Of a stretch of 64,000 bases of DNA, positions 1 through 64,000 are shown in pieces. Source of the stretch: Pseudomonadota bacterium (GTDB lineage Bacteria > Bdellovibrionota_B > Oligoflexia > Silvanigrellales > Silvanigrellaceae); contig JBDLRP010000026.1 in the NCBI GenBank assembly GCA_039799905.1, positions 64,001 through 128,000 of the forward strand. Reading direction: 5' to 3'. The notes beneath the pieces are model-generated. The model saw only the letters and a list, made by a program, of their open reading frames with translations. It had not been told where the DNA came from and ran no database searches. Both the position numbers and the translations under genes were made by a program. Every line of letters starts with the position of its first letter. Positions within the stretch are counted from its first letter, which is position 1.

Positions 1-1
1 G

Positions 2-886
2 AAAAAAAGTCTGAATTTCAATCAGGACCTGCCGGCGCCCAAAAACGCCCGCAGACCTGCCAAGAGCTACACAGACCAATATTTTCAGGAGCCGCCACAG
101 CAGTACTCACAACCGCCCCCCGCGCAATACTCGCCACCGCCACAGTACGCTCCGCCTCAGCAATATGCGCCACCGCCGCAATACGCACCGCCGCCGCAAT
201 ACGCGCCGCCGCCTGGCTACGGCTACCAGCCGCCGGCCTACTCACAACCACCACCATCCTACGGATATACGGACCCCTACGCACAACCTCCCGCCTATCA
301 GGCGCCCCCGCCTCCGGCTTATGGAGCCCCGAATCCTTACGAAGAGGATTTTGAGGCCGGTGACATCGGTGCGCCGCCCAGTCGCGCGTCCGGCTCCCGC
401 TCGCGAAGAAAACGCGGCAAGGAAGGTAACGCCTTTCTTGCAATCCTGCCGTTGGGAATCGGACAGTTTCAAAACGGCGACAACGTCAAAGGAGTGCTTT
501 TTCTGGGGGCACAAGCCGGGCTTGCTGGCTATGGCCTCTACTTGAAGTTGAAGGCGATTCCCGATGCGCAGGCAAAATTCGCAGCAGAACGCGAACAGGA
601 AGCCCTAATCCCCGAGGAAGAAAAGGATGTCGCAGCCCTCGAGGAAATAGAGATCCAGCGTGAAGAATTCCTAAAAAAGACCAACAGCTATTTTCAGTAC
701 ATGATGATCGGTGCTGGAGCCGTTTATCTGGTCGGGGTCATTGACGCCTTCATCAATCTTGATTCGGGGACACCGCGGCGGCGTGCTGCCGAGCTTCCAC
801 CGGCCCCCGAAAAACGATACGACATAGGTGTATCCCCGACCCTCAACGGCGGTGTGGCGATGCGATTTTCTCTTAAACTTGACTAG
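2..886 (+). CDS. 5'-truncated membrane/exported protein with Pro/Gln/Tyr-rich low-complexity region
   Basis: Frame of ORF 452..886 stays open back to position 2 (KKSLNFNQD...QYAPPPQYAPPP...LAILPLGIGQFQNG). Hydrophobic segments follow. True start lies outside the window. Confidence 0.8.
   Translation, partial: KKSLNFNQDLPAPKNARRPAKSYTDQYFQEPPQQYSQPPPAQYSPPPQYAPPQQYAPPPQYAPPPQYAPPPGYGYQPPAYSQPPPSYGYTDPYAQPPAYQAPPPPAYGAPNPYEEDFEAGDIGAPPSRASGSRSRRKRGKEGNAFLAILPLGIGQFQNGDNVKGVLFLGAQAGLAGYGLYLKLKAIPDAQAKFAAEREQEALIPEEEKDVAALEEIEIQREEFLKKTNSYFQYMMIGAGAVYLVGVIDAFINLDSGTPRRRAAELPPAPEKRYDIGVSPTLNGGVAMRFSLKLD
92..330 (+). repeat. Imperfect 18-bp coding tandem repeat (QYAPPP-type)
   Basis: Units such as caatatgcgccaccgccg, caatacgcaccgccgccg, caatacgcgccgccgcct. 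Confidence 0.85.
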
Positions 887-893
887 GCACCAC

Positions 894-1592
894 ATGACAG
901 AGCAGTCCGAATTCTGGAGCGCTGAACTCAACTGGCGTGAAAAACCATTTACCTACCTGTACTCACAACCGGACGAATACCGCTATTCACTCGACTCGAT
1001 TGAGTTCATGTGGCGACTGGGAATGGTTTTGAAAGAAGTTCAAGGTAAAGCTCAGCTGCGAGTGCTCGACTTATGCGCAGGCTGCGGAGTTCTTGGCTTT
1101 GAACTGAACTTTTGGCTGCGTGAAAAAATCAGCTCGCTGACATTTGTCGAGATGCAGACGGAATACGCCGTCCACTTGCAGAAAAACCGCCACATTACTC
1201 AAACGCAAGACAAAAACGTCACCATCTGTACAACCAACTTCCGCGACCTGCCGCGTCTTGAGAGTTTTCGTCAAGCATTCGATCTGATTGTCTGCAACCC
1301 ACCTTATTTCAGAGAACAAACCGCCTCACTGGGAAAATCCTCATTCAGAAACCGCTGTCATTTTTTGATCGAGGGTTCATTTGTGGAATTGTGCGAAGCA
1401 ATCTTTTATTCGCTTGCACAAAATGGTGAGGCATTCGTGCTCCTCAAAGACCTCACAGCGCAGGGAGTCGACCAACTCGCAGAACTCCGCACACATGCAA
1501 ACGAAAATTTCACCGCAGAGGTCATGGGCATCGTTCGCGGAACACCTGTCGTCAGGATCCGCCCTCTCAAATCTCGCTCAGCTCAAGGTTGA
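894..1592 (+). CDS. SAM-dependent methyltransferase, tRNA1(Val) A37 N6-methylase (YfiC/TrmN6)-like
   Basis: LDLCAGCG SAM motif, CNPPYF motif, N-terminal QPDEYRYSLDS. ATG at 894. Confidence 0.7.
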   Translation: MTEQSEFWSAELNWREKPFTYLYSQPDEYRYSLDSIEFMWRLGMVLKEVQGKAQLRVLDLCAGCGVLGFELNFWLREKISSLTFVEMQTEYAVHLQKNRHITQTQDKNVTICTTNFRDLPRLESFRQAFDLIVCNPPYFREQTASLGKSSFRNRCHFLIEGSFVELCEAIFYSLAQNGEAFVLLKDLTAQGVDQLAELRTHANENFTAEVMGIVRGTPVVRIRPLKSRSAQG

Positions 1593-2640
1593 TTTTTCTG
1601 ATCTCATCAAAAAACTTCTGCGCGCCAAATCCGCCCCAACCCTGCGATGCCTTCGCATCAACATTACGGTTGAATTCGTATGCGAAAATTGGATTGTAAA
1701 TTCCGGCGGCAACTCGCAACTGCCCCTGCTGAACAGCGCGTGCGAACTCTGCAAAATAAGCTCCCTGACGAACGCGCAATGCGGTGCGGCGGTCGGCTTC
1801 CGCCATCGCATTGAAAAAAACCTTTCGCACGTCATTGCTGTTGGCAACACCAAGCAGCTCCCAGACCGACTTGGAAAACTGACTGCACGGCAGCACGGCC
1901 TGACCGACTAGAAGCTTTTCCATTTTCGCGAGTTCAGCCGGTGTTTTTCCTTGCAGATTCTCGTTTGCCTTCAGCGCATAAACAGGATGCTCGTTGGTGT
2001 AAACCGACGGTGCAAGATTATTTTCACCAAAGTAATTCAGCATTTTTCTGGCAAAGTTCACACTCTCACGTTCGCCCGAAATCTGCCCTTTCAGAGCAGT
2101 TTTCTCCAAAAAATAAGAAGACCCGAGGGCGAGCGATAAACCACATGCGTTGGTCGCTATGGCGGCACTGACAGCAGCGGTTGAAAGAGGCGGGGCAAGG
2201 AATTTTTCTGGGCTGCTCTTCAGTTTTTTCACAAGTTCCGACGGACCCAGCAACAGCACGCACTGCCCCGCCTTGGGTCTTTCAGGATCTTCAGCCATCG
2301 GAAAATCCTGCAAACGGATTCTTTCATTCAAGGCTATTTTTGCTTTGTTTTGCGGACAGCTCGGAGATTCCACCATCACCTTCGAGGCCGGATCTTTGGG
2401 CTCGCCAAAACAGCCGACTCCAACCAGAATATCCTGCCCCACCCTGACACTCGCACTTTCGGGAAGTTTCAGCGGCGACGGGGCGGTGGCCAGATAAAAG
2501 CGGTCCACACCATTGCGAAACCAATCGTTTGAACTAATCGTTTTGACTTTGGATTTCTCGGTACAGCCATATGTGGTCGCCAATATCATCAGTAAGAACA
2601 GTGAAGTCATCGGCAATGATGTGCGGATTTTTTTCTTCAC
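1567..2640 (-). CDS. Hypothetical lipoprotein
   Basis: Signal peptide ending TYGC. GTG at 2640 overlaps the upstream TGA (GTGA). Confidence 0.65.
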   Translation of the reverse strand: MKKKIRTSLPMTSLFLLMILATTYGCTEKSKVKTISSNDWFRNGVDRFYLATAPSPLKLPESASVRVGQDILVGVGCFGEPKDPASKVMVESPSCPQNKAKIALNERIRLQDFPMAEDPERPKAGQCVLLLGPSELVKKLKSSPEKFLAPPLSTAAVSAAIATNACGLSLALGSSYFLEKTALKGQISGERESVNFARKMLNYFGENNLAPSVYTNEHPVYALKANENLQGKTPAELAKMEKLLVGQAVLPCSQFSKSVWELLGVANSNDVRKVFFNAMAEADRRTALRVRQGAYFAEFARAVQQGQLRVAAGIYNPIFAYEFNRNVDAKASQGWGGFGAQKFFDEIRKINLELSEI

Positions 2641-2984
2641 AGTTTGTCCTCCGCACACACAACTGCCCCTTTCCAAAGCTCAGCATAGATATCAAAGGAT
2701 GCGCCGGCAGACGACGGAAGTCCGGGCTCGCCGACAGCAGGTGGCAGCGCGGTTCCAACGGCCTCTGGTTGTCCTCCGTCAAATGGAACGTCGGGCTGAT
2801 TTACCGCGGGGCTTCCCGAATCGGCCGGCGAGGGAGTGTCCTGAGTTGGCGTTGATGTAGGCCCCGCAACTGGCGGCGACACGATGGTTTCTCGTTCCTT
2901 CGGTGCAGTGCAAGCAACCATCAGCCCACAGGACAGGACACAATAGGTTGAAGCACATCTGATGAACGCACCAATGGCCAACAT
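2637..2984 (-). CDS. Small Pro-rich hypothetical lipoprotein
   Basis: GGAGG RBS before ATG 2984, MVAC lipobox-like motif, Pro/Ser/Thr-rich body. Confidence 0.55.
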   Translation of the reverse strand: MLAIGAFIRCASTYCVLSCGLMVACTAPKERETIVSPPVAGPTSTPTQDTPSPADSGSPAVNQPDVPFDGGQPEAVGTALPPAVGEPGLPSSAGASFDIYAELWKGAVVCAEDKL

Positions 2985-3132
2985 CTTGCAATCCTCCAAG
3001 AACGACCGTCTGCTGCTAAGTCCATCATAAAAAACCAGGTTTGAAACAATCTGTAGTCACCCCATTGACATTGACCGCCCACATCGGCCAACAAATCGAG
3101 CTAAGTAGCCCATCAGATTCAGGAGGCCTTTC

Positions 3133-4335
3133 ATGCAGCACGGGACCCACTATCTCGATTCGCTCTCGCTTGGAAAAATCGTTCAGATTCGTGAGCGTAT
3201 TCTGAAGGCTCAAGCTGACGGCAAAAAAGTCTTTCGTTTCGAGTCGGGCGACCCAAACTTCAGCCTCGCGGCGCACGTGACAACAGCGCTCAAGAAGGCG
3301 GCCGACGAGGGCAAAACCCACTACATACCAAACGCCGGAATCCCTGAACTGCGCAAAGCCTTGGTCAAGAAACTCGCCGACCAAAATGGCATCAAACTCG
3401 CTTCCGCTGAAAATATTTTCGTCACCAACGGCGCGATGCACGCGCTCTTTTGTGCGTTTCAGTGTTTGCTTCAAGCCGGCGATGAAGTGATTGTGCCCGA
3501 CCCGATGTGGACCGAAGTCGTAGAGAACATCAAGGTTGCTCGCGGTACTCCGGTGCCTGTCTCGTTGCGCGAAGAAACCGGCTTTCAATATCTGCCTAAA
3601 GAAATCGAGGCGCGCATCACCAGCCGCACGAAGGCCATCTTCCTCAACACGCCGCACAACCCGACAGGCGCTGTGCTGCCAAAGCAGACGCTTCTTGAAA
3701 TCATCCGCATGGCAAAGGAACGCAATTTGTGGATTGTTTCGGATGAAGCATACGAAGACGTCATTTTCGCCCCGCATCAACACATCTCGATCGCCTCGCT
3801 GGCACCCGAATACCAGCACAAAATTATTTCCGTGTTCAGCTTTTCGAAGAGCCACGCCATGAGTGGCTTGCGCACGGGATATCTCACTGCCAGCGATGAA
3901 ACCCTGATGGAGCGACTGCACAAAATCATGCGCTGCAGTATCAACGGCGTGAACAGCGTCGCGCAGTGGACGGCACTGTCGGCCATCGAAGGCGATCGCG
4001 CGCACATCCACCACATGCTGGGCGAGTATAATGAGCGCCGCGACATCATGGTGGAGTCACTGACCGGTATCGACGGACTCAAACCCTTTGTGCCGCAGGG
4101 CAGCTTCTTCGTCTGGGCAACTCTGTCACCGAGCATCTACAAGAGGCTCGGAGTCAAAGACGCCGATGAACTTTCCAACACACTCGCAGAGCTCGGCATG
4201 GGCAGTTCACCCGGGGACGCATTCGGTGCCACCTGCGCCGATGCCATCCGCTTCTCTTTCAGCTGCTCGACTCAAATGGTCAAGGAAGGATCTGCTGTCC
4301 TGCGCAAGCTTCTCAGCGGCGGCCCGCTCCGCTAA
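3133..4335 (+). CDS. PLP-dependent class I/II aminotransferase (aspartate aminotransferase family)
   Basis: GIPELRKA, NTPHNPTG, SDEAY and SFSKSHAMSGLRTG (PLP lysine). AGGAGG RBS. Confidence 0.92.
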   Translation: MQHGTHYLDSLSLGKIVQIRERILKAQADGKKVFRFESGDPNFSLAAHVTTALKKAADEGKTHYIPNAGIPELRKALVKKLADQNGIKLASAENIFVTNGAMHALFCAFQCLLQAGDEVIVPDPMWTEVVENIKVARGTPVPVSLREETGFQYLPKEIEARITSRTKAIFLNTPHNPTGAVLPKQTLLEIIRMAKERNLWIVSDEAYEDVIFAPHQHISIASLAPEYQHKIISVFSFSKSHAMSGLRTGYLTASDETLMERLHKIMRCSINGVNSVAQWTALSAIEGDRAHIHHMLGEYNERRDIMVESLTGIDGLKPFVPQGSFFVWATLSPSIYKRLGVKDADELSNTLAELGMGSSPGDAFGATCADAIRFSFSCSTQMVKEGSAVLRKLLSGGPLR

Positions 4336-4381
4336 TCTGGCGGAGACGGTCCATTAAATGAAGTGGTTCAGCGCAACTCGC

Positions 4382-6067
4382 TCACTTGTATTTAAAGTTG
4401 TCGACAACCCGTTCCTGCACCTGCGTTGTATAGTTGGCATTCCCGCCGATGTATTTGTTCTCCCGATAATCGGCGAGAGCCTTGAGATCGACACGCCCGA
4501 CACGGAATTTACTCTGGTAGTCGGCGCTTGAGTAGCTTGCTTCCTGCAGATACTTTTTGAAGGTTTCCTGATTGACCGGATATTTGGCCTTGTCCTCGGT
4601 GGCCTTCAAAATTGCTGCAATACCTGCAACGTAGGGAGTGGCCATACTGGTGCCGCTCAGCAATGCGACCCCATTGTAATCAGTAAAATCTCCGCCGGTG
4701 GGAAAGGTTGATAAAATTCTCCCGCCGGGTGCACTGATGTCGGGAGTCACACGGTACTCCGCCGACGTCACGCTTGGATTCGCATAGTTGCTGAAGCTCG
4801 AAGAAACCTCGTTGTAATCGTTCGAACTCACGCACAGCATGTTTGATGAAGCACACGGAAGAACCGTATAGTTCGTGTAGTTAGTGTTATTGTACGCACA
4901 GCTGCCGCCAAGCTCGCATGATTCGTTACCGGCCGCACTGATGACGATAATTCCCTGCTCGATTGCATCCTGTACAGTGGGGTCGTTCAATGATTGTTCT
5001 TTCAGACAATCATAGTTTGATCCACTGCCCAGACTCATCGTGATGACGTCAACTTTTTTCTTCATCGCCCAGCGAATGCCTCGCGACATAGCCGCAGTTG
5101 ATCCGGTTCCATCATCACCAAGAACTTTCACTGGGACAATTTTTACGTTGAATTTGCCGGCAACCCCAAGAATATTTGCGTCCGTCTTCCCTTGTGTGAA
5201 TCCTTTGCCTTGACCTGCGATGATGCCCGCAACGTGTGTCCCATGACCTTCGCGATCTGCCACCTGATCCAAGCCCTCTTTGCCGGTCAGTGCATTGTAG
5301 CCAAGGGAACTGTCGATGGCGTCTACAAGGTCAGGATGCTTGACGTCGACGCCCGTATCGAGCACAGCGACTCGGATCACACGATTGGGATCAGCCTTGC
5401 CCTGAAAGTAACCCACTGAGTCCGTGTAGCGCGTCTGATCCAGACTCCACTGTTCTTCGGAATTGAAATCGGCGGCAAAGCGGGAGAATCCGTTCTCAGG
5501 CAATTCTCGTGTGACCAAATCCACCAGACCGTCAAACGCGGCAATGCGTTTAAACTTCTTTGACTCAACTGTGCTCGGCGGAGCTTTGATTTCAAGCGCT
5601 TCCTGCAACTGCGTGATTGTGTTGCTGCCAATCAGTCCACTGCCACGACCGCCTTCTTTGAAAAGAGTCCCAAGCACTCGGCTTTTAACACCAAGTCCCT
5701 TACCGAATTTTCCTCCCACTTCAAGGAAGCGCACACTGTCGGTTTCACCCGTTGAAGAATCGACAGACTTCAACGTTAAAGTCGACGGCTTCACAAATGT
5801 GCGCAAAGCCCCATTCCATACCGAAAGAAGTGTTTTGTTTTCGAAGTTTTCAACCTTTTTTGAAAGGACAACCGACATCTTGCCTTGCGCATGATTCGCC
5901 GAGCATCCTTGAACCTCGGAGTTGGCGAGCAATTCAGCTTCACCCACTGAGGAAACCTCGCAACAGCTTTGCGAGAGAAGTCCGCCGCAGACCGAAGCTG
6001 AAAGTGCCAGCAAGACTGAACGCTGCCGTTGCCTTATAAAGGAATTCCGATTGATGTTCTTACTCAT
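4382..6067 (-). CDS. Exported S8 subtilisin-like serine peptidase
   Basis: VLDTG, HGTHVAG, AAGN and GTSMATP motifs. N-terminal signal segment. Confidence 0.92.
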   Translation of the reverse strand: MSKNINRNSFIRQRQRSVLLALSASVCGGLLSQSCCEVSSVGEAELLANSEVQGCSANHAQGKMSVVLSKKVENFENKTLLSVWNGALRTFVKPSTLTLKSVDSSTGETDSVRFLEVGGKFGKGLGVKSRVLGTLFKEGGRGSGLIGSNTITQLQEALEIKAPPSTVESKKFKRIAAFDGLVDLVTRELPENGFSRFAADFNSEEQWSLDQTRYTDSVGYFQGKADPNRVIRVAVLDTGVDVKHPDLVDAIDSSLGYNALTGKEGLDQVADREGHGTHVAGIIAGQGKGFTQGKTDANILGVAGKFNVKIVPVKVLGDDGTGSTAAMSRGIRWAMKKKVDVITMSLGSGSNYDCLKEQSLNDPTVQDAIEQGIIVISAAGNESCELGGSCAYNNTNYTNYTVLPCASSNMLCVSSNDYNEVSSSFSNYANPSVTSAEYRVTPDISAPGGRILSTFPTGGDFTDYNGVALLSGTSMATPYVAGIAAILKATEDKAKYPVNQETFKKYLQEASYSSADYQSKFRVGRVDLKALADYRENKYIGGNANYTTQVQERVVDNFKYK

Positions 6068-7004
6068 CTGAAAACACCTCGCTGTCGAACCTCTGTTGCT
6101 GTTTTTTCTTGTTTGGCGGCTGCTTGTTAGCTGGCTGCCGATTGGGGGGCGTCTTCTTTGGCGGGTAGTTTTTGTTCACACTTTCAGAAGGGAAATCTGC
6201 ATCATATTTTTCATCATCTCTGGGTCGCACTCTCGAGCCGTTTCTTTTCCTGCCATTCTCATCGAGCCGATCATCTGCTCGTTCATCTGCAAAATTCCAT
6301 GCCAGAGTGAGCGCACCCGAACGGGTCAAATAACTGCGGTGCTGCAGCGCTGTCGTCGATGACGAACAATCAAAACAACCACTGCCCAACTTGAAATCAA
6401 CGCCGATCGAGAGTCCGTTGTCCAGCGGGAATACATTGAAGCCAAGCAAAAGAGAGGTCTTTTTGTGGCCAGAAAGGTTAAAGTTCACCTCGCCCAAGGA
6501 AGCGCCATCGGCGACGACTTTTTTCTGGTTGATCATCTTATTACCAAATGCCGTTGAGAACTGCAGCTGTGCTCCGGCTGCAAAGACTGGACCTAGCCAC
6601 CAACGCGCGCCAAGCCCGAGCGAAGCATGCGTGAAGTCGAACACACCGGTCGTATCAAAACCGTCTTCCACAGCCGACTTCTTTAATTTGCTGTGAAGAA
6701 TGTCGACCCCAACAATCGGCTCCAGCGCATCAATGCGAACAATTCCCACGGTCGACACCACTCCGACCTGTGCACCCGTGTAGGATTTCTGCTCGAAGGC
6801 ATCGCCAGCCTGAACAGCTCCACCAGTTAGGTCGGTGGGAGAATCTCGGTAGCTCATAACCTCAAATCCGCCTGCAGCGCCGGCCGACAGGCTGAAAGAA
6901 TAGGCGTGAGCGGGAAGCAGGGTCAAAAGCAACACCGGCAAAAATCGAATGCAGATGTCTTCTTGCTGAAAAACTTTAAACCGAGTGAACTTCGGACCGG
7001 GCAT
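6060..7004 (-). CDS. Exported protein, probable outer-membrane beta-barrel with charged C-terminal tail
   Basis: AAGGAG RBS before ATG 7004, signal peptide ending AHA-YS, amphipathic beta strands. Overlaps the S8 start by 8 nt. Confidence 0.6.
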   Translation of the reverse strand: MPGPKFTRFKVFQQEDICIRFLPVLLLTLLPAHAYSFSLSAGAAGGFEVMSYRDSPTDLTGGAVQAGDAFEQKSYTGAQVGVVSTVGIVRIDALEPIVGVDILHSKLKKSAVEDGFDTTGVFDFTHASLGLGARWWLGPVFAAGAQLQFSTAFGNKMINQKKVVADGASLGEVNFNLSGHKKTSLLLGFNVFPLDNGLSIGVDFKLGSGCFDCSSSTTALQHRSYLTRSGALTLAWNFADERADDRLDENGRKRNGSRVRPRDDEKYDADFPSESVNKNYPPKKTPPNRQPANKQPPNKKKQQQRFDSEVFSDE

Positions 7005-7169
7005 ATTCGGGTCTCCTTGCGCATTCAAAAAAAATAGCTCACGCCTGTCCCTTTTGCTGCCCAATCTTTTGACAGTGATAAATCGTCTGACAGTTGGGTG
7101 ATTTGAATTTTTAGGGTGTTACATCCGGAGCACTTTTTGCTGTTGCCCCGACGTTGGAGGAAAACCACA

Positions 7170-8042
7170 ATGAAGAGTGACAATACGCTTATCCCACTCG
7201 GCAAAGTCCTCTTAAGAGCATCTGCGCAGCTCGGAGTTTCACTGCTTGCATGCGGCCTTATCGGATGCGGAACGAATGTCGACCAAACAACTGAAAATAG
7301 TCAGCGCGAATCGGAGGCCAATTCGAGTTCGGCTGTATTCGTCCGGGAGAACGCAGGCATTGCCAGTGTCGCGATACTGGGCGACTCGCAGTCGACAGGC
7401 GGCTATGGGCGCAGGTTGTCGGAATTGATTCGCGTCTCGTCCAAACAGCGGCTCGTTTATTTTGGTGCCGCCAGTTCTGCGCGCATCGGCAGCTGGGTTG
7501 CCGGCGGATTCAATCCAATTCCGGCGGGTGCCTATTTCGGCTGCGCGTCGGGTTCAGACGGCCGCAGTTGCTCGCCATCCATGCAATCTGCCGGACGCAC
7601 AGAGTCTATCGCTGCAATTTTACGGCAGCCTGCAGCCGCAGATCTCTTCGTACTCACGTTCGGCGACAACCATTTCTATGATCCGGCCTCGGTGAGGACT
7701 GATCTGCCCAAATTAGTGCGGCCGATTCTCAGCTCCGGCTCAAAGTGCGCGTTCGTCACTCCAACCGAGGGCACCGGACGCTTTGCTGACAAGCGCAATC
7801 TGATGGCGAACATCAAGCTTGCGCTGGAAGACATAAAGAAGTCGAACGGTTCAACATGCACGCTGATCGACAGTTACAATGTCGGTAAAGAAGTGCTTAG
7901 GACACCTGCGGATCTGCAACTGATGCGGCAATCGGTGTCTGCGGACCCTATGGGCCTGCATCCGCAAGGTAGTGGTGCAAAGCTGTGGGGAGAACGAGTT
8001 TTTGATGCGTTAGTCCAGCAAAAATTGCTCGAACGTCTTTGA
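7170..8042 (+). CDS. SGNH/GDSL hydrolase family lipoprotein
   Basis: LIGC lipobox, LGDSQS, TFGDN and GLHP blocks. GGAGG RBS. Confidence 0.75.
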   Translation: MKSDNTLIPLGKVLLRASAQLGVSLLACGLIGCGTNVDQTTENSQRESEANSSSAVFVRENAGIASVAILGDSQSTGGYGRRLSELIRVSSKQRLVYFGAASSARIGSWVAGGFNPIPAGAYFGCASGSDGRSCSPSMQSAGRTESIAAILRQPAAADLFVLTFGDNHFYDPASVRTDLPKLVRPILSSGSKCAFVTPTEGTGRFADKRNLMANIKLALEDIKKSNGSTCTLIDSYNVGKEVLRTPADLQLMRQSVSADPMGLHPQGSGAKLWGERVFDALVQQKLLERL

Positions 8043-8083
8043 TGCCATCGAAGCTAAAATGACCGGAACGCCCACCGTTCCTG

Positions 8084-10390
8084 TTAATTAATCTGACTAC
8101 GCGCCAGTCCGATAAGCCTCGCCAGCGCAGTGTGCCGCTTGAGGGCAACCTGCGTTCCGACAGCCTTTTTCATCGCCCACTCCTCGCCAATCACAAAGGC
8201 ATGCTTACTCGCACGGGTAATTGCGGTGTAAAAAAGATTGCGATCGAGCATTGAATAGTAGGCGCTGAACATCGGAATGATAGCCAGCGGGAATTCAGAA
8301 CCCTGCGATTTGTGGACTGTCATCGCGTAGCACAGACTCAGATCGTCGATATCCTCATCTTCAAGCCTGACGATTCGGTCATCGAACGCGACGTCCATTT
8401 CAACCTTCTTCTGCACAACGCGGATAGCGCGGACGAATCCAAGGTCGCCATTGAAGACGTCTTTGTCGTAGTTGTTGCGCGTTTGGATAACCTTGTCACC
8501 CACCCTAAAAATATCTGTTTCATCAACGACCACTTCATCCTTGTCGGGATGCGGAGGGTTGAGCTCCGCCTGCAGGAGCTTGTTGATTTTCTCTTGTCCT
8601 GCATCGCCGCGGCGCATCGGCACAAGAATCTGAACATCACGGATCGGATCGAGCCCGTACATCTGCGGGATGGTTTCCTTCAGCAACGGCAAAAGCAGCT
8701 CGGCGAAGGTTTGAATACTGCAAGGCAACAGCACGAGCGACTGCGGAGAAGCAAAGTGAGCAGTGCGGCTGACAAGACTGAACTCCGGCTTTGCTCCTTC
8801 GATGATCGAGCGGGCTGCTGTCGGAATTGGACTCTCACTCGACTGACGGAAAATCTTTGTCAGACGAGCAACCGGAACTTCACCCGAGGAAATCACATCG
8901 CGCAGACAATTGCCTGCGCCGACACTCGGAAGCTGATCAACGTCTCCAACCAAGATGAGCCGTGTCTGGGGCGCCATGGCCTCCAATAGGGTGTTAAACA
9001 GGTCAAGGCTCAGCATCGAGGCTTCGTCGACAATAACTACATCGACGTCCTTCAATGCACCTTCTCCGCCCTCCGAAGTACCACTGTCGTCCCCCTGCCC
9101 AATGCGCAACGTTTTGTGCAAGGTATAGGCTTGAGCCTCGATGGAGGCTGTCATGCGCTTTGCAGCAAGTCCCGTAGGAGCGCACAAAACGACAGTCCGT
9201 TTGAGGGCCTTCTGAATTCGATAAATAGCTTTAAGAACAAAAGTCTTTCCGCACCCTGGGCCGCCCGTCAGCACCATGAATCTTGAACCCACCGACATCT
9301 CTACGGCAGCAGCCTGTTCGGATGACAGTTTATTCCATGGAATATCCGGAACCAATTCTTCGAGAGTGATTTCACCAGCGCTGAATTTCTGTTCAAACGG
9401 ATCGTTGCCAAGACCAGCTTTGAAAAGAAGGCGCGCGCATTCGCCCGCCGTTGCGTTTTCCAAAGCAAAAACCTCAGGAAGATAAAATAGCGGCTGGGCT
9501 GATTTCTCATCGCTTCCCGCAGCTTCCGGCAGACGAAGAATGAAGCTCTGCACACCCTTTTCGCGATTGTCTTTGTAAATCGCACGCAGTTCCAAGAGCA
9601 ACATTTCAAAGGTGAAACGCGGGTCGCGCTTGGCACCGAGTACATCACGTGCGCCTTCAATAAGCACATCACGCGGCAAACAACAGTGGCCGTCGTCGTG
9701 GGCTCTTTCGAGGGTGAAAACAAAGGCGGCTTCAAGACGAAAACGCGAGAGCGGATCAATTCCCAATTTCAAAGCAATGGCATCGGCACGCAAAAAACCG
9801 ACGTTGCGAAAATCAGAGATCAGCCGATAGGGGTTCTCTTTGAGCAATCGGATGGCGTCCGATCCGTAGCGCTCATAAATCCGGTTCGCAAAATTGGGGG
9901 GAATGTTGTGTTCGTGCAAAAAAACCATGATCGCGCGATAGACTTCGTCGCCTGTAATCAACGAAATCACCTGCTCAGCCTTGTCTCGTTTGCCTTTGAA
10001 AAAAGCAAACACTTTTTCCTTCTGGTTTTTGCAGACGTCCACCAGCTCATCGATGGTTCTGACATCCAAGGCCTCAAGAAATTTCTTGGCAGTGATCTCG
10101 CCGACGCCCTTCACGTTGTTCACTAGAAAGGGAATCACGCCGGTGAGCGTCGGTGGGCGCAGCGGCTCACTGTAGATCACCTGAAAGGTTTCACCGTACT
10201 TGGGTGACGTCGCCCAGTCGCCAAAGAGTTTGTACTGCTGCTGGGAATCGAACTTTCCAACGGTCAGGCCCTTGCCGCTGGCACGAAAGCGTTTGGCTGA
10301 CTTAGAATCAACGAATTCGGCAACGACAAAGGCTCCGTCTTGAGACGCGAAAATGACCTTGGACAAAAGTGCGGTCAGCTCAACAGACAC
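8084..10390 (-). CDS. recD2: ATP-dependent RecD-like DNA helicase
   Basis: HhH region (KGVGEITAKK, ENPYRL), TGGPGCGKT, VDEASM, GDVDQLPSVGAG, TVHKSQGSEF, YTAITRA. Confidence 0.93.
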   Translation of the reverse strand: MSVELTALLSKVIFASQDGAFVVAEFVDSKSAKRFRASGKGLTVGKFDSQQQYKLFGDWATSPKYGETFQVIYSEPLRPPTLTGVIPFLVNNVKGVGEITAKKFLEALDVRTIDELVDVCKNQKEKVFAFFKGKRDKAEQVISLITGDEVYRAIMVFLHEHNIPPNFANRIYERYGSDAIRLLKENPYRLISDFRNVGFLRADAIALKLGIDPLSRFRLEAAFVFTLERAHDDGHCCLPRDVLIEGARDVLGAKRDPRFTFEMLLLELRAIYKDNREKGVQSFILRLPEAAGSDEKSAQPLFYLPEVFALENATAGECARLLFKAGLGNDPFEQKFSAGEITLEELVPDIPWNKLSSEQAAAVEMSVGSRFMVLTGGPGCGKTFVLKAIYRIQKALKRTVVLCAPTGLAAKRMTASIEAQAYTLHKTLRIGQGDDSGTSEGGEGALKDVDVVIVDEASMLSLDLFNTLLEAMAPQTRLILVGDVDQLPSVGAGNCLRDVISSGEVPVARLTKIFRQSSESPIPTAARSIIEGAKPEFSLVSRTAHFASPQSLVLLPCSIQTFAELLLPLLKETIPQMYGLDPIRDVQILVPMRRGDAGQEKINKLLQAELNPPHPDKDEVVVDETDIFRVGDKVIQTRNNYDKDVFNGDLGFVRAIRVVQKKVEMDVAFDDRIVRLEDEDIDDLSLCYAMTVHKSQGSEFPLAIIPMFSAYYSMLDRNLFYTAITRASKHAFVIGEEWAMKKAVGTQVALKRHTALARLIGLARSQIN

Positions 10391-10459
10391 GATGGGTTCC
10401 CCTTTTTCAGGAGGGGAGCTTGCACTCGATCTGAAACTATGGCAACAACGGGGTCGCGT

Positions 10460-10534
10460 CGGGGCTTAGCGCAGTGGTAGCGCATCTGTTTTGGGAGCAG
10501 AGGGTCGTGAGTTCGAATCCCACAGCCCCGACCA
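10460..10534 (+). tRNA. tRNA-Pro (anticodon TGG)
   Basis: Acceptor stem CGGGGCT/AGCCCCG, D arm GCGC-AGTGGTA-GCGC, anticodon loop ttTGGga, TTCGAAT T loop, encoded CCA. Confidence 0.96.
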
Positions 10535-10541
10535 TCTTTCT

Positions 10542-10570
10542 AAAAAGCCGGTGAGAACCGGCTTTTTTTT
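10542..10570 (+). terminator. Intrinsic terminator, likely bidirectional
   Basis: aaaaagccggt-gaga-accggctttttttt hairpin with U tract, between convergent units. Confidence 0.88.
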
Positions 10571-10672
10571 ATTTACCTTTGCCAGTTTTCGAACTTTTTT
10601 AAACCCCTTGTCGCTCGGATATAAAGTCAGCCAACGCAGGCTGAAAAGCAGACATCTTGAAAAATTGCCTAC

Positions 10673-11533
10673 TCATTGGGCATTTCCAGTTAACAAGCCA
10701 ATCTTCTCGGCAAACTGCCGCACATCGGTCACACTCTGCACCAGTGGATCTGAGGAGTTTTTCATGGCCGTCATGTAGGACCAATACATCGCGTCCCACT
10801 CCACGCCACATTGCTTCTGTTGGCCGTAGGCGCACCGCCCCTTGCCCACATGCTGTTTGACAGTCCACGTAAAACCCGGAGTCGTGCAGGGATTGGCGCT
10901 GCCAGGTGACCTGCAGTTGCCTGTCAGCCATTTACAATTGTTGTCGCGCTCGTTGGTCCACCACCACAAAGTGGACGTCCAATCCGGTCCGCCTTTGAGG
11001 CCCCAAATACCAATTCCCTTGCCGTTCGAATCCTGAGCCCACGAGTACCAATCCCCATACACAAGAACCTGAAAGACGCCCGTACACGTCGCGCTTCCGC
11101 AATAGCCTTTGCGGTAAAGGTCGCTTCCCGACCATTTTCTTTTGCCAACCTCAGCCCACGGAAATCCTCCCAACGAAGTCTGGTAGGTTTCATAGTCGGC
11201 AATGGTGGCAAAAAACGCGAGCGGATGGATGTTGCTGTCAACCATGTTGCGCAACATAATGGTGACTCGCTGCGCGAACGTTTCGGCGGCAGCAGTGCCC
11301 TGCACACCATTCTTGAAGTTCTGTGCACGCTCTGTAATCCGCGTCAGAATGGGCATCGACACCCGCACAAAATCTGGCATTGCCGCCTCGCGACGCAACT
11401 CCTGCCCTGAGCTGGACGATGGGCATCCGGTGGTCGTTGGAGCGGAATCAGTGCGCGCCACCGGTTTGCAAGCAGACAAAGAGCAAATCGACAAACCGAC
11501 AAGTGCAGCCAGCAGGAATTTAATCATCAGCAT
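10673..11533 (-). CDS. Cys/Trp-rich lipoprotein, possible lysozyme-like (GH19-like) fold
   Basis: LSAC lipobox. AFFATIADYET, GVFQV and TSTLWWW resemble GH19 motifs in the same order. Confidence 0.6.
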   Translation of the reverse strand: MLMIKFLLAALVGLSICSLSACKPVARTDSAPTTTGCPSSSSGQELRREAAMPDFVRVSMPILTRITERAQNFKNGVQGTAAAETFAQRVTIMLRNMVDSNIHPLAFFATIADYETYQTSLGGFPWAEVGKRKWSGSDLYRKGYCGSATCTGVFQVLVYGDWYSWAQDSNGKGIGIWGLKGGPDWTSTLWWWTNERDNNCKWLTGNCRSPGSANPCTTPGFTWTVKQHVGKGRCAYGQQKQCGVEWDAMYWSYMTAMKNSSDPLVQSVTDVRQFAEKIGLLTGNAQ

Positions 11534-11688
11534 CTCCGCAAGACGTGAATCTGGATTGAGCTCGTATTCGCAGAATAGACGCGGATGGCGGAGGAATGAA
11601 TCTCCAACTCTTGACGCAGCTTTCATGATCTATAAAATTCCATAGATTCCGTGCACTTGCATAAAATTCAGACACTTGAATCAGGATT

Positions 11689-12348
11689 ATGGGAGGTCAC
11701 ATCATGACGGCAGAAGGAAGCAATGAAACCAACAATGAATCAGGGAAGTGGGACGTCATTTTTGGTCTGACCCTGTCCATTTTCGCGGCCATCCTTGCCA
11801 TCAACGAACTCGGCGGTGGCAAATTCGGTGACGACGAGATTCAGCTCGGCAACGAAAAAACCAAATCTTACATGTGGTACCAAAGCAAAAGTATCAAAGA
11901 AAGCCTCACCAAGGGACAGGTCGACCTGCTGCAGGTCCTGGGCGACTCAGGGGCCATTGCAGCAGACAAGGCCGCCGCGATGGCAACCCTCAAAGACAAA
12001 CTCAAAGAGGAAGTGGTCCGCTACAAAAAAGAAAAAGACGAAATTCTCCGGGGCTCAAAAGCCGTTGGTCCGGAAAATTACGCTCAGGACGTCGACGGCA
12101 AAATGGGTGTCGTGGTTGGCGCCAAAGAAATCGAAGATTTGCAGACCAGGCTCAGTGAATCGGGCGACAAGTTCGACTTGGCTACTTTATTTTTGCAAAT
12201 CAGCCTCGTGCTTGGCGCCATCGGTCTCATCGCCAAAAGCCTCAAAGTCAGGCTCTATTTCCTCGGCGGGCTTATATCACTCGGACTCACGGGCTCGGTT
12301 TTTTGCGTGCTGGCATACAGAATGGCTTTTGCCGCCTCGGGCGGATGA
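11689..12348 (+). CDS. DUF4337-like membrane protein
   Basis: One N-terminal TM, WYQSKSIK motif, coiled region, two C-terminal TMs with LFLQISLVL. Confidence 0.7.
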   Translation: MGGHIMTAEGSNETNNESGKWDVIFGLTLSIFAAILAINELGGGKFGDDEIQLGNEKTKSYMWYQSKSIKESLTKGQVDLLQVLGDSGAIAADKAAAMATLKDKLKEEVVRYKKEKDEILRGSKAVGPENYAQDVDGKMGVVVGAKEIEDLQTRLSESGDKFDLATLFLQISLVLGAIGLIAKSLKVRLYFLGGLISLGLTGSVFCVLAYRMAFAASGG

Positions 12349-13067
12349 AGTAAAAAAAGAAAAAGAGAGATACCAAGAAGAAGGCAAAGGGGATGACCTT
12401 CAATGTTCTCGAATGTGACCGACTCAGCGGCAGGTTTACCGCCTGTCATCAACACGAATGCAAATCTCGTCGCATTCCAACCCATGTGAAAACCCCACGC
12501 CGCCATGATGTTTTTGTGGCCAAGAAACAACACCGTTCCGGATGCACCCAAAAAAAAGAGCGTCAGCAGGGGCATTGGTGAAAGATTAACCGCTTCGCTC
12601 AGCCGGTAGTTGAGCCAGTGCGCAAAAGAAAAAAAACACCCTGATATGAATATCTGCAACGCACGCGAGGCAGTCAGCTTCGGAAGAATATCGCGAATCA
12701 GGTATGTGCGAAACAAAACCTCCTCGCAGAACGACTGAAATAAAACCGTAAAAAGCAACAACCACAATACATTTGCAGGCTGAATGACAAAAATCGCCGC
12801 ATGCGAAACTGCCGCGCGAATCACCAGCAAAGCAAAAACAAGCGCGACTAGAAAACTGACTGCAAACAGACCGAGAGACCTGCGACTGAGATGTATCCCC
12901 AAAGACTCAATCATACCCACGCCGAAAAGAACTTTTGCGAACAACAAAAGGAGGCCCGTTGAAACAAGCGATGCAGGCAATGTCGGAAGTAAAAATCCAA
13001 TGCCGGCAGTTGCAAACGAAAGAAAATAGAACAAAGCTCGGTGAAACGGTTTTTCAGGGAACATCAT
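12255..13067 (-). CDS. CPBP (CAAX/Abi) family intramembrane metalloprotease
   Basis: EEVLFR, FSFAH and HMGWN motifs, multiple TMs. GAGGA RBS before ATG 13067. Confidence 0.85.
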   Translation of the reverse strand: MMFPEKPFHRALFYFLSFATAGIGFLLPTLPASLVSTGLLLLFAKVLFGVGMIESLGIHLSRRSLGLFAVSFLVALVFALLVIRAAVSHAAIFVIQPANVLWLLLFTVLFQSFCEEVLFRTYLIRDILPKLTASRALQIFISGCFFSFAHWLNYRLSEAVNLSPMPLLTLFFLGASGTVLFLGHKNIMAAWGFHMGWNATRFAFVLMTGGKPAAESVTFENIEGHPLCLLLGISLFLFLLHPPEAAKAILYASTQKTEPVSPSDISPPRK

Positions 13068-13102
13068 ATGTGTCCTCGCCGGCTGAGACGGTCCACGACG
13101 AA

Positions 13103-13948
13103 ATGAAATTATCATTATTCAGCGCCAAACCACTCCTCAAAGCATTGGTGTTCCTGACGCTGCTGACAATCATTCTATTGCCAAGCGTATTTTTTTTGAG
13201 CTCCCGTTTTTTTGCACAGCGCAAGACTGATGCGAATGCATTTCAACCTCCGCGCCGTCTGCTCGTGGTCTTTGCGCACACCGATGACGAAGTCACCAAC
13301 TCAGGACTCCTCCGCCATTGGGCGAACCTTGGCAGCGAGATCACTCTGATGACCCTCACCGACGGCGCCGCAAATCCACAATCTGACTTGTCAGTTTGCA
13401 ATGCGCTGGAAACAATCACTGACTGCCGCATGAGAGAGCTGCGTGATTCAGCCAGAATCCTTGGTGTCCGCAACGTCAGGACTCCATTGCTTCCCGACTC
13501 GAAACTGATGGAACACCTCACCCGCGCAAGCAAACTTGTCGGCGAGGAGATTGCATCATTCAAGCCAGACGCAATACTCACCATGGAACCTTCAGGATTG
13601 AACGGACTCTCTGACCATCGTGCGGCGTTTTTGTCTGTCGCTCTGAGTCTGCAGGAACAACCCCATCGAAGCAAAGCATTTCTGTCGGTCCTTCCGCCGC
13701 CCTTCGCGTGGTTTTTGCCCAGCCGCATTCCTGCAGAATTCACCGACAGCAACAAAGTCTTTCCGCTCAGCGACTCGCTCATAGAAGTCAAGACGGCCGA
13801 TGCGTTTGCTCACCGCAGCCAGTCTGCAACAATCAACGGGCTGACGCTGGGGATGGGTCCGCGCAAACTTTTTCAATGGATAAATTTTGAGACGTACAAT
13901 GTCGTCGAAACGGATGCCCTGCAGCACTACATCAATGCGGCGAGATAA
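13103..13948 (+). CDS. PIG-L/LmbE family deacetylase with N-terminal membrane anchor
   Basis: FAHTDDE, LTDG, RMREL, SDH and AHRSQ motifs. Confidence 0.85.
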   Translation: MKLSLFSAKPLLKALVFLTLLTIILLPSVFFLSSRFFAQRKTDANAFQPPRRLLVVFAHTDDEVTNSGLLRHWANLGSEITLMTLTDGAANPQSDLSVCNALETITDCRMRELRDSARILGVRNVRTPLLPDSKLMEHLTRASKLVGEEIASFKPDAILTMEPSGLNGLSDHRAAFLSVALSLQEQPHRSKAFLSVLPPPFAWFLPSRIPAEFTDSNKVFPLSDSLIEVKTADAFAHRSQSATINGLTLGMGPRKLFQWINFETYNVVETDALQHYINAAR

Positions 13949-13984
13949 TCTGATTCTCTCTGAGACCAACGTGCCGACCTCGAG

Positions 13985-15556
13985 TCATTTGCAGCTGACC
14001 TGCACACCCGAATTGGTGCCGTTGCCGGCCTGTGTTCCAGCCTCACTTTCGACTTCCTCGGTATACTCTGGCAATGCACTCACCGAGGCTCCGCCCGAAG
14101 TCTCGACACCATCAACTGTAGCGACAACACCGATCGGTGTATTGCCAATCAACAAAACCGAACCCGAGTCGCCGGGTTGCAGCAGCATTGTGATGGCTGA
14201 GGCGGAATCGGTCCGGTAGGAAACCAAAAGTGTCTTTTCTTTAAATAAGAGCTTCGATGTCGGATCGCTCTCTGAATTGGGAGAATTCGGCGACTTGGGA
14301 ATCATCTGCGACGGAGTGGCAAGACCGAAGAAAAAAGGACCGGCATCTCCCAAGGTCTGCTCGGCAGCAGAGAGATTTGCTTTGTAACTCGTGCGCAGAA
14401 TATTGCTCGCAAAGAAAATTTTGGAGGATTCAAACGAGGCTATGAAGGAATATTTGCCAATGTCCTCTTGTCCCATCAATAGCCACTGGATGTTGAACCG
14501 GTCCGGACTGACAACCTCGTCATGCAATGCCTGCGGAAAGCTCCTCACATTGCCAACCGCGTCATCTTTGACCCAAAATTTGTATTCATCCACAGCATCT
14601 TTGAAGAAGTCACGGAACTCCTGCGCACAAATTCCGGCATTATCACCATCCGCGCAGGCGGCGACACGATCAATCAACGCAGACTGCGATTCAAAATTGC
14701 GATAGCGGGTCATCACTCCGATGCGCACACGCCACTGCCTCAGAAAAAATATGAAATCGCTGCGCAGTGTGCCAGTTGCAGTCGGAGACAGCGGAATGAC
14801 CGCCTCTGCTTCCGCGAATTTACTTTCCTCCACCGACTTCAACTCAGCCGCCATTCGTCCCAGCGCCTCACTCACCTCAGGTCGGGCAAAGCTTTCATCG
14901 ACCACCTCTGCTTCAACTCTTGCCATGTCCAAAACGGTGCTGCAGACGGATGTGAACGCCGGATTCGCTGCCTTATATTGCTGAGAATCAGCCTTGCATT
15001 GTTCGGCTCCGCGCTCGATGACGGGTACGTCATTGAGAATGAATGACTTGCGTTGAGCAGAAGCAAGATACGTCGCGAGGTCGTCCGCGGCCAGAGGATC
15101 AACGCCCGCCGTCTTCGCCCTGTCTTCAAAAAGCTTCAGTCCATGCCTGTATTTTTCAAGCATGGGCAGGGCAACCCTGATCCTGATATACTTCTTATTT
15201 TGCGGGTCAAAAATATTCAATTCAGCAGCTTTTGCTTTCGAAAAATCGAGACAGTGATCTGCAGTCCAAAAGGCAATACTCGCAGGATTCACAATGCCAC
15301 CGGCCGAAACGGGGACGTAGTCCATCATGACAGAACAGCGTGAGCGTTTTGAGTTGTCGGATGTCCCGGGAGACTCGAGAAAATCAATGACTCCACCCCA
15401 CGCGGGCAACAGAGTTCCGGACTTTACTTCTTGAGCGATGGAAGAATTCGCCACCGCGACCGACTTTACGGCTGAACAATCCTTCGGCGTGCCCGTGCTG
15501 GCTGCGCAGGCAACCAGCAAAAAACACGCAGAAAATATGAAGTGCCTCTTGTCCAT
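13985..15556 (-). CDS. Lipoprotein with trypsin-like serine protease motifs
   Basis: LVAC lipobox, WTADHC (His), LDMA (candidate Asp), PGDSGS (Ser). Confidence 0.7.
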   Translation of the reverse strand: MDKRHFIFSACFLLVACAASTGTPKDCSAVKSVAVANSSIAQEVKSGTLLPAWGGVIDFLESPGTSDNSKRSRCSVMMDYVPVSAGGIVNPASIAFWTADHCLDFSKAKAAELNIFDPQNKKYIRIRVALPMLEKYRHGLKLFEDRAKTAGVDPLAADDLATYLASAQRKSFILNDVPVIERGAEQCKADSQQYKAANPAFTSVCSTVLDMARVEAEVVDESFARPEVSEALGRMAAELKSVEESKFAEAEAVIPLSPTATGTLRSDFIFFLRQWRVRIGVMTRYRNFESQSALIDRVAACADGDNAGICAQEFRDFFKDAVDEYKFWVKDDAVGNVRSFPQALHDEVVSPDRFNIQWLLMGQEDIGKYSFIASFESSKIFFASNILRTSYKANLSAAEQTLGDAGPFFFGLATPSQMIPKSPNSPNSESDPTSKLLFKEKTLLVSYRTDSASAITMLLQPGDSGSVLLIGNTPIGVVATVDGVETSGGASVSALPEYTEEVESEAGTQAGNGTNSGVQVSCK

Positions 15557-15563
15557 ACCGGGA

Positions 15564-15591
15564 CTATCGGCGGACACGGAAAAATACTTGA
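15564..15591 (-). promoter_or_regulatory. Sigma-28 (FliA)-like promoter
   Basis: Minus strand TCAA-N16-GCCGATAG. Confidence 0.55.
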
Positions 15592-15624
15592 ACAAAATAA
15601 GATTATCTATTTTCTCATGGCATT

Positions 15625-17292
15625 TTAGTGAGTTGAATTGTGCACATCACGCACAGCTCTGCCCGAAGGGTCAGCCATTTGTGCAAAGGCCTGATCCCAT
15701 TTGATGGCCGTGGGAGTACTGCAGGCAACGCTGGGGCCATCCGGAATCAAACGAACTGCTGCGGGATTGCGGAAGTGGCCTTCGAAAACACTTCGATACC
15801 AGAACCCTTCTTTCGTTATCGGAGTCTTTTCGGGAAACCGGTGTCTTGCACTGGCCAACATGGCATCGCTGACTTCTGCATTGGCAAACGCCTTGAGAGA
15901 ATCGATCCAGCTGTAGCCCACGCCATCTGAAAATTGCTCCTTCTGCCGCCAGAGAATTTCATCGGGAATCAGACCGCGGAACGCATCACGCAAAATAAAC
16001 TTCTCTATTTTTCCATTGCCGCACATTTTGTCTGCTGTCCTGAGACTCATAGCAACATCAAGAAATTCCTTGTCGAGAAACGGAACGCGCGCCTCGATAC
16101 CCCACGCCGACATCGCCTTGTTGGCGCGCAGGCAATCGTATTTGTGCAACATCGACAATTTCCGCAGCAGTTCTTCATGGAACTCCTGCGCGTTCGGAGC
16201 TTTGTGAAAGTAAAGATACCCGCCGAAAACCTCATCGGCACCCTCGCCCGACAAAATCATCTTGATACCCATCGCTCGGATCTTCCGCGCCATAAGATAC
16301 ATCGGCGTCGCCGCCCGAATTGTTGTGATGTCGAACGTCTCGAGGTGATAAATAACGTCTGAAATTGCGTCCAGACCTTCCTGGACGGTGAAGTTGATTT
16401 CGTGATGAGTAGAACCAATGTGCTCGGCCACTTTTCTTGCCATTTTGAGATCGGGCGAATCCTTGAGTCCGACCGAAAACGAGTGCAGCTGCGGCCACCA
16501 TGCGGGTTCCCTGCCATCGCTCTCAACACGGCGCGCACTTTGTCTTGCAGCGAGAGCCGAGACCAGCGAAGAATCAACTCCACCCGAGATGAGCACACCG
16601 TACGGAACATCACACATCAACTGTCTGCGGACTGCTCCTTCCAGAGCGCCCGACAACAGTTCGGCAGACGCAGGAACTGCTGGCAGGACGTCAATCCTGT
16701 CCCACTCCGGCTTGTAATAACGGATGAACTTCTTGTCCTGTCCCAGGTAATAATGACCGGGAGGAAACTCTTCGACCACCTTACATACGTCAACAATCGC
16801 CTTCAGTTCAGACGATACATACAGTGTTCCGTGCTGATCCCAACCCATGTACAGTGGGACGATTCCGATGTGGTCGCGAGCAATCAAATAAGTTCCACGT
16901 GCTTTGTCATAGAGCACGAACGCAAAAATACCATTAATTTTATTGAGAAAGTCTGCACCATATTCATCATAAAGATAGAGCAGAACCTCACAGTCGGATT
17001 GAGTCTGAAAGTCATGCTTCTTTGTGAGTTCCTGATTTCTGAGCTCGACGTGATTGTAAATCTCACCGTTGACTGCCAGCACCGCTCCAGTTGTTTGATC
17101 CACCAACGGCTGTGCACCGCTCATGACGTCCACAATTGCCAGACGCTCGTGACACAAAATCGCACGATCATCTGAATAGACACCGCTCCAGTCGGGCCCG
17201 CGATGACGGATTTTTTTCACCAGCGACAGCGCATCTTTTCTCAACTGCTGCGGGTCACCAGCCAGATCGAGCAATGCAAGGATCCCACACAT
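15625..17292 (-). CDS. asnB: Asparagine synthase B (glutamine-hydrolysing)
   Basis: N-terminal MCGI, HRGPDWSG, NGEIYNH, ISGGVDSS, SGEGADE, EARVPFLD, RQKEQFSDGVG. AAGGAG RBS before ATG 17292. Confidence 0.96.
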   Translation of the reverse strand: MCGILALLDLAGDPQQLRKDALSLVKKIRHRGPDWSGVYSDDRAILCHERLAIVDVMSGAQPLVDQTTGAVLAVNGEIYNHVELRNQELTKKHDFQTQSDCEVLLYLYDEYGADFLNKINGIFAFVLYDKARGTYLIARDHIGIVPLYMGWDQHGTLYVSSELKAIVDVCKVVEEFPPGHYYLGQDKKFIRYYKPEWDRIDVLPAVPASAELLSGALEGAVRRQLMCDVPYGVLISGGVDSSLVSALAARQSARRVESDGREPAWWPQLHSFSVGLKDSPDLKMARKVAEHIGSTHHEINFTVQEGLDAISDVIYHLETFDITTIRAATPMYLMARKIRAMGIKMILSGEGADEVFGGYLYFHKAPNAQEFHEELLRKLSMLHKYDCLRANKAMSAWGIEARVPFLDKEFLDVAMSLRTADKMCGNGKIEKFILRDAFRGLIPDEILWRQKEQFSDGVGYSWIDSLKAFANAEVSDAMLASARHRFPEKTPITKEGFWYRSVFEGHFRNPAAVRLIPDGPSVACSTPTAIKWDQAFAQMADPSGRAVRDVHNSTH

Positions 17293-17450
17293 AAACGCCA
17301 CTCCTTAAGTTCTGAAAACACTACATTAAAACACAGTCACAGCAGACATCAGACAGCCCGTGGCGGCAGGGTTCTGACATTTGCACAATTTTTTCACCAC
17401 AGAGTCCATTAGCATTGTATAGTGCTAATATAATTATTTTTTTTAAAATT

Positions 17451-17478
17451 TTAAGTTTGCTTAATTTTGTTCCGATAT
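17451..17478 (+). promoter_or_regulatory. Sigma-28 (FliA)-like promoter
   Basis: TTAA-N16-TCCGATAT in an AT-rich intergenic region. Confidence 0.5.
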
Positions 17479-17519
17479 GCTCTTTAACAAGATGCAGCGA
17501 AACTCCAGGCGGGTGCCCT

Positions 17520-18392
17520 ATGAAAGATGACCACAAATCTCTTCTCAAAGAAGTGTGTCAGCACATCAAACCAAGTCTTTATTTGGAGTACGCAGCCTTC
17601 CTTGAAGACGTCTTTCAGTGGGTCAAGGCACGCAGCAAAAACTACTCCTACATCCTGTTTGCGGATGATCTCGGATTCTCCAAAACGAACGTCATTCACC
17701 TGATGATTCGCGGAAAACGTCGCCTGAGTCCCAAGGGAGTCACGCGCATCACGGAAACACTGCACATCCGCGGCGCCGAGCGAATGTACCTTGAGACTCT
17801 CGTGAAATATCAGAACGCCCGACTGTCGTCGGACCGTGAGGCGTTTTTTAGTCGCTTGATGGAAATAAAATCAAAGAGCCTGTCTTCTCCCATCGAGCAG
17901 CATCAGCTTGAGTACTATCGGGAATGGTATCATCCGGTGATCCGCGAGCTTGTTGGCATGCAGGGCTTCAAAGCCGATCCACACTGGATTGTTGATCATA
18001 TTGAGCCACGTGTACTGCCGGAACAGGCGCGCAAAAGCCTGGCACTTCTTCAAGAACTCAATCTAATCCGCGCAAAGGAATCCGGCGACGGGTTCGAACT
18101 GACTTCACAACATGTTTCCACCGGCGACGAAATCGCCAGCCATGCGGTGGTTCGCTATCATCAGAGGACAATAGAAATTGGACGCGAGTCGATCACGAAT
18201 TTCGATCACACCGAGCGCAATGTTAGCGCCGTGACTCTGTCGATATCGGAAAAGACGTTCGAAAAAGTCGCCGATGAAATTGCCGCCTTTCGCAAAAGAA
18301 TTCTCGAGATTTCCGAACAGGACGCATCTCCGGACCGGGTTTATCAATTAAATGTTCAATTCTTTCCGTTCACACGCAGGACCAAGGAGTAA
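17520..18392 (+). CDS. TIGR02147/DUF4423-type protein with N-terminal HTH-like region
   Basis: YSY..FA..LGFS...GKRRLS, YYREWYHPVIREL and C-terminal VYQLNVQFFPFT. Confidence 0.85.
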   Translation: MKDDHKSLLKEVCQHIKPSLYLEYAAFLEDVFQWVKARSKNYSYILFADDLGFSKTNVIHLMIRGKRRLSPKGVTRITETLHIRGAERMYLETLVKYQNARLSSDREAFFSRLMEIKSKSLSSPIEQHQLEYYREWYHPVIRELVGMQGFKADPHWIVDHIEPRVLPEQARKSLALLQELNLIRAKESGDGFELTSQHVSTGDEIASHAVVRYHQRTIEIGRESITNFDHTERNVSAVTLSISEKTFEKVADEIAAFRKRILEISEQDASPDRVYQLNVQFFPFTRRTKE

Positions 18393-18398
18393 CAACGA

Positions 18399-19448
18399 AT
18401 GAAGGGACTTATTCACATCCTCGGTTCTCGAAAAGCGACACGACAATTAAGTCTCTATGTGTCTTTGTTTGTTGCAGCCTCGGTGCTCGGATCGTGCGGC
18501 ACCGAAACCGGAAATCCTGTTATTAAAAGGCCAACCACACCGCGCACGGTCGCCCAAGATACAGTTGAATCCGATTTACTAGAGCTTTCCGAAAGCATCA
18601 GCGAACAGGGAAGCAACGATGTCGCGTTCAATTTTGCAGCTGAGAAAAACTCCGCGAACGTGCCAGCCGAGGTTGCCGAATGCTCGTCAAGCGGCACTGC
18701 AGCAACCACGATGGTCGAGAAGACCAGAGAAAACAAAAAAGAGTTCAGCAAGCGGGGACGCAGTGTGTTGGTCAGTCAATACCGAAAAATCACCACGGAA
18801 TGGCTCTCACCCAACGGCGGACTCTCTTGTGTCGGAAAAAATCTGAAAAAGAACCTGCGTTCGCTGAAGGGTGCGAGCGAAACCCGCAAGGGCAGCGTCA
18901 ACCGCACAATCACAAGAACTTTCAATTCTGCTGCAGTGGCTGAATCCGAGTATTCGAGCGCAAGGTTTGCATCCGAGGGTGTTTGGAAAACAAACTTTGC
19001 CGAAGTCTCGCTTTTAAACGACAGCTTACTCGTCACAAAAACAAACGAATGGTCACTCAAAAAATCAAGTTTTCAAACGACTTCCCAAGGCGAGACAATT
19101 GCCGAGTCGAGCAGCGAAACTGCAGCGGGTGCACCAATCAAAGTTGTCACGGCCCGTTCGCGAGACACCGGCGCCATCACAAGCCGGACGATCGAGAGCG
19201 GCACAATCACAACGACACGCCCCGACGGAACGAAGATCGAGGTGAGTTTTGAAGCGGTCGTCTTTACAACAACCGACTCTTGCTATCCTACAAACGGAAA
19301 AATGCGGGGTCTTGTGACACCCGCACCATCTTCGGGACAAAGCCCCGAGTCTTTTGAAATTGACTTTACACAGCTGGACTTCGAACTTCCCTCGATTCAA
19401 TTCGGAGACGGACAGAAGGTTCCACTGAGCGGTGCCTGCGTTGAGTGA
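18399..19448 (+). CDS. Hypothetical beta-rich lipoprotein
   Basis: AAGGAG RBS, LGSC-GTETGNP lipobox, Ser/Thr-rich strands, CYPTNG. Confidence 0.75.
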   Translation: MKGLIHILGSRKATRQLSLYVSLFVAASVLGSCGTETGNPVIKRPTTPRTVAQDTVESDLLELSESISEQGSNDVAFNFAAEKNSANVPAEVAECSSSGTAATTMVEKTRENKKEFSKRGRSVLVSQYRKITTEWLSPNGGLSCVGKNLKKNLRSLKGASETRKGSVNRTITRTFNSAAVAESEYSSARFASEGVWKTNFAEVSLLNDSLLVTKTNEWSLKKSSFQTTSQGETIAESSSETAAGAPIKVVTARSRDTGAITSRTIESGTITTTRPDGTKIEVSFEAVVFTTTDSCYPTNGKMRGLVTPAPSSGQSPESFEIDFTQLDFELPSIQFGDGQKVPLSGACVE

Positions 19449-19496
19449 GTCAATGACCCGCTCAGTTTTGACACATCAATTCAGATTACGCAGCTC

Positions 19497-19820
19497 TTAG
19501 CGGCGTGGACCTGAACCGAAACCGCGAGGACCGCGATCGCCGAAGTCACGGCGAGGACGATCGCCACGCTCAGGTTGAGGACGAGCCTCATTGACTGTCA
19601 TAGAACGGCCGCCCCATTGAGCGCCATTCCACTTCGAGATAGCTTCCTGAGCCTGATCATCAGTGCCCATTTCGACGAAAGCAAATCCCTTGCTACGGCC
19701 CGTTTCCCGATCGGTTACGATACGAACCGATTCCACTTGGCCACATTCAGAAAATGCCTGAGCCAGCGCATCTTCAGTAGCAGTATAAGGGATATTACCA
19801 ACGTACAACTTCTTACCCAT
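19497..19820 (-). CDS. RRM-domain RNA-binding protein with Arg/Gly tail
   Basis: RNP2 LYVGNI, RNP1 KGFAFVEM, VNEARP. AAGGAG RBS. Confidence 0.95.
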   Translation of the reverse strand: MGKKLYVGNIPYTATEDALAQAFSECGQVESVRIVTDRETGRSKGFAFVEMGTDDQAQEAISKWNGAQWGGRSMTVNEARPQPERGDRPRRDFGDRGPRGFGSGPRR

Positions 19821-19894
19821 GACTTCTCCTTAAAACACCTCAGCCTTGGAAGAAGACAACAAAGTAAGATAGCTTCACCCCAAAGGCGCCGTGA

Positions 19895-19923
19895 ACCTAG
19901 CACGCCTCTCGAGGACCTCCAAC
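19895..19923 (-). promoter_or_regulatory. Sigma-70-like promoter of the RRM gene
   Basis: Minus strand TTGGAG-N17-TAGGTT with extended TG and an upstream A/T tract. Confidence 0.45.
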
Positions 19924-19943
19924 CATTTTTTTAAATATTTTTT

Positions 19944-22391
19944 TCACCATGCAGGCAGCGTTTGCTCCATAAATTGAGCAAACTGAGAATTTCCGTATAA
20001 AACCCGAGGATTAAATTGCGGAGCGGAACTTCCCTGATGCCGCCCCTCGATTGTCACAATAACATCATCGCCACTCAGTCGCCCTTTGATGTCGATCGCT
20101 AGCTGAAGAATGAGGCGTGCTAGAAGGTCCGAACCGACCTTGTTGGCCCCAAATCCTCTGCCAAAGAAGGTTTCCAAAAAATGCCCCCTGGATTCGGCGG
20201 TGCCCTGCGATTGCGCTACCCGTAGCTTCGGTAGGAATTCCTGGGCTAAAAAATGGCAGTAAAAACTTCCCCATTGATACGCGATGCGCTGGCAAGCTGT
20301 CTCGTTTTCTGTTCCGCTAACGCCCGCCGGTATGCCGGCGGGGATCACCAAAAACGGCAGCCCAAATGAATTGTCGAAGGTGTCGGCAACTGCAGCCGCA
20401 GCGCGCCAAACCCGTTCATCGCTGACGCTCTTGGAGTCAAAAATGAGATCCAGTAATTGCGGCGAAAACCCAAGTACAATTCGTCCTCTGAAACGGCCTT
20501 CTGCCTCACCCGCATACAACTTTTCAAGACCCAGCGACCGGGCAATTGGGCCAAGAATGTTGTGAGCCTGGACTAAAAACTGCTGCAAGTGTGATTGACC
20601 GAGCGTTCGCGATTCCACCTCCTGCGAATACCAGTACATGGATTGCAATCCCGGCTGTGTCATGACATCCGACATAAAGCCGCTGCTGCGTTCGCGTTTG
20701 TCTCCTACCAAACCAAACATCACAGAGTTGCGGAACGACCAGCGGATGAGTGAACCTATGATGTCTGACTCAGAAGCTCTCTTCGACATCTGATATTGTT
20801 CTCGTTGCCACGTTTCGGACAATTCGTAGGCAACATGGTTTGAAAATTTAATCTGAAATTGCGATTCGCGCACTTCAGTTTTTGAACTGGCCGAAAGAAG
20901 CTTCGTGACAGGAGGTGAATTTTTCGTGGCGTGAGCTGCCGCCAGACGTTCAGTCATAACAAGATTATGCAATGGCCGGCCTTTCAAGATAAACTTGTCC
21001 AGGTCAGCGCGCGAACTGAGCAACACAGAACCACCACTGACCGCATGCAGATACGCCTCGGCGGCGGCTGCATCGCGCAGATCAAAAACGTAGTCCGCGT
21101 AAAACTGCTGCTTACCGCTGCGCGCTTCGCTCCAGCTTACGCTTGCGTCAAAACGCAGCTCCTGATCAGTATAGTCATAAATTGCCTCTGCCGCTTTGCG
21201 AATTCTCGCTGTAGCCTGCGGATTCAACTTGTCAACGAAACTTTTTATTCGGGCGCTTGTCTGGTTTTGAATTTGCTCGGGTGAACGTCTGATTGACAGT
21301 GAAAATTCGCTCAATCCATCGGGCCTCTTCTCGACCTCTCGATTGAAATTTGCGGCCTCCGCCGCACTGTTTTGCCCAAGATCCTGAAGAACGGACGGGC
21401 CTGAAAATTTCCGCAGCTGCTGCGGAAGCTGAATTTTTTGACTCCCCGAAAAACGGACTTCGGAAGATTTTATGATTTCACCAATCTGGTGAATCTTCGA
21501 GAATGGAATCACCCTGACCCTTGCTGCAACAGAAGCACCCGCCGACGCACCTGTTGAGAACGATTTTTCGTTTTGTTGAAAAATGCGAACTCTCACTGAA
21601 TTTTTATCGGTCTTAAAGATATGCAGTTCAAAACGACCGTCCACGACGAGATTTGCGCGCAAACCCGTTTGTGCGTGTCCGACAAGACTGCTTCCCAGAA
21701 CGCTGTCGATAGATCGCCCGGCTGACCAAGAATGTCTGAAAAAACTTCCGTCAATGCTGGTCATCATTTGGCCGTCCAACGGAAGTACAACTAGGTCGCC
21801 GACTCGCATTGCCTCTGCATTCGCCACGGTAATAGGCAGTGCGGACATCTCGAAACGTGGAGTGTTTTGCTCGTCTTTCGTATTTGCAAACTGCCGAAAG
21901 ACTTTGATCATCGTACCGGCACTCATTGATAGCTGAAGCGCCACAACTGGGCCGGAAGCACTGAGAGTGACAGGAGGAAGCGACTTGTTGATTTTGATTA
22001 TTTCAAGTCTTATCGGCTTTTCTTGGGTAGGCTGACCTAAGCGGTAGGCTGGATTGATGGCAACGATCGATGAAAACTCGCTTTGTGAAGTTGAAAAGTT
22101 CTCTCCCGCTGAAGCAAGCTCGACAGTGCCTTCGCGAAACAGTGTTGCGATGTCAGTCATGAATTTCGATTCTTCGGGAAGTGGATTCATGAGCGCACTG
22201 CGGACATAATCCCGCTGCTCGTTGTCCACAGCGTCAATCGATAGAGTGGTGCCCGCGACCGTGGCGCCCATTCTGCGACACGCCGAAAAGAGACAGGCAC
22301 TCGATGCCGCAACAATGCTGCCGAGCAGCACTTTCTCAAACCGCAACAACCGCATTTTACTTTTTGTATGGCGGCCGGGCGATATCTTCAT
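19944..22391 (-). CDS. Large hypothetical lipoprotein
   Basis: 815-aa ORF with FSAC lipobox-like motif. No recognised domain. Start may be the internal Met. Confidence 0.75.
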   Translation of the reverse strand: MKISPGRHTKSKMRLLRFEKVLLGSIVAASSACLFSACRRMGATVAGTTLSIDAVDNEQRDYVRSALMNPLPEESKFMTDIATLFREGTVELASAGENFSTSQSEFSSIVAINPAYRLGQPTQEKPIRLEIIKINKSLPPVTLSASGPVVALQLSMSAGTMIKVFRQFANTKDEQNTPRFEMSALPITVANAEAMRVGDLVVLPLDGQMMTSIDGSFFRHSWSAGRSIDSVLGSSLVGHAQTGLRANLVVDGRFELHIFKTDKNSVRVRIFQQNEKSFSTGASAGASVAARVRVIPFSKIHQIGEIIKSSEVRFSGSQKIQLPQQLRKFSGPSVLQDLGQNSAAEAANFNREVEKRPDGLSEFSLSIRRSPEQIQNQTSARIKSFVDKLNPQATARIRKAAEAIYDYTDQELRFDASVSWSEARSGKQQFYADYVFDLRDAAAAEAYLHAVSGGSVLLSSRADLDKFILKGRPLHNLVMTERLAAAHATKNSPPVTKLLSASSKTEVRESQFQIKFSNHVAYELSETWQREQYQMSKRASESDIIGSLIRWSFRNSVMFGLVGDKRERSSGFMSDVMTQPGLQSMYWYSQEVESRTLGQSHLQQFLVQAHNILGPIARSLGLEKLYAGEAEGRFRGRIVLGFSPQLLDLIFDSKSVSDERVWRAAAAVADTFDNSFGLPFLVIPAGIPAGVSGTENETACQRIAYQWGSFYCHFLAQEFLPKLRVAQSQGTAESRGHFLETFFGRGFGANKVGSDLLARLILQLAIDIKGRLSGDDVIVTIEGRHQGSSAPQFNPRVLYGNSQFAQFMEQTLPAW

Positions 22392-22415
22392 ATGCGCTTT
22401 GGCTCCCCATCTATG

Positions 22416-23345
22416 TTAAAATGCCGCGACAAATCCGCCAAAGACAAACACGGTCAGGGGATTTTGCAACAGAATGGGATCGGCTTGCTCGGGTATCAAA
22501 AAGGACCCCTTGATCATGGAAACCTGCGCACCGCCCGCGAGTGTAAAAGCACTCCCAAGGTTCAAACCAGCTGCAAACTCGCCACCAACTCGATTGTATT
22601 TCATCGCAGTATCGACGCTCAGACTAGACGATTTTATGGAAATCTTTGAGCCGACAGGAATTGCAAACACCCCGCCCGCCTTGCAGTAAAGGCGCTTGCT
22701 GATGCATCTCATGATCGATAGAGCCGGCAGAACCACGACTTCGGTGAACTTGGCGTTGACTAGATAGTCATCCTGATTCGACAGCACTGTTTTTCCGCTT
22801 GTGTTCGCTGACAGAAAAGACACTCCGAGGTCAAATCCAAAGACCTGGGACGGAGCAAAACGCATCATCGCACCTGCAGTAAAACCGCCTCCGCTTAGAC
22901 CATTGATAGGCTGAGGCGCATCTGCCACACTGCCGTCCTGCGCGACTTCTCCCTCGGGCGTGAATGGTTGCTTAAAGGTAAATAACCCGCCACCGCCAAG
23001 AACGCCCAAATAGAATTTTTTGCCACCGCGACCCGACGAACCGCCGGTCGAAAATCCGCCCGATATCGGAGGGCATCTGCTGCTACGCAGGACGATGGTC
23101 GCGTTTCTTTTAGATTTTTTTGTGACACGGAAGGTGAAACGCCTGCCGTCGTTGGCTTCGGCTTGAACAGTTTGCCCGACTGCCAAGCCCGCAGAAGGTG
23201 TCACGAGCAGCGTGCACTTGCGCTGTTTTAGTATCTCGTATTCTTCAGCCATCGCCCGCGAGGGAACGATTGCTGTCATGAACATAAACAGCAGTGCAGT
23301 CAGGGCTCCGGGGCGGACAAATCCAACAGATTTTGTCCACGCCAT
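22416..23345 (-). CDS. Probable outer-membrane beta-barrel protein with small N-terminal domain
   Basis: Signal peptide (AMA-E), Gly linker, amphipathic strands, terminal Phe. Confidence 0.65.
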   Translation of the reverse strand: MAWTKSVGFVRPGALTALLFMFMTAIVPSRAMAEEYEILKQRKCTLLVTPSAGLAVGQTVQAEANDGRRFTFRVTKKSKRNATIVLRSSRCPPISGGFSTGGSSGRGGKKFYLGVLGGGGLFTFKQPFTPEGEVAQDGSVADAPQPINGLSGGGFTAGAMMRFAPSQVFGFDLGVSFLSANTSGKTVLSNQDDYLVNAKFTEVVVLPALSIMRCISKRLYCKAGGVFAIPVGSKISIKSSSLSVDTAMKYNRVGGEFAAGLNLGSAFTLAGGAQVSMIKGSFLIPEQADPILLQNPLTVFVFGGFVAAF

Positions 23346-23399
23346 CCCAATTCGCTGCAAAAAATCAGACACAGTGCACCTCGGCAACGATTTGCAGAG

Positions 23400-23426
23400 G
23401 TATCGGACGATACCGAAATCACTTAA
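23400..23426 (-). promoter_or_regulatory. Sigma-28 (FliA)-like promoter
   Basis: Minus strand TTAA-N15-TCCGATAC. Confidence 0.55.
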
Positions 23427-23466
23427 GTAAAAATCAGAAGCAGCCTGGGGTCAGGTTCCGGTCAAG

Positions 23467-23739
23467 CTAGCCGGCCCGATTAGGGGCGGTCAATCTGCTT
23501 GCTCCCAGGTCTCGTTTGCGGTCGTCTATCAACTCCGAGAGAGCCCGCTTGGCCTGGGCCAACTGACCGCGTCTCACGAATTCGGCCACAGACATCCCGC
23601 CAAGGTCTTTGAGGGGCATAAACACAAGTTCCAGTGCCTCGGAATAGTTCACTCCCACATGGTTCATAGCCATGTTCACAGCCTCTTCAAACTGTCTCTG
23701 AAACACGAGCTCGTCTACGCGGGTGTGTCGATACGACAT
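23467..23739 (-). CDS. Small protein, possibly related to the Xre/MbcA/ParS antitoxin C-terminal domain
   Basis: GAGG RBS. PLKDLGGMSVAEFVRRG resembles the P..LGG..P..L...G pattern. Confidence 0.55.
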   Translation of the reverse strand: MSYRHTRVDELVFQRQFEEAVNMAMNHVGVNYSEALELVFMPLKDLGGMSVAEFVRRGQLAQAKRALSELIDDRKRDLGASRLTAPNRAG

Positions 23740-23796
23740 GTTAGTTGGCCCTCATTCACCAGTTTGAGCGCAATCAACGACTGAGTCCGAGAAAGA

Positions 23797-23823
23797 GAAT
23801 CGGAGAGCCCGTGAAAGGTTTGA
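23797..23823 (-). promoter_or_regulatory. Sigma-28 (FliA)-like promoter
   Basis: Minus strand TCAA-N15-TCCGATTC. Confidence 0.5.
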
Positions 23824-23843
23824 ATAAGTATGTATTTTTATAT

Positions 23844-24764
23844 TTATTTCAAATTCTTATCTAGCAAAACGAAACTTACGAACGAAAAGATGACCCACAA
23901 AAGCACCCCCATTCCCAGATGAACGAGCTGCATCCAGACCGGAGCCATCAACTGAACGTTGATAAAACCAAGTCCGACCTGCAACAGCGTAACTACGGTC
24001 AGCCCCCATCCCAACAATGCACCGGGTAGCTTTTCATAGTCGTTCCAGAATTTTGCCTGATGAACAACCACCGCTAGGGTTGCAAGTATCGCAACCACTG
24101 GGTGAATCAACCGAAGCCTCAAAAGCAGAGGAACCTCTCCGTCGAGATAAGCTTGAAGCGGCAGAACACCAAAACCTGAGTAGAGAGTGTCGCCAAGAGC
24201 AGCGATGGCACCTGTCATTCCACTGAGGGTCAACAGCACTCCGCAGGTCAACAGGAAGGGCAAACGCCTGATCTGATTCATGGGTGCAAGCCGCCGCTGG
24301 GGACAATCTTCGGTTGCTCGCCAAATGCACAAGCAAATCGCGGAGATGAGTGCAAATGTATTCAGGAGGTGGGCCGACATCGAAAACATTCGCTTGAGCG
24401 AGGCATTGTGGGCGACCAATTCGAAAAGAACCAATCCGGCACCAATCAGAGCTTCGACAATAATAAAGCCAACGGACCAAGCCGCGGCACTGCGCAAAGG
24501 ATGACCCTTTGGGCTTGCCTTACGGGCAAAAATGTAAAGCATTACGACAAAAACTAGCGATAACCCGCTCGTCAAACGATGAGTCAACTCAATAAGAGTT
24601 TCAATTTGAGGCTCACGAGGAATAACAACACCATTGCATAACGGCCAATGGTCGCCACATCCCGCGCCTGAACCGGTGGCGCGGACAAAGGCACCCCAAA
24701 GAATGACCGCCGTGATGTAGAAAAGATTAAACCAAGCCCAACGCTGAACATTCACCATGCGCAT
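23844..24764 (-). CDS. ctaA: Heme A synthase (COX15/CtaA)
   Basis: GAFVRATGSGAGCGDHWPLCNG, IELTHR, further conserved His in TM helices. Confidence 0.88.
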   Translation of the reverse strand: MRMVNVQRWAWFNLFYITAVILWGAFVRATGSGAGCGDHWPLCNGVVIPREPQIETLIELTHRLTSGLSLVFVVMLYIFARKASPKGHPLRSAAAWSVGFIIVEALIGAGLVLFELVAHNASLKRMFSMSAHLLNTFALISAICLCIWRATEDCPQRRLAPMNQIRRLPFLLTCGVLLTLSGMTGAIAALGDTLYSGFGVLPLQAYLDGEVPLLLRLRLIHPVVAILATLAVVVHQAKFWNDYEKLPGALLGWGLTVVTLLQVGLGFINVQLMAPVWMQLVHLGMGVLLWVIFSFVSFVLLDKNLK

Positions 24765-24967
24765 AGCCAACCCGCCCCTCCGGAACATCCCTTGCTCAGG
24801 GCTTAGCAGGCAGCCGTTCTCGGAAGCAAGCGAATCTGTGACAGAGCCGGTATTTCAAGGAAACACAGAAAAAGAAGTTTGTGACATTTTCCCCATCACT
24901 GGCAGGTTGTCGGTTCAGCGTGCACTCTGGTAGATTCATTTATAATGAAGAATATAAGGGTGAGGCT

Positions 24968-25291
24968 GTGAGACGTTTGAGCTCGACAAAAGTTGGTCTT
25001 TTCGCGTCGCTCCTCGCACTCGCTGGTGCAGAAATCGCCGGTTGCAGAAAAGTTGATACCTCAAATTCAACAGGAATGGCGACGAAACCCTCTGAGCTGT
25101 TCTCGACCGACTCGAAAAAACGCTGCGTTGACCGTGCCGCTCAGTTGACGGTCAATCAATCGCTGCAGGACAAACTTTGCGAACGAGCGACATCGAGCGC
25201 ACCCGTCGATTGTTTCAAACGGAAGACTTCGCAAGGCGTCGCCGCAGAAGCTGCGGTGATGCAATGCAGAACTCCAAACCTGCCGCGCTGA
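24968..25291 (+). CDS. Small Cys-rich lipoprotein
   Basis: GTG after GAGG, IAGC lipobox, four further Cys. Confidence 0.55.
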   Translation: MRRLSSTKVGLFASLLALAGAEIAGCRKVDTSNSTGMATKPSELFSTDSKKRCVDRAAQLTVNQSLQDKLCERATSSAPVDCFKRKTSQGVAAEAAVMQCRTPNLPR

Positions 25292-25897
25292 TCAGCAACG
25301 TTGTATTTCGAGCCACAAATCAATTCCATCGTCTGCACCGCTCAGATCAACCAGTGCAGGTGCCGGATCATAAAATGACTTCAATTCAAGCTGCCAATCA
25401 GCATTGACCTCAACCCTTTGTTCAACACTCGCACATTCGGAAATGCTTTCAATATCGTGTGCCTTGTAGAGCAGCAAGCGACCGTCGATTGCCGCGCTGA
25501 CTGGAACACGGCCGCTCTGCGAAAGGCGGCGTCCCAAAATTTCTACAACAGCAGTCATGGCAAATTCTGTTTGCTTACCTTTGTGGGCCCGCAGCTGCAC
25601 CCTGTGTGTCAACGTCTTGAGACGATATCCGGACGGAATCACGAACTGCACGTTCATCCCGCAGCTCCCGAGCGCATTCTGAAGCAAATGCGCGGCTTGC
25701 GCCGTCTGCGCAGAAAAATCAAAAAATCTCAGCATCAGCTTCGTTTCATCGATCCGCCGATCGCGCAGAATACACTCGCCGCCTGAGATCCTGACACTCG
25801 GCAGATTCCATGCGGCATCAGCACGGGAAGCAAAAAAAGACGCCACCATGAAAAAGCAAAAAATCTTCCTTTTCGGTATGCACATATAAAAACACAT
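25292..25897 (-). CDS. Secreted protein, DUF4360-like
   Basis: Signal peptide ADA-A, SGGEC...FFDF...SC...IPSGY pattern and a later Cys pair. Confidence 0.5.
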   Translation of the reverse strand: MCFYMCIPKRKIFCFFMVASFFASRADAAWNLPSVRISGGECILRDRRIDETKLMLRFFDFSAQTAQAAHLLQNALGSCGMNVQFVIPSGYRLKTLTHRVQLRAHKGKQTEFAMTAVVEILGRRLSQSGRVPVSAAIDGRLLLYKAHDIESISECASVEQRVEVNADWQLELKSFYDPAPALVDLSGADDGIDLWLEIQRC

Positions 25898-26014
25898 CCC
25901 CCAACCTCATTGCCACCAACCCTTTGCATGTTGTGCGAGAAGTGGCTTTCAGAAAAAAGCGCGCGATTATACTTTTGCGTGCGAGTTGCTGTTGGCCTGC
26001 CGGAGGGTTGCGAT

Positions 26015-26959
26015 ATGAGCATTGTACGCGGCAAAAGACTTCTCTGTGCGACGGACCTGTCGCACCCGCAGCTGGGTACCGAGCGTAATGCACTGGCTGT
26101 TGCAAACAGTCTGGAATGCGCGCTCACCTTCATTCACGTTCTCGAGGATGCCCCTTTGTTTTTGGGGCCCATGCCGTTTGAAGAGGGACAAAAATGGGAA
26201 CAACTGGAAACACGCTACCGCGGTGAGCTGCTCGCACAAACACAAATGCGGGCCGAAACAACGCTTGCTCCCCTGCGCGATGAGCACAATCACTTCCACG
26301 TGCAGGTCAAACTCGGAAACGCTGAAAATGAGATACTCGGTGTCCTCAACGACAAGTCTTCACGCTTTGCCGGTGTGATTGTCGGCAGACACCACCATTC
26401 CAGACTTTATTCGGCGATTTTCGGCAGTGTCGCACAAAGGATTCTTGAACAAAGTCTGGTTCCAGTGTTCGTTTTGCCACTGGCGGCTTCGGCACTGCAG
26501 CTCAATTTTTTGAACATTGGGCTGGCAACAACCATGCGCCCTGATAGCCACGGCGGTGAAAATCTGCTCAGGGAAATGCTTGAGTCTGATCCGACTCGGG
26601 CGCGTACAGCCCACCTTGCACACTGCTTTGAACGAGTTGGTCCCGCGTACAGCGGCTTCGAGACAACCGACGCATACGCAACCTACCGTGAACTTGAAAT
26701 GATATACGACCTCGCGGAATCACGACTGCAAAGAGCAATTGAAGACCGCGCGCGCGTTTTGCAGGACGATGGTTTTAAAGCTGTGGGTCACCTGCTGGTT
26801 GGACAGGCGGAGGACGAGCTCAGGCATTTCGCTGTCGACAACAAAATTGACTTGATTATATTCAGTCGGCACGCACGTGAGGGCACAAACCGTTTCCAAA
26901 TCGGCAGGATTGTGCGCCGATTTGTGCGCAACTCACCCTGTGCGATTGTCGTGATTTAA
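26015..26959 (+). CDS. Tandem universal stress protein
   Basis: LCATDLS, IHV, FGSVAQRIL..SLVPVFV and a second domain ending IG.IVRRFVRNSPCAIVVI. Confidence 0.88.
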   Translation: MSIVRGKRLLCATDLSHPQLGTERNALAVANSLECALTFIHVLEDAPLFLGPMPFEEGQKWEQLETRYRGELLAQTQMRAETTLAPLRDEHNHFHVQVKLGNAENEILGVLNDKSSRFAGVIVGRHHHSRLYSAIFGSVAQRILEQSLVPVFVLPLAASALQLNFLNIGLATTMRPDSHGGENLLREMLESDPTRARTAHLAHCFERVGPAYSGFETTDAYATYRELEMIYDLAESRLQRAIEDRARVLQDDGFKAVGHLLVGQAEDELRHFAVDNKIDLIIFSRHAREGTNRFQIGRIVRRFVRNSPCAIVVI

Positions 26960-26975
26960 TGATTGGAGTTCTGCT

Positions 26976-28274
26976 GTGGAATTTGCAGATAATAGAATCA
27001 ATTCGCGATTGGGTAAAATTGAAAAGGCATTCTCGATTCTGCCCAGCAGCGGCAATGTGGTTCTTTCGATGGCTGCTGCAGAACCCGAGTTGTTTTTTGA
27101 GAATTTGCATTTATCTGCCCGTCGTCATCAGGGTTTGCATATCCACTGCGCAAACCCGACGAAGCCTTATCCATGCTTCACGGACGCAGGTCTCACAGAA
27201 CACTTTCACTTCAACGTCATGTTCCTGACCGCAGCAGTTCGAAACCTGCAAGGTCACAACCTCGTGCACTATGTGCCACAGCATCTTTCGCGCTGGTCGC
27301 AAAATTTGACCCGTCGACGGAACATTGATGTTTTTTGGGGAACGTGCAGCCTTCCGACCGCCAACGGATTCGTAAGTCTGGGTGTGAACGCCTGCTACGA
27401 ACCTGAGCTACTGCGCAAGGCGCGCATTGTGATTCTTGAAATTAACCCCCATATGCCCGTGGTGTATGGCGACACGTTCGTGCCCGTCGATCAGGTCGAT
27501 TTATTTCTGCAGAGTCAGCGTCCGCTGCCCGTGCTGGCCTGCGAAAAAACAGACCCTGTCGACAGGCAGATTGCTGCCTATATTTCCGACTTGGTACCTG
27601 ATGGAGCGACAATCCAGCTCGGCATTGGTGGTATTCCAAATGCCGTGGGCGAATGCCTGACCCACAAAAAACACCTTGGCGTGCACACAGAATTGTTCAC
27701 CGAATCTATGCGCACGCTTTATGAGCACGGTGTGATCGACGGGTCCGAAAAAACACTCTGGCCGCGTAAGATGATTTCGACATTCGTATATGGCTCGGCG
27801 GATCTTTATAAATTTGTTGGTGAGAATCCGGCTGTCGAATTGCATCCCGCCTCGATCGTCAATGACCCGAACCGTATCTGCAGAAACCACCGAATGATCT
27901 CAATCAACACGGCCGTGGAGATCGACATCACAGGACAGGTCTGCTCTGAATCGGTGGGGCACAAAGAACTGAGCGGTGTCGGCGGAGCGACGGATACGCA
28001 TATCGGCGCACAACGCTCCCAAGGCGGACGCGGAATTATCGCTTTGCGTTCGACCACAAACGACGGAAAAATTTCAAAAATCGCCTTCGAACTGAAAGCC
28101 GGAGCCAAAGTTTCCATCAGCCGCAACGACATCGATACCGTGGTCAGCGAATATGGTGTGGCCGAGCTGATTGGTTTGTCGGTCGCGGAACGCGCCCAAG
28201 CTCTCATTCGTATTGCTCATCCGGATATGCGCGACGAGCTGCTCTTCAATGCACAAAGGGCTGGCTACATCTGA
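26976..28274 (+). CDS. Acetyl-CoA hydrolase/transferase family (4-hydroxybutyrate CoA-transferase-like)
   Basis: DGATIQLGIGGIPNAV, LGVHTE, EIDITGQV, VVSEYGVAEL, IAHPD. Confidence 0.92.
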   Translation: MEFADNRINSRLGKIEKAFSILPSSGNVVLSMAAAEPELFFENLHLSARRHQGLHIHCANPTKPYPCFTDAGLTEHFHFNVMFLTAAVRNLQGHNLVHYVPQHLSRWSQNLTRRRNIDVFWGTCSLPTANGFVSLGVNACYEPELLRKARIVILEINPHMPVVYGDTFVPVDQVDLFLQSQRPLPVLACEKTDPVDRQIAAYISDLVPDGATIQLGIGGIPNAVGECLTHKKHLGVHTELFTESMRTLYEHGVIDGSEKTLWPRKMISTFVYGSADLYKFVGENPAVELHPASIVNDPNRICRNHRMISINTAVEIDITGQVCSESVGHKELSGVGGATDTHIGAQRSQGGRGIIALRSTTNDGKISKIAFELKAGAKVSISRNDIDTVVSEYGVAELIGLSVAERAQALIRIAHPDMRDELLFNAQRAGYI

Positions 28275-28284
28275 GTTTTTGTCC

Positions 28285-28313
28285 TTGACCGGCATGGTAT
28301 CTCTCCGTATTGT
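28285..28313 (+). promoter_or_regulatory. Sigma-70-like promoter
   Basis: TTGACC-N17-TATTGT upstream of the ATG at 28338. Confidence 0.5.
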
Positions 28314-28337
28314 CCGCCGAAATTCAAGGGGAGTACT

Positions 28338-29120
28338 ATGAAACGACGCACAGTGTCCGTTGCAGTCTTGTCTCTGGCCCTCATGGCATCCTGCGGAACG
28401 CCGACCGCCACCACTTCACGCACAGTTTCGACCATCCAACGCGGCGATATTATAATCGAAACAATTGAAACATCGACAAATCCGCAGATCTCTGCAGCCG
28501 AAGCGGAAGCGGAAATCCGCGCTGCTCTCTCGCAGCAGAGCATCAGCGCAACTCAGGGCGAACTGACGAATTCCACGGTCGGCGGCCGTGTGCTCGAAAA
28601 CACCTCGACAGACAAAATTGACACCATCGTGCGCATCGTGAATGCGTTCGCGGATTTGGCAAAGCGGGTCGTTGCACCCGACACGCCCCTGATGAAAGGC
28701 AACATCATCGCGGAGGCGCGCCCCGCCGGATTGGAGCCGATGGCTCTGCAAAACAGCAAGTACTCGGGGAAGTCCTACAAAAAACTTTTCAAGAGCCTGC
28801 TGGGCTTCAAGCTCGTCGAAGTCGAATACAAAATCGCCTATTCATACGGAGCTGATAACAACGGCAAAGGACAGTACATTCCTCACGTTCTTTTCACTCC
28901 GATGAAAATTGTCCTCGATCCGCTTTGGCACCTCGAGGCCGACTCCCTCTCGCTCGCTCCCAGAAATTGCGGTACCATTGAGGACCCCATCGCGGCATTG
29001 GAGTTCAATCTCGCCTTCAAGGCGAAAGGTCTGACCGGCACAATTATGGCCACAGATACTTTCTCATTGAATGCTCAAACGGGTGAGCTTGTTGCCGACG
29101 GGAGGGATTTTCAGCCCTAG
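28338..29120 (+). CDS. Hypothetical lipoprotein
   Basis: GGGGAG RBS, MASC lipobox, beta-rich C-terminal half. Confidence 0.75.
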   Translation: MKRRTVSVAVLSLALMASCGTPTATTSRTVSTIQRGDIIIETIETSTNPQISAAEAEAEIRAALSQQSISATQGELTNSTVGGRVLENTSTDKIDTIVRIVNAFADLAKRVVAPDTPLMKGNIIAEARPAGLEPMALQNSKYSGKSYKKLFKSLLGFKLVEVEYKIAYSYGADNNGKGQYIPHVLFTPMKIVLDPLWHLEADSLSLAPRNCGTIEDPIAALEFNLAFKAKGLTGTIMATDTFSLNAQTGELVADGRDFQP

Positions 29121-29150
29121 TTTCCTAATTCTCAGCAAGGAGCGCAGAGA

Positions 29151-30347
29151 ATGAACAATCCTACGGAAGGCAGCCCGTCCGCAACGACTCTCAGCGCGGG
29201 TATCATCCCCCGCACATCTTCATCCGAAATTGTTGAAATGAGTTGGTTCGCACCCATCTGCTCGGATGACTTCGAGTATCTGGGAGTTCCAGAATCCCGC
29301 CTGAAAAGTTCTTGGGCTCATGTTTCCAAAATTGCTCTGGAGGCGGAGCGGCAGGGATTCGACAACATGCTTTGTCCGAGCAGCTATCAGGTCGGACAGG
29401 ACACACTCACCTTCGCAGCTGCTTTGGCTCCACAACTGAAAAAAATGAGTCTGCTGGCTGCCATCCGCTGTGGCGAAGTGCATCCTGCGATGCTCGCACG
29501 CACACTTGCCACGCTCGATCACATGCTCGAGGGGCGGCTCACGGTCAACATCATTTCATCCGACCTTCCCGGCGAAACACTCGACTCGAAAACTCGCTAC
29601 GCAAAATCGCGTGAAGTCTGTCAGATTCTTCGCCAGTGCTGGACTCGCGAGGAAATCAATTTCGAAGGCGAATTCTACAAGCTGAAATTGCCAGCGGCGC
29701 CGTGCAAGCCCTATCAGCAAAACGGCGGGCCGCTGTTGTATTTCGGCGGACTCTCTCCCGACGCGCTGGACCTGTGTGCTCGCGAGTGTGATGTTTTCCT
29801 GATGTGGCCAGAAACCGAAGATCGTCTGCGTGCCCACATGCAAGAGATGACAACACGTGCCGAAACCTATGGCAGAAGGGTCGATTTTGGCCTGCGCGTA
29901 CACATGATTGTCCGCGAAACAGAGCAAGAAGCCCGCGCCGCTGCGAGAAAACTCGTTTCAAAACTTAATGACGACAAGGGCAACGAGATCCGCAGCCGCG
30001 CACTCGACTCCAAATCGTTCGGTGTTGCCATGCAGGCGGAAATGCGCACTCTGGCTGATGACGACGGATTTGCAGAAGACCTGCTTTGGACCGGTGTCGG
30101 ACGCGCGCGCTCGGGGTGCGGTTGTGCGCTGGTCGGCACGCCCGATCAAATTGTCAGCAAACTAAACCGCTACATCGACATGGGGATCCGCTCGTTTGTT
30201 CTTTCGGGATACCCGCACTTCGATGAATGCGGATTGGTCGGAAAATACGTTTTGCCGCGGTTCCGCAGAGGCAAGCTGGCGGAAATCCAAGGCCGCATTC
30301 CCACATCACTTCCCAACACGCCGCTCGGCGCCGGAGTCCGTCAATGA
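29151..30347 (+). CDS. smoC: LLM-class flavin-dependent monooxygenase, probable sulfoquinovose monooxygenase (SmoC/SquD-like)
   Basis: SsuD-family motifs ([39 protein letters not shown]). Segments [37 protein letters not shown] and TPLG.G.R match my recollection of SmoC. Confidence 0.85.
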
Positions 30348-31234
30348 TGAATACTCAACTCTCTCCCATGGTCTTTGGTGCATGGCGTCTGGCTGACAAC
30401 AAATCCGAAGCCACGCCCGATGCGGTTGCCCGCAAAATTCTCATGGCACTCGAACACGGTATCACGACCTTCGACCATGCCGACATCTACGGAAACTACG
30501 AGTGCGAAAATCTATTCGGTCAGGCGATGGCAAAGCACTCCATTCCGCGCGGTAAAATTCAGCTCGTAACCAAATGCGGCATCAAGCTTGTCTCGGAAAA
30601 CCGTCCAGAGCATGCGCTGAAGACCTACGAAACCACGCGGGCACATATCGTCCGTTCGGTCGAAACGTCGCTTAAAAACCTGCGCACCGATGTCATCGAC
30701 CTTTTGCTGATTCACCGCCCCGATCCGCTGATGAATCCGTCTGAGGTCAACGAAACGTTCAGCGACCTGCACAAGCAGGGCAAAGTCAAATCATTTGGCG
30801 TTTCCAACTTTTCGCACTCGCAGGTGCGCATGCTGCAAAGCAGGCTGAGCATGCCGATCGTCACCAATCAAATCGAATTTTCACTGTTGCACACTGACCC
30901 CATGCACAACGGTCAGCTCGACCAATGCGTTGAACTGAACATGATTCCGATGGCGTGGTCACCGCTTGCTGGCGGCCGGCTTTTCAGCCAGAACGACGCA
31001 CGCTCAACTCGAGTGCGGGAGTGCCTCACCGAGCTGGCGAAAAAATATCGTGTCACAGCTCCCGAGACGATCGCATATGCATGGCTGCTCAAACATCCAT
31101 CCAAAGTTGTTCCCGTGCTGGGGACAGGTCAGGAAGACAGACTGAAAGCTGCCGTAAACGCGCTTAAGGTAGAGCTTGAGCACGATGACTGGTTCCGTCT
31201 GCTCAAAGCATCGGTCGGTCACGATGTGCCGTAA
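30344..31234 (+). CDS. smoB: Aldo/keto reductase, probable 6-oxo-glucose reductase (SmoB/YdhF-like)
   Basis: [48 protein letters not shown] overlap with the monooxygenase. Confidence 0.8.
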
Positions 31235-32513
31235 GGCTGGTTTGGGGCGCTTTGCTTTGGCACTCGTGGTGCTGGCAGCCGCCTGCACAAAAAACAACGA
31301 GAAACCGGTGCTGAAAGTTCTGACTTTCCGCGACAGGCAGTCGTCCGCTCTGCGCGAAGCCATTCCCGCATTCGAGGCGGAGCACAAAGTCCGCGTGCAA
31401 TTTGATGACATTCCGGCATCGACCGTCGCAACAAAAATGATGACCGACCTCGCAGCAGGCGGGACTTATGACGTCTATGCCGTCGATGAACCGTTCATCC
31501 CTCAATTTCATGAGGCACTTTTGCCGCTGGCGCAGTGGCCCGATGCACCTGCAGCTGATGAGGTTGGGAAATTCGAGGGCAAGGCCGTCGAGGCTGCAAC
31601 TGTCAATGGCGCGCTGATCGGTTTGCCGGTCAACGGAAATGTCTACCAATATGTTTATCGTAAAGATCTGTTCGAATCGCCGGATGAAAAGTTGGCCTTT
31701 GAAAAACGCTTTCAGCGCGTGCTGAAACCAGCCGAAAATTTATCGGAACTGGTTCAACTGGCGCAGTTCTTTCATCGTCCTCCCAAGCTTTACGGCTTCG
31801 CGCCTTTCACCAAAATGTCTGAGGGAACGACTGTCGAATTCCTATGGCTTCTTGCCGCTGCGGGCCATCCACTCGGGCATCGGTCACCACCGCCCGACAC
31901 AACTGTCATTCATTCGGCTCTTACCACCTATGCACAACTGATGCAGACAGCTCCGAAAGCGGCACGTGCGTGGCACCACACAGAGCGGATGTCGGCCTAC
32001 GCCAAAGGCAAAGTGGCGCAGATGATGACGTGGAACAGCTTCTTTTTCGACCTCGAAGATGAATACAAGTCGCTCGTCGTCGGTCGCACGGGCTACGCAA
32101 AATCACCCGGCTCCACGGCTACGAGTCTGGCCGGAACGTGGATTGCCGGTGTGCGTAAAAACTCACAGCAGACAGCTGCCGCGAGTGCGTTCATCCGTTG
32201 GTGGACCTCGCGCACAGTCAATGAAACTCTGGTGCGCAAAGGACTCAGCAGCGCGCGTTCCGATGTGCTGACAAACCCGACTCTTTCGCGTCAATTCCCT
32301 TGGCTCGCAACAACTCACATCAACTTCGGCAATGCCTTTCTGCGGCCGCGCCACAAACAGTACCGTGCGGCATCTGATGAAGTCAGCAAAGCGTTCACCC
32401 GCTGGGTGGCGGGTCAGACGTCCGATCAAGAGGCAGCGCAATATCTACGCAGTGCTCTCGAACGAATGGATGAACTGGCCATGGGCCGCACAGCGCGAAA
32501 GGAATCACGCTGA
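31224..32513 (+). CDS. Sugar ABC transporter substrate-binding lipoprotein
   Basis: AAAC lipobox, GLP....YVYRKDLF and GKVAQM features of CUT1 binding proteins. Confidence 0.88.
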   Translation: MCRKAGLGRFALALVVLAAACTKNNEKPVLKVLTFRDRQSSALREAIPAFEAEHKVRVQFDDIPASTVATKMMTDLAAGGTYDVYAVDEPFIPQFHEALLPLAQWPDAPAADEVGKFEGKAVEAATVNGALIGLPVNGNVYQYVYRKDLFESPDEKLAFEKRFQRVLKPAENLSELVQLAQFFHRPPKLYGFAPFTKMSEGTTVEFLWLLAAAGHPLGHRSPPPDTTVIHSALTTYAQLMQTAPKAARAWHHTERMSAYAKGKVAQMMTWNSFFFDLEDEYKSLVVGRTGYAKSPGSTATSLAGTWIAGVRKNSQQTAAASAFIRWWTSRTVNETLVRKGLSSARSDVLTNPTLSRQFPWLATTHINFGNAFLRPRHKQYRAASDEVSKAFTRWVAGQTSDQEAAQYLRSALERMDELAMGRTARKESR

Positions 32514-33403
32514 TGCTCAGTGCAAAATCGCAGCGCTCGCTGCTTGTCTTCCTTTTCCCGGGCTGTGCACTTCTCACTTTGCTGATTGGCTGGCCTGTAC
32601 TTGAAAGTGCCGTCAGTTCGCTGAGTGTCTCTGCAAACACAGCCGGACAGAGCGATACCTTTGCCGGAATCGCTCATTACAAGACGCTGCTCTCGCAAAG
32701 TTCATTTTGGAATGCGCTGTGGCTGGCGGCTCTTTTTACAATCACGACCACTTCATTAGAACTCGTCATCGGCCTAGCTGTCGCGCTGTTTCTTTATTTT
32801 CAGCGCAGCCTGCCGCGTGTCGTCGAAATTCTTCTTATTCTTCCCATGTTCATTTTGCCAGTCGTCTCGGGGCTGACTTTTCGTTATATTTATGATCCCA
32901 ACGACGGGCCGCTGTCTTTTATTTTTGATCGGCTGGGCTATGAACCCGCGGCTCCGCTGGCCGATTCCTTTTGGGCTTTTTGGTCGATCGTTGTGCAGGA
33001 CATTTGGAGAATGTGGCCATTTTTATTCCTGATCATTTATGCAGGCCTCAAGGCTCTGCCGCGCTCCGCTCAGGAAGCGGCGCGCATGGACGGCGCAACG
33101 ACAGCTCAGATCATCCGATATGTCCTTCTTCCTGCGTTGCGCCCGACACTGGGTATTGCCGCTGGTTTGAAAATCATGGAGTCATTGAAGGTCTTCACGG
33201 AAGTTTACGTCATGACGGGCGGCGGCCCTGGTGAATCGACCTCGCTGCTCTCACTGTTCGTTGTGAAGCAGGCCTTCCATTTCTTTCAAGTGGGGCCTGC
33301 ATCTGCCGCATCTATTCTTCTGCTCGCACTGGGAATGAGTTTGGCTTGGACGGTCACCCGTATGCAAAACCGCCCAACTGTCGCAGGAGGTGCGAGCCGA
33401 TGA
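32513..33403 (+). CDS. Carbohydrate ABC transporter permease
   Basis: EAARMDGA loop, MTGGGPGEST, about six TMs. Confidence 0.92.
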   Translation: MLSAKSQRSLLVFLFPGCALLTLLIGWPVLESAVSSLSVSANTAGQSDTFAGIAHYKTLLSQSSFWNALWLAALFTITTTSLELVIGLAVALFLYFQRSLPRVVEILLILPMFILPVVSGLTFRYIYDPNDGPLSFIFDRLGYEPAAPLADSFWAFWSIVVQDIWRMWPFLFLIIYAGLKALPRSAQEAARMDGATTAQIIRYVLLPALRPTLGIAAGLKIMESLKVFTEVYVMTGGGPGESTSLLSLFVVKQAFHFFQVGPASAASILLLALGMSLAWTVTRMQNRPTVAGGASR

Positions 33404-34233
33404 TGGATGCACAAAAGCGCCCTTTGCCGAGTTATGCCAAGGCTATTGTCGCGTTCTTGCTTTTTGTTCAGCTGGCGCCAATTCTCATCATCATTCAGAC
33501 GGCATTCAAAACACCACGCAGTCTGCTCGAGAGCGGCTCATTTTCGCTGGACGGCTGGACGCTGAAAAACTTTCACCGCATTTTTGTCGAGCAGAGCCTC
33601 GCACCCGACTTGCTCAACTCAATCGGCATCGCATTTGGTTCGATGCTGCTTTCCGTCAGCTGCGGCTCGCTCATGGCCTTTGCACTCACACGCTGGCAAG
33701 GGCCGGCTCGCAAGCATCTGCTGACGACACTACTGGTGGCTCGGCTGCTGCCTCCGGTCGCGCTGGCCTTGCCGCTTTTTCTCGTGCTGCGCGGCTTGGG
33801 ATTGCACGACACGCACGGCGGGTTGATTCTGGCGCACACGGCGCTGAACTTTCCGCTCGCAACCTGGATTTTGATGCCATTTATGGACTCCGTGCCGCGC
33901 GCGCTTGAAGAAGCTGCGTCGCTGGACGGTGCAAGCCGTGCGCAAACATTTCTCCATGTGGTGCTGCCCGTCAACAAGACTGGATTGGTTGTCGCCGCCT
34001 TGTTTTGTTTTTTGATGAGTTGGAACGATTTCCTGTTCTCGCTCATACTCGCCGGATCGGCCGTGAAAACTGCTCCGCTGACACTCAACGGATACGTCAC
34101 GGGCTTTGGCACTGAGTGGGGCCCGCTGTGCGCGGGGGCGTGCGTCTTGCTTCTTCCTGTTTTTGCGCTGTCATTCAAACTTCATCAACACATGATTGCC
34201 TCGCCCACGCAGGGCGGAGTCAAGGGAGCGTAA
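33400..34233 (+). CDS. Carbohydrate ABC transporter permease
   Basis: LEEAASLDGA loop, SWNDFLFS. Confidence 0.92.
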   Translation: MMDAQKRPLPSYAKAIVAFLLFVQLAPILIIIQTAFKTPRSLLESGSFSLDGWTLKNFHRIFVEQSLAPDLLNSIGIAFGSMLLSVSCGSLMAFALTRWQGPARKHLLTTLLVARLLPPVALALPLFLVLRGLGLHDTHGGLILAHTALNFPLATWILMPFMDSVPRALEEAASLDGASRAQTFLHVVLPVNKTGLVVAALFCFLMSWNDFLFSLILAGSAVKTAPLTLNGYVTGFGTEWGPLCAGACVLLLPVFALSFKLHQHMIASPTQGGVKGA

Positions 34234-34234
34234 T

Positions 34235-36346
34235 ATGAGACTCTCAGAAGAATCTGCACAGGACATCAATTTTGCATTGACTCCCGAATGGCCGAGCCTG
34301 ACGGCGCGGGCACGCGGAGCCGTGCGCATGACTCCAGTGACAGGGTGTCGGTTGCTGCCTCAGCGAGAGCGCAATCAGTTCGTTCAGTTTGAATTGCAAT
34401 TCAAGGACAGCAGCAAAAGCAAACTGTACATCGGCGCGCTCGACACTACGCCGGCAGCCTGGGTGATTTGGATGGGTGAACAACCTCGCCGCCATGATCT
34501 TCTCAACACGGTTGTTTCGAACGAAATCAGGGTGGAGGAATCACGCACGGGCTGGACCCTGCGCTCGGCGTTTGCAACAGTGGACATCGACCAGTCATCA
34601 GCAGCGCTGTGCATCAGAAATTCACTCGGCCAATGTGTATGGCAATCGGTCGGCAAAGATCTTTTTGTCGGTGATGTGCCAATGAGCTTTGCTGCCTTCA
34701 GGCACGCAGACGGTTTCGGCATGACCTTTGATTTTGCAGACACGCAACAGATCTGGGGCGGCGGTGAACAGTTCGGCCCAACAAATTTGCGCGGACGAAT
34801 TTATGACGTAATGAACAGCGACGCTCTCGGCGTCAACGGCCACCTGCGCTACCAAAGCACTCCGTTCTTCATCACCGAACGTGGCCATTCATTTGCAACA
34901 CTGCAGTGTGAACCGGCACGCATCGATTTCGGCTCCCGCCGTCATGACATGACGACCTTCTCATCCGATGGTCAAACGCTCGGGCTTTATTTGGCGATGC
35001 CGACCAATGCGAAACAGGCTATTGAGAATTGGCGTGCTCTGATGGGTGGCGTCAGCAGTGTTCCGGAGTGGAGTTTTGCGCTCTGGTTGTCGCGCTGTTT
35101 TTACAAAGACGAAAAAGAATTGCGCTCAGTGATTGAAGGCAACCGCACGCACAAGCTGGGAGCAGGTGTCATAAACCTCGACGCGCGTGCGTGGATGCGT
35201 GCACAAACGCGCACGGATTTTGTTTGGGACACATCGCGCTGGAGTCCTTATCAGACATTTATTCCTTGGCTCAGGGAGCAGGGTTTTCATGTTTGCCTCT
35301 GGGAGAATCCCTACGTTTCTTCGGCAACGGAAAAACTCTACGAAGAAGGCGCTCGCCTCGGCTACTTTGCCAAGACCAAATCGGGAGATGTTTATCCCTA
35401 TCAGTGGGTCCCAACCGGTCTGGAAGGTTTTCCGCAGCCGCCCGTTGCGGGATTGGTCGACTTCACAAATCCAAAAGCCTGTGACTGGTGGAAAGAACAG
35501 CACCGTCCGTTTTTGCGTGCCGGTGTGACGTGCTTCAAAACAGACTTTGGCGAGGAAATTCCGCACGACGCTGTGTTTGCCGATGGAAGCACTGGCCTTC
35601 AACTGCGCAACGTATACTCAGATTTATACAACCTGTGCGTCATGGAAGTGATGCGCGAAGAGTGCGGCGAGGAAGGAATTCTTTGGGCACGATCGGGCTA
35701 TGCAAAGATGGGTAAAACTCCCGTCAAATGGGCAGGCGACAGCCAGACCTCGTGGACAGCACTGCGCGCATCGCTGCGCGGTGGACTTTCGCAGGCTGTG
35801 GGTGGAGCTGTGTTCTGGTCGCATGACATCGGCGGATTTTACGGACCCAGTCCGGATGCCGAGTTGTTCACTCGATGGTCTCAGGTCGGTCTGTGGGGAA
35901 GCCATGCACGCATGCACGGCACCTCGCCGCGCGAACCTTGGGAGTTCGGTGCAACCGCCATGCAACAAGTGCGCAAGGACGTTGCTCTGCGCAATGCCCT
36001 GCAGTCTTATTGGGTGGCGTGCGCCGCGGAGTGTGTACGCGAGCAAAAGAGCTTTGTGCGACCACTGTGGATGCTCAATCCGCAGGATGCACTCAGCTGG
36101 ACCATCGAAGATCAGTTCCTCGCAGGTTCCGATGACGTTGTGGTTGCGCCCTATCTCACTGCCGAAGGCGGACGTCGCGTTTACCTTCCTTCAGGAGAAT
36201 GGCTTTGCCTCAACAACGGACGCACTTTGGCGGGGCACTCGCTCGAGCAGATTGACCGCTGGAGTGAATGTCCTGTCTTCGTGCGGACCAGCTCGCGCTG
36301 GCTCAGCCTGTTCAAAAACTCTTTTGCGCAGATTTATGGGCGCTGA
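34235..36346 (+). CDS. GH31 alpha-glycosidase (YicI-like), candidate sulfoquinovosidase
   Basis: WGGGEQF, PEWSFALWLS, WENPYV, VDFTNP.A..WW, FKTDFGE nucleophile, WAGD acid/base, WSHDIGGF, REPW. Confidence 0.9.
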   Translation: MRLSEESAQDINFALTPEWPSLTARARGAVRMTPVTGCRLLPQRERNQFVQFELQFKDSSKSKLYIGALDTTPAAWVIWMGEQPRRHDLLNTVVSNEIRVEESRTGWTLRSAFATVDIDQSSAALCIRNSLGQCVWQSVGKDLFVGDVPMSFAAFRHADGFGMTFDFADTQQIWGGGEQFGPTNLRGRIYDVMNSDALGVNGHLRYQSTPFFITERGHSFATLQCEPARIDFGSRRHDMTTFSSDGQTLGLYLAMPTNAKQAIENWRALMGGVSSVPEWSFALWLSRCFYKDEKELRSVIEGNRTHKLGAGVINLDARAWMRAQTRTDFVWDTSRWSPYQTFIPWLREQGFHVCLWENPYVSSATEKLYEEGARLGYFAKTKSGDVYPYQWVPTGLEGFPQPPVAGLVDFTNPKACDWWKEQHRPFLRAGVTCFKTDFGEEIPHDAVFADGSTGLQLRNVYSDLYNLCVMEVMREECGEEGILWARSGYAKMGKTPVKWAGDSQTSWTALRASLRGGLSQAVGGAVFWSHDIGGFYGPSPDAELFTRWSQVGLWGSHARMHGTSPREPWEFGATAMQQVRKDVALRNALQSYWVACAAECVREQKSFVRPLWMLNPQDALSWTIEDQFLAGSDDVVVAPYLTAEGGRRVYLPSGEWLCLNNGRTLAGHSLEQIDRWSECPVFVRTSSRWLSLFKNSFAQIYGR

Positions 36347-36382
36347 AGGCCCACAAAATTCTCATATTTGGAATCAGGACGG

Positions 36383-37066
36383 ATGAAAAAGGCATTGGTT
36401 GCCGGCGGCACCGGACTCGTCGGCTCTTTTCTGCTCAAAGCACTTCAGGAAAGTGGCGAGTTTGCCACGACGGCGCTGGTGAGGCGTGCCGGCGCTTTGC
36501 CCAAAGAGTTATCCGGCACGCATGAGTTGGTTTTTGATTTCGAAAATCCAGCCCATTACGAAGCGCTTGAAAAACAACACTTCGATTTTGTTTTTTGTTG
36601 TTTGGGCACAACCATTAAAAAAGCAGGATCGGCAGAGCAATTCAGGCGCGTCGATTTCGACTACCCCAAGATGCTGCTGGATGCCGTCAAAGGCTCAAAA
36701 CCTATTTTTGCACTTGTTTCTTCGGTAGGCGCGAACGCACCTTTCGGATTGTATCTCAAGACAAAGGCTGATTTGGAAAATGCGCTCATGTCGGCAGGCG
36801 TGAGGTATGTCATCGCGCGTCCATCACTGCTGCTCGGAGAACGCTCCGAGTTTCGCCCTGCGGAGGCTTTTTTTGCAAAAACATTCGGCCACCTGCAGCA
36901 CCTGATGCGCAATCATCTTGGAGCTCGCATTGCCCGCAATGCACCTATCCACGCCAGCGAAGTCGCCAAGGCTCTCCTCAGCGGAGCCTTGGAAACTGAA
37001 CGGACCGGCAAAAATTTAATCCTTGAAGGCAGGGGGTTGATTCCGGGACGATTGTCGGAAATTTGA
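36383..37066 (+). CDS. NAD(P)H-binding protein (YraR/TIP30-like atypical SDR)
   Basis: AGGTGLVG, FCCLGTTIKKAGS, VDFDY, RPSLLLGER.EFRPAE. Confidence 0.88.
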   Translation: MKKALVAGGTGLVGSFLLKALQESGEFATTALVRRAGALPKELSGTHELVFDFENPAHYEALEKQHFDFVFCCLGTTIKKAGSAEQFRRVDFDYPKMLLDAVKGSKPIFALVSSVGANAPFGLYLKTKADLENALMSAGVRYVIARPSLLLGERSEFRPAEAFFAKTFGHLQHLMRNHLGARIARNAPIHASEVAKALLSGALETERTGKNLILEGRGLIPGRLSEI

Positions 37067-37205
37067 CCTGTGTTTTTTTCAAATTAATACCGATACCTCC
37101 TCCGGTGGGCCACGGAGGAAGAACAGTGTCTGAATGTCGTGAGGCATTGAGCATCAAACAACTTGGAAAAGACTGTCCGCGACTCGCTCGGCGGCTGGGA
37201 AAAAC

Positions 37206-38249
37206 ATGAACAAAAACGCCGGCAGGAAAATAAAGGTTCTGGTTGTCGACGACTCGGCCGTGATTCGGACGTTGATAACAAAGATCTTGTCGACGGATCC
37301 TCAGATAGAAGTTGTCGGTGCGGCACCGGATGCCTACGTCGCGCGGGAATTACTGGTCACGCATATTCCTGATGTCATGACGCTTGATATTGGCATGCCG
37401 AAACTCGACGGCCTTCATTTTCTTGAGAAGGTCATGCGGCATTTTCCTACAAGGACAGTCATTATCAGCGGCCAGTCCGCAAAAGAATCTCAAACTGCAA
37501 ACAAGGCACTTTCACTGGGAGCTGTTGATGTTATTCCCAAGAGCGAACTCGATTTGGCACGTGGTGCTCAGATTGTCAGTGAGTACCTTCTGGAACGAAT
37601 CCATGCAGCGGCGGGAACAAAATTTAGCGAATTGAAGGCGGCTTTACCCAGCACACGTTCGCCCCTTCTGTTGGCAATCGCAGCTTCCACAGGCGGACCA
37701 GAGGCCCTCAAGACTGTTTTGACCCAATTGCCACCCGATATTCCGCCGACCCTCATCGTCCAGCACATGCCAGCGGTTTTCACCAAGAGCTTTGCCGAAA
37801 ATCTAAATGCACTTTGCTCGTTTGAAGTCCGCGAAGCACGTCATGGTGATCCACTTCAGGATGGTGTTGCATTGATTGCGCCGGGTAACTTTCACATGAC
37901 GGTTATCAAAGCGGCAGGCCGTTTGTGTGTCAGTCTCAATCAGAATCCACTTCTGCATGGTGTCAGACCAGCTGCGGACCCTTTGTTCGAGTCCATCGCG
38001 CCGCTCATGGGAAGCAGAGCCATCGGAGTAATTCTCACAGGAATGGGCAAGGACGGTGCGGAGGGACTTCTCCGCATGCGTCAATCAGGCAGTCATAACA
38101 TCGCTCAGGACGAGGCCACTTGCGTGGTTTCCAGCATGCCACGCGAAGCGATTGAACTCGGTGCAGTTCAAGTCGTCAGTCCGCTCAGTAAAATTGCGTC
38201 ACTTATTGTTGCAGAAATCACAAGAAGAACTGTTGCAAAAGCAGGCTGA
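37206..38249 (+). CDS. cheB: Chemotaxis response regulator protein-glutamate methylesterase
   Basis: REC domain (VVDDS, TLDIGMP) plus ASTGG, QHMP and GMGKDG triad. Confidence 0.95.
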   Translation: MNKNAGRKIKVLVVDDSAVIRTLITKILSTDPQIEVVGAAPDAYVARELLVTHIPDVMTLDIGMPKLDGLHFLEKVMRHFPTRTVIISGQSAKESQTANKALSLGAVDVIPKSELDLARGAQIVSEYLLERIHAAAGTKFSELKAALPSTRSPLLLAIAASTGGPEALKTVLTQLPPDIPPTLIVQHMPAVFTKSFAENLNALCSFEVREARHGDPLQDGVALIAPGNFHMTVIKAAGRLCVSLNQNPLLHGVRPAADPLFESIAPLMGSRAIGVILTGMGKDGAEGLLRMRQSGSHNIAQDEATCVVSSMPREAIELGAVQVVSPLSKIASLIVAEITRRTVAKAG

Positions 38250-38285
38250 TGCAACAATTGTGAGCTGCAGACCTCTCAAAGTGAG

Positions 38286-40541
38286 TCACGTCGAGGCGTC
38301 TATGGCGTCTAGTATCCTTTTGAGACAAGCCCGAAGAGCATCCAATTCAATGGGCTTGGCAATGAAATCGTTCATTCCAGCCTGCAAACAGACGTCACGA
38401 TCGACAGTCAGAGCCCCGGCGGTCATGGCAACGATTTTTGGTTGCGCATCCGCTTGGCCCTCACGGATGTGCCGTGTTGCGGTGAGCCCATCCATCTCGG
38501 GCATTTGAACATCCATGAAAACAAGATCGAAATTTCCGCTTTGAACTGCGTGAACGGCCTCGACTCCATTGCTCACGACAACCGGCAGATGACCCAACTT
38601 TTGCAGCAGCAGGAGGATCATCTTTTGATTGACCAGATTGTCTTCAGCGACCAAGATCCGAAGAGCCCTTGCCCCTGCCTTATCTGAGCCAGCGACTCTC
38701 GCCATTGAACTCGAAATGAGTCCTTGAGCTTCGCGGCTCGGCTTATCACTTATGGTGCTTTTGGACTCCGACTCGCGACGCAAGTCCAGCACAACATCCA
38801 TAGTGGCGTGTTCTGTGCGACGCATGGGAAGAACAAATACGAATTCCGATCCACGCCCAAGTTGACTTTCAACGTGAATTTTACCGCCCATCAATTCAAC
38901 AAGTCTCTGACAAATCGTCAGACCAAGTCCGCTGCCACCGTAACGTCGGGTTGTACTTGAATCTGCCTGTGTGAAAGCCTGAAACAACTTCTTCATCTGT
39001 TCTTCTGTTAGTCCGATGCCAGTATCTGAAACCGCAAAGCGGACCATGCATTCTGAAGCACTTGAGCTCTCTCTGCGGATCGAGATTCCAATTTCTCCCT
39101 GCTCAGTGAACTTAATGGCATTATTGATGAGGTTGAGAAGAACCTGTCGCAATCGGACGCTGTCGGCCATCCACAATCCAGACACATCTGGTGCCGATTG
39201 AAACTTGATTTTTAAACCCTTGCGAGTGGCGGCTGTCTGCAGGGCATCCCGAACAGCTGTTGCGCAACCTTCAAGATCTGTCGGTATCATCTCAATCTCA
39301 AATTTGCCGGATTCAATTTTACTGAAGTCGAGCACATCATTAATAACCTTGAGCAGCACCTCTCCACACTGACGAATTGTCTGAACGCATTCCTGCTGTT
39401 CCTGGTTCATTTCCGTTGTCGAGAGAAGTTCGGTCATGCCGATAACACCGTTCATGGGCGTCCGTATCTCATGACTCATGATGGCAAAAAATTCGGACCT
39501 TGCCTTGACGGCTTTTTCCGCGACATTTTTAGCCTCCACCAATTCTGCATTGGTCTCTCTCATTTGCTGACGCGCCCTGTCGAAGGCAATCGCCAATTGC
39601 TCGATCTCATCATTTGACCCCGTGGGTGAGCACGCAATCGGGCTTTCCACCGGAAGCGTGACTTTTTCACACAGCGTCAGAATTGGAAGTGCGATTCTTT
39701 CTCCGAATCGACGGGCAAGAAACAGCGCGAACCCAGTTAATGCGAGAGTCAACAGCAATAATTGACCAACCAGACTCACAAGAGGCTTGAAGTATTCTTC
39801 ACGCGGAACACTGACGTTGAACTTGGCCTGGAGTGACTTTAATAAGGGAAAACTCTCGTCCGCCGAATAGCTTTGTGTGATTCCCTCGACACCGTTATTC
39901 GCCATGCGGGAAGAGATGAATTGCCTGCCAACCATCTCGACACCCAACACCATTCCTTTTTCATGAGTTCGAATGTATTTTCTCTGATTTTCAATATTCA
40001 AGTGCGTAATAACCACACCTTGCGGAGTGTCGTAGTAAATTATGGGAGCAACAAAAATGAAGTCACTGCCCTGACCGACGATGGAAACAAAACTATTTCC
40101 GCTGGTGAGTGCTGGCCTGAGAAACGAACTGTTCAGCCAAGGCGTTGGTTCAGCTGTGCTCGAATAAATAATCCGGCTGTCGAATCCAACGATTAAAGTT
40201 GTTGAAAATCCGTGCCCGTGTTCGAACTCACGCACAAGCTCTGGAAGATAAGTGCGTGCAGCCTCGGGGTCTACGAAGCTGTTAATTACGAGTCGATTTT
40301 CGCTCAGTTGGCGGCTCGAATCCATACCAAACTGAAGGCGATGCTCCAAACTCTGCATGGATAAATAAGCCTGCAGACTTAATGAACGTTCAATTTCCTT
40401 GTTGAGCGTGAAGGCAGACTGTCCACCGACGACAATCAGAACAATAAGATTCGAAATAATAACGAATGCGGCGAAGCGCCACATTAGCTTTCTGCCTAGC
40501 CGTCCACGAAACTGAAGATCATCGAAACCGACCCACATCAC
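38286..40541 (-). CDS. Membrane hybrid sensor histidine kinase (periplasmic sensor-HAMP-HisKA-HATPase-REC)
   Basis: Two TMs, [48 protein letters not shown]. Confidence 0.95.
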
Positions 40542-42691
40542 TTTTTCTCCACCGCGACGACAATGCCATCGGCGTCAAATTTAGCCAAAAAGTAACCAGC
40601 AGGATCCAAAGCCTCGTGTCGTTTGGGAGTAAAAACCGGATTAAATGTTCTGCTCAGACCACGATACTCAGGAAGAACCTCAAGCGCGCCGCGAATGGCC
40701 TCTCGGTCGACCCGGCCTGCCTTTTTCACTGCCTCGGAGAGAATCATGACGAGATCATACGCATGAGCAAAACCCGCAGGTGCTTGAATCTGATTGAGGA
40801 CAACTGAACCGCGTGTCTTTTCAAAATACCTCAATATATTTTTCGCATTCTCCTGCGGAATGCGTGAAAATGAGAACGGCTGAAAGAATTCAACCGAGAT
40901 TTTTTTGAGAGATTCGGCCGCATTTTTGAAAAAGTTATGACTTGTAATTCCCCAATGCGATAGAATCTTAATCGACGCACGACGCTCCGCAAATGTATTG
41001 ACCGCAAGCGCACCCTCCGGGGAGTTGAGAACCATCAACACGGCCTCTGCGCCCGATGCTTCCACGGCCGACGCTTGAACATTGACTTCCCCGGCGCCGC
41101 GATCCACCCACTGAACGGACACAGGCTTGAGACCCACATTCATCAGCTCTTTTTCCATCGCCTGCAGACAGCTACGCCCCCAGACCGTATTCTCGAGTAA
41201 CAATGCAATTTTCTTTGTTGAGCGAACGGCCTCTCCGACTAGGAATCTGGCTACGTATTCGTCTCTGGCTCCCAAACGAAACACAAAGTTGGGTGAACGA
41301 CCGTTGTCCACAATGTCGACCGCTGCTGCCCACGGAATCAGATATGGAATCTTTTCTTCGTGAATGAAATCCAATTCAGATAGAACGACGTTGCTGTGTA
41401 TTCCGCCGATGACACCAATCAAACCGGGCGTCTTCTCCAATTTTTGCAGGTTTGCGATCCCACGCAAATTGATTCCGCCGTGATCGAGTGCTTCAACCCT
41501 GAGAGGGCGTCCGAGGATCCCCCCCTTTGCATTGATCTCTGAAACTGCAAACTCTGCTCCTGCGACAATCGACTTACCTGCAGTAGCAGCGCCCAGACTC
41601 AAATCTGCATTGATACCGACAACCAGTTCGTTTCGTGACGAGACGCTTTCTTCAGGAAGGCTGTCATCCAGATTAAACGGTTGCGGAAGACTCAAAGAGA
41701 ACTCGCGATTCCAGCGAAGGATGCTATCATTCCGAAGCGAGATAGTTTCCCTCGCAAATTCCAGCCTCTCCAGTTCAGTGAGCCGTTCGAGACGCATTCC
41801 AGAAGCGGCGGCCTTTTCGAGCAACGCCTTTTCCCTTTGTTGTGACAAATTTCTCTGGGCCTTGACGGTGTTCTTAAGCTCCCGCATCAACCCCTGACGC
41901 AGAGAGTCGGGCAGAGCAGAGAATTTCGCGCTGTTGAAACAAGGCAATTGCGCCGAGTAGCTGTGATTGCTGATGTTGAGGACCTTTTGCGGCTGAATCA
42001 ATTCCAGTTGTTCGATTTCCAGCAGGGAGCTTTCACTGCCCTCGACTGCATGGTCTGCTATTGCACGAGCCGTCTGGTGCGCATCGATCTGCACCGGAAG
42101 TGCACCCCACATCCGCATCTGTTCGGACATGATGGATGAACGGGCTGTTCTGATCTTGAGGCCGCGAAGATCATCCGGATTTCGTATCACTTTATCTACC
42201 ACAAAGTGCCTGAAACCGGCGTCGAAATGTTCAAAGCATTTGACTCCTTTTTTTTCAATTTCGGCGCGCAAGATGGAACCAATTTTTCCATCCAGCTGAG
42301 AGTTGGCGTCATCCCGTGACTGAAAGACAAACGGCAGGTCAATATATTCAATGGGAGGGTAAAGATGCGACAGTTGTGGGGTTGGGATGACAACAAGATC
42401 AAATTCACCGGCAAGTAGCCGGTCGACAGCTTTTTCGTCTGAACCTGCCGACTGTCGCGAACCAATGGTCACTTTGACTTCTGGCTGCAATCCTTCAATC
42501 AAGCGTCCCAGAGACTCGAGTGATTGATGAAGAGGTGAATCCTCAGGCTGACTGTGAACAATCTTGAAAGTGCGCACAGATTCGGCGTTCGTCCTGCCGT
42601 CCAGACGGCCCTTTAGTAGCACACTCAATAAAACTGCTGACACCACTATCAAGGAGCCAAACAGCAACACTATGGTTCTCTGCCGCAACAT
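40538..42691 (-). CDS. Fusion of TRAP DctP-type and LivJ/branched-chain-type solute-binding domains
   Basis: N-terminal anchor. DLPFVF, GFRH and DLRGLKIRT (DctP), then [15 protein letters not shown]...D and YDLV (LivJ type). Single open frame. Confidence 0.88.
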
Positions 42692-42816
42692 ATTTCTCTC
42701 CACGCATCATTTTTCCAAAAAATCCCCTGCCGGCGACTTTTCTACAATCTGTGCTCCCGCTAAACTCGGGTGTTGAAAGATTAACACCGCCTGCTTCAAT
42801 TGCGGAGTCGCCATCT

Positions 42817-43224
42817 ATGACGCAACACGAAAACGAATCGCGAGAGATTGAGTTCATCAGACGCGAACTTGAGCTGGTGACCGATAAATTCGCCAAGGAT
42901 GGCATGAGCGACATTCTGGACGAGGTGCTTGATACATTTCTCAGTGAAGCTGACTCGCTCAAGGAATCCTACAGGGTTCAGCTGGACGCATGCGACCCCG
43001 CATCTTTTGCAAAAGTTGCGCACAACCTCAAAGGAACCTTTGGAGCGATCGGGCAAACGACTTTGAAAGAGACCATGGCAGAGCAAGAGAAGATGGCGCT
43101 TTCAAGGACGGTCGTCTGGAGCGATTTAAAGAACCGGTTTGTGGATTTTCAGCGCCAATTTGACGCCCTTTTTGAAGCTGTCTCGGAAATACGCCACAGA
43201 CGCGGAACTCGCAGGCAAAATTGA
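42817..43224 (+). CDS. Hpt histidine phosphotransfer protein
   Basis: Helical small protein with AHNLKGTFGAIG. GGAG RBS. Confidence 0.85.
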   Translation: MTQHENESREIEFIRRELELVTDKFAKDGMSDILDEVLDTFLSEADSLKESYRVQLDACDPASFAKVAHNLKGTFGAIGQTTLKETMAEQEKMALSRTVVWSDLKNRFVDFQRQFDALFEAVSEIRHRRGTRRQN

Positions 43225-43439
43225 TTTCGAAGAAGTGCCTTTTCCGGAGCATTTGCCGTTGATTTGGAAGACTTAAGAGCCCTCTTTATTTTTCGCCCTT
43301 TTGCGTTCGGTGCGGCAGCGATCGGAGCAATAACGCACTTCATCCCAGCAGCGTTCCCATTTTTTTCGCCAGTTGAATGGACGACCGCAGGCCTCACAGG
43401 GTTTGCTCGGCAAATTTGATTTTGTGTAACGTGTTTTCG

Positions 43440-44621
43440 TCACTTGCGGCACTGCTTTTCGAATTGGCTTTCATGGATGAAGGCGGGCACTCCGTCGCCG
43501 GCACCAAACTTTTTACCGCCCTTTTCAAACTGAACACTCGCCCACTTCTTAGCAACACCGCCCGACTCTACAACCTGATACCCGCGGATATAGACCTCGA
43601 AGCCTGATTCGAGCTTGGCCAAAACCGAAGAATACGAGTTGCTCTCGGCGCGCACATTTGCAGGTCCGTCGGCAGCTATTATTTTGCAGTAGATTCCGCT
43701 TGCACCAAAGAGAACTTGATTGGTAGCTGGGCTCGGCGACGGATTTGGATTCGTCTGTCCACCCGACCCCAGACACTCTTCATTTGCAATTTTCAGTGTG
43801 ACAACAGCCGCGACATCAGGCGCGAGCGAGTCACAGTTCGAAACATTCAGAGCACTCGCATCGCAGGCAAGCAAAGTTTTCTGCTGCGCAGAGTTGAATG
43901 ATTCCCCTTTTGCACTTTCAAGGCCCGTCGGGACAATCGGATCATCTACAAACCAACAATGTGGGGCGATGGTCGGACGAACCGACAATTGTGGTTTGAT
44001 GACCCTGTCGCCATGACGTCCTGCCGCAACTTGCTTTGCTGTAATCACAGGCGCAACCTCATGATTGATGTCCACCTTGCACATTCGCCTACCCAGCTGA
44101 TTTAAAGCTCGGCAAATTTGCGGGTCAGAAGCACGATCGGGAATGCAGTTCGGAGCAAAGCAATCTTGTCCGCTCATGCAATGCTGGACGATTCCGGTTC
44201 TTTCGATTCCCGTGTCGGGCTCGCGGCCACCGACAAGGTATGCATAAGAATTGAATTGCGTAGCCCAAAACTGGCCGCCCTGACCTTTGTCTTGGCCAAC
44301 CACACGCTGCGTCAGGAAATACATACGCGACTGATCGAACGAGGTGGTGAACACACATGCTTTTTGCAAGTTCACCGCTCCCTGCGACCCGTCTCTGAGC
44401 TTTTGGCCGCGGCCATTGAATACTACTGGATTGCGTGTCCACTCACAGTATTCTTCCTGAGAGTTGAATCCTGCCGGATGCTGCTTGCCAGTTCCGGAAC
44501 ACGGCCAATCGACAGTGGCGATGTTTTTCTTGACTGCCACGCCCGTCGGCTGGGCATTGTAGGTCCTTTGCTTGCAGGAAAGCAAAAGAGACGACAACAG
44601 GATTAGAATTTCGAAACGCAT
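43440..44621 (-). CDS. Cys-rich lipoprotein with C-terminal SH3b-like domain
   Basis: LLSC lipobox, many Cys, NPNPSPSP linker, ANVRAE..S.VLAKL..G...W..V...FIH. Confidence 0.7.
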   Translation of the reverse strand: MRFEILILLSSLLLSCKQRTYNAQPTGVAVKKNIATVDWPCSGTGKQHPAGFNSQEEYCEWTRNPVVFNGRGQKLRDGSQGAVNLQKACVFTTSFDQSRMYFLTQRVVGQDKGQGGQFWATQFNSYAYLVGGREPDTGIERTGIVQHCMSGQDCFAPNCIPDRASDPQICRALNQLGRRMCKVDINHEVAPVITAKQVAAGRHGDRVIKPQLSVRPTIAPHCWFVDDPIVPTGLESAKGESFNSAQQKTLLACDASALNVSNCDSLAPDVAAVVTLKIANEECLGSGGQTNPNPSPSPATNQVLFGASGIYCKIIAADGPANVRAESNSYSSVLAKLESGFEVYIRGYQVVESGGVAKKWASVQFEKGGKKFGAGDGVPAFIHESQFEKQCRK

Positions 44622-44631
44622 GTCCGCTTCC

Positions 44632-45981
44632 TTACTTCTTCGTCAGCTGAGTGACTATTTCAAATATATCCTGAGTTTCATTGATTGTCCGGCGGTTGAC
44701 CGCAAGGTGAAACTGCGGACCGTAGCCGAAATTTCTCAGCTGCGAAAAAGAGCGAGGTTCTTTGACAAATCCATGCCAGACAGTCGCTTTGTATTCTCCG
44801 GAACCGACGGCTGCAGGAGTTTTGTAAAGAGTCCGCAGACGATCCAAAATCTGCGGAGCCAGATGACACGCGACACAGTCACTATCGGATTGCGATATTT
44901 TTTTGGGATGAAGAATTTTTTGCACGGCATCAATATGTGCCGTTCGCGTTGCTGCCGACGATTCGGCATCAGGCAGCGTCGCCATGCCGGCAAGAGCCAG
45001 TTGCTTTGTTAGATTGATATCTGAAGGACTCAGGACACCTGCGGTCGTCGATGGTTTTCCTTCCTGAAACAATGTGTCATTGAAATTCGAAAACTTTCGT
45101 CCAGAAAATGTTCCTGTTTCAAATTTTTCTCCATTGCCGGAGACGGCCACATGACCGAAGGTCCATTCCTTCACACCAAGCGAACTCGTCATCCACGCAA
45201 CCAAAATCAAATTCTTTTGCTGAGCCCATTGGGTTATCAGCCGGCGCAGAGCAGCTGTGTAGGTTCCGTTGCAATTGCCAAGCTCATTGCGCAATGCATG
45301 ATGAGGACGCAGGAGTTGCGGATTGCCGTCCCATGCCGGCTCCCATGCCTCACTCGCCTCAACCTTCCGCGCAACAAGGCTTGTTTCTTGAATGTCATTT
45401 AAAAAGCCAGAGAGGTCTGTAATCATATATGCAAGGTGAATTGTAAAATCGCGCACAGCCCAAAGGCCATTGGTTTGTTTTTCAAAAGGCTGCGCCACAA
45501 GGCGAAGAACGTTGTTGCACGCTCTGCGGCTCTCAGTTGCCTGACCAGATGCTGGACGGCACGGGTCAAAACGCATGCCGGTAATTTTCCATGATCTGTA
45601 TTGGCAGGCGCTGGGGGCCAGCCCTTTGACGAGAGCGAGATGAACATCCTGACGAATAATTTCTTCATCACTAACAAAGAAGAATTGATCTTCAAGAGCA
45701 GTATCCCGACGACACTCACCTTTGCTGCCATTGAGTGCCAGCTCGGAGAATTTTTCGAAGGCCGGCTGAGGAAAGATGGTTCCCTCACTCAAAGACAATG
45801 CATTACAAAAACCATCGCCCGCTTTTTTAAATAATGCATCCGGAGCGGCGGATGACTTTAAAGGCCAAAGCACACTCACGTCCGAGGCTGTCAACGTCTG
45901 TCCCTGTGCCGGTAGGCTTTGCAACAGAGCAAACAAAGCACCAAAGAAACTGGCAATGCAAAACAGCTGCTTTTTCATCAT
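44632..45981 (-). CDS. Secreted protein with one CxxCH heme-binding motif
   Basis: Signal peptide (AQG-Q), RFDPC, DCVACH near the C-terminus. Confidence 0.7.
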   Translation of the reverse strand: MMKKQLFCIASFFGALFALLQSLPAQGQTLTASDVSVLWPLKSSAAPDALFKKAGDGFCNALSLSEGTIFPQPAFEKFSELALNGSKGECRRDTALEDQFFFVSDEEIIRQDVHLALVKGLAPSACQYRSWKITGMRFDPCRPASGQATESRRACNNVLRLVAQPFEKQTNGLWAVRDFTIHLAYMITDLSGFLNDIQETSLVARKVEASEAWEPAWDGNPQLLRPHHALRNELGNCNGTYTAALRRLITQWAQQKNLILVAWMTSSLGVKEWTFGHVAVSGNGEKFETGTFSGRKFSNFNDTLFQEGKPSTTAGVLSPSDINLTKQLALAGMATLPDAESSAATRTAHIDAVQKILHPKKISQSDSDCVACHLAPQILDRLRTLYKTPAAVGSGEYKATVWHGFVKEPRSFSQLRNFGYGPQFHLAVNRRTINETQDIFEIVTQLTKK

Positions 45982-46123
45982 GAAAAATATTTCCTTGTTT
46001 GTCTTTGAAGAAATAGTACCCGCAGCATCGGCTGTTGGGCAAATGGCGTCGGGTCAGCGAATTAAAAAAACCTCGTCTAGAAAAGACGAGGGCTGAGATT
46101 TATTTGACTTATATCTGCAAGAC

Positions 46124-46798
46124 TCAGGGCAGAACTTTCAACGCATTCAAAAAATTCAGTAGCGAAGTTTTATCTGCAGCCGAAAGTGCAGAGCCGAGTG
46201 GCATGCTTCCCTTCGATACTTCCGATGCAGCCGCCGATGACCATTGCTTGACCGACACGAAGTCCTTCATATTCGACTGACGGCCCACATGACACGTCTG
46301 ACACTTTGTGTCGATGATCGCTTTGATTCCTCCGTTATAGTCAGCCTGCAATTTTGCCATCGGATCAACGACTGGCGGCGGAGGAGCTGGCGGTGCCGGC
46401 GGCTGTGGAGCTGGTGGCGCCGGCGGCTGAGGAGCTGGTGGCGCCGGCGGCTGTGGAGCAGGTGGTGCTGGCGGCTGTGGAGCCGGTGGTGCCGGCGGCT
46501 GAGGGGTCGTTCCATCATTTACCGCTGCGTCATCATCGTCCTCATCATCGTCCTCATCGTCGTCTTCATCGTCGTCTTCATCGTTCTTTTGTTTTTTTGA
46601 TTTGCCTTTCTGTTTGGTCGTCGCTCCCTGACCATCTTTTGTTTTCATACCTGACTTCTTACCAAGCTCAAGTTGCTCATCAGCAGTGCCAGAAGCAAGG
46701 CTAGCGACCGCATCTTGCGAATTGGTATTATCCGTGCCGCATGAAACGGCCAAAATGGCAGAAAAACACACCACAAATGGGAACAATGGAAACCTCAT
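46124..46798 (-). CDS. Lipoprotein c-type cytochrome with acidic and Pro-rich linkers
   Basis: GAGGAGG RBS, AVSC lipobox, KCQTCH and downstream SMP (candidate Met ligand). Confidence 0.85.
   Translation of the reverse strand: MRFPLFPFVVCFSAILAVSCGTDNTNSQDAVASLASGTADEQLELGKKSGMKTKDGQGATTKQKGKSKKQKNDEDDDEDDDEDDDEDDDDAAVNDGTTPQPPAPPAPQPPAPPAPQPPAPPAPQPPAPPAPQPPAPPAPPPPVVDPMAKLQADYNGGIKAIIDTKCQTCHVGRQSNMKDFVSVKQWSSAAASEVSKGSMPLGSALSAADKTSLLNFLNALKVLP
46383..46504 (-). repeat. 24-bp coding tandem repeat, five PQPPAPPA units
   Basis: Periodic ggagctggtggcgccggcggctg-type units with synonymous variation. Confidence 0.9.
46531..46583 (-). repeat. 12-bp coding repeat (EDDD)n
   Basis: tcatcgtcgtct-type units encoding DEDDDEDDDEDDDEDDDD. 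Confidence 0.85.
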
Positions 46799-46841
46799 GA
46801 AAATCCTCCTCGATGAGATCGGAAAACAACTTCCATAGTTC

Positions 46842-46868
46842 GTATCGGCGTACTTTCAATTTTCTTTA
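46842..46868 (-). promoter_or_regulatory. Sigma-28 (FliA) promoter
   Basis: Minus strand TAAA-N15-GCCGATAC, one mismatch from TAAA-N15-GCCGATAA. Confidence 0.75.
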
Positions 46869-46965
46869 CCGAACTTCCTAAAATTGACTTAAATACAATT
46901 AAAACAGTAATTTAATCGAAATTATAGTAAAAAACATTTATCAAAACCGTAATTTTTATTTTAAG

Positions 46966-46997
46966 AAAAAAAATGCCGGCCACTCCATGTGGCCGGC
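46966..46997 (-). terminator. Intrinsic terminator
   Basis: Minus strand gccggccac-atgga-gtggccggc followed by a and an 8-T tract. Confidence 0.85.
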
Positions 46998-47113
46998 GGG
47001 AACCTTTCAGTCAGAACCAAGCACTCACTGTTTAGGGGGGGGGGACACAGAGAGAGTAAAATCATTGCGACAACAGGGGGGATAATTGCGCAACAATCGA
47101 AGCCCTGACTGAA
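46966..47113 (-). ncRNA. Candidate structured RNA / long 3' UTR downstream of the DoxX gene
   Basis: 9-bp inverted repeat (47006-47014 with 47105-47113) extended by G-U pairs on the minus strand, inner hairpin, C-rich tracts, then terminator. Confidence 0.35.
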
Positions 47114-47130
47114 TCTCGATACCGAATAAA

Positions 47131-47634
47131 TTAGAGCTTGCGTCCAAGCGCAGGAACAGGACCAACCTCGACTGCGCCGGCGCCCGAAAAATCATCCTCA
47201 CCATCAGAGAACGACTCCGATACATTCTCGTAACCAATAAGGTTGTCGACCGACCAACGCCCTGGACCAGTTACATAGATATTGAATGCAGCCAACAACA
47301 TCACCGGAGATAATTGCAGGATTGTATATTCTTCGGCAGACACCTGACCGAACATGTAGAAACCAAATGCGCCAAGCAGGATGGGCAGCTGCATGGCGGC
47401 CGCAATCCGAGTCAGGAATCCGAACAGCAACATCACACCGCCCGCCAAATGCGCAGCTATGATTAAATGACTGAGAAGGAATGAGACAAAAGGCAAGCGC
47501 TGCCCCGATAGCAGCTGTTCCAATTGATTTGAATCCGAGATAAAAGAAACTGCAACTGCCAGTATGATAAATCCAAAAGTCACCCGAAGAGTGTCACTGG
47601 CAACCGAACCGACTTTCTGAACATTGTTAATCAT
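47131..47634 (-). CDS. DoxX family membrane protein
   Basis: LRVTFG, GG..LLFGFLTRIAA, GPGRWSVD. AAGGAG RBS. Confidence 0.88.
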   Translation of the reverse strand: MINNVQKVGSVASDTLRVTFGFIILAVAVSFISDSNQLEQLLSGQRLPFVSFLLSHLIIAAHLAGGVMLLFGFLTRIAAAMQLPILLGAFGFYMFGQVSAEEYTILQLSPVMLLAAFNIYVTGPGRWSVDNLIGYENVSESFSDGEDDFSGAGAVEVGPVPALGRKL

Positions 47635-47676
47635 CGCGATTCTCCTTCAAGAGTTGGAACACTTCCTTCACTACTC

Positions 47677-47703
47677 TTTTCGGAGTTGTAATTCGTAACT
47701 TGA
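47677..47703 (-). promoter_or_regulatory. Sigma-28 (FliA)-like promoter
   Basis: Minus strand TCAA-N15-TCCGAAAA. Confidence 0.55.
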
Positions 47704-47780
47704 GTTTTTTTACAACAAATTGATACTATTGATCATTATTACATCAAAAATCAAACAAAAGAAGAAAATACAAATAAAAA

Positions 47781-49013
47781 TCACACCCCAAAAGACATGG
47801 CGTACGTGCGTACACTTGTGTTCTTGCCGCGAAGAACATCCTCAGACACAAAATGAAGACCGTCACGGCGACTGAGCCGCTCGTAAACAGCCTCGCTGGC
47901 GAGAATATCGACACGATGCTTTTTCGTGAGAGATTCAATCCTGGAAGCCGTATTCACGGTGTCACCTATGACAGTGTACTCACGGCGAAACCTCGCACCC
48001 ACATCACCGACTACAGCCAATCCTGAATGAAGACCGATTCCAATGTTGAGCGACGGCTCACCACGCTGCGCACGGACTGCGTTCAGTTCTGCAATCGCCT
48101 TGCGCATGCGAAGAGCGCAATCGACCGCCCGGTCGGCATGTGCAGGGTTGTAAACGGGTGCCCCGAAATAGGCCATCACTGCATCACCGATATACTTGTC
48201 GAGTGTGCCACCGGTTTCGAAAATACAAGCGACCAATTTTTCATGAACCTCATTCAACAGCCTGACAACATCCTGACCCGACATCGACTCGCTGATTTTT
48301 GTGAAATCTCGGATGTCGGCAAACAACACGGTTATCTCCATTTCCTTGCCCGATTCGTTTATTTCCTGATTGGACTGCAAGTGCTGAGCGACTGAGGGCG
48401 AAAAATAACGCGACAACTTTTCCAGTCTCATATGCTCATCGAATGAACGTCTGACCAAAACGTGCAGCCGGCTCGACTTAACGTGAGTCGCAACGACTGC
48501 CACAATAATCAAAAGAACCGCAATGTACCTTGAATCGGGAGGAACTCTCGTTTCGGCATGAAGAATAACTGTCAGGGTGATCGCCATCACCGCGGTGACG
48601 ATGGATTGCAGGAAGCTGAAATAGAATCCGGAAAGATTTATGAAAAACAGCATGAAAGACAAGCCAAGCAGCCCCGTGGCTATTTGACCCTGAAGACCTT
48701 TGCCCTGCGCCCACGTTTCGAGAATTAAAAATGTGAATGGGATATCAAGAAGCGGTATCGCAAAGGTACTCGCATTGCGCACGGTCTGGCTTTGTCTGGA
48801 TGCAATCCAAAGAAGCGCAGCAACCGTGGAGTAAAGCAAGAAGATAAGCTCCTTGCCGCGAAAGGTTTGCAGGCCAAAGCCCCAACCCATAATCAAATGC
48901 AGAGCAAAAAAAACAGAGACGGTAAAAAGCCGTATGGCAGCAAGTCGACGAACATTACCAAGCCGCTCTGTTTCCAACTCGCGCGCGAGTGACTCGATGA
49001 CTTTTTTGCTCAT
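47781..49013 (-). CDS. Membrane-bound class III adenylate cyclase
   Basis: About six TMs, LFADIRDFT, DKYIGD, IGLHSG, YTVIGDTVNTASRIE. Lys/Thr pair suggests ATP specificity. Start could be 49052. Confidence 0.9.
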   Translation of the reverse strand: MSKKVIESLARELETERLGNVRRLAAIRLFTVSVFFALHLIMGWGFGLQTFRGKELIFLLYSTVAALLWIASRQSQTVRNASTFAIPLLDIPFTFLILETWAQGKGLQGQIATGLLGLSFMLFFINLSGFYFSFLQSIVTAVMAITLTVILHAETRVPPDSRYIAVLLIIVAVVATHVKSSRLHVLVRRSFDEHMRLEKLSRYFSPSVAQHLQSNQEINESGKEMEITVLFADIRDFTKISESMSGQDVVRLLNEVHEKLVACIFETGGTLDKYIGDAVMAYFGAPVYNPAHADRAVDCALRMRKAIAELNAVRAQRGEPSLNIGIGLHSGLAVVGDVGARFRREYTVIGDTVNTASRIESLTKKHRVDILASEAVYERLSRRDGLHFVSEDVLRGKNTSVRTYAMSFGV

Positions 49014-49110
49014 TCGCCTCTGCCCTCCGAATCCCGAAAAGACTTTGTCCATCGAACAGAATCATTCAGAGAATCGCACACAGCACAGGATCGGCGGTAG
49101 GCAAAATTTT

Positions 49111-51873
49111 TCAGACTTTTGCCTGAGCGTCTTCCGGAGCGGGCTTAGCAGGCAAGGATTGCTTCAAAAGCTCTTTAAGCTCAGCCAAGTCCTTCTCCAA
49201 TTTAACGGTTTTTTCACGCAGCTCGCCCAATTCACTCAACTTTTCCGAACCAGCCTGAGCAGAGAGTTTTCGCAGGAAGCGGTCCTGACTGCGGCGGGCA
49301 CGCGGAATCAACATCGACAGCAAACCATAATTTTTTCGGTGAATGTACGATTCAAATGAGCCGGCCAGGGCACCATCCTGCGATTCAACCCAGATTTCCG
49401 GGAGCGCGGCAACAAGACGCACGGGATGCTTTCTATCAGCATATTGTTGCAACAACGGCCGTGTTTCACTGCGCGCTTCGGGAAAGCGCGCCGAAAGTGT
49501 GCCGGCAGCCTTGAGGGCGGCATTGCGCACTCGGTAGGGCAACAGATGGTTATCGACCATCTCCTGCAATCCGCTCAGATCGGAAGGCTGCACCAATTCA
49601 CCAATCAAGCGCAGAGCCGCAGATTCAACGATGCCCAAATGAGTTGTCCCGCCGGCGAGTGTCCAGGCCCAGGCAGACAATGCCTTTCGTGAATCCTGTT
49701 GCCGCAGCGTTGGTGACTTTTTCAACAGGTCGACAATTCCACCGAGGGCAGCGTCACGGACATTCAGAGGCTCGGCAGCCTGCGATGCAATTTCTTTCAA
49801 CTGATCTAGCCACTCAACTTTATTGCGCAGCGCACTCTGACTCACAGCTGTAATCCAAGAGGTACGCGCCATCGGATGCCGCTCGACAGATGCCGTCAGC
49901 ACTTCTGCCGCGAAATCCGGATTCGTATCCGCAAGCATGAGATATGCACTGGCACGTGCACGCCACAGCTGTTCACCCTTGAGCCAGTTCAGAACAAGCT
50001 CGCTGACTCCTGCCGGAACGTAACCGTCAACCAACGATTTGGCAGCGAGATACTTGAAATAACTCAACGGCCCAGTGCAAGTGCCAGTCGAAAGCACTGC
50101 CTTCGCCCATTCCTTGGAAATCTTTTGTTTGACAGAACCAACCATCGTGCAATTTGGGTCGACGATTGCAAAAGAAACAGGCCGCTTGCAACTGAGAAGA
50201 ATTTTCTCGTCTGTTTTACTGACCAGCAGATTTCTTTCCTCGCCGGTTCCATCTTCAAACTGAATGAAGATCTTTGTCTGAAATTCAGCCGGTTCTTTGT
50301 CGTCGGCACGGACTTGCTTCTGGACGAGAGCGACCTCTAATCCATTGGAAATTGAATCCGACTTGCTGACCTCTGCCTCAAGCTCAATGTGACCTGCACG
50401 GAAAACAAATGTGTCGAAGAACTTTCGCGCATTGAATCCTGTCGACTCTTCGATGGAGCGAATGAGATCCTGAGTGGATACGGGGCTGAACTGATGTTTC
50501 GTCAGGTAGTAACCGACCGCTCTTCGGAATGCATCTTCGCCGATTGTGTCGCGCAGATGATTGAGCACCAGCGCACCCTTGTCATACAGATGCGCATCGA
50601 AAATCTCAGACACAAACTCAAATTGATTGAAGACAATCGGCCGCTGATAGGTTTTGGACTCCTCAAGATATCCTTCTTGAAAATTTTCCTTCAGATAAAA
50701 AATCCCGGCAGCCTTTCCGTTGCAGTGCTCTTCCCAAAGAACTTCCGAGTGCGTCGCAAAACCCTCGTTGAGCCAGCCTTCCGACCAGGTTTCGCACGTC
50801 ACTGTGTCACCGAACCACTGATGCGCAAGTTCATGCATCACCAGAAAGTGGCGCGACTCACTGCCAACCATGAACTCCTGCGGACCAATGACGTTGTCGG
50901 TGTTGAACGTGGCAGTCGTGTTTTCCATTCCGCCGTATAGAAAATCGGCAACAAAAGCCTGTCCGTACTTGCTCCACGGATATTCATATCCCCAGTAGTT
51001 GGAGTAGAATTCCATCATTTTCGCCGTGTCGTTGGCGAGCGTCGCCGCCGTCTCGGAGAATTTCTGAGGAACAAGCACACTGACGTCACGACCGCGCCAT
51101 GCGATTTTGTGTTCATGAAATTCACCGCAGGCGAATGCAACCAGATACGGCGCGTGAGGATGTCGCAGAATCCACTCCTGCGTCCGCCAGCCGCCCTCAA
51201 CCATATCACTGACGCATTGGCCGTTTCCGAGTCCCTTCCATGCCGCAGGAAAGCTGAGCCGCTGCAGAACGGTCATCTTCATTCGAGGATCATCCTGACA
51301 AGGAAACCAGAACGGTGAATCAGTGTCCTGCCCTTGAGTCCAGATGCAATCGTAGGCCGCATCGGTCGTTCTCTTTTTGTGGACAAAATACAGACCAGCA
51401 TTGGGACGGGTGATTGTATAATGAATTTTTGCAACCACGAGCTGCCCCTGCCGCAAGGGCTCGTCAAAACGCATTCCCAGCACTGCGTCGTCATATTCAA
51501 AGCTGACGGGTTTGAATGAAAGGGCTTCAATGGCGTGCGGAGCACTGATGTCGAATGCAGAAACCCGTGCAAACTGAACGTCGTGAATCTGCATCTCGCG
51601 TGCATCGAACGTCGCCTGAGCGGCTCCTTCGGACATCGCCCTAACAACAACATACGCATAGGCTTCGAACTGGTCGTCATCGAAGTTGAAGCGCCCTGCC
51701 AGAGTCAGGTGAATTTGTCGGCAGTATCGATGTGGTTCGTAGTATTGCTTTGCAGATTTGAGTGCCGGGAAGTTTTTTGCTGCAGAGGTCTGACTCGCTG
51801 TTCCCGACCCGCTGGGCAGACGCTCACGTCTGCGAGCTTCAAGCATTTTCTCCAAATGAGAACCCAAAATCAT
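49111..51873 (-). CDS. M1 family zinc aminopeptidase with helical-repeat C-terminus
   Basis: WFPC.D.P, GGMEN, HELAHQWFGD, WLNEGFA, YDKG. GGAGGAG RBS before ATG 51873. Confidence 0.93.
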   Translation of the reverse strand: MILGSHLEKMLEARRRERLPSGSGTASQTSAAKNFPALKSAKQYYEPHRYCRQIHLTLAGRFNFDDDQFEAYAYVVVRAMSEGAAQATFDAREMQIHDVQFARVSAFDISAPHAIEALSFKPVSFEYDDAVLGMRFDEPLRQGQLVVAKIHYTITRPNAGLYFVHKKRTTDAAYDCIWTQGQDTDSPFWFPCQDDPRMKMTVLQRLSFPAAWKGLGNGQCVSDMVEGGWRTQEWILRHPHAPYLVAFACGEFHEHKIAWRGRDVSVLVPQKFSETAATLANDTAKMMEFYSNYWGYEYPWSKYGQAFVADFLYGGMENTTATFNTDNVIGPQEFMVGSESRHFLVMHELAHQWFGDTVTCETWSEGWLNEGFATHSEVLWEEHCNGKAAGIFYLKENFQEGYLEESKTYQRPIVFNQFEFVSEIFDAHLYDKGALVLNHLRDTIGEDAFRRAVGYYLTKHQFSPVSTQDLIRSIEESTGFNARKFFDTFVFRAGHIELEAEVSKSDSISNGLEVALVQKQVRADDKEPAEFQTKIFIQFEDGTGEERNLLVSKTDEKILLSCKRPVSFAIVDPNCTMVGSVKQKISKEWAKAVLSTGTCTGPLSYFKYLAAKSLVDGYVPAGVSELVLNWLKGEQLWRARASAYLMLADTNPDFAAEVLTASVERHPMARTSWITAVSQSALRNKVEWLDQLKEIASQAAEPLNVRDAALGGIVDLLKKSPTLRQQDSRKALSAWAWTLAGGTTHLGIVESAALRLIGELVQPSDLSGLQEMVDNHLLPYRVRNAALKAAGTLSARFPEARSETRPLLQQYADRKHPVRLVAALPEIWVESQDGALAGSFESYIHRKNYGLLSMLIPRARRSQDRFLRKLSAQAGSEKLSELGELREKTVKLEKDLAELKELLKQSLPAKPAPEDAQAKV

Positions 51874-52029
51874 GGCCGACTCCTCCAGACTCAAAATCAG
51901 TGACAAACACTGTGTCCTGTAACCCTGCTCTGGCTGCAGCTGCAAGAACCCGAGGGCATTTTGCCGGCCCCTGCAAAGTGTGCTACCAGTCGGGTAAACA
52001 GAAGACTTTTGACCTCGGAGGTCGTTTTC

Positions 52030-53448
52030 ATGCGACTGATACTTGCCAAAAAACTCCTTGCGGGTCTGTGGATGACCGTTCTGACAAGCTCAGTGACGTC
52101 GTCCTTTGCCGCTGCCGACGCGCGGGCAGATACCTTCAAATCACTTGACAGCGACAGTGCGGATCATTCCTGCCAAATCGTACTCCGCCAGGCAGAGTTG
52201 AAGCGCGATTCAAATGGTCAGCCGCAAACCGAGACTGATGCTTCAGGAGTCACTTGGTACGTGTTTGAAAGCACGGTCGACGTGGCCATCGCCCCGCTGT
52301 CGACGGGCACGTCTGTCTACCTGCTCTACCGGAACTCCGAAGATCCGCTTTGGCATGTTGCCCCGGGCTTAACTATCGAAGGCGCACCTAAGGGTATGCA
52401 AAGACTGTCCTTCCGCATTCATGAAGGCACACTGCCAGCAGCATCCGGACCATCAGCACTTCCCAGCAGCAGCAAAAAACTCCATATTATTCCGTTCCTG
52501 CAAACCGCCGATGGTCGGAGGATCTTCGATCACAACTCTAGCCTGTCGACCTCCGACAGCCTTGTCATCGACTCCTCCAACAAATGGAGCATCAATACGC
52601 CGCCAACGCTGTGCCCATCCGCTGGACGTGGCTCGGGAACTCTCAGGTTTTTGGGAAATTGGACAATGGACCAGCGCGGCCTTCCACAACCCGGCCATTC
52701 ACTCGTCGTGGAATATGACCTTGCACGCCTGCCACAGTGCCATTCATCCAGCTATAACGGACTTCCGGCATGGCAGACCGATGCCTCAATCCGATTTTTC
52801 CCGAACGGCGAAGAGTACAGCGCATCACTCAACTCCCTGCAGAATGGCAAAATGGTCGCCACCCCCGCCCGCTTCGAAATTCCAGCGGAGGCGACCCATG
52901 CACAAGTCTGGTTCAAAACCCGCGGAAGAAATTGTGAAGCCGTATGGGACAGCAACTATGGCCGCAACTACGAATTCAGCCTGCGCGCCGATGTTGCATC
53001 TTCGCCTTCGTGGGCGGGCCAGTGGCGTCTCGGTCGCAGCACCGGACAGTGCCAGTCTGTAAGTCAGTTTGATTCATTGCCTGAAGAAGTCACCTTTTCA
53101 GAAGGAGAACTCAAATCCTGTAAGGTCATCGAAGCTGAAGTACTCGTCCCCGGCTTGACCACTGCAGTTGAAACCTCACCCGAAGCGATACAGGCGCAAG
53201 TCCGCTGGTCGCTGGATGGCGTGACGCAACAGCCCGTGTGGCTGACTTTCGCGGGCAGAAGCGGACAAAACTTCCGCTACCGGTGGACTATCCCAAGCGA
53301 ATTCTTATCAAAATACTCTTGGCGAAAGATCGAATATTCATTCCAATTTTCGACCGACGGCCTCTTCTGGCTTGCAGCCGGACGGTCAAACAACCGCCAG
53401 AACGGCACAGTGCATCCCAGAACTATCGAATACCGAGCTGTTCCATAA
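52030..53448 (+). CDS. Secreted DUF6209-like protein
   Basis: Signal peptide, CQIVLR, VEYDLARLPQC...NGLPAW, WDSNYGRNYEF. GGAGG RBS. Confidence 0.7.
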   Translation: MRLILAKKLLAGLWMTVLTSSVTSSFAAADARADTFKSLDSDSADHSCQIVLRQAELKRDSNGQPQTETDASGVTWYVFESTVDVAIAPLSTGTSVYLLYRNSEDPLWHVAPGLTIEGAPKGMQRLSFRIHEGTLPAASGPSALPSSSKKLHIIPFLQTADGRRIFDHNSSLSTSDSLVIDSSNKWSINTPPTLCPSAGRGSGTLRFLGNWTMDQRGLPQPGHSLVVEYDLARLPQCHSSSYNGLPAWQTDASIRFFPNGEEYSASLNSLQNGKMVATPARFEIPAEATHAQVWFKTRGRNCEAVWDSNYGRNYEFSLRADVASSPSWAGQWRLGRSTGQCQSVSQFDSLPEEVTFSEGELKSCKVIEAEVLVPGLTTAVETSPEAIQAQVRWSLDGVTQQPVWLTFAGRSGQNFRYRWTIPSEFLSKYSWRKIEYSFQFSTDGLFWLAAGRSNNRQNGTVHPRTIEYRAVP

Positions 53449-53474
53449 AACACGCAGAGTTTCGGAGAACGAAA

Positions 53475-55799
53475 ATGAACGCTTTGCCGCTCCTCCGCAA
53501 GTCGACTCAATTCTTCTCAGCGTTGTTCATTTGCATTGTTGCAAGTTCGAACGCCCATGCTTTTGATTCCGGCAGCTATACCACTTCCGGCTCGCGCGCA
53601 TTGGCCGACTCCAACTCAAGTGGTGATTCACTGCTTGCAGGCGACAACAAAATCCTCATCAGTCGCGGCCAAAACTCATACGCACTGCGTCTTCCGAAAG
53701 TCTTTGCGAACGAGCCCTCCGTCGTCACCGGTGCTCTGCTTGAGCGCACGAAATCGCAGGAGAGTGCCACCACTGCATACATTTGCTCTCAGACTCACAT
53801 GTCGAAACTGATGGTCACAGAAGGTGGACTCACGGCCTCAAGTTCGACGGAGTTGACAAAACTCCTCGGCCTCAAGGGCGCGCGCGATTTGCGCTGCGCA
53901 GTTGACCGCAAAGGGCGCAATCTTATCGCACTGAATCTGAAAAACGGGGCAGCGCGTTTATTTGCCCTTGAAGCCAGTGGCTCAAGCGTTACACAGAACA
54001 TCAACCTGCCAAAAATTTCCGGTCGCTGGACTCATGTCGTTCACGTCGGCGAGATGTATGTTGCCTTCTCAGATACTGGAGCCGCAGCAGCTATCGAGGC
54101 TGCCGCACAAAATGGCCAACAGGTTCGTCTTATCCGATCGCCATGGAGCGAGCTCGACTCACACGACACACTTTCCAGCAATGGCCGGCAACTCCTAAGA
54201 GCGGGCGAATCGCAGGTCAGCCTCACTTCGCTGCAGGCAGGGGAACAAAATCCCGCATGGACTGCACTGAGCAGAATCAGCATTAGCCCTTGCTCAGAGT
54301 CGGGCGGCTGTGGCGCATGGATTTCTCCCGAGGGTCAATGGATCGTTTCCGGCTCATGGGGCACTTATTCGGGACTGGGGCAGCAATTTTCTCGGCTGAA
54401 TGTGCCGCTCGTCATGAGCGACTCGACCAGCCCCGGAGTGGCGCTCGTGCCCGCACGTAACGGTTATCTCCTGATCGGCGACGTCGAGGCGGACGTCGGA
54501 ACTTTGCCTGCCGCAGTGACTCTCTTTCGGCAGCATTCACACCGGATGAGCGCGACGAACGAATCAAGAAGCCTGAGGCCAAACAGGTACATCGTCTGGT
54601 TAAAAGGTCGAGTAAGCGATTTGGCTGAGCAATTTGCGGGCGAAAGCCGTCTGCCTGAGCCGTTGTTCCGCTACAACATCCATGGCGAGCGCAACGCACT
54701 CGAAGGTGACGTTATCGTCGTTGAAGGAAAGATTCCACAAAGACTTCCCGCCCATTGGGCCGCCGCAGAGGCTCAGGTCGAATTCGCTCCGCTGACAATG
54801 ACCAGCGAGTGGACACCAGCTTCACGCAGCTCATTCACGACACCGCCGCAAACCAGCTGGTGGAGTGATTCTCTGAAATTCAAACAAGCCGTCCTCGAGT
54901 TGCAAGGCAACAAAATCCAGCCCCAAAAGGTGACTGTTGCAGTCATTGATAGCGGTGCCGACACGAGCCACCCCGCTCTGCAGGGCATTTTTCAAATCAA
55001 TCAAGACGAGGTGCCTGCAAACGGTGTCGACGACGACGCCAACGGACTTGTCGATGACGTCATTGGGTATGACTTCATTAGTGAACAAGCATCGCCAGAT
55101 GACCCCTTTGGTCACGGCACGCATGTGGCGGGTTTGCTGAGGAATCTTTGGTCATCAAAAGGAATTCTCGGAGGCGCATTCAATGCAGAGCTGAGAATTT
55201 TCCGCGCCCTTGATGCCAAAGGAAAAAGCAACAGCGTCGATCTCGCACGTGCAATCTCGGCAGCAATCCGCAGTCGGGTAGACATTATGAACTGCTCATG
55301 GGGTGGCGGCCCCGAAACTCAAGTCCTGAAGGACGCTTTCGCCGCAGCACGGGCTTCAGAAATGCTGATTTTTTCATCGGCGGGCAACGATGCAATCAAC
55401 ACCGACAAATTCCCGCAGGTGCCGAAAAAATTCCCTGGCATTTTGTCAATCGGAGCGGCGTCGGCGGAACTGTCACGCGCAAGATTCAGCAACTGGGGTG
55501 TCAACTCCGTGTATCTGTTTGCACCCGGCACAGACATCCTGAGCACACTGCCCGATGGTCGTCTCGGCGAAAAATCGGGCACTAGCATGGCGTCGCCGAT
55601 TGCGGCCTCTGTTGGTGCACTTGTTTTTGGAACTTTGCGTGCCAAATACCCCGAATGGTCACGCGCACAACAAATCAAGGCAACGGAGGACATCCTTTGT
55701 GGTAGTTCGGACAAGAACCGTCTGGCTGCACCAAACTCAAAATGTGGTTCCATTAATGCTTTAAATGCGATCCGGACAACTTTGGAGGAGGTTCGGTGA
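53475..55799 (+). CDS. Secreted S8 subtilisin-like peptidase with long N-terminal beta-rich region
   Basis: Signal AHA-F, VIDSG, NGVDDDANG.VDD..GYDF, HGTHVAG, SAGN, GTSMASP. Confidence 0.9.
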   Translation: MNALPLLRKSTQFFSALFICIVASSNAHAFDSGSYTTSGSRALADSNSSGDSLLAGDNKILISRGQNSYALRLPKVFANEPSVVTGALLERTKSQESATTAYICSQTHMSKLMVTEGGLTASSSTELTKLLGLKGARDLRCAVDRKGRNLIALNLKNGAARLFALEASGSSVTQNINLPKISGRWTHVVHVGEMYVAFSDTGAAAAIEAAAQNGQQVRLIRSPWSELDSHDTLSSNGRQLLRAGESQVSLTSLQAGEQNPAWTALSRISISPCSESGGCGAWISPEGQWIVSGSWGTYSGLGQQFSRLNVPLVMSDSTSPGVALVPARNGYLLIGDVEADVGTLPAAVTLFRQHSHRMSATNESRSLRPNRYIVWLKGRVSDLAEQFAGESRLPEPLFRYNIHGERNALEGDVIVVEGKIPQRLPAHWAAAEAQVEFAPLTMTSEWTPASRSSFTTPPQTSWWSDSLKFKQAVLELQGNKIQPQKVTVAVIDSGADTSHPALQGIFQINQDEVPANGVDDDANGLVDDVIGYDFISEQASPDDPFGHGTHVAGLLRNLWSSKGILGGAFNAELRIFRALDAKGKSNSVDLARAISAAIRSRVDIMNCSWGGGPETQVLKDAFAAARASEMLIFSSAGNDAINTDKFPQVPKKFPGILSIGAASAELSRARFSNWGVNSVYLFAPGTDILSTLPDGRLGEKSGTSMASPIAASVGALVFGTLRAKYPEWSRAQQIKATEDILCGSSDKNRLAAPNSKCGSINALNAIRTTLEEVR

Positions 55800-55875
55800 C
55801 TTGCGTTCAGGCAGGCAGTCAAGTACCAAATTTGGGCATATAAATTCATTTCACTGATTAGATTTTGGAGTCACC

Positions 55876-57000
55876 ATGGCCAAGCTGGTCATCAAGGATC
55901 TGAACAAGGTCTACGAAAACAAAGTTGAGGTTCTGAAAAACGTCAACATCGAGGCCGCGCACGGAGAGTTTCTTGTCCTTGTCGGGCCATCAGGATGCGG
56001 CAAATCGACACTCCTGCGGATGATTGCCGGGCTCGAAGATGTGACGTCGGGTAACATCCAAATCGGCGATCGGGTCGTGAATGAACTCGCCCCCGCTGAA
56101 CGTGACATTGCAATGGTATTTCAGGACTACGCGCTCTATCCGCACATGACAGTGCGCGAAAATTTGAGCTTCGGACTGCGCATCAAGAAAAGACCGCAAG
56201 ACGAAATCGATGAGCGCGTTCAAACTGCAGGCAAGATGCTCAACATCGACCATCTTCTCGATCGCAAACCAAGCCAACTTTCGGGCGGACAACGCCAACG
56301 CGTGGCCATTGGCCGTGCTATCGTCCGCAAGCCCGCTCTGTTTTTGTTTGACGAGCCGCTCTCCAACCTCGATGCTCAGCTGCGCAGCCAGACCCGCATC
56401 GAGCTTGCTGCACTGCATCAAAAAGTCGGCGCCACGGTTGTCTATGTGACACACGATCAGGTGGAAGCCATGACGCTGGCAGACCGCATCGCAGTGCTCA
56501 ACAAGGGCCGCGTGCAACAACTCGGCTCTCCGCTTGAGCTCTACAATAACCCAGTGAACACCTTCGTTGCGGCATTTATCGGTAACCCCAGCATGAATTT
56601 CTTCAAAGGACAGCTGGACGTTTCGGGCGGACGCAAAACCTTTACATTCAACGGTCTGAGTTTCGACCTGTCGGATGCGCCGACCCCGAAAACCTCGGGC
56701 AACTACACTCTTGGTCTGCGTCCCGAATCACTTAAAGTTCTGGCCAAAGAAGGACGTGAGTCGGAAGGGCGTACCGATTGCACGCCAAAAGTATTGCTCG
56801 TGGAACCGCACGGGCATGAGACTCATCTCGTGGCCACGATTGGGGGTCAGCAGGTGATCATTCGGTCAGCAAACCCCAAACGCCTGCAAGTCATGGAAAC
56901 AGCCGTACGCGGCTCGGAACTTGCAACCACTATTGATCGCAAAGCACTGCATTGGTTCGACTCCACGGAAGAAGGCGGACGCGTGAATGAATTGGTTTAA
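55876..57000 (+). CDS. Sugar ABC transporter ATP-binding protein (MalK/MsmX/UgpC type)
   Basis: [46 protein letters not shown]. Confidence 0.96.
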
Positions 57001-60000
57001 CAATACTCTCGAGCATAAGTCAGGGTTCAGATTTTCAATTATTGTCGCGACACTGATCGCAGCCCTGAGCGGCTGCCGATCGTCGTCGGCACCGATCTCG
57101 GGTGCGCGGCTGAGTCAGCTGGCTGCTACGAGCGAGCCCACGTATCTTTGGGGGCAGCTCGCGACAGAAGCCGAACCCTCTGCAGAATTGCAGCGACTGC
57201 GCCGAAATCAGCGCGGCAATGTCAACAACAACGCAGAACTTCCGCAACTTGAAATTCAAACAAAAATGATTGGGGAAAGCGGTGAGCAGGAACTGAGCTT
57301 TCGTGCGCACCAAGGAGCGAAAGTATTCTATACGCTCGACGGCTCCATTCCAATTGTCACCGGCATGCGTCCGCAGGGAAGCACGAAAACTTTCAATGCC
57401 AATGAAAGAATCTCGCAGCCGACGCTGGTCCGCGCGATCGCCGTAGATCAACGCGGTGTGGCCTCTTATTTGCGTTCGGCAATCGTTACGCCCAAACGTG
57501 CCGATTTCAAGCTGAGCAAACTGCCGCCGCAGAGCAAACAGGTGAAGGCTGTTTACGTCACCGGCTCATTTCGCGGCTGGTCGACCGGATTCGACGACAA
57601 CTATCGCCTGACACCGCAGACGGATGGCTCATTTCAGCGCACGGTTTTGCTCGATCGCACCCATGAGGTCCTCTATAAGTTTGTCGTCCGCTATGAAGAC
57701 GAAACGTTCTCTTGGCTCGCCGACGGCAGTCAGCCACAAAGTGGATTAGCACCCTACAACAACAACATTCTTCTCTCGCCGCGGGCACAGCTCGCCAAGT
57801 CGTTTATCGGCAAGAAAGATGGCCTGCTTGATGAGGCGGCCATTGACCTGAGCATGCAGTCGGTGGCTGCGATTGATGCAGGTGAGCGTGTTGTCAGATT
57901 CAAACTGAAAATGTTCGAAGGCGACGCTGAGAGTGTGTCTGTCGCGTTCTCGGATGGTCAGCAGATGGCGCTCGCTCCGCAATCTTCCTACACCGTCGAT
58001 TCGCTGCGTTACACCGTGTACTCAGGCTTGCTGACGCTGCCCGAGAGTTCGATCCGTTCGTCTTTCGTGGTGAAAGCCAAAGACAACGAAAATGTATTCC
58101 GTATCGGCCGCGCGGGAATCATCACCGGCGACCCGTTCTCCTCTGCGCAGCGTCCAAACACCTTCGATTTCAACTACAACTCCGTTACACAACAAATCAA
58201 CGGGGAAGACCTCTACCAAGTGCCGCTGTGGTCGGTCGATGCGACTTGGTATCAAATTTTTCCAGAACGTTTCCGTAACGGAGATGTTTCGAACGACGTC
58301 CTCGGCGAGTTTCCGACGGAATGGGAAAAGAGCCGTCCTGCGCTTTCGCGCCTCGACAGAACGATTTCTCCATGGACAGGAAGCTGGTTCAGCTTCACTC
58401 CAGTCGAAAAGAATATGGAGCGCATCGTCAGGCAAACCCAGCCTGAGCTCGACCCGCGCGAGATTCAACGACAGATTATTTTTACCCGCCGCTATGGCGG
58501 CGACCTGCGCGGTGTGAAGGACGCCCTTCCCTATTTGAAGGCGCTGGGCATCACCGGAGTGTACTTCAATCCGGTTTTCGACTCGGATTCGCTGCATCGC
58601 TACGACACTAAAGACTACCGCCATGTCGACCCGAAACTTGGGCCAATGACGGTTGGCGCAGACGGCAAACCCGATCTGTACGAAGACGACAAAAAGCTGC
58701 TTGCCGCTGAAAAACTCGATGACCCGTCGACCTGGAAATACACACGCGCCGACAAGGAATTCATGGCGCTGGTCACCGAACTGCAGGCAAATGGCATCCG
58801 TGTTGTGATTGACGGAGTTTTCAACCATTCGGCCACAGACGGGCCGCTGGTTGAGGACATTGCACGGCGTGGCCGCGCGTCTCCGTACTACGACTGGTTT
58901 GCCACTTCGTACGAAGGTGAGGCGAATTATTATGCACGCTCCTGCCAGCTGTCCGAATTCTACCCCGACGCCGGCGAGTTTCCATTTGCAAGCAAAATCC
59001 GCTTTGACTCGTGGGCCGGCTTTTGTCCGCTGATCAATCACCGTCAAGGCTTTCCAAACGGCGCTTTGCATCCCGGATTGCAGAAACATATTTTCGCAGT
59101 CGTGGATCGCTGGTTTGAACCAAAGAACATCGACGGAATTCAGTTCAACGGCGTGGACGGAATTCGCCTCGACGTGTACGCAGACGTCCCAGTGTCTTTT
59201 TGGCGGCTTTTCAGAAAGCATCTGAAGAGCGTCAAGCGTGACGCTTTGATCATCGCCGAAGACTGGTACGACGGCTTTGACATGCTGCAGGGCGACCAAG
59301 CCGACGGCATCATGAACTATCGCGCGCGCACTCTGGCCGAGAGCTGGTTCATCAACCCCGACCAGCGCAACAAGTTCACACCCAGCGCCGCGCAGAACTT
59401 CCTTGAGACTCGTCTGAACGGTTACCGCGAGCACATCAAACATGCGCTCTGGACGATGCTCGACAGTCACGACACAGACCGCTTCCTGAGCAAAACTATC
59501 TGGCAAAACCGCTGGCTTTCAACCCGCCCGCAGGATGGCAACAGCTGGGACAACGATACGGTCAACAAACCTGACCGTGGTGCGCTGTATTCCAACGACA
59601 AACCCGGTTTGCTGGAAAAAGAGTTTTACAAGGGGATGGTCGCATTTCAAATGGCTTACGTCGGAGCACCAGTCGTATATTACGGTGCTGAAATTGGCAT
59701 GTGGGGAGCGGACGATCCGACCTGCCGCAAACCGATGGTCTGGGACGACCTGAGCGCCGGACAATTCGAAACACAGTGCGTCACGCACCCCGGTGCATGG
59801 TGCCTCGAAAACACTGGCGTGAAGTTTTCTTCTGAAGCCGACAAAGACATGCTCGCCGTCCACAAGCGCATCATCAAAGCGCGCAACGAACATCCCGCAT
59901 TGCGCAGAGGCAAGTTGAACTCATCGCTGTCGCTTGTTGTCAACGGACAAGCCGTTTCGGTCGGCAGTCCGAGTGCCGACTGGACTTGGCTGTGGGGTTT

Positions 60001-60214
60001 CGAACGCGCCTTCGGCGACTCGAACTTCGCATACTTCCTCTCCAACGAACTGATGAGCAAAGATGCCCAAACAGTTTTGTTGCAAACGCGCTTTACTCCG
60101 GAAAAAGAAGCAGTTGAGCTTGTCTCGGGACGTTCATACCCTGTAGATGAAAGAGGTCGCATCAGTGTGACGATCGGGCGCGAACGGGCTGTGCTGTTCG
60201 TCCAACCCCGGTAA
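56987..60214 (+). CDS. Multidomain GH13 alpha-amylase/neopullulanase-like lipoprotein
   Basis: LSGC lipobox, FYTLDGS.P, VYVTGSF.GW...YKF, YQIFPERF.NGD, DGVFNH, GIRLDV, AEDW, LDSHD. Confidence 0.92.
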   Translation: MNWFNNTLEHKSGFRFSIIVATLIAALSGCRSSSAPISGARLSQLAATSEPTYLWGQLATEAEPSAELQRLRRNQRGNVNNNAELPQLEIQTKMIGESGEQELSFRAHQGAKVFYTLDGSIPIVTGMRPQGSTKTFNANERISQPTLVRAIAVDQRGVASYLRSAIVTPKRADFKLSKLPPQSKQVKAVYVTGSFRGWSTGFDDNYRLTPQTDGSFQRTVLLDRTHEVLYKFVVRYEDETFSWLADGSQPQSGLAPYNNNILLSPRAQLAKSFIGKKDGLLDEAAIDLSMQSVAAIDAGERVVRFKLKMFEGDAESVSVAFSDGQQMALAPQSSYTVDSLRYTVYSGLLTLPESSIRSSFVVKAKDNENVFRIGRAGIITGDPFSSAQRPNTFDFNYNSVTQQINGEDLYQVPLWSVDATWYQIFPERFRNGDVSNDVLGEFPTEWEKSRPALSRLDRTISPWTGSWFSFTPVEKNMERIVRQTQPELDPREIQRQIIFTRRYGGDLRGVKDALPYLKALGITGVYFNPVFDSDSLHRYDTKDYRHVDPKLGPMTVGADGKPDLYEDDKKLLAAEKLDDPSTWKYTRADKEFMALVTELQANGIRVVIDGVFNHSATDGPLVEDIARRGRASPYYDWFATSYEGEANYYARSCQLSEFYPDAGEFPFASKIRFDSWAGFCPLINHRQGFPNGALHPGLQKHIFAVVDRWFEPKNIDGIQFNGVDGIRLDVYADVPVSFWRLFRKHLKSVKRDALIIAEDWYDGFDMLQGDQADGIMNYRARTLAESWFINPDQRNKFTPSAAQNFLETRLNGYREHIKHALWTMLDSHDTDRFLSKTIWQNRWLSTRPQDGNSWDNDTVNKPDRGALYSNDKPGLLEKEFYKGMVAFQMAYVGAPVVYYGAEIGMWGADDPTCRKPMVWDDLSAGQFETQCVTHPGAWCLENTGVKFSSEADKDMLAVHKRIIKARNEHPALRRGKLNSSLSLVVNGQAVSVGSPSADWTWLWGFERAFGDSNFAYFLSNELMSKDAQTVLLQTRFTPEKEAVELVSGRSYPVDERGRISVTIGRERAVLFVQPR

Positions 60215-60254
60215 GCCGACTGCGGCACCACTATTTGCAGGAAGGACTAACAAC

Positions 60255-60692
60255 ATGAGTGAGACCAAGTCGCGCCTGAGCGAAGATATCAAAAAAGCCA
60301 TGAAAGATGGCGAAAAAGAACTTCTCGGCGTGTTGCGCATGATGTTCAACGAAGTCCGCAATGCAGAGATCAACGATCTCAAGGAACCTGGCCGTGTGCG
60401 CACCGAAGCTGAGGTCGTTCAGATTTTGGCCGCCTATCAAAAACAACTGCAAAAAAGCATGGCTGAATATCCGCCGGATCGGCAAGCACCGCTCAAGGCT
60501 GAACTCGCCATTGTGGAACGCTACCTCCCCAAAGCCCTGTCGCCTGCCGAACTTGAAGGTTTTATCAAAGACTATCTCGGCAAAACCAGCGAGAGGAATT
60601 TCGGCCTGCTGATGAAGGCGATTCAGGGCGAACTGGTTGGACGTGTTGACGGCAAGTCACTCTCGGAAACTCTCAAGCGGGTACTCGGATAA
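60255..60692 (+). CDS. GatB/YqeY domain protein
   Basis: L.EDIK.AMK, LRM, E..IVERYLP..LS, G..MK, GRVDGK. Confidence 0.9.
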   Translation: MSETKSRLSEDIKKAMKDGEKELLGVLRMMFNEVRNAEINDLKEPGRVRTEAEVVQILAAYQKQLQKSMAEYPPDRQAPLKAELAIVERYLPKALSPAELEGFIKDYLGKTSERNFGLLMKAIQGELVGRVDGKSLSETLKRVLG

Positions 60693-61411
60693 TGAAGCCA
60701 GTTTATGTCATTCAGGGCGCCAACTCAGCGATGGCGCGGTCATTGATTTCGCTCAATCCAAATGCCCGTTTCGTTTTGATGAGCGAAAATCCGTTGAGCT
60801 ACACTCCCGATGTCGAGCACATTTCGTTTCAGGGCTCGGCGCTTGACGAAGATTTCGTTAAAAAATCAATTCAAGCTGCAAATGAAAGCTTTCAGGGTAT
60901 CGACGGCTACGCACATTTTTGCGGCTCGATTTTGCTCAAGCCGCTGCACATGACTCGCGCAGACGAATGGCAGGACCTGATGAACAAGCACGTCACAACT
61001 GCATTCATTGGCCTAAAAGGTATTTTGCCAATCTTCAAACAGCAGGGCCGTGGCAGTGTTGTTTTGATCTCCAGCACCGCAGCCCGCATCGGCTTGCAAA
61101 ATCACGAAGCAATTGCAGCGGCGAAAGGTGCACTTGAAGCTCTCGTGCGATCATGCTCTGCCACCTATGCGCCTGTGCGCTTCAATTGCGTTGCTCCAGG
61201 GTTGACACGTTCACGAATGAGCCAACGCATTGTCGAAAATGAAGTGTCCCTGAAGGCCAGTCTGAATCTGCAGTCCATCCAGCGTTTGTCAGAAGCCGAA
61301 GATCCGGCGCGTGCCGTATCTTTTCTTTTGAGTGAACACAGCCAAATGATCACCGGTCAGACGATTGCGACCGATGGCGGATTGTCGTCCACGAAACGAT
61401 TGAACCCTTAA
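60692..61411 (+). CDS. Short-chain dehydrogenase/reductase
   Basis: GSILLKPLH, ISSTA, NHEAIAAAKG, NCVAPGL, ITGQ.I..DGG. Confidence 0.88.
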   Translation: MKPVYVIQGANSAMARSLISLNPNARFVLMSENPLSYTPDVEHISFQGSALDEDFVKKSIQAANESFQGIDGYAHFCGSILLKPLHMTRADEWQDLMNKHVTTAFIGLKGILPIFKQQGRGSVVLISSTAARIGLQNHEAIAAAKGALEALVRSCSATYAPVRFNCVAPGLTRSRMSQRIVENEVSLKASLNLQSIQRLSEAEDPARAVSFLLSEHSQMITGQTIATDGGLSSTKRLNP

Positions 61412-61428
61412 TTCAAGAGTGTGACGCA

Positions 61429-61938
61429 ATGAAAATTCATTTTTTGTTAGCAGCCATTCCGATGTTGCTGCCTGCATGCCAGACGCCGCGAGAGTTCAAT
61501 CAGCCCGATGCCTCAACCAACGGCGCCAGCGACGACCTCAGCATGGACGACGAAAAACTTCTCAGGTTGAGAGGCTACGTTGCCAAAGCAGGCTTTCCAC
61601 GCTGGGACCACAACCGTGCGACCTGTATTATTCTTTGCGAATCGGGCGGCCGTGCGAACGCACGTTCAGGCCCACACGTCGGACTCTTCCAAATCAACGA
61701 ATCTTACCCGAGCAGTGAAGCAGGTCGCGGCGTTAAACATCCGACTCAAGCCGCTTGGGATGCCACCGGCAAACGCTGTGGAAGCAACCTCGAAGATCCA
61801 CAGGTCAATGCAGATTGTGCATTTGTGCGACTTTCGCGCGCCGGCTGGAAAGATTGGGATTGCGGTGGAGCGGTGTCATCTCTGACGCCAAAGGTGGAGG
61901 CCTGCATCAGTCGGCTCGACAAACGCCTCGGAAAATAG
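61429..61938 (+). CDS. Small lipoprotein with lysozyme-like/transglycosylase (Rpf-like) domain
   Basis: LPAC lipobox, CIILCESGG, GLFQIN, L.DP..N..CA, GWKDW.C. Confidence 0.75.
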   Translation: MKIHFLLAAIPMLLPACQTPREFNQPDASTNGASDDLSMDDEKLLRLRGYVAKAGFPRWDHNRATCIILCESGGRANARSGPHVGLFQINESYPSSEAGRGVKHPTQAAWDATGKRCGSNLEDPQVNADCAFVRLSRAGWKDWDCGGAVSSLTPKVEACISRLDKRLGK

Positions 61939-61984
61939 GTACCCGCTACCTGCGAAGATTTTCCAAAAAGATGTTCAAATTCAA

Positions 61985-62827
61985 CTACTGGCAATTCGCT
62001 GTTCCGGCGCCGACCCTGTAAACATTGGGTGCTGCGCAGCTCGCAAGTTTTGCCGACGTAAACGTGATCGTATTTTGTTTTCCGCTGAAGGCAGCCACTG
62101 CGGCCTCGAGTTTTCCATTGGCAGAAAAGGTCACGCTCGTTTTATTGCCGGACCCTCCCTGATAGCTCAATATGCCTGAAACTTTTGTATTGTTGCCTTC
62201 GATGTTCACGCTGCTGCCCTGACCTGACATTATGCATATTCCACGGATGGCATCGCCCTGCAGAGGTATATTCAGTGACCCGCCGCGATCGATATAAACG
62301 AGCAGAACCTCATCCCGCGCAACAGTGCCGGACACCAGCGGCCCAATCACCTTTGTCACGTCGACCTGCATAACCGAGGCACACGTCTGTTTGAATTTCT
62401 GGAGATTGCCTGCAACGGTTCCAAGGCTTCTGATATTTTCCAGTTTGAACTGAAATGCCGGCTCAGAGACTGAACCACCGGCCGAGCCCCCCGCTGTTCC
62501 TCCGGATGCGGAGCCGCCGGAGGAGCCCGTTCCGCCAGTTCCGCTGCCGTTGGACTGATCCGATGCCAAAACAGCATCCTCAATCGATTTTGAAAGTTCC
62601 GCCTCTGCTTCATCTTGCTCAGCTTCGCTCAATCCAGTCTCAAGAACGATACTGTCGCCCTCACCTCGCTCCAATTGCTCCTTGACCTGCTTGACGCGAT
62701 CGGTACCGCTTCCCGACACCGAGAACGCAACACGGTAAGAGTCGGCAGAGGAAAATTGTGTTGGCTGACTGCTGCATGCAATGACAGTGAAGAGCGACGC
62801 TGTTGCACTGAAATATAGAGCTCTCAT
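61985..62827 (-). CDS. Hypothetical lipoprotein with Gly/Ser linker
   Basis: VIAC lipobox, acidic helix, GS-rich linker, beta-rich C-terminal domain. Confidence 0.7.
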   Translation of the reverse strand: MRALYFSATASLFTVIACSSQPTQFSSADSYRVAFSVSGSGTDRVKQVKEQLERGEGDSIVLETGLSEAEQDEAEAELSKSIEDAVLASDQSNGSGTGGTGSSGGSASGGTAGGSAGGSVSEPAFQFKLENIRSLGTVAGNLQKFKQTCASVMQVDVTKVIGPLVSGTVARDEVLLVYIDRGGSLNIPLQGDAIRGICIMSGQGSSVNIEGNNTKVSGILSYQGGSGNKTSVTFSANGKLEAAVAAFSGKQNTITFTSAKLASCAAPNVYRVGAGTANCQ

Positions 62828-62961
62828 TACAGTCCCCCCACCCGAACAACTGGCCCAATTTCGCATTGGCTGGAGCGGTATTTTTCACAGAAATCTTAAG
62901 GGATATTTTTTTTACGCAGTGTATTTCGATAAGTTAGACACCGAAAACATGACCCCGGCGG

Positions 62962-63804
62962 TCATCCTTTGACGCCACCCAGCGTCAGTCCGGAAATCAT
63001 ATACTTGCTGGAGTAAAGAAAAAGCATCACGACAGGAACGGAGATAAGCACCGAGCCAGCTGCAAACAGCCCCCACTCCGAGTTGAAATTTCCCTGCAAT
63101 TCGTAGAGACCCAGTGGCCACGTGCGAAGGCGCGAATCCTGCAGCAAGGTCGAGGCGACCAAATATTCATTCCATGCCTGGGTAAAATTAAACAAAAAAA
63201 CAATAGCCAGCGAAGGCTTCGAAAGCGGCAAAAGAATTCTGTAAAATGCGCCAAACTCCGTGCAGCCGTCGATGCGCGCCGCTTCCTCAAGACTCTTGGG
63301 CACAGTATCGAAGTAACCTTTTAAAATCCAAATTGAAAACGGAAGTGTGGTGACGGAGTAAGCAATCACCAAGCCGGTGTAGGTGTTGTTCAGTCCAATT
63401 TTTGTCAACACAAGATAAATGGGAAGCAAAAGCATCGCACCCGGGATCATCTGCGTCGTCATAAGGAACAACAGTCCAGACTTGCGGCCAGGGAATGTGT
63501 AACGGGCAAATGCGTAAGCAGCAGTTGCAGCCAGACAGACGCCAATCAGACTTGTGGTAACTGTGATGAGCAGACTGTTGAACAGCCACTGCAAGAAAGG
63601 CTTCTGGGTGATGATTGTAACGTAACTCGCAAGGCTGGCGTCATCGGGAATCAGGCTCATGTCGGACGACAACAAACGGTTCCCCGGCCGCAGCGAAATC
63701 GTCACGATGCGCGAGACGGGAAACAATGCGACGATACAGGCCAGCCAGAGAAAGGCATGGGTCAATAGAGACTGTGGTCGACTGACTTTTTCTAGCGATG
63801 ACAC
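62962..63804 (-). CDS. Sugar ABC permease, maltose/maltodextrin MalG-like
   Basis: WLFNSL, LKGYFDTVPKSLEEAARIDG, AWNEY, GLTLGGVKG. Confidence 0.9.
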   Translation of the reverse strand: MSSLEKVSRPQSLLTHAFLWLACIVALFPVSRIVTISLRPGNRLLSSDMSLIPDDASLASYVTIITQKPFLQWLFNSLLITVTTSLIGVCLAATAAYAFARYTFPGRKSGLLFLMTTQMIPGAMLLLPIYLVLTKIGLNNTYTGLVIAYSVTTLPFSIWILKGYFDTVPKSLEEAARIDGCTEFGAFYRILLPLSKPSLAIVFLFNFTQAWNEYLVASTLLQDSRLRTWPLGLYELQGNFNSEWGLFAAGSVLISVPVVMLFLYSSKYMISGLTLGGVKG

Positions 63805-63828
63805 GACGTGCTCACTCCCTGTGCTCGA

Positions 63829-63999
63829 TTACCTGCGGTTCGGATCTTCGGTCATTTTTGAGCTCTTCATCCACACCGCTGTCAGCACCAACAAAATCAG
63901 AAAAATCACGATCGCATAGGCGGCCGAAAAGCTATAGCGGTTGTAGACAAAAGCTTGTTTGTAAAGGTCACTGACCAGAATATCGGCCCCCTCGGAACC
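63829..63999 (-). CDS. C-terminus of sugar ABC permease, MalF-like (partial, not in ORF track)
   Basis: Translates GSEGADILVSDLYKQAFVYNRYSFSAAYAIVIFLILLVLTAVW...RR*. Confidence 0.85.
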   Translation of the reverse strand, partial: GSEGADILVSDLYKQAFVYNRYSFSAAYAIVIFLILLVLTAVWMKSSKMTEDPNRR

Positions 64000-64000
64000 G

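Follow-up and report, generated by a model that had tools for sequence, protein, structure and literature searches.

A predicted sulfoquinovose monooxygenase operon with a GH31 glycosidase of a separate clade in an uncultured genus of Silvanigrellaceae

The sulfo-SMO route leads from sulfoquinovose (SQ), a sulfur-containing sugar of plants and algae, to glucose via the monooxygenase SmoC and the reductase SmoB. The window analysed here, 64,000 nucleotides of DNA from a Pseudomonadota bacterium (GCA_039799905.1, JBDLRP010000026.1:64001-128000), carries at 29151-36346 six genes that a sequence-only reading assigned to this route. Does the cluster encode the route, and what kind of glycosidase would supply it with SQ? 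The reading preferred here, to which we give a probability of about 0.7, is an SQ monooxygenase pathway with a putative SQ-releasing GH31 of a separate, uncharacterised clade, each enzyme and transport activity being predicted from the genes, their orthology, residues and co-occurrence.

The six-gene locus and its host

All six ORFs are open and lie on the plus strand (Table 1), and encode 398, 296, 429, 296, 277 and 703 amino acids in gene order. The junctions are ATGA at 30344, an 11-nt overlap from 31224, TGATG at 32511, ATGA at 33400 and TAA-T-ATG at 34231, and the Pfam families in the same order are PF00296, PF00248, PF01547/PF13416, PF00528, PF00528 and PF01055 with PF13802 and PF21365; the six co-oriented genes, their junctions and their families are as the sequence-only reading described them, at all coordinates given. 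Among 18 regions from relatives, the complete gene order is found on a single contig in 11, while six are cut by contig ends and one is arranged differently. The six-gene arrangement is thus not due to chance. The GC content of the operon (0.53-0.57) is close to that of the neighbouring genes (0.52-0.55), so that a recent foreign origin in this genome is unsupported. A promoter scan gave four sites against 4.9 expected and is hence uninformative.

Table 1. Features of the operon and of the ABC ATPase gene outside it (positions in the window)
Feature	Coordinates	Strand	Evidence
smoC, orthologue of SQ monooxygenase (luciferase-like, FMNH2-dependent)	29151..30347	+	505/494 bits to RoSmoC/AtSmoC; site residues
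smoB-like aldo-keto reductase, predicted 6-oxo-glucose reductase	30344..31234	+	SmoB 7BBY 239 bits; tetrad and K93
CUT1 sugar-binding lipoprotein, separate clade, predicted SQ/SQ-glycoside binder, not SmoF	31224..32513	+	54 relatives; lipobox-like Cys21
ABC permease (MalF/UgpA-like)	32513..33403	+	PF00528; best NCBIfam models GlcT/UgpA, below cut-off
ABC permease (MalG/UgpE-like)	33400..34233	+	PF00528; best NCBIfam model GlcU, below cut-off
GH31 glycosidase, uncharacterised clade near GH31_3/SqgH, predicted sulfoquinovosidase	34235..36346	+	catalytic Asp pair, R326, trees
MalK/UgpC-type ABC ATPase outside the operon, probably shared	55876..57000	+	NF008653 above cut-off

The window is part of a 156-kb contig in a genome of 3.4 Mb that is 94% complete. 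Carriers of the operon at 85-95% SmoC identity are named Silvanigrellaceae bacterium (three), uncultured Silvanigrella sp. (one) and uncultured Oligoflexia bacterium (one). Upstream of the operon, genes for Usp and acetyl-CoA transferase are also common to these relatives at 66-78%, except for the short Oligoflexia contig, so that the taxon assignment is not based on the operon alone. By these sequence matches the source genome belongs to an uncultured genus of Silvanigrellaceae (class Oligoflexia, phylum Bdellovibrionota), a family whose cultured members are described as aerobic chemoorganotrophs; the contig had been called Bdellovibrionota/Oligoflexia-like from the outset. In a phylum set of 131 genomes, smoC occurs in 24: in all 12 other genomes of the genus, in 16/32 of the family, in none of 13 genomes of the family's other large genus, and in seven genomes of four other families.

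As far as the available parts of the sources go, sulfo-SMO is known mainly from Alpha- and Betaproteobacteria (PMC8795539, PMC12890257) and has been extended to Actinomycetota and Spirochaetota (PMC13372026). The claim that there is no report in this lineage stands for Silvanigrellaceae and is too strong for the wider group. Searches of the literature, mostly outside subscription papers, found no sulfoquinovose or sulfo-SMO report for Silvanigrellaceae and no paper linking smoC, sulfoquinovose and Bdellovibrio, and the accessible text of PMC13436972 names no Bdellovibrionota. Two of the papers cited here were the only ones found to treat SqgH together with sulfo-SMO. Table S9 of PMC13372026 (2026), in the portion available, gives one Oligoflexales genome as sulfo-SMO and no Silvanigrellaceae.

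Predicted desulfonation and reduction by SmoC and a SmoB-like reductase

The monooxygenase scores 505 bits to RoSmoC (7OH2) and 494 bits to AtSmoC (7OLF), against 211 to MsuD and 197 to SsuD, and is 58% identical to proteins of Ruegeria and Rhizobium clusters and 34% to SsuD. A tree of 28 sequences with SsuD as root places it not with SsuD but amid proteins from smoC clusters of Novosphingobium, Ruegeria and Rhizobium, on a weak backbone (37-75); these comparison strains were picked by cluster context and are not characterised themselves. By sequence the protein is a SmoC orthologue, as the sequence-only reading proposed, and a predicted SQ monooxygenase. Its residues Y150, S202, W219, R249, H251, Y354 and H356 match the site residues Y136, S189, W206, R236, H238, Y341 and H343 given for RoSmoC in the available text of PMC8795539, seven of seven being kept. 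The same seven are present in E. coli SsuD, and thus they are not diagnostic, SQ specificity resting on overall orthology. These common residues would also suit an enzyme that acts on alkanesulfonates in general to scavenge sulfur, with the sugar genes as unrelated neighbours, and the best NCBIfam models are of SsuD type (TIGR03565 and PRK00719). However, the scores are below the cut-offs (242/518 and 236/510 bits), the overlapping junctions and conserved gene order speak against unrelated neighbours, and no CysI or CysJ match that could use the sulfite is seen in the genome, which makes an alkanesulfonate enzyme highly improbable.

The aldo-keto reductase (AKR) scores 239 bits to SmoB (7BBY) and slightly higher, 249-264 bits, to YdhF-like proteins. 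The catalytic tetrad D44, Y49, K77 and H124 is kept, as are R125 and W205 (R152 and W232 of SmoB), all of which YdhF has too. On the other hand, K93 corresponds to the glucose-binding K120 of SmoB, which is Gly in YdhF, and the K120 equivalent is Lys in 22 of the 24 smoC-linked AKRs. The protein is likely a SmoB-type 6-oxo-glucose reductase by these residues, and the earlier identification of the second gene as SmoB holds, although YdhF-like proteins score higher.

A SmoC orthologue and a SmoB homologue are thus found in one cluster, by which PMC13372026 recognises sulfo-SMO. The route from SQ to glucose, suggested by the sequence-only reading, is very probably present, judging from orthology and kept residues. 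Roseobacter-type clusters (Ruegeria TM1040 plasmid) also have smoC next to smoB in this order, with identities of 58% and 42% to the genes here. Unlike the present operon, they further encode a TRAP importer, a flavin reductase, GntR and a Gfo/Idh/MocA protein (GH188-type). The smoA-I cluster of Agrobacterium tumefaciens, as described in the available text of PMC8795539, likewise combines a SmoC orthologue, a SmoB-like AKR, a CUT1 ABC importer and a GH31; it differs in that the GH31 here is not GH31_13, the binding protein is not SmoF, and smoA, smoD and smoE are absent from the operon.

A GH31 glycosidase outside the YihQ clade

The GH31 expected for the Agrobacterium-like pathway is present, but not as an orthologue of Agrobacterium SmoI. 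A YihQ/SmoI-type (GH31_13) identity is ruled out by 25% identity to YihQ, by the missing Q/E-R-W-Y sulfonate-binding motif, with F535 at the position of YihQ Y508, and by its place outside that clade in trees. The protein is 32% identical to YicI, the E. coli α-xylosidase of GH31_3, and 32-39% to 114 SqgH-like proteins. The catalytic Asp pair of YicI and of YihQ is matched in the alignment by D437 and D502. The structure model (pLDDT 93) has YicI as the closest solved fold (TM 0.8), and the closest solved relatives, YicI and BT0339, are α-xylosidases/glucosidases. No further GH31 or GH188 was found in the source genome.

A sulfonate-binding function is suggested by comparison with SqgH of Alteromonas macleodii (AmSqgH). 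The motif D316-A-R318-x-W-M-x4-R326 aligns without a gap with D-G-R-A-W-x5-R302 of AmSqgH, a motif taken from the sequence and primers in the PMC12780224 supplement and checked via aligned SqgH-like proteins. The equivalent of R326 is Arg in 66 of 67 clade proteins and in 114/114 SqgH-like proteins, and YicI has Trp315 at this position and Cys307-Phe308 in place of Ala-Arg (R318). K435 and F535 correspond, by spacing and via YicI, to K412 and F513 of AmSqgH; YicI also has both (K414, F515), so that only R326 and R318 discriminate. The accessible part of PMC12780224 reports loss of activity in R302G, K412E and F513G (values 1.4-2.5, p ~6e-7 against wild type), no difference from wild type in T377A (value 74, p 0.08), and no activity of YicI on PNP-SQ. 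At the T377 position the protein has Pro, as do 24 of the 114 SqgH-like proteins. Beyond a GH31_3-like scaffold, the D-[GA]-R-x-W-x5-R motif and the R302/K412/F513 equivalents, the two enzymes differ: the GH31 here falls in a separate clade below the 50% cut-off of the SqgH survey, and SqgH is described in PMC12780224, as far as available, from marine Gammaproteobacteria with the dioxygenase route (sulfo-SDO), whereas the present protein accompanies SmoC in freshwater Oligoflexia.

The relatives of this GH31 form a discrete set of 67 proteins at at least 41% identity. A profile search of 1.8 billion proteins gave nine representatives at 669 bits or more and the next at 601, a gap that is in part by construction because the profile was built from clade members. 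One member outside the Oligoflexia genomes is named Myxococcota, few members carrying a taxon name. The clade has support of 100 in two trees and is separate from the SqgH-like group in both, the SqgH-like proteins serving as proxies since AmSqgH itself is in neither. The FastTree tree sets the two apart, while a constrained tree that joins them, based on 36 of the 77 rows of this first tree, exceeds the quick free tree by 19.6 lnL (p-AU 0.755). GH31s of Photobacterium and Chelatococcus were examined as possible substitutes for SqgH, and both were discarded.

In the phylum set, a GH31 of this clade occurs in 18 of 24 smoC-positive and in 0 of 107 smoC-negative genomes, counts that are not independent because the genomes are kin. 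The six other smoC-positive genomes gave no clade GH31; in two of them (G003, G079) the smoC contig is short or cut, and a third (G095) has the operon but no GH31 in it. An initial 19th match among the 131 (G105, 33%) is YicI-like and was dropped from the count. Among 72 metagenome GH31 loci, obtained with an alignment query (a scan with a single GH31 sequence found nothing), 12 have the clade motif and seven of these carry smoC; the other five are short contigs with at most 3.4 kb upstream. None of the 60 remaining loci carries smoC, 20 of them with at least 6 kb upstream. Five of the seven are close kin of the source genus, and only L095 and L096 add independent weight. At L095 smoC and the AKR gene lie on the opposite strand and there is no transporter, so that the link of smoC with the GH31 survives a different layout.

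The GH31 might instead be an α-glucosidase or α-xylosidase, with SmoC and SmoB using free SQ and the transporter taking up free SQ or a neutral glycoside. Such an arrangement would fit the nearest structures, YicI and BT0339, and the operon of a relative (G095), which runs smoC-smoB-binding protein-permeases-malK and so retains the transporter but no GH31; according to the available part of bioRxiv 2023.03.31.535182, a GH13 encoded within a sulfo-SMO cluster is a plain α-glucosidase and not a sulfoquinovosidase. It is nevertheless unlikely in view of the near-invariant Arg residues common to the clade and SqgH where YicI has Trp315 and Cys307/Phe308, of the clade itself, encountered only together with smoC, and of other D-G-R-x-W GH31s that adjoin SQ-isomerase-like genes. 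A sulfoquinovosidase is the probable identity of the GH31 on the same comparisons.

Predicted transport, flavin supply and fate of the products

A binding protein and two permeases are present as first described, but the binding protein is rejected as a SmoF orthologue, since it matches SmoF only at E 5e-8, more weakly than three other sugar-binding proteins, and belongs to its own clade with 54 relatives at at least 41%. Its best plasmid matches are 26-27%, and a lipobox-like Cys21 is seen in its sequence. It is a predicted binder of SQ or SQ glycosides. The binding protein and the GH31 both select substrate and come from clades without a characterised member, and the determinants of SmoC specificity are called unknown in the accessible text of PMC8795539; the operon could therefore act with the same chemistry on another sulfonated sugar or glycoside, such as an SQ epimer or an N-linked SQ conjugate. 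This is improbable, however, because, among solved monooxygenases, two SQ-specific enzymes are by far the nearest to SmoC and because the AKR retains the glucose-binding K120/R152 pair.

No flavin reductase (smoA), regulator (smoD) or ATPase (smoE) is encoded in the operon. The source genome has three CUT1 permease pairs and one MalK/UgpC-type gene, its best MalK-type match, in a maltodextrin cluster, from which we infer that the ATPase is shared; in some other genera a separate malK closes the operon, as seen in G015, G020, G018 and metagenome locus L096. A SmoA-family reductase (PF01613) is found in 0/33 genomes of the family (control 13/14), and the Novosphingobium comparison region likewise lacks a SmoA-type reductase. 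SsuE, Fre, GntR and LacI queries gave no match in the source genome. An unlinked PF03358 reductase is present in the source genome (contig C7, 14416-15024) and in 26/33 family genomes, with or without smoC, and was rejected as a dedicated SmoC partner because it also occurs in smoC-negative genomes. No match to CysC, D, H, I or J is seen in the 94% complete source genome, and CysD is found in one of 33 family genomes, none of the source genus. Because no sulfate-assimilation genes are seen, carbon is the likely gain. For an NIR_SIR-domain protein encoded on another contig (C42), identity as a sulfite reductase could not be established. The genome encodes a ROK kinase, GlpK, GlpD and a TauE-family protein, and as far as this incomplete genome goes, carbon use with sulfite export is favoured.

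In the preferred reading of an SQ monooxygenase pathway, SQ-glycerol or SQ would enter through the lipoprotein and two permeases, and the MalK-type ATPase encoded 20 kb away would supply the energy. The GH31 would cut the glycoside with D437 as nucleophile and D502 as acid/base, and the sulfonate would be bound by R326 and perhaps by R318. With O2 and with FMNH2 supplied by a housekeeping reductase encoded elsewhere, SmoC would yield sulfite and 6-oxo-glucose, which the AKR would reduce with NADPH to glucose. Glucose may enter glycolysis via the ROK kinase and glycerol may be used via GlpK and GlpD, and export, not assimilation, is the probable fate of sulfite.

The novelty is at the front end, where the GH31 and the binding protein represent two uncharacterised clades; the pathway is known, and the lineage has barely been noted before. 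According to the available text of a 2026 review (PMC13436972), little is known of which taxa turn over SQ in freshwater and by which systems they take it up, and the isolates studied are probably terrestrial. The same source applies a 40% identity cut-off. Identity to YihQ does not exceed 31% in the clade, and such surveys would thus score these genomes as having no sulfoquinovosidase. The evidence leans towards a broader proposal, that the GH31 founds a further sulfoquinovosidase lineage beyond YihQ and SqgH, paired with a new family of SQ-glycoside-binding lipoproteins, and that uncultured freshwater Silvanigrellaceae may be organisms whose single-cell degradation of algal and cyanobacterial sulfolipid has been overlooked, keeping the carbon, releasing the sulfur and invisible to current sulfoquinovosidase surveys. 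If true, it would provide a new sulfoquinovosidase marker gene and a new SQ importer. The predicted pathway is retained by this lake-and-river lineage in every genome of its genus searched. The runs in which locus DNA occurs, with no RNA run listed among them, bear the labels freshwater, aquatic or lagoon metagenome, and four runs from four studies cover the region in 27-30 of 30 bins, as short contigs.

Probable transfer and other layouts of the operon in Oligoflexia

SmoC and SmoB encoded at two loci of another family, f13 (L025 and L170, of genomes G057 and G073), cluster with those of this genus ahead of the other genera of Silvanigrellaceae (bootstrap 97), and malK is absent from these two operons, as it is in this genus. 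From this grouping and the shared absence of malK, lateral transfer between Oligoflexia families is likely to lie behind the operons of L025 and L170. Other layouts are found in this class at loci L029, L169 and L167 (genomes G044, G068 and G095): G044 and G068 carry smoC, smoB and malK only, and G095 has the transporter operon in full without GH31.

In relatives, malK is located about 8 kb after the GH31 gene; in the window this distance is 20 kb, because CheB, histidine-kinase and other genes have been inserted. All across the genus, the Usp and acetyl-CoA hydrolase/transferase genes stand ahead of smoC, an arrangement that other genera lack. Between them, only some of the genomes encode a protein of 260 aa that matches no Pfam family.

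Features of the window, its genome (G000) and fetched loci
Feature	Location	Content
Usp and acetyl-CoA hydrolase/transferase genes	window 25910-29120	precede smoC
Small protein	window 46124-46798	acidic run, Pro-Ala-Gln repeats, C-terminal CxxCH motif
Maltodextrin-type cluster	window 55876-64000	malK, 1075-aa GH13 protein, permease
581-aa protein	G000:C42:40022-41767	one nitrite/sulfite-reductase-like domain pair
GH31 cluster, also in L099	L098:31-12289	GntR-like regulator, aldehyde dehydrogenase, transaldolase, LarA-type racemase, ABC importer, GH31, SftI-like isomerase, UxaA-family dehydratase
SqgH-like GH31 cluster	L177:2331-13994	Deinococcus peraridilitoris plasmid

Other GH31 clusters

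SqgH-like proteins appear to be spread far wider than marine Gammaproteobacteria, with Chloroflexota, Armatimonadota and Alphaproteobacteria among the taxon names. The SqgH-like GH31 of the Deinococcus plasmid carries the equivalent of R302 (AmSqgH numbering) and is neighboured by genes for an SftI-like isomerase, a PfkB kinase, a tagatose-type aldolase and an aldehyde dehydrogenase; this cluster is sulfo-EMP-like.

The GH31 of the L098 and L099 cluster belongs to a group including one member named Dictyoglomus turgidum; it has the D-G-R-A-W motif and lacks the R302 equivalent. The importer's binding protein is 34% identical to that of the window, the SftI-like isomerase scores under the cut-off, and the dehydratase resembles SuyB. 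The L098 cluster looks like a combination of sulfo-transaldolase and sulfolactate desulfonation within one organism, which PMC13436972 describes as not yet shown.

SmoC homologues with a changed site residue and other proteins

In the smoC homologues of Algoriphagus, Emticicia and G067 (L048, L079 and L168), His343 is replaced by Leu. Sodium/solute symporter-like genes adjoin all three, and the adjacent AKR is missing at two of these loci; their substrate may differ. The 581-aa protein of G000 scores far below every family cut-off.

Follow-up and report, generated by a model that had tools for sequence, protein, structure and literature searches.

Whether a glycosidase built like the alpha-xylosidase YicI can act as a sulfoquinovosidase (SQase), and whether such an enzyme arose independently of those already described, is the question raised by one gene in the genome of a member of the Silvanigrellaceae (G000; 94% complete). 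The gene (34235..36346; product termed P0001) lies in a window of 64,000 nucleotides, which is the whole stretch of DNA analysed here; it and all other features of the window described below are on the plus strand. A first-pass annotation of the sequence had taken P0001 for a candidate SQase of a new type in the slot that SmoI occupies in the smo cluster, with a sulfonate pocket formed by arginines of its specificity loop.

The gene, its fold and its operon

Translation confirmed one intact open reading frame of 703 aa without internal stops, and both aspartate codons were found where they had been placed (D316 at 35180; D437 of the motif FKTDFGE at 35543). GH31 enzymes consist of an N-terminal beta-sandwich, a (beta/alpha)8 catalytic domain and a C-terminal domain, and carry two catalytic aspartates. 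P0001 shows this architecture (Pfam PF13802, PF01055 with 237 bits, and PF21365), and the predicted nucleophile D437 (35537..35545 together with K435) and the predicted acid/base D502 (35738..35740, from alignments) are invariant across the aligned homologues. With GH31 domains and no NAD-dependent oxidoreductase fold, the protein is not a GH188 enzyme of the SqgA type. A signal peptide was not evident by eye at the N-terminus, and P0001 is probably cytoplasmic.

We also confirmed that P0001 is YicI-like and not of the YihQ type. The top solved structures by sequence were Bacteroides thetaiotaomicron 5F7C (284 bits) and Escherichia coli YicI (263-267 bits, 32% identity), compared to 104 bits for YihQ, and the AlphaFold model (pLDDT 93) had YicI as its best Foldseek match (TM 0.81-0.82), with YihQ-type enzymes below (TM 0.69-0.70). 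Among NCBIfam models, alpha-xylosidase scored best, yet below its cut-off (YicI equivalog PRK10658, 386 bits against 606), and the loop differs as well. The GH31_13 SQase model PRK10426 reached 191 bits against a cut-off of 553, and the Q/E-R-W-Y motif is absent. Indirectly, P0001 can be placed near subfamily GH31_3, given that YicI and 5F7C are its nearest solved relatives and that the characterised SQase SqgH (see below) scores as subfamily 3.

P0001 is the last of six co-oriented genes that start at 29151 and are separated by gaps of at most 1 base. The first (29151..30347, 398 aa) scored 505 bits to 7OH2 and 494 bits to 7OLF, the structures of RoSmoC and SmoC (PMC8795539), compared to 197 bits for SsuD, which identifies it as an orthologue of the flavin-dependent sulfoquinovose (SQ) monooxygenase SmoC; the alkanesulfonate monooxygenase SsuD was rejected as its identity by this difference in score. 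On sequence score, the operon thus contains the SmoC by which a sulfo-SMO cluster is recognised. The second gene (30344..31234, 296 aa) encodes a YdhF/SmoB-family aldo-keto reductase with 43% identity to the reductase of a Rhizobium smo cluster; because YdhF-type proteins are slightly better matches (249-264 bits) than SmoB (7BBY; 239 bits), its likely role as a 6-oxo-glucose reductase rests on context. It is followed by an ABC solute-binding protein (31224..32513; SBP_bac_1) with a lipoprotein-like N-terminus by eye, presumed to bind SQ-glycerol, which is only distantly related to SmoF (7NBZ; 35 bits, rank 4 of 26) and shares 32-35% identity with its counterpart in Dictyoglomaceae-type SQ clusters. 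Two ABC sugar permeases complete the transporter genes (32513..33403 and 33403..34233; both BPD_transp_1, with GlcT/UgpA and GlcU, respectively, as the best NCBIfam models, below cut-off).

Similar to the smoA-I cluster of Agrobacterium tumefaciens as described by Sharma et al. (2022; PMC8795539), the operon groups SmoC, a SmoB-family reductase, an ABC transporter and a glycosidase. It differs by having no SmoA, GntR regulator or ATPase, by a binding protein remote from SmoF, and by a predicted SQase that resembles SqgH rather than being SmoI or a GH188 enzyme. A MalK-type ABC ATPase encoded 19.5 kb downstream (55876..57000) may be shared as an energiser by the transporter of the operon. In the deeper-branching relatives L014-L017 and L126 an ATPase gene lies directly 3' of the GH31 gene, but the ATPase in the window shares only 48-49% identity with these, too little to call it their orthologue. 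A search with a Rhizobium query found no SmoA-type flavin reductase in the operon or at any locus with the same loop motif (DARxW), and the flavin reductase domain PF01613 had no match in the genome. Four matches to PF03358 were found in the genome, outside the operon.

P0001 is the sole GH31 protein of the genome, in which neither SqoD nor, with one query, a GH188 SqgA was found. DNA of the operon, with at least half of its words, was also present in four sequencing runs that were not flagged as a possible source of the genome; they belong to three studies with the labels freshwater, lagoon or aquatic, and no RNA run was listed. A promoter scan was uninformative (4 sites compared to 5.0 expected).

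The specificity loop and the comparison with SqgH

The specificity loop, delimited by alignments, spans N314 to D332 (35174..35230) and contains D316 of NLDARAWMRAQTRTDFVWD (codon 35180), R318 (35186), W320 and R326 (35210). In all 48 aligned homologues (39-100% identity), picked from the 67 top-scoring among 120 matches listed, D316, A317, R318, W320, M321, R326, T327, D328 and F329 were invariant, so the loop is not a product of chance. In YicI, Cys307 and Phe308 exclude substituents at C6, and the first-pass annotation had described the loop of P0001 as Ala-Arg in place of this pair. The gain of arginine stood, whereas the simple swap did not: relative to D306-C-F-W309 of YicI, the D-A-R-A-W of P0001 contains a one-residue insertion, and R326 occupies the position of YicI W315. 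P0001 further differs from YicI, the closest solved fold with its shared KTDFGE motif, by about 90 fewer C-terminal residues and by a lengthened loop, W391-F399-P403 (35405..35443), which is common to SqgH-like and Dictyoglomus-type proteins (see below), whereas YicI and YihQ have a shorter loop of another sequence.

The GH31_13 enzymes (E. coli YihQ, Agrobacterium SmoI) resemble P0001 in the predicted reaction and in placing a sulfonate-binding arginine, a predicted one in P0001, in the matching loop region, and SmoI holds the corresponding slot of the smo cluster. However, P0001 is only 23% identical and lacks the YihQ loop QDW.G.R...R..W (from Q288 in the E. coli YihQ, L106), as had been noted in the first reading. 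Its arginine is also in another register: an equivalence of R326 with YihQ R301 was rejected because the two lie two positions apart once the alignments are fixed at the conserved Trp further downstream.

The earlier view that described SQases are either YihQ-type GH31 or GH188 enzymes no longer holds. Ma et al. (Nat Commun, December 2025; PMC12780224) characterised AmSqgH of Alteromonas macleodii (MASE_18025; WP_014951134.1), a GH31_3-type SQase with a D-x-R-x-W-x5-R loop, which has a kcat/KM of 9170 per M per s on pNP-SQ and is inactive on pNP-Xyl and pNP-Glc. As described there, AmSqgH has no Q/E-RWY motif, formally belongs to GH31 subfamily 3 and originated by convergence with GH31_13, so that the independent origin of SQase activity proposed for P0001 is, with respect to GH31_13, already published. 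The clade given in that paper has ten listed members, from marine Gammaproteobacteria with sulfo-SDO, and we found the loop D-G-R-A-W-x5-R in all ten. R302, K412, F513 and T377 are named as binding residues, R302 being the only arginine among them, and the source data give activities, relative to wild type, of 1.4% for R302G, 1.5% for K412E, 2.5% for F513G, 9.6% for D480A and 74% for T377A (PMC12780224).

As a reference we used a 688-aa orthologue in AmSqgH numbering (L071), encoded beside a SqoD dioxygenase and reached via genome searches; when nine SqgH-like proteins served as queries in a protein search, the best 120 matches contained no named Alteromonas protein. P0001 shares 34% identity with this orthologue over 537 aa (317 bits), not far above its 32% to YicI. 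In the pairwise alignment, R302, K412, D414, D480 and F513 correspond to R326, K435, D437, D502 and F535 (35837..35839) of P0001, and three of the four named binding residues are therefore kept. The fourth, T377, aligns with P400 or Q401 and appears to be minor, since T377A retains most of the activity. Each of the 115 other GH31_3-like proteins of our survey also has the residues of K412 and F513, which hence do not mark specificity, and this leaves R326 as the informative match. P0001 and SqgH otherwise share the GH31_3-type scaffold, the absence of the Q/E-RWY motif, the D-x-R-A-W-x5-R loop, a similar length without the C-terminal extension of YicI, and a location next to SQ desulfonation genes. 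They differ in that P0001 has Ala instead of Gly after the Asp and Thr instead of Phe after the second Arg. By analogy, the loop arginines following D316 are likely sulfonate binders, as the first reading had it, the second of them being the equivalent of AmSqgH R302.

Gene neighbourhoods and ancestry

Linkage of such homologues to sulfoglycolysis genes had been proposed as a check on the SQase assignment, and it was borne out. We examined 134 loci with SmoC, SqoD or SftI as the marker, so that genes typical of the EMP or Entner-Doudoroff variants did not count in this test. The DARxW loop was present at 29 loci, of which 19 had at least 6 kb of upstream sequence, and SmoC accompanied the gene in each of these (19/19); one shorter locus also had SmoC and the other nine ended early. 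With at least 6 kb upstream, the marker was found at none of 30 YicI-type loci (DCxW) and none of 12 loci with another loop (together 0/42), nor at three without the motif, and it was absent from all YicI-type (0/61), other-loop (0/26) and no-motif (0/13) loci examined, unlike the DARxW loci.

The same pattern was seen across 61 related genomes. Every genome with a P0001 match of at least 46% identity had a SmoC orthologue (17/17); 17 of the 19 genomes with SmoC had such a match, compared to none of the 42 without SmoC. In one of the two exceptions (G003) the contig ends inside permease 2, and the other (G044) carries, in the place of P0001, a GH31 of the YihQ type that has the R..W motif, as expected if both enzymes fill one slot. 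These counts are inflated by kinship, corresponding to about 7-8 independent lineages on our reading of the identities, and the locus and genome sets overlap. The named relatives were freshwater Silvanigrellaceae and one Myxococcota genome.

An alternative explanation is that P0001 has broad alpha-glucosidase or alpha-xylosidase activity, or cleaves some other anionic glycoside, and is kept within the smo operon of an organism that uses free SQ only. The YicI-like fold and nucleophile motif and the best NCBIfam match to alpha-xylosidase would agree with this, as would the five of eight alphaproteobacterial DGRxW loci that have no SQ marker (see below). However, SmoC was linked at every testable DARxW locus, the arginine pattern of SqgH replaces the Cys-Phe pair and Trp315 of YicI in an enzyme type whose characterised member does not cleave pNP-Xyl or pNP-Glc (PMC12780224), and no further SQase candidate was found in the genome, either among GH31 proteins or, with one query, of the GH188 type. 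We consider this alternative very unlikely, and it is highly probable, from the co-occurrence with SmoC and the correspondence of R326 with R302, that P0001 is an SQase in the SmoI slot, as first suggested.

The ancestry of this predicted SQase was addressed with a residue survey and with trees. Among 374 distinct sequences, which included 88 DARxW, 150 SqgH-like, 12 Dictyoglomus-type and 115 other GH31_3-like proteins, R326 was present in all DARxW (88/88) and SqgH-like (150/150) proteins and in 3% of the other GH31_3-like proteins. W391, F399, P403, S362 and R335 were also common to the DARxW, SqgH-like and Dictyoglomus-type proteins, the last of which have Gln at the R326 position (12/12) and keep R318. 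As the groups were defined by their loop, the insertion and the presence of R318 in 100% of their members are partly circular; the other shared positions are not. Trees were built with the loop columns 314-332 removed and without GH31_6 sequences knowingly among the rows. The union of the DARxW, Dictyoglomus-type and SqgH-like proteins was recovered in three trees, FastTree included, with moderate support where scored (SH-aLRT 83 in a quick IQ-TREE tree under LG+C20 with 55 of 107 representatives; 83/76 in IQ-TREE under LG+G4 with 34 of these 55 rows). The DARxW branch itself was supported at 100/100 on a long stem (0.8-0.95 changes per site). AU tests rejected joining DARxW with core YicI (p value 0.039), with YihQ (p value 0.029) and with 15 non-motif rows that were chosen after viewing the tree (p value 0.034).

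Overall, one origin of the P0001 branch together with SqgH is favoured but not proven by the moderate tree support and the AU rejections, and P0001 falls outside the published marine gammaproteobacterial clade, as a sister branch linked to SmoC. While the SqgH clade is marine and associated with sulfo-SDO, the branch of P0001 comprises freshwater Bdellovibrionota and the Myxococcota genome, where sulfo-SMO occurs together with an ABC transporter. It could be argued instead that P0001 is an SQase whose ancestor was a YicI-like xylosidase and whose activity evolved apart from that of SqgH, making it the third such origin in GH31; the long stem, the limited support for the union with SqgH-like proteins and the nearly equal identities to the SqgH orthologue and to YicI speak for this. 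We regard it as very unlikely, because P0001 and SqgH share the insertion site, an arginine six residues past the Trp and the lengthened W391-F399-P403 loop, and because the AU tests, one of them post hoc, reject the alternative placements. A new and independent origin of P0001, as the first-pass annotation had assumed, is thus disfavoured by trees, shared residues and insertions, and AU tests alike.

The survey also bears on which arginine would contact the sulfonate. P0001 may be an SQase in which R326 alone does so and R318 is structural, in which case the Ala-Arg pocket would be wrong in detail. The characterisation of AmSqgH names only R302 as a binding arginine, and no mutant of R294, the equivalent of R318, is contained in the parts of its supplement searched (PMC12780224). 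On the other hand, R318 is kept in all three groups, even in the Dictyoglomus-type proteins with Gln at position 326, although this is partly circular as R318 helped to define the groups, and four of four Dictyoglomus-type loci examined lie in sulfo-transaldolase-like clusters (markers drawn from one of these loci, L018). A structural R318 is a tenable reading to which we give somewhat less than even weight, and a pocket in which R318 assists R326 is retained below.

Predicted function and the wider family

Taken together, we consider it probable that P0001 is a retaining alpha-SQase of the SqgH type that serves a sulfo-SMO operon and shares its origin with SqgH. Most likely, the enzyme frees the algal sulfur sugar SQ, from which the bacterium would then strip the sulfur and use the remainder as glucose. 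In the proposed sequence of events, SQ-glycerol would be imported by the ABC transporter, for which the MalK-type ATPase may supply the energy. The retaining mechanism of GH31 enzymes is established, and P0001 would cleave SQ-glycerol with retention by double displacement, with D437 as the nucleophile and D502 as the acid/base. The C6 sulfonate would be held by R326, by analogy with R302, and probably also by R318, with K435 and F535 assisting. SmoC with FMNH2 and O2 would then remove sulfite to yield 6-oxo-glucose, which the aldo-keto reductase would turn into glucose, as described for the Agrobacterium pathway (PMC8795539).

The loop motif extends beyond the DARxW branch. A Dictyoglomaceae locus (L018) carries SuyAB-like genes, an aldehyde dehydrogenase, a transaldolase, a LarA-type racemase and an ABC transporter, together with a protein matched by a single NCBIfam model, that of the SftI sulfoquinovose isomerase, below cut-off; this gene set reads as a sulfo-transaldolase cluster. 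Among 401 genomes searched, eight alphaproteobacterial genomes had an SqgH-like gene with a DGRxW loop. SQ-pathway neighbours were recognisable in only three of these eight loci, namely an adjoining SftI-like isomerase in one and an Entner-Doudoroff-like set with a sulfolactate-dehydrogenase-like gene in two (L191 scanned, L192 partly), and the other five had no SQ marker, suggesting that loop and SQ genes are tightly linked in the DARxW branch and more loosely across the family.

As a second GH31 route to SQase activity has already been published, the surprise of the finding is limited. What is new here is a DARxW branch from freshwater Bdellovibrionota, with the monooxygenase pathway and with identities below survey thresholds; by its sequence, P0001 would work like SqgH and yet stands outside the published SqgH clade, GH31_13 and GH188. 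In our literature search, no publication connected sulfoquinovose with Silvanigrellaceae or with Dictyoglomus, and both names are absent from supplement file 2 of the SqgH study (PMC12780224). SQase genes have been used as pathway markers (PMC10755693), and a 2026 review surveyed aquatic genomes using YihQ- and SqgA-type BLASTp queries and an identity threshold of 40%; it notes that, for freshwater, there is no systematic account of how the distribution of SQases relates to the release of SQ (PMC13436972). None of the 88 DARxW proteins reached at least 40% identity to YihQ (maximum 30%) or to the SqgH orthologue (maximum 37%), and identity-based surveys would therefore score such freshwater bacteria as lacking an SQase.

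A broader reading, to which we give an even chance, is that SqgH belongs, as a single twig, to an ancient GH31_3 lineage of SQases that crosses phyla, is recognised by the D-[AG]-R-x-W insertion and serves at least four pathways, with R318 as the common sulfonate anchor, a role suggested by the Dictyoglomus-type proteins, which do not have the published arginine. If true, these pathways would be sulfo-SMO in the present branch, from freshwater Silvanigrellaceae and Myxococcota; sulfo-SDO in Alteromonadaceae; in Dictyoglomaceae, a pathway of the sulfo-transaldolase kind that includes SuyAB; and in Alphaproteobacteria, SftI- or Entner-Doudoroff-like pathways. The DARxW branch offers a natural test of which arginine holds the sulfonate in SqgH-type enzymes. 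Under the same reading, freshwater Silvanigrellaceae would be overlooked consumers of algal sulfolipid, with an smo operon that has no flavin reductase gene and a binding protein that does not resemble SmoF, and they would be missed by surveys at 40% identity.

Linkage of SmoC to the DARxW enzymes and setting of the operon

In the metagenome locus L125 (1146-5967), the genes for SmoC and the reductase occupy the strand opposite to the GH31 gene carrying the DARxW specificity-loop motif, in divergent orientation, and no ABC binding protein was found between them and the GH31 gene. The linkage of SmoC to the DARxW GH31 therefore outlasts rearrangement in this locus. No flavin reductase was found in the smo operon of any DARxW locus tested, and no PF01613 protein was found in the genome that holds the window (G000); a PF03358 protein encoded in the same genome (G000:C7:14416-14841) is a candidate FMNH2 donor to SmoC.

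Directly upstream of the smo operon, at 26976-29120, an acetyl-CoA hydrolase/transferase gene and a 260-aa lipoprotein-like ORF, the latter with no match in Pfam or NCBIfam, are retained in close relatives only and are absent from deeper branches. Further downstream, at 55876-60214, a MalK-type ATPase is followed by a 1075-aa ORF judged by eye to be amylase-like, and additional sugar permeases lie at the window end (62962-64000); together these form a maltodextrin locus, and its ATPase might also energise the transporter of the smo operon.

Related GH31 enzymes and their loci

A Myxococcota genome that also encodes a DARxW enzyme carries a YihQ-like GH31 (L113; G064:C366) in which the sulfonate-binding Arg is replaced by Gln (QDW...SQLWWRW), and its SQ specificity may therefore be lost or changed. 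In two alphaproteobacterial loci (L191 and L192), the SqgH-like GH31 adjoins genes for an IlvD-type dehydratase and an aldose epimerase as well as one for an aldehyde dehydrogenase; L191 additionally has an HpaI aldolase and a sugar dehydrogenase, together with a gene resembling sulfolactate dehydrogenase. This arrangement is reminiscent of a sulfo-Entner-Doudoroff cluster. For characterised AmSqgH, the mutant labelled D414A retained 51% activity, and the primers given for it in the same supplements apparently leave Asp414 intact and alter Ile411 instead (PMC12780224); the nucleophile may not have been probed as labelled.

Dictyoglomaceae-type clusters and operon make-up

The Dictyoglomaceae-type cluster (L018:1003-14353; same type in L020, L128 and L129) comprises a SuyAB-like lyase, a transaldolase, an aldehyde dehydrogenase, a LarA-family racemase, an ABC transporter, an SftI-like isomerase and a GH31 with a DGRAW loop lacking an Arg equivalent to R302 of AmSqgH. 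It looks like a sulfo-transaldolase pathway extended to sulfite release in a thermophile, with the racemase possibly inverting sulfolactate so that SuyAB can act on it. The binding protein of the smo operon (31224-32513) is nearer to its counterpart in these clusters (32-35% identity) than to SmoF, which suggests that SQ-glycerol binders include a second type and that the operon is a mosaic, in which a transporter and GH31 module would have been joined to SmoC/SmoB.
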